DNA of 41,495 nt from positions 1-41,495 of the forward strand of contig CAZBBK010000052.1 of NCBI GenBank assembly GCA_964490075.1, in the 5' to 3' direction. Under the pieces are notes generated by a model. The model had not been told where the DNA came from. It was given only the letters and a program-made list of their open reading frames with translations, and ran no database searches. Shown in pieces: positions 1-41,495 of this stretch (position 1 is its first letter; the number at the start of each line of letters is the position of its first letter). The position numbers were made by a program, and so were the translations under genes. This stretch comes from an uncultured Gemmatimonadota bacterium (GTDB taxonomy: Bacteria; GCA-2686955).

Positions 1-2
1 CG

Positions 3-1991
3 GAGATCGTGGTGGTGCCGGCCGCCATGATCATGAGCTGGCGCGACGGCTACGCGCAGCATGGCATCGAAGACATCGACAAAATCGCCTGGGCCAACGA
101 CCCGAGCCGACCGATGATCGTCGCCATGGCGCACGACGGCGACAACGCCTACGGTGGCGGCTACAGCTACTATCACGAAAGTGTACCGAACTTCTGCAAC
201 TCCGCGGCGGCGGCGGGCTACGAGCCCACCGTGGTGGCGGAGTACCTGGCCGACCACCCAGTCCCGGCAACCGATTTCGTGCACGTGGAGGACGGCGCCT
301 GGGTCAACGCCGACGGCGATTTCGGCGCGCCGCAGTTCTGGAATTGGAACTGGCCCCTGGTCGATGCCGGCGGCGGCGTCGACATCGAGAGCGGCTGGGC
401 GGTCGACGAGCGCAACTGGGCGGTGATCACGGCGGCCCAGAACCGCGTGGAGAGCGCCGAGCAGATCGCCGGCGGAGTGCGCATCGATGCAATCGTCGAT
501 CCGCATGCGATGGGCGCCACCGACGCCGAGCTGGCCTGGCATTTCTTCCTGCCGGCGCTGACCAGCGGCTACATGTACTACGGCTCATCGCTCGACATGG
601 AGGTCAAGCCGAGCATCGCCTGCAACGCGGCGGCGGAGGCGGCCGATCGGGTCATCGGCGACGGCTCGGGAGATGCCACCGCGCCGACCATCTGGGCACC
701 ACAGCGCCATCCCTGGAACCCCGGTGGCAACGGATTCGGCAGCCTCTACGGCTACCAGCTTACGCCCCAGAATCGCGACTTCCATGTCTGGACCTTCGTC
801 TACGACATCTCCGGCGTGAGCGAAGTGGAGCTGCTCTACCGGATCGACGGCGACGGCAGCAACCCCTTGACCGACGACGACAACGAGACTTTCGCCGGAG
901 GACCGGGCGTGGGCGCCTGGCGCGCGCAGCCGATGCTGCGGCGGAGCTTTCCAGCCGGCAATGTCTACAACGATCCGAATATCGACTTCTTCGTCATGCC
1001 CAGCTACATCGCCGACCAGTACACCGCCCATCTCAGCGACGCGGACATCGTCGCCGAGGGCGACGTTCTGGTCGACTACTTCGTACGCGCTTTCGACGAG
1101 CTGGGCTACGAAAAGCGTTCCGACATCTACCATGTGTACGTCGGAGACGGAGAAGGCTCAGGCGACGACGTTGTTTTCTGGGAGCCCGAGGATCCGCGGG
1201 CGGGCGAGCGAGTGTCGATCTACTACGACGCCGAACGCGGGACGTTGCCGCCGGGCAGCGATCCGGTCTTCATCCACATCGGGCATTCTGGGTGGCAGGA
1301 GATCATCGTCCCCGACCCGGAGATGGTCGCCGAGGGCGATTTCTGGCGCTACGACTACGACTCGCCGAACGACGCAGAGACGATCGACTTCGTGTTCAAC
1401 GATGGACTTGGCAACTGGGACAACAACTCAGGCCAGGACTGGCACATTCCCCTGGCCGATCCGACCGAGTCCCCCTATGAGATGGATGGCGCGGTCGATG
1501 CAAGGGCTCGTGCGATCGCCGCCAACGGCCCCGCCACGCTCTGGGCCGATTGGGACGACGGCTACCTCTATGTGGCGACCGAGGCGGCGGCGGCGGCCAG
1601 CGACCGTTTCGTCTTCGTGGCGGCGACACCCGGAGCCGAGCGCGGCGCTCCCTGGGCCAAGGCCGGACGAGTGGCGGATTGGGACGCGTTCCTGGCCGAC
1701 GAAGGAAGCAACGACTACGCCGGTTGGACCGGGGTCGGCGGCGGCGTGCGCGCGGGCGTGGGACCGGGCAGCGGACCGATCCTCGAAGGCTACGTGCACC
1801 TGGGCGACCTGCTGGACGGCGCCGGCGGGCGGATCTACCTGGTGATGGGGGAATGGGGAACCGACAATGGCGCGGCGCTGCTCTGGCAGGTGCCGGGCGA
1901 CGGAGCGCCCGAAGACGGGGACCTGTCGGCGTCGGAGTACCTGCGCCAGCACTTGCTGGTGGACCAATTCGAAGCTCCGGCGGCGCGCTGA
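3..1991 (+). CDS. GH119/GH57-like alpha-amylase-type glycoside hydrolase with CBM25/CBM53-like starch-binding module and C-terminal beta-rich domain (5' end outside window)
   Basis: Frame is open from position 3. AHDGDNAYGGGYSYY resembles the GH57/GH119 acid/base region. FWEPEDPRAGERVSIYY...FIHIGHSGW...IDFVFNDGLGNWDNNSGQDW is a typical starch-binding CBM signature. Confidence 0.7.
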   Translation, partial: EIVVVPAAMIMSWRDGYAQHGIEDIDKIAWANDPSRPMIVAMAHDGDNAYGGGYSYYHESVPNFCNSAAAAGYEPTVVAEYLADHPVPATDFVHVEDGAWVNADGDFGAPQFWNWNWPLVDAGGGVDIESGWAVDERNWAVITAAQNRVESAEQIAGGVRIDAIVDPHAMGATDAELAWHFFLPALTSGYMYYGSSLDMEVKPSIACNAAAEAADRVIGDGSGDATAPTIWAPQRHPWNPGGNGFGSLYGYQLTPQNRDFHVWTFVYDISGVSEVELLYRIDGDGSNPLTDDDNETFAGGPGVGAWRAQPMLRRSFPAGNVYNDPNIDFFVMPSYIADQYTAHLSDADIVAEGDVLVDYFVRAFDELGYEKRSDIYHVYVGDGEGSGDDVVFWEPEDPRAGERVSIYYDAERGTLPPGSDPVFIHIGHSGWQEIIVPDPEMVAEGDFWRYDYDSPNDAETIDFVFNDGLGNWDNNSGQDWHIPLADPTESPYEMDGAVDARARAIAANGPATLWADWDDGYLYVATEAAAAASDRFVFVAATPGAERGAPWAKAGRVADWDAFLADEGSNDYAGWTGVGGGVRAGVGPGSGPILEGYVHLGDLLDGAGGRIYLVMGEWGTDNGAALLWQVPGDGAPEDGDLSASEYLRQHLLVDQFEAPAAR

Positions 1992-1994
1992 GGA

Positions 1995-4088
1995 CTACGC
2001 CCGCAGCACCTCGATCAGACGCTCCGGATCGGTGATCGGCGGGGAGCAGGTGTGGTTGCGACAGATGTAGACCGTCGGCCGACCGCGGATCGCCTTCTTC
2101 CCTTCCAGAATCGGGATCGCGATCGCTTGCTGCGGGGTCGCGGCGCCGCGCGGCCTGCTACCGTTGTGCCAGGAGCCGGCGATGACGGCGTTGGGCAGGT
2201 AGCTGCCGTTGACCAGTCGGCGCAGGATCTCGGCGTCGGGGTTCTTGCGGTGGCCGACCACCGCGATCTCGGTCGGTTCCGCCAGGTGGAAGTCGAGCGC
2301 CGCCAGCATGGTGGCGAAGGCGGTGGGGCGCTCGCGAATTCGCGTCTCGTAACTGCGGATCACGCCGATCCCGAGCTGGTAGAGACGTTCATCGCCGGTC
2401 AGACGACCGACCCGTAGACTCGCCATCAGCGCCTGCGACGCACCGGAAGGCATGGCGGCATCTTGGCGCTCGCGGGTGCGCGCCACCAGGCGCTCGTGGT
2501 CGTAGGTGGTGAAGAAGAGTCCGCCCGTGGCGGAGTCGGCGAATCGTTCGTGAATCGTCGTCACCAGCGCGTGTGCCCAGGCCAACCAGCTCGGATCGAA
2601 TGTCGCCTCGTAGAGATCGACCAGCCCGTTGGCCAGGAAAGAATAGTCCTCCAGGAAGCCTTCCAGGCTCGCGACGCCGGCGCGATACACGCGGCTCAGC
2701 TTGGCGTTCTTGTAGAGCTGACCGCGGATCAGCTCGGCGGCGGAGATCGCCGCGGCGAGGTAGTCGGAACGATCGAAGACCCGGCCGCCGCGCGCCAGCG
2801 CACCGATCATCAGACCGTTCCATGCCACGATGATCTTGTCGTCACGAGCGGGCGGCGTGCGGCGGGTGCGCACTTCGAAGAGCTTCGCCCGACCGGCCGA
2901 CAACACTTCGTCGAGCTCCGAGCGGCTCAGACCGGCCTGCAGCGCGGCGTCGTGGCACGAGCGGGCGACGTGCAGAACACTCTTCCCGTCCTTGAAATTG
3001 CCGGCCTCGGTGACGCCGTAGCAATCGGCGAAGATCGATCCGTCTCTTTCCCCCAGGATGCCCTGGACCTCGTCGTGGGCCCACAAGTAGTGCACACCCT
3101 CCACGCCGTCGACCTCGGCGTGGATGGTCGAGCAGAAGCCCCGCGCTTCGTTCACCATGTCGCGCAGCACGAAATCGATGCAGGAGCAGGCGACTCGCCG
3201 AAAGCGGTCTTCGCCCGTCACCAGGTACGCTTCGGTGTAGACGCGGGTCAGAAGCGCGTTGTCGTAGAGCATCTTCTCGAAGCGCGGGACCAACCATCGC
3301 ACATCGGTTGCGTAGCGATGGAAGCCACCGCCGAGCTGATCGTGAATCCCCCCCCGAGCCATGCAGTCCAGGGTGTGCACCACGACCTTCAGCAAGGCCT
3401 CGTCGCGGGTGCGCCGGTAGGAACGCAGGGCGATCGATAGATGCTGCGGCGGCGGAAACTTCGGCGCCCCGCCGAATCCGCCGTGACTCTGGTCGTGTCC
3501 GCGCACCACCTTGTCCATGTAGTCGTCGATCACTTCGTAACCGACCAGCTCCCCGGCGCAGCCGAAGCTCTGCACGTCGCGCACCCGCTGGGAAACCCCG
3601 GCCGCCTTGGCCTCCACCTTGTCGCGGTTGTCCGTGAACTGATCGGCCATGGTCTCCAGCACCCGCGCGAAGCCCGGCTGGTCCTTGCGATCGGAGGGCG
3701 GGAAGTAGTTGCCGGCGTAGTAGGGCTCCAACTCGGGTGTGAGCCAGACGTTCAACGGCCATCCCCCGCTCCCGGGCCGCAGAATCTCGAGCGCGGCCTG
3801 GTAGACCTGGTCGATGTCGGGGCGCTCCTCGCGATCGACCTTCACGCAGATATAGCGGGAGTTCAGCAGCCGCGCGATCTCCTCGTCATGGAAGCATCCG
3901 CGGTCCATCACCTGGCACCAGTGGCAAGCCGAGTAGCCGACCGAGAGCAGGATCGGTCGATTCTGCCGCTGCGCGAGCTCGATCGCCTCTTTGCCCCAGG
4001 GATGCCAGTCCACGGGGTTGTTGGCGAGCTGCTCGAGGTAGGGCGAGGTCTCGTTGATCAGGCGATTCGAGGGTCGTGATTCTCTCAC
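1995..4088 (-). CDS. Thioredoxin-domain protein of the YyaL/SSP411 (SPATA20) family with (alpha/alpha)6 barrel
   Basis: NRLINETSPYL...NPVDWHPWG, CHWC, KVDREERPDID, GGWPL, GGFGGAPKFP, FEKMLYDNA, DDKIIVAWNGLMI. Start reassigned to GTG at 4088, preceded by GGAG; 697 aa. Confidence 0.92.
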   Translation of the reverse strand: MRESRPSNRLINETSPYLEQLANNPVDWHPWGKEAIELAQRQNRPILLSVGYSACHWCQVMDRGCFHDEEIARLLNSRYICVKVDREERPDIDQVYQAALEILRPGSGGWPLNVWLTPELEPYYAGNYFPPSDRKDQPGFARVLETMADQFTDNRDKVEAKAAGVSQRVRDVQSFGCAGELVGYEVIDDYMDKVVRGHDQSHGGFGGAPKFPPPQHLSIALRSYRRTRDEALLKVVVHTLDCMARGGIHDQLGGGFHRYATDVRWLVPRFEKMLYDNALLTRVYTEAYLVTGEDRFRRVACSCIDFVLRDMVNEARGFCSTIHAEVDGVEGVHYLWAHDEVQGILGERDGSIFADCYGVTEAGNFKDGKSVLHVARSCHDAALQAGLSRSELDEVLSAGRAKLFEVRTRRTPPARDDKIIVAWNGLMIGALARGGRVFDRSDYLAAAISAAELIRGQLYKNAKLSRVYRAGVASLEGFLEDYSFLANGLVDLYEATFDPSWLAWAHALVTTIHERFADSATGGLFFTTYDHERLVARTRERQDAAMPSGASQALMASLRVGRLTGDERLYQLGIGVIRSYETRIRERPTAFATMLAALDFHLAEPTEIAVVGHRKNPDAEILRRLVNGSYLPNAVIAGSWHNGSRPRGAATPQQAIAIPILEGKKAIRGRPTVYICRNHTCSPPITDPERLIEVLRA

Positions 4089-4294
4089 GCGTGCTCCAGG
4101 TCGGCCTGCGCACCAGGCGCGGGCGGTGGACCGATTCCGGCCCACGAGGCGGGCGGCTACCCTATCATGCGGGCTTTGACAACCCAAATTCTAACCGCCC
4201 TCTCGACTCCGGCACCCGCTTCCGACGGCGCGCCGAGTCGCGGCCAGCCCCGGCAGGGAGCCCGTGGCGCACGAGCTTCCGGCATGGACCTCCG

Positions 4295-5233
4295 ATGCCT
4301 CCCGATCCCGATCCCCTCGAAGATCTCGACGCTCTCTTCCCTCCGGTGCCCCCGGAAGGGCCGACCATGCCCGGCTGGTATCGCGCGCCGAAGGGCCGCA
4401 GCCGTGCCCAGCGCGCGACGCTGCTGGTCGAGGTCGAGATCGCCGCCGAGGGTGAGGGGCTGCGAGCGGCCTCCGAGCTGCGGCAGGCTGGATTCGGCCA
4501 CTGCCACTTGAGAACCGACCTGGAGCACATCGATCCCGGCGGCATGGGGGCCGAGATCGAGCGTCTGCGCTCAGAGGGCGTGTGGGCGCGGGCGCTCTCG
4601 GTGGCTCCCAACGCGCTGGACGCCGGGGCGGTCCGGGGCGGAGCGATCGCCGAGCCCGAGCTGCTCGAGCTGCTGGCGGTCCTGGGGGACTTGGAGGCTC
4701 CGGCGCGACCGCTGGTGGTGGTTCCTTCGGGTTGGGGTCCCGGCGGGGAGCGCCGGGGGACTTGCATTCAGCCGCGCGAGCGTGGCGAGGCGCAGCGCGC
4801 TCTGGTGCGCTGGAGTCGAGCCGCCGCGCGCGGCGGGGTGGGACTGGCGATCGAGCCGGACGCCGCTCAAGTGCTGCACAGCGTGCGGGCCGCGGAGCGC
4901 TTCATCGAAGCCCACGGGGGACGCAACACCGGCCTTGCGCTTGCCCCGCGGCGGCTGCTCGCCGGAGAGCAGGAGCTGGCCCCCGGACTGCTGGCGATGC
5001 TGCTGCGCCTGGCGCCGTGGAGCCGGCTGCTCTATGTCGAAGGGGGCGCCGCATGGCCGGACGCCGCGGGCGCTCCGGAAATCGACGCGCGGCTCCTGGC
5101 CCGGAGCCTGCGCGCCGCCGGCGTGCCGCCGCTGCTCACGCTGCGGGGCCTGGCCGCCCGCGACTGGTCGGCGGCCAGAGACGAGGTGCTCGAAGGGTTC
5201 GGGTCGTTGGGACTCCCGCTCGACGGAGGATGA
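4295..5233 (+). CDS. Hypothetical protein, probable degenerate sugar-phosphate isomerase/AP-endonuclease-2-type TIM barrel
   Basis: AARGGVGLAIEP...VLHSVRAAERFIEAHGGRNTGLAL matches the xylose-isomerase-like barrel pattern but lacks the usual D/H metal ligands. Start (ATG 4295) uncertain. Confidence 0.5.
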   Translation: MPPDPDPLEDLDALFPPVPPEGPTMPGWYRAPKGRSRAQRATLLVEVEIAAEGEGLRAASELRQAGFGHCHLRTDLEHIDPGGMGAEIERLRSEGVWARALSVAPNALDAGAVRGGAIAEPELLELLAVLGDLEAPARPLVVVPSGWGPGGERRGTCIQPRERGEAQRALVRWSRAAARGGVGLAIEPDAAQVLHSVRAAERFIEAHGGRNTGLALAPRRLLAGEQELAPGLLAMLLRLAPWSRLLYVEGGAAWPDAAGAPEIDARLLARSLRAAGVPPLLTLRGLAARDWSAARDEVLEGFGSLGLPLDGG

Positions 5234-5270
5234 GCGGACCAGATCGGGAACGAGAAGCCGCGAGGTGCAG

Positions 5271-8200
5271 GTGCAGGACTTCCGGGGAACGACCCGCTTT
5301 CGAATCGTGCGACGGCTCGGCGCGGGCGGCATGGGCGAGGTCTACGAGGCGCACGACCGGCAGCGCGACCTGCGCGTGGCCCTGAAGACGATCCGCCAGG
5401 TCACCGCGGCGTCGCTCTTGCGCTTCAAAAGCGAGTTCCGGGCCATCCACGAGCTGGAGCATCCGAACCTGGTCCGTCTGGGTGAGCTGCTGGAAGAGGA
5501 GGGAAGCTGGTTCTTCACGATGGAGCTGGTCGACGGGGTCGACCTCTTGCGCTACGTCGGAGACACCGCCCCCCGAGACCTGCCGGAATCGACGATCTCG
5601 GGCAGAACGACCGAGATCGCCGATCGACCGGGCCCCGGAGCGCGCTTCGACGATCCGCCCGAGGGACCGCACCAGATTCCCGCCGCGCCGATCGCGCCGC
5701 CCTTCGACGAGCGCAAGCTTCGTTCCGCCATGGCCCAGCTGGCCCGCGGAGTCCACACCCTGCACGAGGCCGGCAAGCTGCACCGCGACATCAAGCCCTC
5801 GAACATCCTGGTGACGCGCGGGGAGCGTCTGGTGCTGCTCGACTTCGGCCTGGTGTCCGGCGCAGGAGCCGACCTCGATCTGACCGCGGCGCAGGCGATC
5901 GGAACCGCGGCCTACATGGCGCCGGAGCAGGCGGAAGCGCGGGAGCTCACTCCGGCGACCGATTGGTACAGCGTCGGCGTAGTGCTCTACGAGGCGCTGA
6001 CCGGCCGCCTTCCCTTCAGTGGTCCCGCCACCACGGCACTGCTGGAGAAGCGGGAGCGGCCGCCGATCGCGCCCAGCTCGATCGTCGCGGACCTTCCGCG
6101 CGATCTGGACGAGCTCTGCACGGCGCTCCTGCACCCCGACTGGAGGGCACGACCGAGGGCCGAGGAGATCCTGCGCCGCCTCGATGTCGCTGCCCCGGCG
6201 CTCCCTTCCGTCGAATCCAGCCCGCAGACATCCCAGCAACCGCCCTTCATCGGCCGCGACCGAGAGTTGGAGCTGCTGCGCGACGCCCACGCCGAGAGCG
6301 GCCGCGGCGCGGCATCGATCGTCTTCGTGGAGGGGGAGTCGGGAATCGGCAAGACCGAGCTGGTGCGGCGCTTCGTCCGGAAGCTCTCCGAGCGGCACCC
6401 CGAGGTGGTGGTGTTGGAGGGCCGTTGCTACGAGCGGGAGTCGGTGCCGTACAAGGCCCTGGACGGCACCATCGACGCCCTGAGCCGCTATCTCAGCCGA
6501 CTGCCCCGCGAGAGCGCCGCGGCGCTGATGCCGGTGCGGGCCAATCTGCTGCACCGCCTTTTCCCGGTGCTCTACCGGGTGCCCGCGATCGCCCAGGCTC
6601 CGCTGATGGACACCGAACGCCTCGATCCCCAGGAGGTTCGGCGGCGCATGTTCGAGGCCTTGCGCGATCTCTTCATCGGGCTCTTGATGCGCAACCCGCT
6701 GGTGCTGGTGATCGACGACTTTCACTGGGCCGATGCCGACAGTTTGACCTTGCTGCGCGAGATCCTCTGCCCGCCCGACGCCCCGGAGCTCTTCTTGCTG
6801 GCGACCATCCGCAGCGACGCCGTGGGGCAGGACTGGAGCGAGAGCATCGTTGCGCCGGGCGTCCACACTCGACGCCTACAGCTCGGCGCGCTTTCCCGCG
6901 ACAGCGCCGAGGACCTCATAAGAATCCTGTCGCCAGCGCTCTCCGCGGCTCAAGCGTCGCTGGTCGTCGACGAGTCTCGAGGCCATCCGCTCTTCATCCA
7001 GGAGATCCTGCGCCACGTGGCCAAGCACGGGGGTGAGGCCGAGAGCCTCAATCTCGACGAGGCCCTGCGCTTGAGAGTCGGTCGCCTGCCCTCCTCCGGC
7101 CGGCGTCTGGTCGAGCTGCTCGCGGTGGCGGCGACACCTCTGTCACAGGAGGTGGCGCGCATCGCCTCGGGGCAGCTGCCGGCGGAGTTCGAGAATACTG
7201 TCTCGACCGTGCGCACCTTGCACCTGGCCAAGACCTCGAAATCGGCCTCCGGCGACACCATCGAGATCTACCACGACCGGGTGCGCGAGTCGATCCTCGG
7301 CCGCCTCGGGGATTCGAATCGCCGGATGCGCCATGCCGCCATCGCCTCGGCCCTGGAGCAGACTCAAATCGGCAGCGCCGATCCGCACGCAATCTTGCGC
7401 CACCTGGTGGCCGCGGGCCGCCAAGAGCATGCCGCCGCCTGCGCCGAAAGCGCTGCCCAGCTGGCAGTCGACGCCATGGCCTTCGACCAGGCCGCCGAGC
7501 TCTACTCCACCGCCCTGCGTCTCGGCGATCCCTCCCCCGAGCAGGGGCGCGCCCTGCGCATCAAGCTCGGCCGAGCCCTCGCCAACGCCGGCCGCGGGCC
7601 GGAAGCCGGCGACGCCTTTCTGGAGGCCGCCCGCGGCGCCCCGGCGGAGGCGCGCCTCGACTGCCAGCGCCTGGCCGGCGAGCAGTACCTGCTCTCGGGC
7701 CACGTCGAACGCGGGCTCGACGCGCTCCAGACGGTGCTCGCCGAAGTCGGCCAGGGGCTCGCGCCGACGCCGACTCGGGCGCTGATCGCCGCAGCCACCA
7801 CGCGCGCGCTGCTGCGGTTGCGCGGCCTGGGCTGGAGGGAGGTTCCCGAGAGCGCCATTGCGCCGCGCACGCTGCTGCGCCTCGACGTCTACACCATCGT
7901 CGCGACCGGTCTGGGAACCATGGATCACATCCGCGGTCTGGACCACCAGGGCCGCTGCCTGCTGCTGGCTCTGAAGACCGGGGAACGTACCCGCGTCGCT
8001 CGCGCACTGCTGCGCGAGGCCATGTACGCCTCCTCGGGCGGCCGCACGGGTCGCGAGCGGGCGCGCAAGCTGATCGCCAGGGGCCGGGTGATCGCCGAAG
8101 CCGACGACGATCCTTCCCTGCACGCCTGGGTCAGCATCGCCGAGGGTTTCTTCTGCTATTTCGCCGGCCGTTTCGGCGCCGCCACCCAGCACCTCAGCGC

Positions 8201-9020
8201 GGCCGCGACACAGTTTCGTGATCACTGCACCGGGGCCGCGTTCGAGCTCAGCTCGGCGCGGCTATTCTTGCTCTTCGCGCTGCGCCACGAAGGCGCCTTC
8301 GCCCGCCTGCGCGCGCTCTTCGACGAATACCTGCGCGACGCTCTGCGCCGCGGCGACCGCTACACCGAGACCATGATGAAGGTGGCCACCAACTGCATGT
8401 GGCTGCTCGCCGATGACTGCCGCGGCCTGCGTCATGAGCTCGAGAACTTGCAGTGGATGCGCCGTGAAGAGGCCTTCCACGTACAGCATTTCTACGAGCT
8501 GCGGGCGCGCGGCGAGCTGGCCCTCTACCAAGGCTCCGCCGGCCAGGCGCTGCACGACCTGCAAGACACCTTCGACGGACTTGCCCGCTCTTTCCTGCGC
8601 CGCGTCCAGATGATCCGCACCGAGTCACGCCAGACCCGCGCCCGGTTGCTGGTGGCGGCGGCCGGGGTCGGGGACACCGAGCGCGGCTCCGCCCTGGCCG
8701 AGGCGTCGCGCCTCTGTCGCACCCTCGACAGAGAGAAGATCGGCTACGCCCGCGTCAACAGCTGCCTGGTCAAGGCCGCCGTCGCCCATCAGAGCGACCG
8801 ACCCGAGCTGGCGGGGGAGCTGCTGAACGATGCCTCCCGCCAGGCCGAAGACCACGAGATGAGCTTCCACCGGGCCGCCGCCCGTCACCGCCTCGGAGAG
8901 CTGCTCGGGGGCAGCCAAGGTGCCGCCCTGCTCGACGAGTCGCGGGCCTGGCTGGCGGCGGAAGGCGTCGCCAACGCCGAGCGCATGCTGGAGGTCGTGG
9001 CGCCGGGATTTGGAGAGTAG
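5271..9020 (+). CDS. Serine/threonine protein kinase fused to AAA/STAND ATPase and helical (TPR-like) C-terminus
   Basis: LGAGGMGEVY, VALK, HRDIKPSN, DFG, YMAPE; Walker A GESGIGKT; Walker B LVIDDFHWAD; GHPLFI. Start GTG 5271 (or 5265) after GAGG; about 1249 aa. Confidence 0.92.
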   Translation: MQDFRGTTRFRIVRRLGAGGMGEVYEAHDRQRDLRVALKTIRQVTAASLLRFKSEFRAIHELEHPNLVRLGELLEEEGSWFFTMELVDGVDLLRYVGDTAPRDLPESTISGRTTEIADRPGPGARFDDPPEGPHQIPAAPIAPPFDERKLRSAMAQLARGVHTLHEAGKLHRDIKPSNILVTRGERLVLLDFGLVSGAGADLDLTAAQAIGTAAYMAPEQAEARELTPATDWYSVGVVLYEALTGRLPFSGPATTALLEKRERPPIAPSSIVADLPRDLDELCTALLHPDWRARPRAEEILRRLDVAAPALPSVESSPQTSQQPPFIGRDRELELLRDAHAESGRGAASIVFVEGESGIGKTELVRRFVRKLSERHPEVVVLEGRCYERESVPYKALDGTIDALSRYLSRLPRESAAALMPVRANLLHRLFPVLYRVPAIAQAPLMDTERLDPQEVRRRMFEALRDLFIGLLMRNPLVLVIDDFHWADADSLTLLREILCPPDAPELFLLATIRSDAVGQDWSESIVAPGVHTRRLQLGALSRDSAEDLIRILSPALSAAQASLVVDESRGHPLFIQEILRHVAKHGGEAESLNLDEALRLRVGRLPSSGRRLVELLAVAATPLSQEVARIASGQLPAEFENTVSTVRTLHLAKTSKSASGDTIEIYHDRVRESILGRLGDSNRRMRHAAIASALEQTQIGSADPHAILRHLVAAGRQEHAAACAESAAQLAVDAMAFDQAAELYSTALRLGDPSPEQGRALRIKLGRALANAGRGPEAGDAFLEAARGAPAEARLDCQRLAGEQYLLSGHVERGLDALQTVLAEVGQGLAPTPTRALIAAATTRALLRLRGLGWREVPESAIAPRTLLRLDVYTIVATGLGTMDHIRGLDHQGRCLLLALKTGERTRVARALLREAMYASSGGRTGRERARKLIARGRVIAEADDDPSLHAWVSIAEGFFCYFAGRFGAATQHLSAAATQFRDHCTGAAFELSSARLFLLFALRHEGAFARLRALFDEYLRDALRRGDRYTETMMKVATNCMWLLADDCRGLRHELENLQWMRREEAFHVQHFYELRARGELALYQGSAGQALHDLQDTFDGLARSFLRRVQMIRTESRQTRARLLVAAAGVGDTERGSALAEASRLCRTLDREKIGYARVNSCLVKAAVAHQSDRPELAGELLNDASRQAEDHEMSFHRAAARHRLGELLGGSQGAALLDESRAWLAAEGVANAERMLEVVAPGFGE

Positions 9021-9024
9021 GGGT

Positions 9025-10467
9025 CTACGATTCCAGCGCCGACGCCACCACCGACGCCAGTGCGTCGAGCCCGAAAGGCTTGCACAATGTCAGCTCTTCG
9101 GGAGCCGAGTGTCGCTCGTCCTCGTTGCCAATGATGCGCACGATTCGCAGGTTCTTGTCGACCCGCAGCATGGCACGTGTCGCACGATCGGGATTGGGCA
9201 GATCCAGCAGCACCAGCGCGGTCTGCTTCTGGCCACAGAGCTCGACCGCCTCCGTGGCGGTGGCGGCGGCGCAGACCTCGAAACCGAGCAGCTCCAGAAG
9301 ACGCCGCACGCTGGCCAGCGCCACCGGCGAGGAATCGGCCACCAGAATGGTGCGCTGTTCGTCTCCCGCGACCGTCAGGGGGCCCGACGATGTGCGGCGC
9401 GGAACCACCGCGTCTTCGGCGGTCGGCAGGTAGATCCGAAACTCCGTACCCTGGCCGACCTTGCTCAATAGATCGATGTGCCCGCCGTGCGAGCGCACGA
9501 TGGTCAACGCCGTGGCCAGACCGAGCCCGGTGCCGCCGCTCTTGGTGGTGAAGAAAGGCTCGTAGGCCCGGCGCCGCGCTTCGGCGTCCATGCCGATGCC
9601 GGTATCGGCGATCGACAGCAGCACATAATCCCCGGGAAAGAGCGTCGCGTGCCGGGCGGCCAGGGCATCGTCGACGGTGGTCGGGGAGCTGCTCACGCGC
9701 AGCGTTCCGCCTTCCGGCATCGCATCGCGCGCATTCACCAGTAGATTCAAGATCAGCTGCGCGAGCCGGGTACGATCGCCCACCACCACCAGCCGCCCCT
9801 CGATCTCGGCTTCGATGGCGATGGTTGGCTCGAGGGTCCTCGTAAACAGTGTCACGATCTCGCGGGCCACGCCCGCCAGGTCGAGCGGCGCGCTGCGCAC
9901 CGGAGCACGGCGCGCCATCCCCAGGATCTGGCGGCTCAGAGTCGAAGCGTCGATCGCCGCCCGGCGCGCCCCCTCCAGGGCGCTCGCCGCCTCGTCCTCC
10001 AGATCGGAGCTGCGACGGCGCACGAAGTCGACCGCGCATACGATCGCCCCCAGGAAGTTGTTCAGATCGTGCACCGCGGCACCTGCGAGCTGGCCCAACG
10101 ATTCCAGGCGCTGGTCGTGCAGGATGTCGTCCTCGCGATCCTCGGCGTAGCTGAAGACCAGGATCGACCGCATTCCGACCTGGATTCGATCGCCGTACTC
10201 CAGGCGCCCCTCCTCCACCCGCACGCCGTTCACCTGAGTGCCGTTGCGGCTCCCCAGATCGTGCACGCTGAACGAGCCATCGGGGTTGCGGCGAATCGCC
10301 GCGTGATTGCGCGATACGTCGGGGTCGGGAAAGCGCACCGTGGCGTCGGGCGAACGCCCGACCAGCGCCTCCTGGTCGAAGTCGGCGGTGCGCCCGGCCC
10401 CGGGTCCAAAGAGGACCATCAAGCGGCCGCGCTGCGGCGGGTCTTTCGAGTTGGCGGCGGTGCTCAT
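9025..10467 (-). CDS. Hybrid sensor histidine kinase: FHA - HisKA - HATPase - receiver
   Basis: FHA motifs VGRS..VSRNHA..GSRNGT; H-box AVHDLNN; N-box NLLVNARDAM; DTGIGM; PFFTTK; GTGLGL; receiver LVLLD...KPF. No transmembrane segment evident. Confidence 0.92.
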   Translation of the reverse strand: MSTAANSKDPPQRGRLMVLFGPGAGRTADFDQEALVGRSPDATVRFPDPDVSRNHAAIRRNPDGSFSVHDLGSRNGTQVNGVRVEEGRLEYGDRIQVGMRSILVFSYAEDREDDILHDQRLESLGQLAGAAVHDLNNFLGAIVCAVDFVRRRSSDLEDEAASALEGARRAAIDASTLSRQILGMARRAPVRSAPLDLAGVAREIVTLFTRTLEPTIAIEAEIEGRLVVVGDRTRLAQLILNLLVNARDAMPEGGTLRVSSSPTTVDDALAARHATLFPGDYVLLSIADTGIGMDAEARRRAYEPFFTTKSGGTGLGLATALTIVRSHGGHIDLLSKVGQGTEFRIYLPTAEDAVVPRRTSSGPLTVAGDEQRTILVADSSPVALASVRRLLELLGFEVCAAATATEAVELCGQKQTALVLLDLPNPDRATRAMLRVDKNLRIVRIIGNEDERHSAPEELTLCKPFGLDALASVVASALES

Positions 10468-13061
10468 CGTCGTTCGCGACCTCTTTCTGCGGCATCCCCG
10501 ACGCCGTTCGAGCGACTATAGCGCAAAGTCCCCACGCGCGCTCGCGAGCTCGGTTCCTCGGGTGGCCAGAGGAGCATCGACGCCACGTAGGCGAGCGCGC
10601 CCTCCCAGACGTGGGGGATGGTCGTCCGGTTGTCGAAGGAGTCGTTTACGTTGACGAAGACCTCGCCATACTGCCGGCTGCCGGCGGTGGGCATGTCGAT
10701 CGTGAGGACTCGCTGCGCAGACTCCAGGTCGAATCCGGGGTAATTCGTCGCTTCGCCACGCCAACCGGCCGCGGCCAGGGCAAGGGTATGCTTCGCGAGG
10801 TAGGAGGAGCCCGCGGTGTCCAGGTTCAGGTGTGGCGCGATCGCGTCCATCAGCCCCTGGCTGTGGGAGGCCCCTTCGGGGGAGGCGGGATCGAGGAAGC
10901 GGGCCGGAAAGAGCGCCCAGGCACTCGATCCGCCGCCGTCCCCCAGCATCTCGCCATCCCAAAAGTGCTGCCAGATCGCCTCGCCGAGCTGGTCGCGGCG
11001 CCGGCGCCAGGTGCGCTCCCAGCGCTCGGGTGGCTCCGGCAGCTCCAGGCGGCGCGCTTCGTCGGCGGAGGCGAGCGCTGCCTCGAGGGCGGTCCAGACC
11101 GTGATCGCGCCGTGCAGGGTCTGCGAGGGAAAGAGCCGATCGTCCTCGAAAGCGGTGCACTGGAGACCGTTCAGAATGTCTTCGCAGCGCGCCAGGGTGC
11201 GGGCCGTTTCCCAGAGATGAGGAGTGACGCTTGCCAGGTAGTCGCGCGCCGCGTTCGAATCGGGCAGGCGCTGGTAGTGGTCCCACTGGGACCAGGCCAG
11301 CAGCGCGGCGTTGTCGATCTCGAAGAAGATCGGCCCGCCCACGGTCCCGTCGGCGTAGTAGTTCATCTGGTAGGTCCCGCGCAGGTCGACCGGAAGCAGC
11401 ATGCCGGGCCACCACCAAGTGGCCTCGAAGCGACGCCGGGCCAAGCGCGGGTAGAGCTCGGTGTTGCGCTGCGTCACCAGCTCGTGATAACCGGCCAGAT
11501 CCAGGGCGAGATTGAAGAAGCTCCCGTCCCTGGGCCAATCCTCGCCGTAGGGGGACTGGGTATTGATGCTGGCCACGATCGCCCCCGTCACCTTGTCGGT
11601 GGCGGCGTGGATGTTCACCAGCGCGCGCTGGGCGGTGGCGACGATCAGGCTCTCGGCGGCGACGTCGCCGAGCCGCGGGTCGGGGAGCGCCGCGACCGAG
11701 AGCAGCTCGTTCCACCAGGCCTCGGCCCGGGCGATGTGTGAGAGCGGCGGCGATTGGCGGGTGGCTCGCAGCAGCGCTCGGGCACCGTCGGCGCTGCGGT
11801 CGGCCGCGACATAGAATGTCGCCTCCGCCACCGATCGACCGCCAGGGGCCGGACGCCACTGGACCGGACCCGCCAGGCAGGCGTTGCAGCCACCGCCGAG
11901 CGGGGCGGCGAAACTGTTGCCTTCGAGCTTGCCGTCGGCGGCGTCGTCGAAGGCGTCGATCGGGCAGGCTGGACCCGCGCAACCGTCGTCGCCGACCTGG
12001 TGCGCCGCCGGCTCGAATCGATCCTCGCCGAATCGCGCACCCATCGCGAGGTAGACCGAGGCGGGATGCCGCGGGCGGGGCTCGCCGAAAAGCTCGTCGA
12101 GCGACTCCACCAGGGCGTCGATCTCCTGTTGGGATTCATGGGGCCGGGTGAGCAGGGTGGAGCGCAGCGGCAACGCCGGGCGAAAGTGGACGATCGCCGC
12201 GTCGGCGGCGTGGTAGAGGGCCGCGAAATCGTTGCCGGGATCCCCCAGTTGATCGCGCAGGGGGACGGCCGGGAAGCGGCGTCCGATGGGCGCGGCGTTC
12301 TCGTAGAAGAGCCAGTGGGCGGAACGTAGCGGCGAGTCGGGGGCGCGGATCAGCACATGGTGCACCAGCAGGATCGACGCCCGCTCCGCACCGCGCGCGA
12401 AGGGGTCCTGGTCGTTCGGCAGAACCACGGTGAGCGACACATGGCGCAGCCCCAGTGTCTCGTTGGCGGATTCGACCCGCACCACGGGCGAGGTGGGCGA
12501 GGAGTAGCGGATGGTGTGGATCCAGTCGTCGTTGGGGTCGCCGTCGTCGAGGGTCGAATCGTCCTCTTCTCTGGAACGAAACCAGGTGACTCCCGAGTCG
12601 CTGATGCTGTGGTAGGCAAGGCCGGCGAAGATGCCGTCGCGGGCGCGGGCGCCGTTGTAGGCGGCGGCGCGCCAGGGTCCCGTGTCCTGGCCGAGGAACA
12701 TCGGAGTCAGGTAGCGGACCTGGTCGTCGTAGGAGGGCGAGGGCCACTTGAGAACCGTCAGCTCCCCTTCCGGGGCCACTCCCACCGCCATCGATCCGTT
12801 CGAGCTCACCCCTTCGACGTTGCCGGTGCCGAGGATCGACTCGGTTCCCGAGAGCTCCCAGCCGCCGCGTGCGCCGGTCCGGTTCCGCGAGAGGTCCGGC
12901 CCGAGCGCGGCGCGCCAGGCCCCGAGCCGTGCCAGCTCGTCGGCGTTTTCGGGGAAGGCTCCGAGAATCTGGAGCAGATCCGGGTCGAGCGGCGAGTCGA
13001 GCGCCGATCCGGCGGAGCAGACCGCGACGACGCCGGCGATGCTGATGATTGCACGCAACAA
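10464..13061 (-). CDS. Secreted GH15 (glucoamylase-like) glycoside hydrolase
   Basis: Signal-peptide-like N-terminus; GAIVAS...YGEDWPRDGSF (GH15 W-x-RD region), EIDNAA, TAFEDD and YGEVF at plausible catalytic Glu positions. ATGA overlap with the downstream kinase gene. Confidence 0.65.
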   Translation of the reverse strand: MLRAIISIAGVVAVCSAGSALDSPLDPDLLQILGAFPENADELARLGAWRAALGPDLSRNRTGARGGWELSGTESILGTGNVEGVSSNGSMAVGVAPEGELTVLKWPSPSYDDQVRYLTPMFLGQDTGPWRAAAYNGARARDGIFAGLAYHSISDSGVTWFRSREEDDSTLDDGDPNDDWIHTIRYSSPTSPVVRVESANETLGLRHVSLTVVLPNDQDPFARGAERASILLVHHVLIRAPDSPLRSAHWLFYENAAPIGRRFPAVPLRDQLGDPGNDFAALYHAADAAIVHFRPALPLRSTLLTRPHESQQEIDALVESLDELFGEPRPRHPASVYLAMGARFGEDRFEPAAHQVGDDGCAGPACPIDAFDDAADGKLEGNSFAAPLGGGCNACLAGPVQWRPAPGGRSVAEATFYVAADRSADGARALLRATRQSPPLSHIARAEAWWNELLSVAALPDPRLGDVAAESLIVATAQRALVNIHAATDKVTGAIVASINTQSPYGEDWPRDGSFFNLALDLAGYHELVTQRNTELYPRLARRRFEATWWWPGMLLPVDLRGTYQMNYYADGTVGGPIFFEIDNAALLAWSQWDHYQRLPDSNAARDYLASVTPHLWETARTLARCEDILNGLQCTAFEDDRLFPSQTLHGAITVWTALEAALASADEARRLELPEPPERWERTWRRRRDQLGEAIWQHFWDGEMLGDGGGSSAWALFPARFLDPASPEGASHSQGLMDAIAPHLNLDTAGSSYLAKHTLALAAAGWRGEATNYPGFDLESAQRVLTIDMPTAGSRQYGEVFVNVNDSFDNRTTIPHVWEGALAYVASMLLWPPEEPSSRARVGTLRYSRSNGVGDAAERGRERR

Positions 13062-13096
13062 GGACCCCCTGTTCGATGGGGATCATGGTAACCGAA

Positions 13097-14362
13097 CTAG
13101 TACATCCGGTAGCGACGCACGCTGAGGGCATCGTCGCCGCCGTCGCGGATCGCCGTCGCCAGGCGGCGCACCGCGAGTTGGGAGGGGCTGCCTTCGGGAC
13201 GGTAGAGGCGATTGCCGAGATCCGCCCGCAGGCGGGACGAATCGATGTCGGTGGAGCGGTAGAGGAAGGGCAGCCGGCCCGCCACGGCGCGCGCGCCGAG
13301 CAGGCCGCCGGCCATCTCCAGAAACCGGGCGGAACCGCTCAGGAGGACGCGGGGCAGACGGCCGCGAGCGAGCAGGAGTCGGGCCGGGGCCGCCCACCAC
13401 GGGCGCTTTTCGGAGAAAAGCTCGAAGGCGATGTCGCGCAGCTCGCCGTGGGTCGCGGGTGCCCCGATACAGTTGTAGGCGCCTCCCCTCCAGGTCGGGG
13501 TGCCGGGCGGTGCGCTGCCCAGGCGCAGGCAGACCTCCGCCACCTCCTCCGAGAGGTGGAGCTGACAACGCAAATCCGGATCGACCACCGGCACTCGCAG
13601 GCCCGCGCCGGAGAGACGCCGGGCGATGGCGATGAAGGGATCGTTGTAGTTGCGAGAGGAGACGATTCGGCCCCGCGGGTCGAGATTGACCATGCAGATC
13701 GTCCAGCAGCGCAGAGCGACCGTCTCCAGGCGGCCTCCGCGGGTGGGGTTCCCGTGCGCGGCGAGGATCTGGCGCTCTTCGTGCAGCTTCTGGCGCCCGT
13801 AGGGGTTGAAGGGACACGGCGTGCGCTCTTCGAAAAAGGGAGCGCCCTCGGGCGCCCCGTAGATCTCCGCCGTGCTCATGTGGAAAAGACGTACATCGCC
13901 GCGGCGTTCGCCGAGGACTCGCAGCAGGGCTTCCTTGCCGACGGAGAGCCGCTCCCGGCGGCGATCTCGGCCTGGACTGGTCTGAGTCGTGGCCAGGTCG
14001 TACACCGTGCCCAGCCGCCACCCCCGCGCCGCCAAGCTCGATTCCAGCTCCTCGAAGAACGCGCGCAGGGCGGCCTCGTCGCAGAGATCGAGGGCCCGGT
14101 AGATCACCCCTTCGACAGAATAGCTGAGCTGGAGGTCCAGACCGATGACCGCCGCGCTTCCATCCAGAAGCAGGGCGTGCAGCAGATCGGGGGCGAAGGC
14201 CCCTCCGGCCCCGATCACCACCGCTGCCTCTGTCGCGGCCTCTGGACGCGCCTCGATTCGCCGCGCCAGCTCTGGGCTGAGATGCACGATTTCCTGGCCC
14301 CAGGGCGGAGCGGACGGCGACCGGCCGGAGAGAGGAAGGTCGTCGCCGGCGCCCTCGGTCAT
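13097..14362 (-). CDS. NAD-dependent epimerase/dehydratase family protein (extended SDR)
   Basis: VVIGAGGAFA Rossmann motif, STAEIYG, YGRQK (YxxxK), GGAYNC. ATGA overlap with the activase gene. Confidence 0.8.
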   Translation of the reverse strand: MTEGAGDDLPLSGRSPSAPPWGQEIVHLSPELARRIEARPEAATEAAVVIGAGGAFAPDLLHALLLDGSAAVIGLDLQLSYSVEGVIYRALDLCDEAALRAFFEELESSLAARGWRLGTVYDLATTQTSPGRDRRRERLSVGKEALLRVLGERRGDVRLFHMSTAEIYGAPEGAPFFEERTPCPFNPYGRQKLHEERQILAAHGNPTRGGRLETVALRCWTICMVNLDPRGRIVSSRNYNDPFIAIARRLSGAGLRVPVVDPDLRCQLHLSEEVAEVCLRLGSAPPGTPTWRGGAYNCIGAPATHGELRDIAFELFSEKRPWWAAPARLLLARGRLPRVLLSGSARFLEMAGGLLGARAVAGRLPFLYRSTDIDSSRLRADLGNRLYRPEGSPSQLAVRRLATAIRDGGDDALSVRRYRMY

Positions 14363-15138
14363 CGACCTTTCCGCGAATCCAGAGCCACCAGAGCCGCCCC
14401 GTAGGCCCCCATGAGCTGGGGGGGATCGGGCACCACCACATCGAGGCCCAGCTCATCGCTCAAAAAGGCGCGAATCGCGGCGTTGCGGGCGACGCCTCCG
14501 GAGAGCATCAAGGGCTTCTCCAGTCCGGTGCCCCGCGCCAATGCCGCGACGCGCCGCACGAAGGCGCGATGTAGGCCGGCAACGATCTCCTCCACCGGCA
14601 GACCTTCGGCGATAAGCGACACTATTTCCGACTCGGCGAAGACGGTGCAGGTCGATGAGATCTCGGAACTGTTCCGCGCCCGCAGCGCGGCATCGGCGAA
14701 CTCCTCGATGTCGAGCTTCAGGCGCCGTGCCGTCACTTCCAGAAAGCGCCCGGTACCGGCCGCGCACTTGTCGTTCATGGCGAAGCTCGAAACCCTGCCT
14801 TCGGGACCGACGACGATGACCTTGGAGTCCTGCCCACCGATGTCGACCAGGGTTCCGCCATGTCCCGTGCGTGCGAAGACACCTTTGCAGTGGCAGGTGA
14901 TCTCGGTCAGCGCGCGATCGGCATCGGCCAGACGTCGCCCGTGTCCGGTTGCAATCACCGGCAGATCGTCGTCGCCGGCCGCCCGCCGCCCCGCACCGGT
15001 CATGCGTTCGATCTGTTGGCGCAGACGCGGGTCGGTCTCTTCCAAGAGATGCCAGACGATGGCGCCGGCGGCATCCACTCCCACGGCTTTGGTGGTGGTG
15101 GAGCCGGCGTCGATCCCGAGTGCTCGGATCTCGCTCAC
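14359..15138 (-). CDS. 2-hydroxyacyl-CoA dehydratase activase (HgdC/BcrA/BcrD-type ASKHA ATPase, [4Fe-4S])
   Basis: GIDAGSTTTK, ATGHGR, EITCH, DIGGQDSK, MNDKCAAGTGRFLE, STCTVFAESE, GGVARN, GAYGAA. Start GTG 15138 in a GTGA overlap; 259 aa. Confidence 0.93.
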   Translation of the reverse strand: MSEIRALGIDAGSTTTKAVGVDAAGAIVWHLLEETDPRLRQQIERMTGAGRRAAGDDDLPVIATGHGRRLADADRALTEITCHCKGVFARTGHGGTLVDIGGQDSKVIVVGPEGRVSSFAMNDKCAAGTGRFLEVTARRLKLDIEEFADAALRARNSSEISSTCTVFAESEIVSLIAEGLPVEEIVAGLHRAFVRRVAALARGTGLEKPLMLSGGVARNAAIRAFLSDELGLDVVVPDPPQLMGAYGAALVALDSRKGR

Positions 15139-16466
15139 GCGGCGTCCTCCAGGAGCTCCAGGAAGGCCTCCAGGCGGGTTCGGGTCGGCCCCTCGGAGAA
15201 AGCGCGCGGATCGTTGTGGTCGGCCTCCAGCAGCAGCGCTGACGCCCCGGTGTTGCGCTTGATGGAATCGCTCTGATCGACCTGGCCGATGGAGTAGGGC
15301 TTGCAGCTGCGATCGGAATGCAAAATCACTCCGTCGGCGTCGAAGCGACGCACCATGTCGCCGATCAGCTCGAGCTTGTGGCCGGTGCCACGGTTCAGGA
15401 TCGGGTGCAGGTGCACGCGCGCGGCCGATCCGAGCGGATCCGAAACGTCGATCAGGTCGGCCAGCTCCCCCCAGGCATTGGTGTAGGTAGAGGCGACCAG
15501 GGCCGCGCCGCGCTCGGCCAGCAGCTCGGCCAACCACTTGATCCGGTACCAGATCGGCAGATTGTCCCACACCAACCTGTAACGCTCGGTCTTCAGCGCG
15601 CCGATCCCCCGGCGTTTGCGCTCCTCCAGCTCGCGCAGAACGGCGCCGTAGTAGTCGACCGTGAAGGCCTCGCCGCGCATCTCCACGATCGGGGCCATGC
15701 AGATGAACTGGTCGAAGGCGCTGATCGGCGCCGGCCGATGGCGCGCCGTGTCGAGGATCGCCCGCCACAAGTCGGTTGCCTGTTTGGAGAGGCGCGTAGC
15801 CTGGTCGAGCTTGCCGGGGTCCAGCGACTTCCCGGCCACTCGTTCGGCGCAGACAATCGCCTCCTCGATCTGAACCCTGGTGTAGTCCAGGTCGTGTGCG
15901 CGGGCCGGGCCGTACAGAAAAGGTGTATCGATGACGATCAGGGGCACGTCGAAGTTATGCGCCAGAGCCTGATACCAGTACAGCACGGTCTGGCAGATAT
16001 TGGTGCAACAGACCAACAGGTCGGGTCGGGGCAGAGCTCCCGCGGGCCCCTTCCCCGAGAGCAGGGCGCCGAGATCGGTGCGCGCGTAGGAGCAGATGTC
16101 GTGCGACCAGCCGGCGCTCTCGGCCTCCCCGCAGAGCTCCTCTCCCATGCGCCGAATGCCGCACATGGCGCCATGGTTCTCGGGATAATGTGGGAAGTAG
16201 CCGAGCGCCACCAGGAACTCCACGGGCGCGCCCGAGGTGATCCAGGCCACTTTCTTGTAGCCGCGCGCGAAGCGGCCCTTGAGGTAGTGACGGCTGATCA
16301 GCTCCTTGAGCCGCCCCGAGCTGACCAGAGGAGCCGTGAGATGCTCGTGCCGCCACCAGCTCGGCCGTCTGAGCCGGCGCTCCAGGCGCAGGCGTTGCCA
16401 GCGCAGCACACCGGCGCCGACCAGGTTGGCGCCCAGGTGGTAGCGCAAGGCAGGGAGTGTGCTCAT
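15135..16466 (-). CDS. 2-hydroxyacyl-CoA dehydratase family subunit (HgdA/FldB/BcrB-like)
   Basis: YPENHGAMCG, HDICSYAR, PDLLVCCTNICQT (three cluster-ligand Cys), ADGVILHSDRSCKPYS, TRLEAFLE. Confidence 0.9.
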   Translation of the reverse strand: MSTLPALRYHLGANLVGAGVLRWQRLRLERRLRRPSWWRHEHLTAPLVSSGRLKELISRHYLKGRFARGYKKVAWITSGAPVEFLVALGYFPHYPENHGAMCGIRRMGEELCGEAESAGWSHDICSYARTDLGALLSGKGPAGALPRPDLLVCCTNICQTVLYWYQALAHNFDVPLIVIDTPFLYGPARAHDLDYTRVQIEEAIVCAERVAGKSLDPGKLDQATRLSKQATDLWRAILDTARHRPAPISAFDQFICMAPIVEMRGEAFTVDYYGAVLRELEERKRRGIGALKTERYRLVWDNLPIWYRIKWLAELLAERGAALVASTYTNAWGELADLIDVSDPLGSAARVHLHPILNRGTGHKLELIGDMVRRFDADGVILHSDRSCKPYSIGQVDQSDSIKRNTGASALLLEADHNDPRAFSEGPTRTRLEAFLELLEDAA

Positions 16467-17551
16467 TGCAGCGACTCCACGAGCGCCTGCGCGCGGGTGA
16501 TGGCCTGGCCGGGCAGCGGATCGCAGACGTCGACCTCGATGACCACCGAGGACAGGTCCGCGGCTTCCAGGGTCGTCCTCATCTGCGGAATGTAGAAGAG
16601 CTCGGGCTCGCAGAACTTGACGAGAAAGAAGAGCACCGCGCCGGCATCACCGGCCTCGGCCAGAGCCGCCAGGTGGGCCGCGCGCGCTTGCACATCGGCG
16701 CCGCGAGTCGAGTCGGGGGGAGCGCTCAGCAGGCGCTCGGCCATGCGGCGCAGCGGATCGTCGGCCGATCCCGCCCCGTAGAGCCGGCGCCCGGCGCAGG
16801 CCATGTCGTCGCCCACCACCGTGCCGCCCGCCTCCTCGATGGCGTCGAGAATGCCCATCGGCTCGGGGACCAGGCCCGAGATCACGATCCCCGGGGCGCT
16901 GCTCGAGCGCGCCCTTTGCTCGCCCAGGTGTCGCCCCACGATCGCGGTGAACCGCTCGGCCGGCAGATACTCGCGGGAGCGAACCAGGCGGTAGTAGTCG
17001 CGCTCACCCAGCTCGATGTTGCGGCGCGCGGCGAGCAGCCGAGCCAGGCAGGCGTCGGCTTCCGCCTCGCGATCGATGGCCTGCCGCAAGGCGACCTCGT
17101 CGGGGCGCACCCCGGCGATCTCCACGAGGCGCTCGAAGAACGCGTCGAGCTCCCGGACCAGGAAATCGGCGCGCGCCTCGAGGCTGCCGCCCCGAGGGCA
17201 GTAGAGGGTCAACACGGGACGCGGCTCGGCGACCAGATCGGTGAGCAGGGAGCCCATGCCCTGCAGACTGTCGCAGGCGTGGGGCACGACGATCAGATCG
17301 GCGACCTCGAGACCGCCGTCGAGCAAGAACGACAGGCCGCCGCGAACGATCGAGCAAGCGTAGGCCTGCAGATGCCGATCGCCCGATGCGGTGCGCAAGT
17401 CCGGCGGTCCCCAGACCTCCATCGGCAGAATGCCGAAGGCACGCAAGAGCTCGCGCGAGTAGTGGATCGGGTAGACCGCGGCGATGCGGCCGCCGCCCTG
17501 CTTCCAGGCGGCGGCGACTTCCTTGCGGGAGGGTAGCGAGAGGCTCGTCAC
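16463..17551 (-). CDS. 2-hydroxyacyl-CoA dehydratase family subunit (HgdB/FldC/BcrC-like)
   Basis: ELLRAFGILP, LQAYACSI, PHACDSLQ, VVGDDMACAGR, VKFCEPE, TRAQALVE. ATGA overlap with the alpha subunit. Confidence 0.9.
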   Translation of the reverse strand: MTSLSLPSRKEVAAAWKQGGGRIAAVYPIHYSRELLRAFGILPMEVWGPPDLRTASGDRHLQAYACSIVRGGLSFLLDGGLEVADLIVVPHACDSLQGMGSLLTDLVAEPRPVLTLYCPRGGSLEARADFLVRELDAFFERLVEIAGVRPDEVALRQAIDREAEADACLARLLAARRNIELGERDYYRLVRSREYLPAERFTAIVGRHLGEQRARSSSAPGIVISGLVPEPMGILDAIEEAGGTVVGDDMACAGRRLYGAGSADDPLRRMAERLLSAPPDSTRGADVQARAAHLAALAEAGDAGAVLFFLVKFCEPELFYIPQMRTTLEAADLSSVVIEVDVCDPLPGQAITRAQALVESLQ

Positions 17552-17558
17552 GGGCGTG

Positions 17559-17586
17559 ATCCTACCCCACCGCGTCGGGCAATCAA
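17559..17586 (-). promoter_or_regulatory. Putative sigma70 promoter for the dehydratase operon (likely leaderless transcript)
   Basis: Minus strand TTGATT-N16-TAGGAT, with the -10 box 7 nt upstream of the GTG start and no Shine-Dalgarno. Confidence 0.4.
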
Positions 17587-17669
17587 CCGGTCACCGGGGT
17601 CTGGGCGGGATCGCCGGGGCTCTCGACAAGGGAGCAACGGCCCTCGAGCCCAGGCCATCCACCCCAGGT

Positions 17670-18332
17670 TCAGTCCGCTTCCCGCACGTCCACGCGCCGC
17701 GCCTGGATCTCCAGCGGAGTCGCGGGTGGAATCAAGAGGGCTCCGACCTGAGTCTGGAAAAACCCTGTTACGGTCTCCCAGTCCCGGCCTCCCTCTCCCG
17801 CCAGAGGCGCCTCGCGCTCGGCGTCGTCGAAATAGGTGAGCGCGCGCAGCAGGAGCCCGTCGTGCACGTCCTGGCGATAGACCTCGCGCAACGCGCTCAG
17901 GCAATCGCTGATGCCTAGACGCTGGATCTGTAGCACGACATAGAGATCGAAGAAGTCGCGGCGCGTTCCGCGGTCGAGGACCGCGTGCAACTTCGTCGCC
18001 AGGATTCCCTTGATCGTGAGCCGTCGCCCTTCGGTGTGCTGGGCGAGTCGATCGAGGACGAAGATCGACACACGGATTCCATCCCAGATCAGGTGCACAG
18101 TGTCGGCACCTCTCTCCAGTACCTCGACCTCGCCCGTGGCTTCGAGCTGAGCCAGGAGATCCGGCAGATGCTCCGCCCGGCGCACTCCGAAGTCGACATC
18201 GCGGCTGGGGCGATAGGGGCAGAGACAGCGCACCGCCTGCCCGCCGATCACGAACCAGTAGGGAAGATGGTCGACGGCCTCCCCGACTGCGCCGGGCAGG
18301 ACGTCTAGTGGAGAGAGGGGAAGGCTGCTCAT
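17670..18332 (-). CDS. Nucleotidyltransferase toxin, AbiEii/AbiGii (type IV TA) family
   Basis: FVIGGQAV...YRPSRDVDF (GG..RxSxDxD) and ATKLHAVLDRGTRRDFFDLY. Start ATG 18332 overlapping the upstream stop; 220 aa. Confidence 0.85.
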   Translation of the reverse strand: MSSLPLSPLDVLPGAVGEAVDHLPYWFVIGGQAVRCLCPYRPSRDVDFGVRRAEHLPDLLAQLEATGEVEVLERGADTVHLIWDGIRVSIFVLDRLAQHTEGRRLTIKGILATKLHAVLDRGTRRDFFDLYVVLQIQRLGISDCLSALREVYRQDVHDGLLLRALTYFDDAEREAPLAGEGGRDWETVTGFFQTQVGALLIPPATPLEIQARRVDVREAD

Positions 18333-18838
18333 ATCCGCCGCACCTTGCGGATGGCGTCGAGCAGGCCGCGACTGCGGGGGCGCCATCCGCGGATCCGAGC
18401 CGCTTGATAGAGATCGAGCCAGGGCATGCCCGAGGCGAAGCTGAGAGCCCGGGCGTTCCCGTGGTTGAAGCAGTAGAAGGCCACCTGGTGACCCGGCAGC
18501 TCCGCCTGGTCGTCAAAGTTGTACAGTGCCCGCCGCACCTCGGGCGGTAGCTGGCCCATCCGGTAAACGTGGCCCGGAAGGCGGTTCATGGCACGGTAGA
18601 GGGTGGCCCGCGACGGGCACCGATAGCCCTTCTTTCGGCAGAAGGCCTCGATCCGCGTCTGAAGCTCCGCGACCGGTGGACGTTCCTGGCCCAGGAGCAG
18701 CCCGTGGAGCTGCTCCTGGAGAGGACCCGGCAATCGGCTCATACCGCGGTCCGAGCGGCCGCGACGAGACCGTTCACCGCCCGGACCGAAGCGCTTGCGC
18801 GCCTTATCGAGCGATGCATCGAGGTCAAAGAGAGACAT
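18329..18838 (-). CDS. Putative antitoxin/DNA-binding partner of the AbiEii toxin
   Basis: Translationally coupled (ATGA) upstream of the toxin. Basic N-terminus RRGRSDRGMSRL and HTH-like CPSRATLYR. Start ATG 18838; 169 aa. Confidence 0.7.
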   Translation of the reverse strand: MSLFDLDASLDKARKRFGPGGERSRRGRSDRGMSRLPGPLQEQLHGLLLGQERPPVAELQTRIEAFCRKKGYRCPSRATLYRAMNRLPGHVYRMGQLPPEVRRALYNFDDQAELPGHQVAFYCFNHGNARALSFASGMPWLDLYQAARIRGWRPRSRGLLDAIRKVRRI

Positions 18839-18841
18839 ATC

Positions 18842-18877
18842 GACTGCTAATATAAGACATATGGCAGTCCATCTCAA
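18842..18877 (-). promoter_or_regulatory. Sigma70 promoter of the TA operon with overlapping inverted-repeat operator
   Basis: Minus strand TTGAGA-N17-TATATT, 10 nt before ATG. Imperfect palindrome GACTGCtaatat...atatgGCAGTC (18842-18869) covers the -10 box and spacer. Direct repeat AGACATAT at 18833 and 18855. Confidence 0.7.
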
Positions 18878-18931
18878 TACTGACGCGGGTCTAGGCGGGA
18901 GGCACCCACGGGCCGGGCCCTCGTGCAGGCG

Positions 18932-19002
18932 TGGATTCCGGCTTTCGCCGGAATGACGAGGATACTGCGCACTTCCATCATTCCGGCGAAAGCCGGCATC
19001 CA
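18932..19002. repeat. REP-like inverted doublet (REPIN-type)
   Basis: TGGATTCCGGCTTTCGCCGGAATGA (18932-18956) and TCATTCCGGCGAAAGCCGGCATCCA (18978-19002) are 25-nt inverted copies with one mismatch; each is itself a hairpin. Confidence 0.8.
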
Positions 19003-19046
19003 GTTCGGTCCAACACCGGGCTCACCAGGCAAGACCAAATGGCCGA

Positions 19047-20852
19047 TCAATCGAAGAGCAGCGAGACCGAGAGACGCAGATCGCGATAGAAGGGCGTATC
19101 GAGAACCGAGTACTCGCTGGTGCCCAGGAATCCAAGCAGATCGAACTGTAGATTGGCGGTCGGCTTGTAGCCGAGACCGTAGCTGAACACCGTTGAGCTC
19201 GAAGCACTCTCGTAGCGCTCGTGCACCGAATCGTAGACATTGTCGTCCACGTCGACCCACAGCTCGCCCTCGCCATCCAGGTGCCGGACGGTGAAGGGTT
19301 CGCTGGAGCGCACTTGGCGCGCGTCGTCGGTGGTGCTGCGGCTGTGGCTGAACAGCGCCCCCAACCTGAGCGCCCATTGGCCGTTGTCCGTGAAGAGGTA
19401 CTCCAGCCCCACCGGAACCGCCCACATCGTCGTGAGCGTGCCGAGCGTGCGATCGAAGCTGAGGCCCTCCGTCTCGGTTTCGGTGTAGTCGGCCGCTGTG
19501 GAGTCGCCGTCGACCACCTCGAACACCGCCTCGCTGGCGAAGAGCCCCACCAGGTCGGTCTCCAGCGTGCTCTCGCTGCGGCTCCAGCGTCCGCCGATCG
19601 CCAACAGCGCCTTGCTCCCCAGCGGCTTGCTCCAGCGCCCGCGCAGCCCGTAGCTCCAGACCGTCCTGGTGCCGCGCTCGGTGTCGGCGATGTCGCTCGA
19701 GAAATCGTCATTGAAGTCGGTGGCGAGGGTATCGGAGCCGTCGAAGTAGCGTTCGCTCGAGACGAAGGACCCGCTCCACGAATCGTCGTAGTCGAAGGAG
19801 CCGCGACCGAGTGACGCGCCGAGGAACCAGTAGCCATCGTCGACCCGCCGAGTGCCCTGCTCGAATGTCTGTCGCAGGGAGAGCGCCAGCGTCATGGTTT
19901 GCCCCGACTCCTCGAGCAGCCTGTCGTAACGATCGGACTCGTCGTAGGTATCTTGGAAGTCGCCCAGCTCGGCGTCGAACACCTCGATCATGCCCTGGTA
20001 GCGATCCCGCACCCGCAGCGTGGAATTGGTGAGCAAATCGAGCCGCAGATCACCGCGCAGCTCCAGGTCTTCGGACCAGGGCTTCATGGCCGCGAGCTGG
20101 ATCGCCGTGGTCGAGTACTCGGATTCGGTCGAGAAGTCGCCCGATTCGGACCAACGATCGGTCTCGAAGTCGTCGATCAGGTCGACGTTCGCCAACGAGC
20201 GCTCGCGCGAAGGGGCACCGAACCAGACCGGAGACAATGACGAATGGCCCGATCCGAGAACGCTGGACGCCGTGCTGCGATCGGAGCTCGAGCGCATCCA
20301 GCCGAGCTGTAGGCCGTAGATCATCTCGCCGTGGCGCTTGGTGTTGTTCACGACCAACGACAGATTGCCGAAACCGTTGGCCGCCCGAAGGCTCTGCGAG
20401 ATGGTCTGCTCGAAGTCGAAAATGCCGTCGAAGTCGGTGTCGCGAACAGCGCGGAACTCGTCGCCCAGCTCGCCTTGCCCGAACAGATCCGGGTAGCCGT
20501 CGAGATCGGAATCGAGCTCCAGCGAGAGCGGCGTGTCGGTGTCGCTCATGCGCACCAGCGCCGAGCTGAAGAGTCCGTCCAGCCACGGGTTCTCGCCGCC
20601 GATCCCGAGCAACAGCTCGTCGTCGGACGCGTTGTCGAAGAGCCTCTCGCCATTGCTGGTCAAGTTGCTGAGGTTGGTGTAGAGGCGCGTCCCATCGACG
20701 AAGCCGAGCTCCACCGGATCGTAGATCAGGTCGAGATCGTCGTCGATCACGCCTCCCAAGGCCAGGCTCCGAAACGACACCGGATCCTGGGCGGATGAAT
20801 GTGTTGCGCAGATGGCCACCAGGGCCGCGGTCATGGAGATTCGTCTGTTCAT
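19047..20852 (-). CDS. Probable outer-membrane beta-barrel protein
   Basis: Signal peptide; FRSLALGG and IYDPVELG start typical of FadL/PorV-like barrels; alternating hydrophobic strands (VPVGLEYLF, ALRLGALF, FSYGLGYK); C-terminal LSVSLLFD. Confidence 0.7.
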   Translation of the reverse strand: MNRRISMTAALVAICATHSSAQDPVSFRSLALGGVIDDDLDLIYDPVELGFVDGTRLYTNLSNLTSNGERLFDNASDDELLLGIGGENPWLDGLFSSALVRMSDTDTPLSLELDSDLDGYPDLFGQGELGDEFRAVRDTDFDGIFDFEQTISQSLRAANGFGNLSLVVNNTKRHGEMIYGLQLGWMRSSSDRSTASSVLGSGHSSLSPVWFGAPSRERSLANVDLIDDFETDRWSESGDFSTESEYSTTAIQLAAMKPWSEDLELRGDLRLDLLTNSTLRVRDRYQGMIEVFDAELGDFQDTYDESDRYDRLLEESGQTMTLALSLRQTFEQGTRRVDDGYWFLGASLGRGSFDYDDSWSGSFVSSERYFDGSDTLATDFNDDFSSDIADTERGTRTVWSYGLRGRWSKPLGSKALLAIGGRWSRSESTLETDLVGLFASEAVFEVVDGDSTAADYTETETEGLSFDRTLGTLTTMWAVPVGLEYLFTDNGQWALRLGALFSHSRSTTDDARQVRSSEPFTVRHLDGEGELWVDVDDNVYDSVHERYESASSSTVFSYGLGYKPTANLQFDLLGFLGTSEYSVLDTPFYRDLRLSVSLLFD

Positions 20853-20867
20853 TGCTCTTCCTCTTCG

Positions 20868-21854
20868 CTACCGGTTGGCCACGACACTATCGGGGTCGAC
20901 GATCGTCACGCTCAAGGTATCGGAGCTCGCCGAGTCCTCCAGCTCTCCGGAAGCGATCAGGTAGTAGTTGTAGGTCTCCCCCACCACGAGCGCCGCCGCG
21001 GTGTCGGCGTCGACATAGCCGGTCATGTCTGTCGGCACCGATCCGATCAGATCGTACTGATCGTCGCCGCCCTCCAAATCGCGATAGACGCGGAACCAGC
21101 GTTCCGATGCCGATTCGTCCGACCACTGCAGCTCCACCACGCGACTGCCGTCGCTCTGCTGCGCCGACGTGAAGACCGGCGGATCGAGATCGTACTCGAC
21201 CCAGGCGAAGTAGGCGGCGCTGGTGTCGGGATCTTCGAAAGAGCTGCGCACGGTCACGCGATAGAAGTAGCCGGTCCCGTCCACGACGCTGGCGTCGACG
21301 TAAAAAGTGTCGCCGGTGGTACCGACTGGCGCGAACTCGAGTCCATCGTCGGAGCGCTCGACGAGGAATTCGTCCAGGTGGTCGGCGTTGTTGTGCCAGC
21401 GCAGCTCGGCGGAGGATACCGTCAGGATCAGGGCGGCCAGGGAGTCCGGCGCATCGAAACGGGCGGTCTTGACGTCGGCGTGGGCACGGCTGTGCAGACC
21501 GTTCTCCAGGAAGGAGCCGATCGTGTAACGGTACTCGCTGTCCTCGGCGACCAGGGTGTCGACAAAGGCGTTCTGGGCGGCGCTCTGGATGGTCCCCAGG
21601 AGCACTCCGTCGCGAAGGACCTTGTAGCAGAGGAAAGCGGCGGCGTCGTTGGCCGCCCATTCGAAGCTCACCCGATTCGAGCGCAGGTTGCCGTTGGCGT
21701 AGCCGACCGAGAAGTCGCCGTCGCTGCCGAGTTGATCGGTCGCGATGGTCGGAGTAGTGACGCGGCCGATCAGGTCGATCTGGGTGATTCGAGTCGCGTC
21801 GAGCGAGCACGCCGCCACCAGCGCGAGCGGCGCCAATACGAGAGCAAGGCGCAT
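20868..21854 (-). CDS. Lipoprotein with fibronectin type III-like repeats
   Basis: AAGGAGG RBS; MRLALVLAPLALVAAC lipobox; three FN3-like repeats (YKVLRDG..FVDT..YRYTI; FLVERS..YVDAS..YFYRV; FRVYRD..YVDAD..YNYYL). Confidence 0.75.
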   Translation of the reverse strand: MRLALVLAPLALVAACSLDATRITQIDLIGRVTTPTIATDQLGSDGDFSVGYANGNLRSNRVSFEWAANDAAAFLCYKVLRDGVLLGTIQSAAQNAFVDTLVAEDSEYRYTIGSFLENGLHSRAHADVKTARFDAPDSLAALILTVSSAELRWHNNADHLDEFLVERSDDGLEFAPVGTTGDTFYVDASVVDGTGYFYRVTVRSSFEDPDTSAAYFAWVEYDLDPPVFTSAQQSDGSRVVELQWSDESASERWFRVYRDLEGGDDQYDLIGSVPTDMTGYVDADTAAALVVGETYNYYLIASGELEDSASSDTLSVTIVDPDSVVANR

Positions 21855-22051
21855 CGTGGCCTCCTTCTGGACGCGGCCGAACGAAGCCTGGGGAGGGTGT
21901 CGGATCGCGTTTCGGTCCTTGCGACCCTCCCCTGGTCCGGCCACGTGGAATGCGGGAGGGTAGGCGCGGTGATGATGGAAGTCAATGACGGGGGAAGTCG
22001 GCGCAAATGGCAGAGGTTACGCTTCCAGGCAACTCAACCCCGGAGTCATCC

Positions 22052-22924
22052 ATGAGAACCGCCGCCCTGCTCGCCTCCACCCTCGCTACCCTCGCCGCCG
22101 CACCTGCCTCCGCCGACGACTTCGAGATCGACCTCGGGCGCGGTACGGTCCTGGTCGAGGAGCCGGGATCCTACGATCCGGGCACGCCGACCCCGCTGGT
22201 CGTGCTGCTGCACGGCTATGGCAGCAGCGGCCAAGGGCAGGAGGACTACCTGCACTTCGGCCCTCTCGCCGAGGAGTTCGGCTTCTTCTACATGTACCCC
22301 GACGGCAGCGTGGACGAGGGCGGCGACCGCTTCTGGAACGCGACCGACGCCTGCTGCGACTTCTACGACACCGGGATCGACGATTCGAGCTATATCCGCG
22401 CCCTGATCGATGAGGTGAAGTCGCTGCGCAATATCGACCAGCGGCGGGTGTTCATCGTCGGCCACTCCAACGGCGGCTTCATGACCCATCGGATGGCCTG
22501 CGACCACGCCGAGGTGCTCGCGGCAATCGCCAACTTCGCCGGCTCTACCTGGGACGATCCGAGCCTCTGCCAGCCTTCGGAGGCGGTGCACTCGCTGCGC
22601 ATTCACGGCACATTCGACACCGCCATCCGCTACGGAGGGGGCTACATCGAAGATGCCGGCTACTACCCGGGCGCGGTCGAGAGCTCGATCGACTGGGGTC
22701 GCTACAACGACTGCGCTCGAGTCATCGACCAATCCGCGCCGCCGATGAACCTCGACTGGCTGGTGCCGGGTCGCGAGACGCACATCGCCAAGGCCGAGGT
22801 CGGCTGCGCGCCAGGCGGCAGCGTCGAGCTCTGGCAGATGCGCCGCTCCTGGCACATTCCCTGGGTGACGCCCAGGTTCAGCCGGGAGATCGTGGAGTAC
22901 TTCTACGCGCATCCGAAGCCGTAG
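22052..22924 (+). CDS. Secreted alpha/beta-hydrolase, PHB-depolymerase/LpqC-like esterase
   Basis: Signal peptide; PLVVLLHGYG, WNATDACC, IDQRRVFIVGHSNGGFM (GxSxG), IHGTFD, late His (SWHIP). Confidence 0.88.
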   Translation: MRTAALLASTLATLAAAPASADDFEIDLGRGTVLVEEPGSYDPGTPTPLVVLLHGYGSSGQGQEDYLHFGPLAEEFGFFYMYPDGSVDEGGDRFWNATDACCDFYDTGIDDSSYIRALIDEVKSLRNIDQRRVFIVGHSNGGFMTHRMACDHAEVLAAIANFAGSTWDDPSLCQPSEAVHSLRIHGTFDTAIRYGGGYIEDAGYYPGAVESSIDWGRYNDCARVIDQSAPPMNLDWLVPGRETHIAKAEVGCAPGGSVELWQMRRSWHIPWVTPRFSREIVEYFYAHPKP

Positions 22925-22942
22925 CGAGGACCTGAAGCTCGA

Positions 22943-24817
22943 TCAGCCGATCAAACGATAGATCCGCAATCCCTCGCCGGCCACGGTGAGGTAGATGTAG
23001 CCGTCTTCGTCGACGAAGACGTCGGTCACGCCCGGCACGCTGAGCGGATCGAGCAGCAGCTCGGGCGCGGTGGAGTCGGAGACATCGATCACCCAAAGCC
23101 AGCCGCTGCCGGTGCCGAACACCAGGTCGTCGTGCAGCGCCAGCTCGCTCAAGGTTCCGCCGGGAAGCGCCAGCTCGCCTTCGAGCTCGTATCCACCCTC
23201 GTGATCGATGCGCAGCACCCGGTAGCCGCCGTGGTCGAGGCCTCCCAGCGCCTGGTGCAGGAGGTCGCCCTCGGTCTCCATCTCTTGGCCGACCATGCCC
23301 CACAAATAGCCCCGCCTGCCGATCGAGCGTGGGTCGGTGGCGTCAAGCCAGTAGAAACGCCAGGGACCGTGCCACGAGTAGAGAGTCTCGCCGTCGGCCG
23401 CCCGATCGACCGTCACCTGCGACCAGAAAGTGGCGGAGCCACCCATGTCCATGCCCCCGATCTCTCGCGGAGTATCGACTTCGCGGATGTCGAAGATCCA
23501 CAGGTCGCTATAATTGTGCCCTCTGCCCCATGCCCCGGCGACGTACAAACGTCCCGGCGACACATCCATCCCGTAGACCCAACTATAGCTGCCCGGCCAA
23601 GCGGCGATCAGCACCGGATCGGAAGGCGACGATACGTCGAGAATTCGAAACAGCTTCTCGTCCTCGGCGCCGTCGCAGCCGGCGATGACGTGTCCTTCGT
23701 AGAACACCAGGTCGTGCAGATAGACCGGGGTCTCGGCGGGCGAGTCGTAGACGCCGATCTCCACCGGCAGGGAGGGCCGCGACACATCGACCACCCGCAT
23801 CCCGGAGGCACCGGCGGCCACGAAGGCAAGATCCTCGTCGACGACCACCGCGAGCGCCGCGCCCTCCTCGAGGGAGACCGCGCCGACCTGTGCCAGGTAC
23901 GGCGCCCGCGCTGCCGCGACCGGTTCGTCGAGCCGCGTCCAAGGAAGCGGAGTTTCGCCGCGGGGGGCGATCCGCCCCCGATAGAGTAGATCGCGACGCT
24001 CGGATCCCTGCCAGAGAGTGATGCCGGCCGGTCCCGCCGCCAGCGCCACGTGGTCTCCCTTCAAGGCCAGATCCCAGGCCAGCGCGTCCGCCGCCCTGCT
24101 CACCGGCGGCACGGTGGAGCCGGTGGCGGCCCAATCCAGCACACCCGCCGGCCCGGCGGCCAGCCAGCGACCGCCGCCGCCCACGATCGGCTGCTCCAGC
24201 CGCCGCTCGACCCCATCCGCCAGGCGCCGCAGAGCCTCGCCGCGCGCCAAGAAGAGCCCGTCATCCAGACGCACGAAGCGCGGCGGAGCGCCGCCCTCGA
24301 CCGACCAGGGTCCGCTGACACGATCCGAATCGAGTCGCCAGTAGCGACCGTCGGCCGCCGCGGCCCACAAGGAAGATCCATCGAACTGTACATCGACGAT
24401 CTCCCCCGCGAGCTCCCAGCGCCGCAGCAAGGCCGGCGACTCGCCGTGGAGCTCGTAGACGCTGACCCCGGCGGTGGCCTCGGCGATCGCCAGCAGATCG
24501 ACACGAAGATCGACCGCCAGAGCCGCGTCGCCGCTCGAAATCGTCGCCACCACCCGCGGCTCTTCCTCCACCCGGAGCAAGCGCACGCCGGCCCAGTCAC
24601 AAGCCACGGCCACCCGCACCCGGTCCGACGCCAGATCGCGCACCACACCCTCGACCGGCACGGATGCCGGCTCGCGCCCCAGCGCGCCGACAACGACCAG
24701 GCCGCCCCCGCCGCCAACGATCCGATCGCCGCACCAGGCCACCGCGTCGCAGTCCCAGGGTCTCCCCACGGCGTTCGCCGCCAAGGTCACCGCCAATAGT
24801 CCGATCGTCGCGCTCAT
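22943..24817 (-). CDS. Secreted LVIVD-repeat (beta-propeller) protein
   Basis: Repeats GMRVVDVSRPSLP, FRILDVSSPSDP, LWIFDIREVDTP, LWVIDVSDSTAP; signal-like N-terminus; ATGA overlap with the upstream gene. Confidence 0.75.
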   Translation of the reverse strand: MSATIGLLAVTLAANAVGRPWDCDAVAWCGDRIVGGGGGLVVVGALGREPASVPVEGVVRDLASDRVRVAVACDWAGVRLLRVEEEPRVVATISSGDAALAVDLRVDLLAIAEATAGVSVYELHGESPALLRRWELAGEIVDVQFDGSSLWAAAADGRYWRLDSDRVSGPWSVEGGAPPRFVRLDDGLFLARGEALRRLADGVERRLEQPIVGGGGRWLAAGPAGVLDWAATGSTVPPVSRAADALAWDLALKGDHVALAAGPAGITLWQGSERRDLLYRGRIAPRGETPLPWTRLDEPVAAARAPYLAQVGAVSLEEGAALAVVVDEDLAFVAAGASGMRVVDVSRPSLPVEIGVYDSPAETPVYLHDLVFYEGHVIAGCDGAEDEKLFRILDVSSPSDPVLIAAWPGSYSWVYGMDVSPGRLYVAGAWGRGHNYSDLWIFDIREVDTPREIGGMDMGGSATFWSQVTVDRAADGETLYSWHGPWRFYWLDATDPRSIGRRGYLWGMVGQEMETEGDLLHQALGGLDHGGYRVLRIDHEGGYELEGELALPGGTLSELALHDDLVFGTGSGWLWVIDVSDSTAPELLLDPLSVPGVTDVFVDEDGYIYLTVAGEGLRIYRLIG

Positions 24818-27601
24818 TGTGTACCCCTCTCGTCGTCCGTCACGAGCACCACCCACTCGCGGTTCTCCGGCCCGCCGTAGGCGCCCATGTCGCCGCGCTC
24901 GCCGTTCGCCACCCCCGCCGGCCAGCGCGGATGCCAATCGTAGATCGCGTCGATCAGTCCGGGATCACCGGCATCGATGGCCGGGGAGCCGGGGCCGAGG
25001 AGATGGTCGAATCCGGAGTAGGCACGGAAAAGCGGATCGGCATCGATGTTGCCGATGCCCGGCCAGCCGCCTTCTACCAGCGTGTACTCGACGCGCAGGT
25101 AGTAGCCCGACTCGGGATGAATCTCGGTGCCGTGATTGCCCCAGACAATGCTGTTCGCCAGAGTCAGATAACCCCCTGGGATCTTGACCGAGATCCCGGC
25201 GCCGATCTCGGCCTGGTTGCCGGTGATGGTCGCGCCGTCGATCGCGCTTGGGACGAGGTCTCCGCGCACCCCACCGCCGCGCCGCGCCCGATTGCCCGTG
25301 ATCAGACAGCGGATCAGCTCGCTATCGTCGAGGAAGACCCCGCCGCCGTCACCAACCGCGCTGTTGTCCCGCACCACGCAGTGCCGAATGCTGTTGCAGC
25401 GACCGTAGATCCCGCCGCCGTCCTCCGAGGCCCGGTTCCGCGCCACGATGCAGCGCTCGACCAGCCCACCCCGGGCCCTGAGACCGCCTCCGAAGCGTGC
25501 CCGGTTGCCGCGCAGCTCACAATCTGAAAGCGCCGATCCCGAGTCGCCGCAGTATCCCCCACCTTTCTCGCCCGCGGAATTGTCGAAGAAATAACAGAAT
25601 TGCAGATGGATCACGGGATGGCCCTCGGCAAAGACGCCGCCACCGTGGCGCACCGCCTCATTGCGGGTGAATACACAATCTCGAAGAGCCACATCAAGCG
25701 AGCCATCGTCGAGATGCAGAGCTCCTCCGTTGATACCGGCACGATTGCGATCGAAAAGAGTATGGCTGATCATCAGCCCTGCCGCCACCGCGCCGATCCC
25801 ACCCCCGATCCCTCGCTGCGGTTGCCCACGATCGCGCAACGCGTGATCCGGGGCTGGCTGCCGGCTTGACAGACGATGCCGCCGCCTTCCGTCCCGATGC
25901 CACCGGTGATCGTCAACCCCTCGATGTGGGGGCGTCGGCCGGCCGAGCCGTCGACCTCGATAACCGGGCCGGCGCCTCGGGCATCGATCACAGTCGTCGC
26001 GACCACCCGTGGATCAAGCGGCGCGCTGCCGGTGAGAACGATCTCGCGCGCGCCCAGTCCCAACCCCCACTCCGGGTAGGTGCCCGGCGCGACCATGACC
26101 GTGTCGCAGTCGCAGAGTCCGAGCAGCGCTTCCGCGATCGTTCCCACCTCCTCCGGCACATGGACCGTGCCCCCACCGACACGAGCATCGCAACCGAGTC
26201 CGAACGCCCCGATGTCGGTGCCGTTCTCGCCGGCCCCCAGGCAGGGCGACGCGGGCGCCAGCGTGAGATCGTTCGCCGCGCCGCAGCCGGCGTCGCAGAA
26301 CAGAGGGCAACGATCGAAGTTGCCCTCGCCCGGCCATCCACCGTGAACATCGCTGTACGATATCTGCAGGTATTCGGTACTGCCCGCAATGCCCTCGGCG
26401 CCGTTGCCCCAGACGATGCTGCTGGAGATCCAGGTGTCTGAACCGTAGGAGAGCGAGATGTAGATTCCACCACCGTACCGATCGGCGACGTTGCCCACGA
26501 TGGTGCAGTGATCGAGCACCGGGCCGTCTCGGAAGAGCGCGATGGCGCCACCGCGGACGGCCGAGTTCCCGGTCAAGACGCAGGCGCCCAACCAAATCGA
26601 CCCACCATTGGCAGAGACCGCCCCCCGTAGTCCCCAGCAACGTTGCCCTCGAACCAGCACTCGCTCATCGTCAGCCCACCCGAGCCCGCGTATGCTCCAC
26701 CATCCTCCTCGGCGTGATTGTCGTTGAATCGAGATGATGTAAACGTCCCCGACAATCCGTACAGCCCTCCTCCCGAGCGCGCCGCGTTGCTCGCGATCTC
26801 ACATTCCTGCAGCATCGCGGACGAGTCGTATCCGCCCGCTCCGCCCCCGCGCTCGGCGCTGTTGTCGCGCACCGTGCAACGCGTCAAGGCCAGCGACGAC
26901 TCGAAGGTGGCCGAGATTCCGCCCCCGTAGTAGTCGGCGACGTTGTCCGCGATCACGCAGTCGACCAGCTCGACGCTCGACTCCCAGAAGGCTCCGAGCG
27001 CCCCCCCGTTCCATGCCCGATTGCCGCCGAGCCAGCAGCGACGGATCGAAACCGACGACCAATCACACATCACCCCTCCACCCTCGTCGGTCGCGGAGTT
27101 GTTCTCGATCCGACATTCCTCGATCACCGGAGCCGCGAGGAAGCAGGCCATTCCGCCGCCGTGCCCTTGCGACACATTGCCGCGCAGGTGGCAGCGACGA
27201 ATCAGAGGCCCGGTCGAGGGGCGGCAGGTGATTCCCCCGCCGCGCGACTCCGGCCCGATCTCGGCGAATCCTCCGGTGATCGTCAGCCCCTCGAGCACGC
27301 TGGTGGTGTCTTCATAGCTGCGAAACCAGAACACGGTACCCTGAGCGGCGCCGTCGACGACCGTGGCCGCGACGACCCGCGGATCGGCGGGCGCCGATCC
27401 TCTCACCACGATCGCCCGCCCGCCGAAGTCGATATCGTGCTCGGCATAGGTGCCGGGCAGCACCAGCACCGTGTCGCCGTCGGCGGATGCATCGATCGCC
27501 CCCTGGATGGTCGCGAAATCCGTGGGAACGATGTGGGTGAGGGCAGAGGCTTGCCCGGCCAGCGCCAGAACGCCAGCGGCCGTCAGAATCGCTCGGTCCA
27601 C
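24814..27601 (-). pseudogene. Two-module right-handed parallel beta-helix (Pmp/pectin-lyase-like) secreted protein, split by two frameshifts
   Basis: Three consecutive ORFs (27601-26573, 26660-25773, 25839-24814) all carry N-x-A...GGG/GGAI repeats. They join into one ~929-aa frame if one G is added at each of the G6 (26621-26626) and G5 (25802-25806) tracts. Confidence 0.8.
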
Positions 27602-27796
27602 GGAACCCCCCTCTCGTGCAGCTCGACCTTCGCGGAAACGACGCCCGCCCGGTCGGGCGGGCTGGTCGGGATAGGGTCAGTATAGCCCGACGCAAGTGCC
27701 GGCTCGCGGATCTTGAATCCCCCAACCTCATCGCCACGACGTCCGAAATCACCACTATGATGGGGATGCGCATTCCACGGACGATGGAGTCGATCG

Positions 27797-28120
27797 ATGC
27801 CGAATCGCCAGCCTGCTCACCGCGAGGCAGAGATCTTGAGCATGCTGCGCTTCCTCTTCGCGGCCGAGTCGGCACGACTCCACGGCGCCCGTGTGGTGCT
27901 TTTCGGCTCCCGGGCCAAAGGCACCGCGCGACCGCGCTCCGATTTCGACGTAGGCGTGCTCGGAGAGTCGCCCATGCCGCTGGCCGACTTCTACGCGCTT
28001 GCGGACGCGATCGAAGCCCTGTCGACGCTTCATACCATCGACTGGGTCGATCTCATGCGCGCGGAACCACGATTCCGCGCGGCGGCGCTGGAAACCCACG
28101 CGGTACTTCATGAACCGTGA
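27797..28120 (+). CDS. Minimal nucleotidyltransferase (MNT) antitoxin
   Basis: VLFGSRAKGTARPRSDFDVGV = GSX10DXD; IDWVDL. 107 aa. Confidence 0.88.
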   Translation: MPNRQPAHREAEILSMLRFLFAAESARLHGARVVLFGSRAKGTARPRSDFDVGVLGESPMPLADFYALADAIEALSTLHTIDWVDLMRAEPRFRAAALETHAVLHEP

Positions 28121-28499
28121 GCATTGGATCCTCGATGACTTCGCGTCGGCTTTGGATCGGCTTCAGGAGGCGCTGGATCCACCGGCCACCGAGGATCTGA
28201 TCAAGGCCGGTTGCATTCAGTACTTCGAGCTCTGCTTCGAGCTCGGCTGGAAGAGCATCAAGGCGGTCGGAGCCACGCACGGTCTCGAGGAGTGCCTGTC
28301 GCCACGCTCCTGCTTGAAGCAGGCATTCGCCCAGGGCTGGATCGACGATGAGACCATCTGGCTCGAGATGCTGGATGCCCGGGACCGGATGTCTCACACC
28401 TACGATTCGGCACGCGCCCTGGAGGTGTACGCCTCGCTCGGGGCCTTCCTGGCGTGCCTGCGCACGCTCCGTGAGCGGCTGCAGGCAGCAATGGACTGA
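28110..28499 (+). CDS. HEPN toxin / HI0074-family nucleotidyltransferase substrate-binding protein
   Basis: IQYFELCFELGWKSIK, SPRSCLKQAF, WLEMLDARDRMSHTYD (RX4HXY). Start ATG 28110 overlaps the MNT 3' end; 129 aa. Confidence 0.88.
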   Translation: MNREHWILDDFASALDRLQEALDPPATEDLIKAGCIQYFELCFELGWKSIKAVGATHGLEECLSPRSCLKQAFAQGWIDDETIWLEMLDARDRMSHTYDSARALEVYASLGAFLACLRTLRERLQAAMD

Positions 28500-28505
28500 C
28501 TTCCT

Positions 28506-29060
28506 TCAGCGCCCCCCCGGCTCCCCCACCACCGCCAACAGAATCTCCCCGGCGACGTGATCCCCGAGCGATTCGCTGACGTGGTGCAGCAGCACCGGGC
28601 CGTCGGGGGCGACCACCAACGCCCCTCCCTGCTGCCAGGGATCGCCCTGCAAGCCGGTCTGGCGATGGCCGGACGCGTAGGCGCGCAGCCCGCCGATCAG
28701 GGAGCTCAGGCTGAAGGTCTTGGCGACGCCGCGCCGCAGCCCGGCCGCCTGGTAGGTCTTCAGGTCGGGGTCCGAGAGGATTCGCGCGGCGAGCCCGGTC
28801 TCTTCCTGGAAGGCCTCGACATAGTGCGCGGCGCCCGACCCGATCACCGTCAGGTCGGCGCCGAGCGATCTCAGCTCCGTTTCGATGCCGCGCAACTGCA
28901 CGGCCTGCTCGCGGCAGACCACTCAGCCGAAATGGCGCAGCCAGACCAGCACCGCGGGCCCGGCGGCTCCCTCCCAGAGGTCGCCGAGGCGAATGTCGAT
29001 CCCGTTGGTGTCGCGAGCGTGGGCGTCGGCCAGGCGAGACAGATCGAGAGTGGAAGGCAT
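28506..29060 (-). CDS. Peroxiredoxin-like (AhpC/TSA-2, SelL/SelU/FAM213-like) selenoprotein with UxxC motif
   Basis: ORFs 28923-29162 and 28506-28922 are in the same frame, separated only by TGA (28923-28925), reading WLRHFG-U-VVCREQA. Downstream DPDLKTYQAAGL and QGDPWQQGG are family motifs. GGAG RBS before ATG 29060; 184 aa. Confidence 0.85.
28886..28920 (-). promoter_or_regulatory. Candidate bacterial SECIS element
   Basis: Just 3' of the UGA: UGCCGCG(28916-28910)/CGCGGCA(28892-28886) stem with inner GCA/UGC and G-first loop GGCCG starting 18 nt after UGA. Alternative stem GGUCUGC/GCAGGCC. Confidence 0.55.
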
Positions 29061-29128
29061 CGGGGCTCCGTCTGATAGAGTTGCGGCCAAGTTGTCCCCC
29101 AGGATAGGTCCCTTCCCCGAGCATCCCC

Positions 29129-29815
29129 ATGGCCGAATCACAAAAATCCCCCGCCCTCGCATGGCTCGCCCTGATCGCCGCCGTCGCCCTCCTGGTCGCC
29201 GCGGCCTATGGCGCCGCCCTGATCCTCGGACGATCGCTGAACCCCCCCGCCGCCGCCGGCACAGCGGACCTGACGATCGCTCCGCTCTCCCTGGCCCCGC
29301 CCGCCGGGCTGCTGCTGATCGCGGCCTTCCTGGTCGGCATGTCGTGCTTCCGCGTCTTCCAGGCCCTGCAGGCCCCGACCGAGCCCGCCGCCGCCGAGCC
29401 GAAGCCGGCGGCCGAGGAAACCCCGCCGCCCCCGACCGAGGCCGGAACCCTCAGCCTGCTGAACATCCTGCAGCGCGAGGGACGGCTGATCGACTTCCTG
29501 CGCGAATCGGTCGCCTCTTACAGCGACGAGCAGGTCGGTGCCGCGGTGCGCGCCATCCACGCCGACTGCCGCCGGGCCCTCGACGAGCACGTCGACATCG
29601 AGCCGGTGCTGGCCGACGCCGAGGGGGACCGGGTGGTGATCGAGGCCGGCTTCGACCCCAGCGCGGTGCGCCTGAGCGGCAACCTGTCGGGCGATCCCCC
29701 CTACCGCGGCGTGCTCCAGCACCACGGCTGGCGCATCACCAACACCCGGGTCCCCGAGCGGCCGCCCTCGCAGGACGCGCGCATCCTGGCCCCGGCGGAG
29801 GTCGAGATCACATGA
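29129..29815 (+). CDS. DUF2760-family protein with two N-terminal TM helices (GrpE-like C-terminus inferred)
   Basis: LLNILQREGRLIDFLRE, QVGAAVRAIHADCR, GFDPSAVRLSGN, GVLQHHGW, ILAPAEVEI; hydrophobic N-terminal segments; ATGA overlap with the Hsp70-like gene. Confidence 0.85.
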   Translation: MAESQKSPALAWLALIAAVALLVAAAYGAALILGRSLNPPAAAGTADLTIAPLSLAPPAGLLLIAAFLVGMSCFRVFQALQAPTEPAAAEPKPAAEETPPPPTEAGTLSLLNILQREGRLIDFLRESVASYSDEQVGAAVRAIHADCRRALDEHVDIEPVLADAEGDRVVIEAGFDPSAVRLSGNLSGDPPYRGVLQHHGWRITNTRVPERPPSQDARILAPAEVEIT

Positions 29816-31644
29816 GCGGCTTCGACTCCGCCGCTGGCGACGCGCGCTTTTGCGTCGGCATCGACCTCGGCACCACCAACTCCTGCGTCGCCTACGTGCC
29901 CGCCGAGGGCGACGACGACGCCGTGCGGGTGCTCGAGATCCCGCAACTGGTGCGCGCCGGCGAGGTGGCGCCCGCCCCCCTCCTCCCCTCCTTCCTCTAC
30001 ATGGTGGCCGAGGCCGAGCACCGCCCGGGGGCCTGGCGCCTGCCCTGGCAAGACGAGGACGCCGACCGGGTCACCGGCGTGGCGGCCCGCGAGCGCGGCG
30101 CCGAGGTGCCCGATCGACTGGTCGCTTCCGCCAAATCCTGGCTCTGCCACGGCGGCGCCGACCGCGAGGGACCGATTCTGCCCTGGGAGGCCCCCGAGGG
30201 AGTCCCGCGGGTGTCGCCGGTCGACGCCGCGGCGGCCTATCTCGGGCACCTGCGCGACGCCTGGAACGCCGTGATGGCGCAAGGCGATCCGACCTGCGAG
30301 CTGGAGCGCCAGGCGGTGGTGCTCACGGTGCCGGCGTCGTTCGACGCGGTGGCGCGCGAGCTGACGCAGCGGGCGGCGGAGCGCATCGGCCTGCACGAGC
30401 CGACCCTGCTGGAGGAGCCGCAGGCGGCCCTCTACGCCTGGATCGCCGAGCGCGGCGCGACCTGGCGCGACGAGCTGCGGGTCGGGGACCGGCTGCTGGT
30501 GCTCGACGTCGGGGGCGGCACCACCGACCTGAGCCTGATCCAGGTCGCCGAGGAGGAGGGCGAGCTGACCCTGGAGCGGGTCGCGGTCGGAGACCACATC
30601 CTGCTCGGCGGCGACAACATGGACCTGACCCTGGCGCACGTCGCCGCCCAACGCCTGGCCCCGGGCGGGCGTCTCGACCGCTGGCAGATGCGGCAACTGG
30701 TTCACGCCTGCCGCGCCGCCAAAGAGGCGATCCTGACCCACCCCGAGGCCGGCCCGCGCCCGCTCACGGTGGTCGGCCGCGGCTCCTCCCTGATCGCCTC
30801 CACGCTGCGCACCGAGCTCACGCCGACCGAGACCGAGGCGGTGCTGATCGACGGCTTCTTCCCGCGCTGCGAGCCGGCCGCGCGCCCCGAACGGCGCCTG
30901 GGCGGCCTGCGCGAGCTGGGCCTGCCCTACGCCGCCGACCCCGCCGTGACCCGCCACCTGGCCGAGTTCCTGGGCCGCCGCGACGCGCCGCCGAGCGCCC
31001 TGCTCTTCAACGGCGGGGTGATGAAAGCGGCGCGCCTGCGCGGGCGGGTCGCGGAAGTGGTGGGCGGATGGACGCCAGGACCGGCGCCGAGACTGCTGGA
31101 GCCGGCCAGCTTCGACCTCGCGGTGGCCCGCGGCGCGGCCTACTACGGGCGGGCGCGGCGCGGCCAAGGAGTGCGCATCCGCGGCGGCACCGCGCGCAGC
31201 TACTACATCGGCGTCGAGGCGGCGCGGCCGGCGGTGCCCGGCATTCCGGCGCCGCTGCTGGCCCTCTGCGTCGCCCCGCAGGGCATGGAGGAGGGCAGCG
31301 AAACGCGGCTCGACGAGCGCGAGCTCGCGGTGGTGGTCGGGGAGCGGGCGGAATTCCGCTTCTTCTCGTCGACCCGCCGCCCCGACGATCGTCCCGGCCA
31401 GGTGATCGAGGGCTGGGAGAACGACGAGATCCAGGAGCTGAGCGGCATCGTGACCGCCCTGGAGAGGTCGGAGGAGCCGGACCCACTCTCGAACGCCGAG
31501 ACCAACCAGGCGCGCGGCACCGTGGTGCCGGTCCAGCTCCACACCCGCGCAAGCGAGATCGGCACCCTCGACCTCTTCTTCCTGGGGCGCGACGAGGGGC
31601 AGCGCTGGCGCCTGGAGTTCGACGTGAAAGAGCACCGGGAGTAG
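29812..31644 (+). CDS. Non-canonical Hsp70-family protein (short paralog)
   Basis: GIDLGTTNS, LTVPASFD, LLEEPQAA, DVGGGTTDLS, GGDNMD, LFNGG, AVARGAAYY. Start ATG 29812; 610 aa. Confidence 0.9.
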   Translation: MSGFDSAAGDARFCVGIDLGTTNSCVAYVPAEGDDDAVRVLEIPQLVRAGEVAPAPLLPSFLYMVAEAEHRPGAWRLPWQDEDADRVTGVAARERGAEVPDRLVASAKSWLCHGGADREGPILPWEAPEGVPRVSPVDAAAAYLGHLRDAWNAVMAQGDPTCELERQAVVLTVPASFDAVARELTQRAAERIGLHEPTLLEEPQAALYAWIAERGATWRDELRVGDRLLVLDVGGGTTDLSLIQVAEEEGELTLERVAVGDHILLGGDNMDLTLAHVAAQRLAPGGRLDRWQMRQLVHACRAAKEAILTHPEAGPRPLTVVGRGSSLIASTLRTELTPTETEAVLIDGFFPRCEPAARPERRLGGLRELGLPYAADPAVTRHLAEFLGRRDAPPSALLFNGGVMKAARLRGRVAEVVGGWTPGPAPRLLEPASFDLAVARGAAYYGRARRGQGVRIRGGTARSYYIGVEAARPAVPGIPAPLLALCVAPQGMEEGSETRLDERELAVVVGERAEFRFFSSTRRPDDRPGQVIEGWENDEIQELSGIVTALERSEEPDPLSNAETNQARGTVVPVQLHTRASEIGTLDLFFLGRDEGQRWRLEFDVKEHRE

Positions 31645-31647
31645 CGA

Positions 31648-33135
31648 GTGACGCGCCGCTCGGGACTGGCGCTGGCGCTCGGCCTCGCGATCGCCGCCAC
31701 CACCGTCATCGCCGGCCCGGTCACCGGAGGAATCATCGCCGCCCTCGGTCTGGCGCCCCTGGGCGTCGCCGTGATGCGTCGTTACCCCTGGGCTTCCATC
31801 GGCATCTACCTGGTCCTGATTCCGTGGGTAGTGCGCGCGAGCGAAATCGAGTTGGGGACGGGGATTCCAAATCTCGACTTTGAACGCCTCGGAATCTATG
31901 GCATCTCTTCGTTGGTGCTCTTCCAGGTCGCCACCAGAAAGCGTCGCTTGCTGCGCCTGACCCACTTCGACCGCATCTTCCTGCTCTTCATCGCCATGAT
32001 GCTGATCTCCGGCGTGATCATGGGCCAGTCGCCGCCGCAAACCGTGCGTCAAGTGGTTAGCGAAAACTGTTACCCCTTCGCGCTCTACTTCTCCATGAAG
32101 CACCTGGTTCGCCGGCCCGGCGAGGTGCGGGCTCTGGCGCTCTTCGCGGTGGCCGCGGCGGTGCTGCTGGCGGCGCACGCCTGCGGCGACCAGGTGCTGG
32201 GTCTGGGACTCGGCAAGGTGGAGCGGGAGTCGATCACCACCTACCAGCAGCTCGCCGAGCTCGGCGGCTATCACAGTTTACAAGAAAACCGTGCCGCGGG
32301 ACCGCTGGGGAACTCGGTGACGCTCGGAGTGTCGTTGATTCAGGGGATCGTGCTGGCCTTCTTCTTCATCGTCAACGAGCGGGGACGAACGCTGCGGCTG
32401 TGCATGGTCGCGGCCCTGGGACTGTGCGGCATCGCCTTGCTGGTGACCTACACGCGGTCGGTCTACATCGCCCTGGTGCTCTGTGGCCTGCTGATCTGGA
32501 GCTGGATGCCGCGGCTGCGGCGCGCGCTCGCGGTGGCGACGATTTTGAGCGGCATCGCGGCCCTTGGCTACCTGTCGACCGTGATCACCGACGACGACAA
32601 CCGGCTGCTCAAGCTCGGATCGATCGAGGAGCGGATCGGCGCCTACTCGATCACCTACTACTTCGTGAAGGCCAGTCCGATCATCGGCCACGGCTACGGC
32701 TACCAGACCTACCCCCATCTGAAGTCGCAGAACCTGGTCCCCAGGCTGGACTTCGTCAGCCGCCACAATCAGTTCGTGAACAACGCACCGCACAGCGAAA
32801 TCGGTCGCATCTTGATCACCATGGGGGTGGTCGGGTTGGCGATCTTCGGGCGCTACCTGTGGACCATGTTCGGGGAGCTGGCGGATTTCCGTCGCCACCT
32901 GGAGGAGCTGGAGCTGCAGGCGATGCTGCCGTGGATCGTCGCCGCCGCCTGCGGCATGATCGCCTTCTACGGGCAAGGCCCCTTCACCGACATGACAGCG
33001 ATGCACTACGCCGACACGGTCGTCTTCCTCTTTCTCGGGGCGGTGCTCGGGGTCTACGAAAACGCCCGGTTGCGGCGCCGAGCAGGCCCCCGGGAGGGGT
33101 CGAGTGCGGCTATAGTGGATCATAGCAACAGATGA
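31648..33135 (+). CDS. O-antigen ligase / Wzy-like polymerase family membrane protein
   Basis: Many TM helices; RAAGPLGNSV, TYTRS, SIEER, PIIGHGYG, APHSEI..LITMGVVG (Wzy_C pattern). Confidence 0.82.
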   Translation: MTRRSGLALALGLAIAATTVIAGPVTGGIIAALGLAPLGVAVMRRYPWASIGIYLVLIPWVVRASEIELGTGIPNLDFERLGIYGISSLVLFQVATRKRRLLRLTHFDRIFLLFIAMMLISGVIMGQSPPQTVRQVVSENCYPFALYFSMKHLVRRPGEVRALALFAVAAAVLLAAHACGDQVLGLGLGKVERESITTYQQLAELGGYHSLQENRAAGPLGNSVTLGVSLIQGIVLAFFFIVNERGRTLRLCMVAALGLCGIALLVTYTRSVYIALVLCGLLIWSWMPRLRRALAVATILSGIAALGYLSTVITDDDNRLLKLGSIEERIGAYSITYYFVKASPIIGHGYGYQTYPHLKSQNLVPRLDFVSRHNQFVNNAPHSEIGRILITMGVVGLAIFGRYLWTMFGELADFRRHLEELELQAMLPWIVAAACGMIAFYGQGPFTDMTAMHYADTVVFLFLGAVLGVYENARLRRRAGPREGSSAAIVDHSNR

Positions 33136-34466
33136 GAAACTGCGATTCCCCGTCGATTCGAGTGCTCTACGCGGCCCAGGAGCCTGGGCCGCTCGATATG
33201 ATCTATCTGCGCAGCCTGGTGGCGCAGACCGGAATCGAGACCACGCTGCTGAGCTTCGACCACCGCCCGGCGTCGCCTTGCGATCCCGGCGCCATCGAGG
33301 GCCTGCGGGTGATCCACGAGCCCGGCTACCGCCCGGGGTACCGCCACCGCGTGGCGCGCAATCCGGCGACCATCGCCGCCAATCGATTCGACCTGATGCG
33401 GGCCGAGCGGCGCATGCTGCGGAGTCTGCGCCGCGCGACGGCCGAGCTTCACCCCGCTCTGATCGTGGCGCCGATCGTGCACATGGCCGGCCTGGCGGTG
33501 GCGCGCTCCGGCTTCCATCCCTGGATCTGCATGCCACGCGGCTGCGATCTGCTGGTGGTCCCGCAGCGCTCGCCGCTGCACCGGCGCCGGGCGCTGCGCG
33601 TGCTCCGCTGCTGCGACGCGATCGTCACGCCGAGCCTCTTCGCGCGCCGAGCGGTGCACGATCTCGACCCGGCCCTGGCGGCCAAGACCTACGAGGGACC
33701 GTACGGGGTCGACACCGCCTGCTTCCGCTTCGACGGGCACGCGCGGGCCGAGTGGCGGGCGGCGCACGGTCTCGGCGACGCCGAAGTGCTGCTCTTCAGC
33801 CGCGGCTTCCGCGACGTGTATGGCTTCGACACCTTCGTCGAGGCCCTCGCCCTGGCTCGCGTCCGGCGTCCCAAACTGCGCGCCCTGGTGCTCGGCGACG
33901 CCGCGGCACCCGAGGCGGCGGCGGCACGAGACCTGGTGCGCGGACGAGGAATCGGCGACATCGTCACCTTCGTGCCGCCGCTGCCTCACCGGCGGATGCC
34001 GCGCATCTACGCGGCCGCCGACCTCTTCGTGCAGACCAATCGCAGCGACGAATGTCCCGCCTCTCTGCTGGAAGCGCTGTCTTGCGAACGGCCGGTGGTC
34101 AGCACCGCGCTGGCCTGCTACCGGCCGATGCTCTGTGACGACATCGATGTCATCGAGCAAGCGCCGGTCGGCGACGCCGGCGCGCTGGCCGATTGCTTCG
34201 ATCGCTGGCTCGACGCGGACATGGAGCGCCGTGCCGCGCTGCTCCGCCGCGGTCGCCAGGTGGTGTGTCGCCACTACGAGTGGCAAACCAACTTCCCGGT
34301 GCTGGTCGAGCAACTGCGCCAGACCATCGCCGTGGCGGCGGGCCAGCGCCCCTGGCTCGACCCCGAGCAACGACCGGCCGAGATCCTGGAGCGCATGAAG
34401 AGCCGCGCGGCAAGGAGTGGAGCATCTCGATCCCAAGGAGCGAGAACAACCGTGGGGGGCCCGTGA
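33132..34466 (+). CDS. Glycosyltransferase family 4 (GT-B)
   Basis: RGCDLL, YGVDTACF, YAAADLFVQ..SDECPASLLEALSCERPVVST. ATGA overlap with the upstream gene. Confidence 0.88.
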   Translation: MRNCDSPSIRVLYAAQEPGPLDMIYLRSLVAQTGIETTLLSFDHRPASPCDPGAIEGLRVIHEPGYRPGYRHRVARNPATIAANRFDLMRAERRMLRSLRRATAELHPALIVAPIVHMAGLAVARSGFHPWICMPRGCDLLVVPQRSPLHRRRALRVLRCCDAIVTPSLFARRAVHDLDPALAAKTYEGPYGVDTACFRFDGHARAEWRAAHGLGDAEVLLFSRGFRDVYGFDTFVEALALARVRRPKLRALVLGDAAAPEAAAARDLVRGRGIGDIVTFVPPLPHRRMPRIYAAADLFVQTNRSDECPASLLEALSCERPVVSTALACYRPMLCDDIDVIEQAPVGDAGALADCFDRWLDADMERRAALLRRGRQVVCRHYEWQTNFPVLVEQLRQTIAVAAGQRPWLDPEQRPAEILERMKSRAARSGASRSQGARTTVGGP

Positions 34467-35149
34467 CCGAGCTCGAGACAAGGCAACCCTGTGCAAGTCT
34501 GGCCCGCGCCGCCGATCTCTTCGGCGCCTCGCGACGGGCCGAAGCGGAGCTGGAGGCGGTTCTGCAGCGGCTGCGCCTGCAGGATCCGGAGCGGCGGCCG
34601 CGCAGCATCGCGTTGACCGGCATCGCGCCCGGTTCGGGCACCAGCACCGTGGCGGCCGGGCTGGGCTGGCTGCTGGCGACACAGTATCGGGTGCCGGTGC
34701 TGTTGGTGGAGGCCGGCGCGCCGTGGACCGGCGAGGGAGTCGCCGGCGAAGCGCCGGGTGACACCGTCGGATTGTGCCAGCTCCTGAGCGGCGACGCGGC
34801 CGCGGGCGACGTTCTGGTCGCAACACAGTTCGACCGCCTGCGGCGGATTCCGCGCGGCGTCGGGGAGCCAGCATTCGCGCAGACCGACCTACCGGCGCTG
34901 CTCGCCGAGCTGGAGCAGGCCCACGGCGTGGTGCTGATCGACACGGCAGCGGTGCTGGTAGAGCCCCAGTCCGCAGCGCTCGGCGCCGCGGCCGGCCGCA
35001 CTCTGCTGGTGGCGCGCCACGGCAGCGCACGGCGCGCGGAGCTGCGGCGCGCCGCGGCCCTGGTCCAGGACAGCGGCGGCACCCTGTGCGGCGTGGTGCT
35101 CAACCGAGTCGACGACAGTCTGCCGGGGTGGCTGGCCCGGGCGCTTTGA
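34463..35149 (+). CDS. CpsD/CapB-like BY-kinase homolog, probably a pseudokinase
   Basis: SIALTGIAPGSGTST (Walker A without Lys), LLVEAG (A' degenerate), VLIDTAA (Walker B), GVVLNRV; no C-terminal Tyr cluster. Start GTG 34463 in a GTGA overlap. Confidence 0.8.
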   Translation: MTELETRQPCASLARAADLFGASRRAEAELEAVLQRLRLQDPERRPRSIALTGIAPGSGTSTVAAGLGWLLATQYRVPVLLVEAGAPWTGEGVAGEAPGDTVGLCQLLSGDAAAGDVLVATQFDRLRRIPRGVGEPAFAQTDLPALLAELEQAHGVVLIDTAAVLVEPQSAALGAAAGRTLLVARHGSARRAELRRAAALVQDSGGTLCGVVLNRVDDSLPGWLARAL

Positions 35150-35160
35150 GAGGGGGAGCG

Positions 35161-36672
35161 ATGACCGACCCATCGAATAGCCGACCCACCGCGGGCGACG
35201 CGGGACTGGGCCTCGACGCCGGCGACATCTTGCGCATCTACTTCGATCGCAAGCGGCTGATCGTCGCCATCGTGGCCGCGGCGACTCTGTTCACGACGCT
35301 GCTGACCTTTGTGATTCCGCGCACCTATGTCTCCAGCGTCGAGCTGCTGGTGGCCCGCAACGAGCCGGACGTCTCCGACAGCGACGCCACGCGGCCTCTG
35401 ACCGCCCTCAACCGGGGCGAGATGCTGGCGACCGAGGCGCAGATCCTCACGTCGAGCGGGCTGGTGGCGCGTGCTCTGGAAGAGCATGGCGATCTCGACA
35501 CGGCACCGACCCAGGTCAACCTGCTCAGCGGCGCGCTGCGCTATGCCGCCCTCGCGTTGCGGGCCGTCGGTCTGCTGGACGCATCCGACGATCCACTGGC
35601 GGAGCGGATCGACAACCTGGCGGCGCGCATCGAGGTCAACGATCACGTCGATGCCAACACTCTGGTCGTCGAGTACGGGCACGACTCGCCCGATGTCGCG
35701 CAGGCCGCCTTGAGCGCTTTGATCGACACCTATCTGCGCTTTCGGATCGACACTCTGCGACGTCCCGATCTGCTGGCGCGCTTCGAGAAGCGGGTGGCGG
35801 AGACCCGAGCACGGATGGACGAGCTGCTGGAGCAACTGAACCGCCTGCGCCGAGAGTCGGGGATGGTCGACCCCGAGATCGAGCGCGAGCGGGCGGTCAG
35901 CTACCTGGCCGATCTGCGCGAGCGGGCCAAGGATCTGGAAATCGAGCGCCACGCACAACGCGCCCGGGCCGCCAAGCTCGATTCGCTGATCGAGCGCAGC
36001 CCGCCCACCATCATGATCCAGAACGAGAAGGCCAGAAACCCCGACTTCACCTCGGTCAGCCGCGACGTGACCAACCTGGAGTCGAAACGTCGCAACAGTC
36101 TCTACCTCGAGGACGCGGCACCGCACGGCTGGACCGAGTCGCGACTCGAGCAGAGCCGCGAGCAGCTCGACGAGACCGAGGAGCTGGTGATCCGCTACGA
36201 GGTGGAAGGCCCCGATCCGCAGTACGCCGCGCTGCTCGACACCCGCAACGAGCTGGCCATCGACGTGGCGCTGATCGACGACCGCGCGCGTCTGGTCGGC
36301 CAAGCGATCGAGGCGGAGCAGATCCGAGTCCTCGATCTGAGCGGCTACGCCGACGCCATGGCGCGCATCGAAGAGGAGCTGAGCGCCGTCGCCGGCACCC
36401 ACCGCATCCACCTCGCCAAGCGCGAGGCGGCGATGCTGGCGGAAGCGGCGGAGCGAAGCGAGGTCAACGTCAAGGTGATCAAAGCGCCCAATCGGCCGGC
36501 CCGGCCGGCGGTCCCGCGCCTGGTGCCGATCGTGATCGCGGCGCTCGCGGCTTTTGCCTGCGCACTCGGTCTGGCGACCCTGCAGGCGCTGGTCTCGGAT
36601 CGGCTGCGCGGCGAGCGCGACGTGTGGGAGACGATCGGCGTGCCGGTGCTGGGGGCGATCGAGGAGGTTTGA
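35161..36672 (+). CDS. Polysaccharide co-polymerase (Wzz/GumC/Wzc N-terminal-type)
   Basis: N-terminal TM then PRTYVSSVELLV, TEAQILTS, long coiled coil, VKVIKAPNRPARPAVPR, C-terminal TM, IGVPVLGAI; 503 aa. Confidence 0.85.
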   Translation: MTDPSNSRPTAGDAGLGLDAGDILRIYFDRKRLIVAIVAAATLFTTLLTFVIPRTYVSSVELLVARNEPDVSDSDATRPLTALNRGEMLATEAQILTSSGLVARALEEHGDLDTAPTQVNLLSGALRYAALALRAVGLLDASDDPLAERIDNLAARIEVNDHVDANTLVVEYGHDSPDVAQAALSALIDTYLRFRIDTLRRPDLLARFEKRVAETRARMDELLEQLNRLRRESGMVDPEIERERAVSYLADLRERAKDLEIERHAQRARAAKLDSLIERSPPTIMIQNEKARNPDFTSVSRDVTNLESKRRNSLYLEDAAPHGWTESRLEQSREQLDETEELVIRYEVEGPDPQYAALLDTRNELAIDVALIDDRARLVGQAIEAEQIRVLDLSGYADAMARIEEELSAVAGTHRIHLAKREAAMLAEAAERSEVNVKVIKAPNRPARPAVPRLVPIVIAALAAFACALGLATLQALVSDRLRGERDVWETIGVPVLGAIEEV

Positions 36673-36713
36673 GGCTGGCTTCCCGGCGATTCCGAGAGCG
36701 CCGGCCTGGCGCC

Positions 36714-37001
36714 CAGGGTCCCGGCAAAGTCGCCGGGACCAGGCTTTGGTCTTCAGGCTTCGGGCTTTGGGCCCGGAGGGCGGACATCCGGGGCGGATCG
36801 CGTTGACCAGCTTGGTGGTGGGCAAACGCGCCGAGTGCAAGTCGGCGGGATCCCCCGATGTTCGAGCCGCGGACGCAGTGGACTCTTCTGTCCCCGCACC
36901 GGCGAAGACCGCGCGCTGGACCTCGCGTGACGACTCGGGTCTTCCGGAAGGCCGACACCTGAGGCCTGAAGCCCGGTCCCGGCGACTTTGCCGGAACCCT
37001 G
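36714..37001. mobile_element. 288-bp non-autonomous element (MITE) with 33-bp terminal inverted repeats and 10-bp target-site duplication
   Basis: Left end CAGGGTCCCGGCAAAGTCGCCGGGACCAGGCTT vs reverse complement of right end CAGGGTTCCGGCAAAGTCGCCGGGACCGGGCTT (2 mismatches). GCCTGGCGCC directly flanks both ends (36704-36713, 37002-37011). Confidence 0.85.
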
Positions 37002-37039
37002 GCCTGGCGCCCGACCTGCTGGATCCCGATCGATTATCC

Positions 37040-37068
37040 TTGAAATCTGGTGATGCCGTCATTAGATT
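37040..37068 (+). promoter_or_regulatory. Sigma70 promoter for the DUF4143 ATPase (leaderless transcript)
   Basis: TTGAAA-N17-TAGATT, then 6 nt to ATG 37075; no Shine-Dalgarno. Confidence 0.65.
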
Positions 37069-37074
37069 TCGCGC

Positions 37075-38313
37075 ATGATCTACAAGCTCCGTCTGCTCCA
37101 GCAGAAGTTGAGCGCGATGGTCAGGCGCTTTCCGGTGGTCGTGGTGACCGGTGCCCGGCAGGTAGGCAAGAGCACTCTGCTTCAGCACGTGCTCGCGGAC
37201 TGGGACCATGTGGTCTTCGATCCGGTTGTCGATGTTGCGGGGGCGAGAGAGGATCCGGAGCTCTTTCTCGACAACCACCCCCCTCCATTGGTTCTGGATG
37301 AGATCCAGTTCGCGCCGCAGTTGGTGCCGGTGATCAAACGGCGGGTCGATTCAGAACGCGACGAGCCAGGGCGATACGTGCTGACCGGTTCGCAACAATG
37401 GGCGGTCATGAAGGAGATCGGCGAGTCGCTGGCCGGGCGCGCGGTGTTCCTGGATCTACACGGCTTCAGCCTTGCCGAGATCGCGGATGCGACTCGATCG
37501 GATCACTGGCTCCGGCGCTACCTGGAGAACCCCGAGGCTTTCGTTGCACTGCTTCCTCCGCGCCTCACGACCCAGCGCACGCTCTACGAGCAGCTCTGGG
37601 CCGGCTTCCTCCCCGAAGCAGACACCCTCGAGCCGGATTGGATCGACGATTTCTACCGAGCCTATTTGCGCACCTACGTCGAGCGCGATGTGCGCTCGAT
37701 CGCCGACATCGACGATTGGCAGCAATTCGGTCGGTTCGTACGGCTCATCGCCGCATTGACAGCCACGGAGATCAACCACTCACAGCTCGGGCGAGAGCTC
37801 GGGATCACACCGCAAACCTGTCGCCGCTGGCTGGCGATACTCTCGGCGACATTCCAGTGGCACGAGATTCCTCCCTATCACGGCAACACGATCAAGCGCG
37901 TCAGCAAGAAGCCCAAGGGACACTTCTCCGACACCGGACTCGCATGCAGTTTGCAGGCGGTGTCCACCGCACGGGCTCTCGCCGGTCACCCGCTCACCGG
38001 TGCGCTTTTCGAGTCGGCGGTGGTTGGTGAGATTCGAAAGCTGTCGGCGACGATTCCAGCGCCCCCGAATCTCTATCACTGGCGCAGTCACGGCGGTGCC
38101 GAGGTCGATGTCATTCTCGAACGAGACGGTCGCTTTCACCCCGTCGAGATCAAGCTCAATTCGAATCCCGGCCGCGGCGCCTTGCGCGGTATCCGCGCCT
38201 TCCGAGAAACCTACACGAGGCTCGACATCGCGCCGGGGTTGATCATCTGCCCAGCGGATGAAGGCCGCAGGATCGGGGAGCGGGATGCTCTTCTACCCTG
38301 GGATAGCAGCTGA
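37075..38313 (+). CDS. AAA_14-family ATPase with DUF4143 (C-terminal PD-(D/E)xK-like) domain
   Basis: TGARQVGKSTL, LDEIQ, LTGSQ, ESLAGR, YLRTYVERDV, KKPK..FSDTGL, LFES, EVDVILE...PVEIK. Confidence 0.9.
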   Translation: MIYKLRLLQQKLSAMVRRFPVVVVTGARQVGKSTLLQHVLADWDHVVFDPVVDVAGAREDPELFLDNHPPPLVLDEIQFAPQLVPVIKRRVDSERDEPGRYVLTGSQQWAVMKEIGESLAGRAVFLDLHGFSLAEIADATRSDHWLRRYLENPEAFVALLPPRLTTQRTLYEQLWAGFLPEADTLEPDWIDDFYRAYLRTYVERDVRSIADIDDWQQFGRFVRLIAALTATEINHSQLGRELGITPQTCRRWLAILSATFQWHEIPPYHGNTIKRVSKKPKGHFSDTGLACSLQAVSTARALAGHPLTGALFESAVVGEIRKLSATIPAPPNLYHWRSHGGAEVDVILERDGRFHPVEIKLNSNPGRGALRGIRAFRETYTRLDIAPGLIICPADEGRRIGERDALLPWDSS

Positions 38314-38448
38314 CTCCCGCCCTCGCTTCGCTGCCCTGCGCGGACCCTTGGGCAGCGGATCATGGGCTGGACGGCGGATGACCCCGAGCCCCGCGAGGGA
38401 GTAGTCTCGCCTCTCCCTGATCCGCCGCGACCCCCACCCCGACCGCAG

Positions 38449-41355
38449 ATGTCCAGCGCTCCTCTTCCCACCGACCGCGCCGCCGACGTGATCGGCATCG
38501 ATCTCGGAACCACCAACTGCGCCGTGGCCTGGGCCTCGGGCGAGGCGATCGCCGGCGGCCGGGTGTCGATCCGGGGCTTCGACGTTCCGCAGCTCCTGCG
38601 CGAGGGCGAGGTCGGGCCGCATCCGGTGCTGCCTTCGTTCCTCTACTTCGCGCAGGGCGCCGAGGCGGCACCCGAGAGCTTCGCACTGCCCTGGCGGGCG
38701 CCGGACGACGACGACGCCCTGGAGGTGGTGGGACTGTGCGCGCGGGAGCTGGGCGCTCGCACCCAGGGGCGCCTGGTGGCCTCGGCCAAGTCGTGGCTCT
38801 GCCACGCCCGGGTCGACCGCGGCGCCAAGATCCTGCCCTGGGGCGGGGGCGAGGGCCAGGTCTCTCCGGTCGAGGCGTCGGCCCGTTACCTGAGCCACAT
38901 CCGCCGCGCCTGGAACCACGTGCATGCAGCGGCCGACGCGGGGCGAGCGGCCGAGCGCCAGGATGTGGTGGTCACGGTCCCGGCCTCCTTCGACGAGGCG
39001 GCGCGCGAGCTGAGCGTCGAGGCGGCGCGCCAGGCCGGCTTCGCCCACGTCACCCTGCTCGAGGAACCGCAGGCCGCGCTCTATGCCTGGATCGACCGCC
39101 TGGGCGACGACTGGGCGGCGACGCTGAGCCCGGGCCAGGTGATCCTGGTGGTCGATATCGGCGGCGGCACCACCGACCTGAGCCTGATCCGGGTCGGCGA
39201 GAGCGCCCGCGGCGAGGCGACCCTGGAGCGCTTCGCGGTCGGCCGCCACCTGATGCTGGGCGGCGACAACATGGACCTGGCGCTGGCCCACGTGGCAGAG
39301 AGCAGCATGGGCTCTCCCGCGCTCGACGCCCAGCGCTGGCAGGCGCTGACCCAGCGCTGCCGCGGCGCCAAGGAGCAGCTGCTGCGGCGCGGCGGTCCCG
39401 AGCGGCTGCCGGTGCAGGTACTGGGCAGCGGCAGCTCGGTGATCGGCGGCGCCCACAGCGCCGAGCTCGAGCGCGCCGACGTCGACCGGCTGCTGCTGGA
39501 CGGCTTCCTGCCCCTGGTCGAGGCATCTGCCCGCCCCCGCGAGGAGCGCCGCGGCGGCCTGCAGGAGCTCGGTCTGCCCTATGAGCCCGACCCGGCGATC
39601 ACCCGCCACCTGGCCGACTTCCTGGGGCGCCACGCCGCCCCGGGGGCCCCCCTGCTGGTGCCCGACGCGCTGCTATTCAACGGCGGCGCGCTCAAGGGCT
39701 CCGGGGTGCGGCGGCGCATCCTGCGCCAGCTCGAGCGCTGGGCCGAGGAGGCCGCCGCCACGCCGCCGCTGCTGCTCGAAGGTGCCCCCCTCGACCTGGC
39801 GGTGGCGCGCGGCGCCGCCTACTACGGGGCGGTGCGCCGCGGCCTGGGAGTGCGCATCGGCGGCGGGTCGGCACGCGCCTACTACGTGCAGGTGGAGCGC
39901 GACGCGGCGGAACGCCCTCCGGCCGGCGCCGAGGGGCCGGTCGAGGCCCTGTGCATCGCCCCCCGCGGCCTGGAGGAGGGCGAGTCGGTGCAGATCAGCG
40001 GCCACGACTTCCGGGTTCGCGCCAACCGCCCGGTGTCGTTCCAGATGCTGGCCTCGAGCGCCCGCGAGGGCGACCGCCCCGGCGACCTGGTGGCGGCGGC
40101 GCGCGCCTCGATGGAGCCGCTGCCGCCGATCTTGACCGTGCTGCGCTTCGGCAAGCCGAGCAGCCAGCGCCAGATCCCGATCCGCCTGGCCGCCCGCCTG
40201 ACCGAGGTCGGCACCCTGGAGCTGTGGTGCGAGGCGGTCGACACCGACCACCGCTGGCGCCTCGACATGCAGCTGCGCGGCGCCCTCGGCGGAGGCCCTT
40301 CCGGCGGCGCCGATCCCGATGCGCCGACCGACGCCGAACGTCTGCCCGAGCATCTGCTCGAGCGCGCGGGCGCCCTGGTGCGCGCCGCCCTCGCTCCCGC
40401 CGACCACGACCCGCCCCCCGGCCTCGACCTGCCCGCGCCGCCCTCGGCCGAGGGCCTGGCCCGGCAGCTCCCGCTGGTCCTCGACCAGCCGCGCGAGCGC
40501 TGGAGCCTGAGCACCGCCCGCCATCTCTGGACCGAGCTCTTCCAGCTGCGTGCCCGCCGCCAGGCCAGCGAGCCGATCGAGGCCCGCTGGCTGAACCTGG
40601 TCGGCTACTGCCTGCGCCCCGGCTTCGGCTACGCCCTGGATGACTGGCGCATCAACGAGCTCTGGAAGCTCTTCCATGGCGGCACGACCTGGGCGCGTTC
40701 GGACCGTTGCCGCGCCGAGTGGTGGACCTTGTGGCGGCGGGTCAGCGGCGGGCTCAGCGCGGGCCAGCAGAACCACGCTCTGGGGCAGATGGAGAAACTC
40801 TTGCAGCCAGCGAAACCCGCCGGGGCACGCAAGAAGCGCAAGGGGAAGTCCGGGGCCGGCGCGCCGTCCTCGCGGCGTCTGGCTGCCCGCGAAGGGATGG
40901 AGCTCCTGATGGCCGCGGCGTCGTTCGAGCGCATCGAGCCGGCACGCAAGGAGCGCCTCGCCGAGCATCCCCTACGATCCCTGTCCAAAGGGCAAGCCCA
41001 CCGTCAAGAGCTGTGGATCCTGACCCGCCTGGGCGCGCGCCGGCCGCTCTACGGTCCGGCCAATCTGGTGCTGCCGGCCGAGCGGGTGCAGCCCTGGATC
41101 GAGGCCCTGCTGGGCGCCGACCGGCCCGCCACGGGCGCTCTCGCCGACGCTTTGGTGTCGCTGGGGCGGCGCACCGGCGACCGGGTGCGCGACGTCGATG
41201 TCGAGCTGCGCGACAATATTCGCGGTCGCCTGGAGGCGGACGGCGCCGCTCGGCAACAGATCGCCGCCCTCGACGAGGCTTCCGACCTCGACACCGATAC
41301 CGCGGCGAGCCTCTTTGGCGACAGTTTACCGCCCGGGCTGGTGCTGCGGGGGTAG
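38449..41355 (+). CDS. Non-canonical Hsp70-family protein with C-terminal DUF3731-like helical domain (long paralog)
   Basis: GIDLGTTNC, VTVPASFD, LLEEPQAA, DIGGGTTDLS, GGDNMD, LFNGG; tail WLNLVGYCLRPGFG..DDWR, WWTLWRRVSGGL, LGARRPLYG, RRTGDRVRD, FGDSLPPGL. Start ATG 38449 (38362 possible); about 968 aa. Confidence 0.9.
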   Translation: MSSAPLPTDRAADVIGIDLGTTNCAVAWASGEAIAGGRVSIRGFDVPQLLREGEVGPHPVLPSFLYFAQGAEAAPESFALPWRAPDDDDALEVVGLCARELGARTQGRLVASAKSWLCHARVDRGAKILPWGGGEGQVSPVEASARYLSHIRRAWNHVHAAADAGRAAERQDVVVTVPASFDEAARELSVEAARQAGFAHVTLLEEPQAALYAWIDRLGDDWAATLSPGQVILVVDIGGGTTDLSLIRVGESARGEATLERFAVGRHLMLGGDNMDLALAHVAESSMGSPALDAQRWQALTQRCRGAKEQLLRRGGPERLPVQVLGSGSSVIGGAHSAELERADVDRLLLDGFLPLVEASARPREERRGGLQELGLPYEPDPAITRHLADFLGRHAAPGAPLLVPDALLFNGGALKGSGVRRRILRQLERWAEEAAATPPLLLEGAPLDLAVARGAAYYGAVRRGLGVRIGGGSARAYYVQVERDAAERPPAGAEGPVEALCIAPRGLEEGESVQISGHDFRVRANRPVSFQMLASSAREGDRPGDLVAAARASMEPLPPILTVLRFGKPSSQRQIPIRLAARLTEVGTLELWCEAVDTDHRWRLDMQLRGALGGGPSGGADPDAPTDAERLPEHLLERAGALVRAALAPADHDPPPGLDLPAPPSAEGLARQLPLVLDQPRERWSLSTARHLWTELFQLRARRQASEPIEARWLNLVGYCLRPGFGYALDDWRINELWKLFHGGTTWARSDRCRAEWWTLWRRVSGGLSAGQQNHALGQMEKLLQPAKPAGARKKRKGKSGAGAPSSRRLAAREGMELLMAAASFERIEPARKERLAEHPLRSLSKGQAHRQELWILTRLGARRPLYGPANLVLPAERVQPWIEALLGADRPATGALADALVSLGRRTGDRVRDVDVELRDNIRGRLEADGAARQQIAALDEASDLDTDTAASLFGDSLPPGLVLRG

Positions 41356-41495
41356 GCCAGCCGGCGGCCGGTGCTGCGGTCTGTTGTCCCCTGATCTTCC
41401 GGCGGCAGCGCTATCCGCTGCTGAGGGAGTGGGGAAACTCCCGCAGAAATCTCCTTCGCACCGATTCTGCCCTTCCACGCCCCAAGTACAGCGCT

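Follow-up and report, generated by a model that had tools for sequence, protein, structure and literature searches.

HscA-type Hsp70 proteins need no exchange factor and have in IscU a dedicated partner that carries the short conserved motif LPPVK; the exchange factors of Hsp70 proteins, for their part, come in several unrelated folds. A membrane-anchored co-chaperone is also known, the J-domain protein DjlA of E. coli, which has been linked to capsule induction. Bacteria possess in addition numerous Hsp70 derivatives, almost all of them unexplained according to the available text of a 2026 review, where an analogy with Hsp110 is proposed for these derivatives in general (PMC13580251). One derivative, MXAN_5323 of Myxococcus xanthus, has been deleted; the available sections of that study report normal growth, motility and predation, and a mild reduction of H2O2 survival and sporulation, phenotypes that were common to three deletions of unrelated atypical Hsp70s (PMC8265645). 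The same sections state that the essential DnaK gene MXAN_3192 still could not be deleted when MXAN_5323 was overexpressed, and that MXAN_5323 did not rescue an E. coli dnaK mutant.

The window analysed here, 41,495 nucleotides of contig CAZBBK010000052.1 (assembly GCA_964490075.1) from an uncultured Gemmatimonadota bacterium, contains a widespread and unstudied three-gene set of this kind: a DUF2760 gene and two genes for Hsp70-like ATPases, HspA and HspB (Table 1). The set is genuinely present, and in this genome it is split. Pfam recovers the three families named in the original prediction, i.e., PF10816, PF00012, which partially matches each of the long proteins (54 and 66.5 bits), and PF12531 (DUF3731). 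The PF10816 gene is directly followed by the A-type Hsp70 gene, its stop codon and the start of hspA sharing the sequence ATGA (overlap 29812-29815). The two Hsp70 genes are not neighbours: the B-type gene with PF12531 does not directly follow the A-type gene but lies 6.7 kb downstream, with five other plus-strand genes in between.

Table 1. Features of the split module and of the genes inserted in it (positions in the window).
Feature	Position	Strand	Evidence or remark
DUF2760 protein, 228 aa	29129..29815	+	Pfam PF10816, E 1.7e-48
HspA, 610-aa Hsp70-like ATPase	29812..31644	+	NBD and predicted beta domain, no helical lid
Wzy_C / O-antigen-ligase-like membrane protein	31648..33135	+	Pfam PF04932, 2.2e-13; first insert gene
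Family-4 glycosyltransferase (insert)	33132..34466	+	Pfam Glycos_transf_1, 5.5e-17; partial NCBIfam matches to PEP-CTERM/XrtA-type glycosyltransferases
BY-kinase-like P-loop ATPase (insert)	34463..35149	+	NCBIfam TIGR01007, 2.2e-13, and TIGR03018, 8.1e-13, both below cut-off
Wzz / polysaccharide chain-length determinant (insert)	35161..36672	+	Pfam PF02706, 1.6e-06; NCBIfam TIGR03007, 2.1e-15, below cut-off
Imperfect inverted repeat	36713..37002	.	55-nt arms, 84% complementary, 180 nt apart
AAA_14 + DUF4143 ATPase	37075..38313	+	Pfam, 2.6e-41 and 9.6e-23; last insert gene
HspB, 997-aa Hsp70-like ATPase with DUF3731 tail	38362..41355	+	Pfam PF00012 (partial) and PF12531

HspA and HspB are 48% identical over 614 residues. 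Both contain the motifs DLGTTN, EPQAA, D[VI]GGGTTD and FNGG, as well as the segments SAKSWLCH and ILPW, and VLLLD of the DnaK-type linker is found in neither, all of which agrees with what had been noticed before. Residues D8, K70, E171, D194 and T199 of DnaK align with positions that do not vary among the 47 A-type and 40 B-type sequences; on account of this conservation, both proteins are likely active ATPases. A profile of the A family matches the DnaK nucleotide-binding domain (NBD) in a search of PDB sequences (4.1e-21), over residues 75-312 only, and the DnaK substrate domain was not picked up in that search. The earlier statement that substrate-domain motifs are absent thus holds at the level of sequence; it does not hold for structure, since a beta domain is present in the AlphaFold2 model of HspB (pLDDT 84.3, pTM 0.83). 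In this model a disordered N-terminus (residues 1-37) is followed by the NBD (42-492), the beta domain (506-637) and the helical DUF3731 region (663-985). Foldseek aligned the model with DnaK 4b9q (1.8e-22) and, over 635 columns, with the NBD and SBD-beta of DnaK 7krv_A (target TM 0.70). The C-terminus of HspA, residue 610, falls a few residues past the end of its alignment with the HspB beta domain, and the identity to HspB through this region suggests that HspA also has a beta domain. A canonical helical lid is absent from both proteins; HspB has in its place the unrelated helical DUF3731 domain, the large tail of the original prediction, which PF12531 matches with an E value of 3.2e-77 (residues 736-995) and whose profile found nothing better than E 0.28 among PDB sequences. 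Among NCBIfam models, both ATPases come closest to HscA (TIGR01991 / NF003520), with partial matches at 6.1e-25 and 3e-24; their scores, 87.7 and 85.4 bits, are far short of the 620-bit cut-off. All 47 A-type genes, hspA of the window among them, form a single clade (support 0.957) that includes none of the 40 B-type genes; from their sequences, A and B appear to be an ancient pair of paralogues.

The organisation of the module was compared in 80 related loci, 61 of which are informative, with at least 5.5 kb downstream, and 19 shorter. A contiguous triad in the order DUF2760, A, B occurs in 34 of the 61 and a triad with a gap or insert in another three; the three families are therefore together in 37/61, in agreement with the idea that they usually co-occur, and interrupted triads account for only 3/37. 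A single Hsp70 gene accompanies DUF2760 in 12 loci (nine with the A type only and three with the B type only), which indicates that an obligate A/B pair is not universal. In the remaining 12 DUF2760 has no Hsp70 partner; likewise, in the closest relative of the window (L001), DUF2760 has unrelated neighbours and no Hsp70-like gene within reach. Therefore, DUF2760 is either separable from the ATPases or has its partners elsewhere in the genome. In 15 of the 19 shorter loci, DUF2760 is immediately followed by an Hsp70 gene. The median spacing is 43 nt between DUF2760 and the Hsp70 gene (n = 56, including five values of 1.7-1.9 kb in which a fragmented A gene had been passed over), and 25 nt between A and B (n = 34). 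All-against-all clustering of the 1008 ORFs of the 80 loci revealed no fourth conserved gene. The window has no J-domain gene, as had been pointed out, and no GrpE gene according to Pfam searches of its 29 ORFs and to tblastn with the E. coli DnaJ J-domain and GrpE; with E. coli queries, which could miss very divergent forms, tblastn detected a J-domain in 1/80 related loci and GrpE in none.

The 6.7-kb block between hspA and hspB consists of four polysaccharide-assembly genes and the AAA_14/DUF4143 gene. The former lie on the same strand, with ends that overlap or nearly abut. The start of the BY-kinase-like gene is uncertain, GTG 34463 being the last candidate start of an ORF that opens at 34193; the Wzz gene starts with the ATG at 35161. 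The inverted repeat sits in the gap upstream of the AAA_14 gene, which is also preceded by a promoter-like site at 37040-37068; RNA folding of 36700-37015 gave a z of -7.48, and no Rfam family matched the repeat region. The presence of Wzy-, GT4-, BY-kinase- and Wzz-like genes inside the operon could indicate that the module regulates or assists the production of envelope polysaccharide (EPS or capsule), being in this genome physically merged with its target genes. Two precedents would fit such a role: StkA, an unrelated Hsp70-like protein, negatively regulates EPS in M. xanthus according to the available part of the report (PMC4319316), and, in the portions available of two studies on Vibrio cholerae, the operon VC1373-1375, which encodes two 'DnaK-related proteins' and is a putative orthologue of the module, is among the genes repressed in biofilms and has a promoter activated by HapR (PMC9201469, PMC10328515). 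However, none of the 80 related loci has homologues of the four EPS genes, plasmid and chromid copies of the module lie in unrelated contexts, and the available text reports wild-type swarming for the MXAN_5323 deletion (PMC8265645). Moreover, the GC content of the Wzy gene is 0.646, against 0.747 for the Hsp70 genes on either side, a difference suggestive of later insertion; that of the AAA_14 gene is 0.624, and that of the module 0.73-0.75. The envelope role put forward earlier depends on the insert of this one window, and a polysaccharide function is considered quite unlikely. Judged from sequence, the polysaccharide genes are an insertion that lies outside the machine, and in fact none of the inserted genes is present in any of the 80 related loci.

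The last gene of the block bears on a different possibility, namely that the module serves as a mobile defence against phages or plasmids, given that this AAA_14/DUF4143 ATPase matches the PADLOC candidate defence family PDC-S01 (2.5e-105) and that a HEPN-type NTase_sub_bind gene lies upstream in the window. The module shows a patchy distribution across many phyla, DUF2760 genes are carried by 11 plasmid or chromid records, of which two are typed as conjugative, and one copy is flanked by genes with the annotations anti-phage DUF1156, anti-phage PLD-like, VapC and TIR. Nevertheless, DUF2760 matches none of the PADLOC 2.0 families, and the matches of HspA and HspB are confined to PDC-M61B, weak and local (4.9e-4 and 3.5e-5). 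The module has no nuclease, toxin or other effector domain and no phage match, and other copies reside in housekeeping contexts. Furthermore, B-type proteins of 924-929 aa with 81-96% identity are present in named members of nine Myxococcota genera (Myxococcus, Pyxidicoccus, Corallococcus, Archangium, Stigmatella, Vitiosangium, Cystobacter, Melittangium and Aggregicoccus), as is expected for a stably inherited gene. A defence function is, on balance, improbable.

As originally described, the DUF2760 domain follows two hydrophobic segments (19-mers at residues 15-33 and 53-71 by hydropathy) and a Pro/Ala-rich linker. PF10816 spans residues 106-226 of the product, and the conserved C-terminal domain of about 125 aa, which ends in PAEVEIT, would lie on the cytoplasmic side of the inner membrane, as judged from hydropathy. 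One or two hydrophobic segments are present in 106/119 homologues. The domain has 16 invariant columns among 120 sequences, and AE[VI]E ends one to four residues from the C-terminus in 112/120 members of the family; the conserved His144, Cys147 and His198 might serve for metal or redox sensing. In the AlphaFold2 model of residues 100-228 (pLDDT 90.9), short beta strands come after a helical part. Foldseek found no PDB fold at E<=0.001 for this model (best E 1.2), which on modelling grounds leaves the soluble domain of DUF2760 with no detectable relative among solved structures. A full-text search for the names DUF2760 and DUF3731 found no paper that mentions them.

It had been predicted that DUF2760 resembles the beta domain of GrpE, an attractive analogy that proved unsupported and is now removed. 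An hhalign comparison of 120 DUF2760 sequences with 88 diverse GrpEs gave a probability of 0.2% (E 0.3), and one with E. coli GrpE 0.35%; GrpE was found in 0/35 DUF2760 members by Pfam at E<=10, was not among the 13 matches of the DUF2760 profile to PDB sequences at E<=10, and did not appear among the best 50 of 256 Foldseek matches. The similarity is thus at chance level by every test run, and DUF2760, by both sequence and predicted fold, is not a GrpE homologue. It could still promote nucleotide exchange from the membrane, doing the work of GrpE without sharing its descent, and so drive both Hsp70s: no GrpE or J-domain gene belongs to the module, DUF2760 is translationally coupled to HspA, its helical-then-beta order is loosely like that of GrpE, and known exchange factors have several unrelated folds (see also the review cited above, PMC13580251). 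Against this stand the lack of sequence or fold similarity to GrpE and the fact that the best NCBIfam partial matches of the ATPases are to HscA, a type that works free of such factors, and an exchange-factor role is considered unlikely. What survives of the original prediction comprises the genes, families, motifs and co-occurrence, that is, a conserved, uncharacterised module of three families with a membrane-anchored small protein and two Hsp70-like ATPases that are divergent but have kept their catalytic residues, unaccompanied by J-domain or GrpE genes; the GrpE-like nature of DUF2760 does not.

The explanation that we favour, with a probability of roughly 0.45, is that the window carries a copy, split between A and B by the 6.7-kb block, of a widespread self-contained module that would form a membrane-tethered, specialised Hsp70 pair with DUF2760 as adaptor or client. 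DUF2760 would be an anchor, adaptor or client of new fold. One possibility is that it tethers or controls the two ATPases where the inner membrane faces the cytoplasm; alternatively, it may be a dedicated client of A and B, by analogy with IscU and HscA. The two ATPases might act on each other in the manner of Hsp110 and Hsp70, and the module would then do without J-domain and GrpE partners. The task of such a pair would likely be specialised stress or quality control rather than general folding. A more detailed version, unlikely when all its parts are taken jointly, combines DUF2760 as a membrane-anchored cofactor of new fold bearing a docking tail with an Hsp110-like A/B heterodimer that would work free of J-domain and GrpE proteins at the inner membrane; its nearly invariant tail, P-A-E-V-E plus one to four residues, would dock into DUF3731 or the beta domain, in a manner comparable to the docking of the eukaryotic Hsp70/Hsp90 EEVD tail into TPR co-chaperones.

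With three genes, tight spacing, and a presence in many phyla and on plasmids, the module is among the most regular of the bacterial Hsp70 derivatives; the fold of its partner protein DUF2760 has no known counterpart, and the module comes without J-domain or GrpE genes. If shown, two Hsp70-type ATPases that cycle at the membrane without the classical helpers would extend the Hsp70 paradigm.

Among the described systems, MXAN_5323 is probably an orthologue of the B type, to judge from its length (925 aa), architecture and organism name; an M. xanthus protein of 925 aa with PF12531 and PF00012 is 92% identical to the B gene of one related locus (L033). According to the available text, MXAN_5323 was studied alone, without its DUF2760 and A-type neighbours (PMC8265645). 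The module resembles DjlA in that DUF2760 would be a membrane-tethered Hsp70 cofactor, a putative role; a J-domain like that of DjlA was, in contrast, absent from the 35 DUF2760 members scanned with Pfam at E<=10, and the predicted structure of DUF2760 resembles no solved fold. With HscA-HscB-IscU it shares the character of a small, operon-encoded set for a specialised Hsp70 and the best partial NCBIfam matches; however, no HscB, IscU or Fe-S genes are found nearby, the HscA scores are far below the cut-off, and the module has two ATPases instead of one and a membrane-anchored partner. Like Hsp70 and Hsp110, A and B are two paralogous ATPases of Hsp70 fold, one with an enlarged C-terminal part, possibly in mutual service. 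The Hsc70 chain of the Hsp110:Hsc70 complex (3c7n_B) matches the HspB model at 5.3e-18, whereas Sse1 (3d2e_A, 9.7e-17) is only a general Hsp70-fold match. Finally, HspA and HspB have the actin-like NBD of DnaK, with the same catalytic Asp, Lys, Glu, Asp and Thr, and the beta domain in the HspB model is docked as in ATP-state DnaK structures. They differ from E. coli DnaK in their low identity (24-26%) and in having neither the VLLLD linker nor the lid, and in place of the J-domain and GrpE genes of the DnaK-DnaJ-GrpE system the module has a membrane protein whose predicted fold has no match among solved structures.

The three-gene module formed by a DUF2760 gene and the genes of an A-type and a B-type Hsp70-like ATPase is real, conserved and uncharacterised. 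The DUF2760 family includes at least 1318 proteins at E<=0.001 (8000 candidates scored), and, with one genome scanned per species, the first 600 pattern matches included at least 594 relatives, from which 80 loci were kept. These loci span Binatia, Planctomycetota, Myxococcota, Desulfobacterota, Verrucomicrobiota, Chloroflexota, Beta- and Gammaproteobacteria, and one Gemmatimonadota MAG, which is the closest relative among them (73%); the closest protein relatives, P0001 and P0002, stand at 93% and 66%. The gene order was tallied by tblastn with the window's proteins in the 61 loci that have at least 5.5 kb downstream. DUF2760, the A type and the tailed B type follow in a row in 34 of these, counting L066, with a gap of approx. 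0.7-0.9 kb, and the frameshifted or fragmented L034, L044, L049, L054 and L071; in three others (L053, L065 and L076) the three genes are separated by a larger gap or an insertion. These 37 loci bear out the original statement that the three families usually occur together. In the remaining loci DUF2760 is followed by the B type only (three), by the A type only (nine), or is found without an Hsp70-like gene in the locus (12). Among the 19 shorter loci an Hsp70 gene lies directly downstream in 15 and three are too short to tell, while L001 shows no Hsp70-like gene in the 3.6 kb downstream. The median spacing is 43 nt between DUF2760 and the Hsp70 gene, and 25 nt between A and B. Clustering of all 1008 ORFs from the 80 loci revealed no fourth conserved gene, and the orphan DUF2760 loci share no common neighbours.

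Several of these loci have features of their own. An apparent A-B gene fusion in L070 was ruled out, since a stop codon separates the two genes. In L053 (12225-16596) approx. 2.4 kb of DNA, possibly an insertion element, separate the N-terminal from the C-terminal half of the B-type gene. In L047, titled Comamonas sp. KCTC 72670, the B-type gene encodes 925 aa, as is repeatedly the case among Myxococcus and related genera, and the A and B gene lengths and spacing are those of the Myxococcus dinghuensis locus L033; the organism name of this record may not suit the contig. As noted, no J-domain gene was found in the window: Pfam showed none among its 29 ORFs, and the E. coli J-domain drew no tblastn match there. 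The sole J-domain-like sequence in the 80 loci lies 2.1 kb upstream of DUF2760 in L044 (7642-7833) and matches the J-domain of E. coli DnaJ at E 9e-09. DUF2760 copies were found in 11 plasmid records and none was found in phages. The contexts of the plasmid-borne copies range from a defence island to conjugation genes to groESL; the first of these is what a defence system would lead one to expect, a view to which we give little credence.

Nine genes, all on the + strand, were counted between 29129 and 41355, and eight of them are itemised in the table with other features of the window. Both Hsp70-like genes of the predicted set are present, but they are not adjacent, being 6.7 kb apart.

Features of the window with their coordinates
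Feature	Coordinates	Strand	Remarks
Ser/Thr kinase fused to AAA_16/NACHT-type STAND ATPase	4512-9017	+	1502 aa
FHA-HATPase-receiver protein	9028-10515	-	adjoins kinase-STAND gene
Long ORFs	10467-13082, 19050-20867, 20871-22016	-	coding-type GC3 0.83-0.86; no Pfam match at E<=0.001
Two HGD-D (2-hydroxyglutaryl-CoA dehydratase D-component) genes	15138-17590	-	side by side
HEPN-type NTase_sub_bind	27999-28499	+	precedes AhpC/TSA_2 gene; possible toxin-antitoxin half
AhpC/TSA_2, antioxidant type	28506-28922	-	directly upstream of, and divergent from, DUF2760
DUF2760 protein	29129-29815	+	228 aa; Pfam DUF2760 E 1.7e-48
HspA, Hsp70-like	29812-31644	+	610 aa; start overlaps DUF2760 stop (ATGA)
Wzy_C/O-antigen-ligase-like	31648-33135	+	first of polysaccharide run, four bases past HspA
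Family-4 glycosyltransferase	33132-34466	+	
BY-kinase-like P-loop protein	probably 34463-35149	+	
Wzz-type chain-length protein	35161-36672	+	
Inverted repeat	36713-37002		between Wzz-like and AAA_14 genes; 55-nt arms, 84% complementary, 180 nt apart
AAA_14/DUF4143 ATPase	37075-38313	+	preceded by 400-nt gap with strong inverted repeat
HspB, Hsp70-like	38362-41355	+	997 aa; last 260 residues DUF3731, E 3.2e-77

The polysaccharide/AAA_14 block reads as an insertion into the module operon, because homologues of its four polysaccharide genes were found by tblastn in none of the 80 relative loci and the GC content of the Wzy (0.646) and AAA_14 (0.624) genes is lower than that of the module genes (0.73-0.75). 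It is the largest among the few module interruptions seen. No flanking pair of direct repeats marking a mobile element was detected around it, and the only repeat found was the A/B paralogy. The inverted repeat could be a MITE-like element or an insertion scar; a 316-nt stretch over it folds far better than its shuffles (z -7.48), and Rfam gave no family anywhere in the window, this repeat included. The AAA_14 gene, whose GC is the lowest in the region, has its own promoter-like site (37040-37068); among PADLOC's candidate single-gene defence families it matches PDC-S01 (2.5e-105), and in L023 a homologue lies upstream of DUF2760 on the opposite strand. With polysaccharide genes between HspA and HspB, the module might be taken for a polysaccharide regulator, a role that we regard as rather improbable next to the absence of these genes from the 80 loci.

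DUF2760 had been proposed to be a GrpE-like, membrane-tethered exchange factor for the two Hsp70s, and its likeness to GrpE was not borne out by any sequence or fold test. A profile of 35 family members searched against all PDB sequences gave 13 matches at E<=10 but no GrpE, and Pfam at E<=10 placed GrpE in none of the 35 members. Comparison with hhalign of a 120-sequence DUF2760 alignment with E. coli GrpE gave a probability of 0.35%, and the sole aligned stretch was the segment singled out in the original proposal. As the closer enterobacterial GrpE set was too alike, 88 diverse GrpEs, which share only 35-50% identity with the enterobacterial query, were also used, with a probability of 0.2% (E 0.3). 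The DUF2760 C-domain was modelled with a pLDDT of 90.9 as four helices followed by four short strands. With this model the PDB yielded no Foldseek match at E<=0.001 (best E 1.2), and GrpE was absent from the best 50 of 256 matches; the best viral structure had an E of 0.49, and the ESM Atlas gave no usable look-alike. Since the profile, Pfam, hhalign and fold searches are all negative, the resemblance is at chance level and DUF2760 does not belong with GrpE. An exchange factor of a new fold could still act on the Hsp70s; this is unlikely. The single complex prediction, for full-length HspA with the DUF2760 C-domain and run without controls, scored 0.10 and 0.09 versus a mark of 0.32 and counts neither for nor against contact.

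The membrane-anchor part of the proposal fared better, as DUF2760 has two hydrophobic segments (residues 15-33 and 53-71) and a Pro/Ala linker, and 106 of 119 homologues likewise carry one or two hydrophobic segments. Very strong constraint acts on the C-domain: across 120 sequences 16 columns are invariant, His144 occurs in 119, Cys147 in 115 and His198 in all, and in 112 an AE[VI]E motif ends 1-4 residues before the C-terminus. All this would suit a membrane-tethered protein offering a conserved domain and tail to cytoplasmic partners.

HspA and HspB share 48% identity with each other along the full HspA length, and 24-26% with E. coli DnaK. The nucleotide-binding and shared motifs listed for them are all in both proteins, and DnaK residues D8, K70, E171, D194 and T199 have aligned counterparts that do not vary across 47 A-type and 40 B-type sequences; because of these catalytic residues, both should hydrolyse ATP. 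In a tree rooted on E. coli DnaK, from which rows with internal stops (A: L053 and L067; B: L017, L066 and L071) and the mis-joined L070 were excluded, the 47 A types form one clade (support 0.957) with all 40 B types outside, and the node joining the B types is without support (0.046). This separation places the A/B duplication before the spread of the module.

A full-text search found no paper naming DUF2760 or DUF3731, and RefSeq uses 'DUF2760 domain-containing protein' and 'Hsp70 family protein', in agreement with the view that these families have no defined function. A 925-aa M. xanthus protein with PF12531 and PF00012 shares 92% identity with the B gene of the M. dinghuensis locus. MXAN_5323 (WP_011555288.1), described as a 925-aa Hsp70 remote from DnaK (PMC8265645), is likely the M. 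xanthus B-type orthologue, matched by length, architecture and organism. In that study, its deletion leaves growth, motility and predation normal, and lowers survival after H2O2 and sporulation; H2O2 mildly induces the gene (PMC8265645). The AhpC/TSA_2 neighbour in the window recalls this phenotype, a suggestive single case. The idea that the M. xanthus stk locus holds a DUF2760 gene was rejected; the neighbour there of StkA, a 540-aa DnaK homologue, is an SCP2-like gene (PMC4319316). In V. cholerae, the putative module orthologues VC1373 and VC1374 carry the annotation 'DnaK-related protein'. According to PMC9201469 and PMC10328515, the putatively orthologous operon VC1373-1375 is on a list of in-biofilm-repressed genes and the VC1375 promoter is activated by HapR.

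Our best reading, with a probability of roughly 45%, is that the module would be a pair of specialised Hsp70 ATPases, self-contained and tethered to the membrane, in which DUF2760 would serve as an anchor, adaptor or client of new fold; here the inserted block splits the module. MXAN_5323 failed to rescue an E. coli dnaK mutant according to the abstract of PMC8265645, and in that study the essential DnaK gene MXAN_3192 could not be deleted even when MXAN_5323 was overexpressed. Sequence profiles recognise only the nucleotide-binding domain of the ATPases. The DnaK linker is missing, as noted (VLLLD is in neither protein), but the noted lack of substrate-domain motifs applies to the sequence alone, as the AlphaFold2 model of HspB (pLDDT 84.3, pTM 0.83) comprises a nucleotide-binding domain (42-492) and a beta domain (506-637), then a disordered stretch ahead of a helical domain (663-985). 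The latter, together with the Pfam match, upholds the helical DUF3731 tail, for which a profile search of PDB sequences detected no relative (best E 0.28) and the ESM Atlas no usable match. Hsp70 matches dominate the whole-HspB fold search, with full-length DnaK (4b9q) at 1.8e-22. The model also aligns with lid-truncated docked DnaK (7krv_A; target TM 0.70, rmsd 5.8, 635 columns), and from this alignment HspB is modelled as having retained a substrate-type beta domain and lost the helical lid. In comparison with DnaK, HspA stops after the beta domain, and HspB has DUF3731 where DnaK has its lid.
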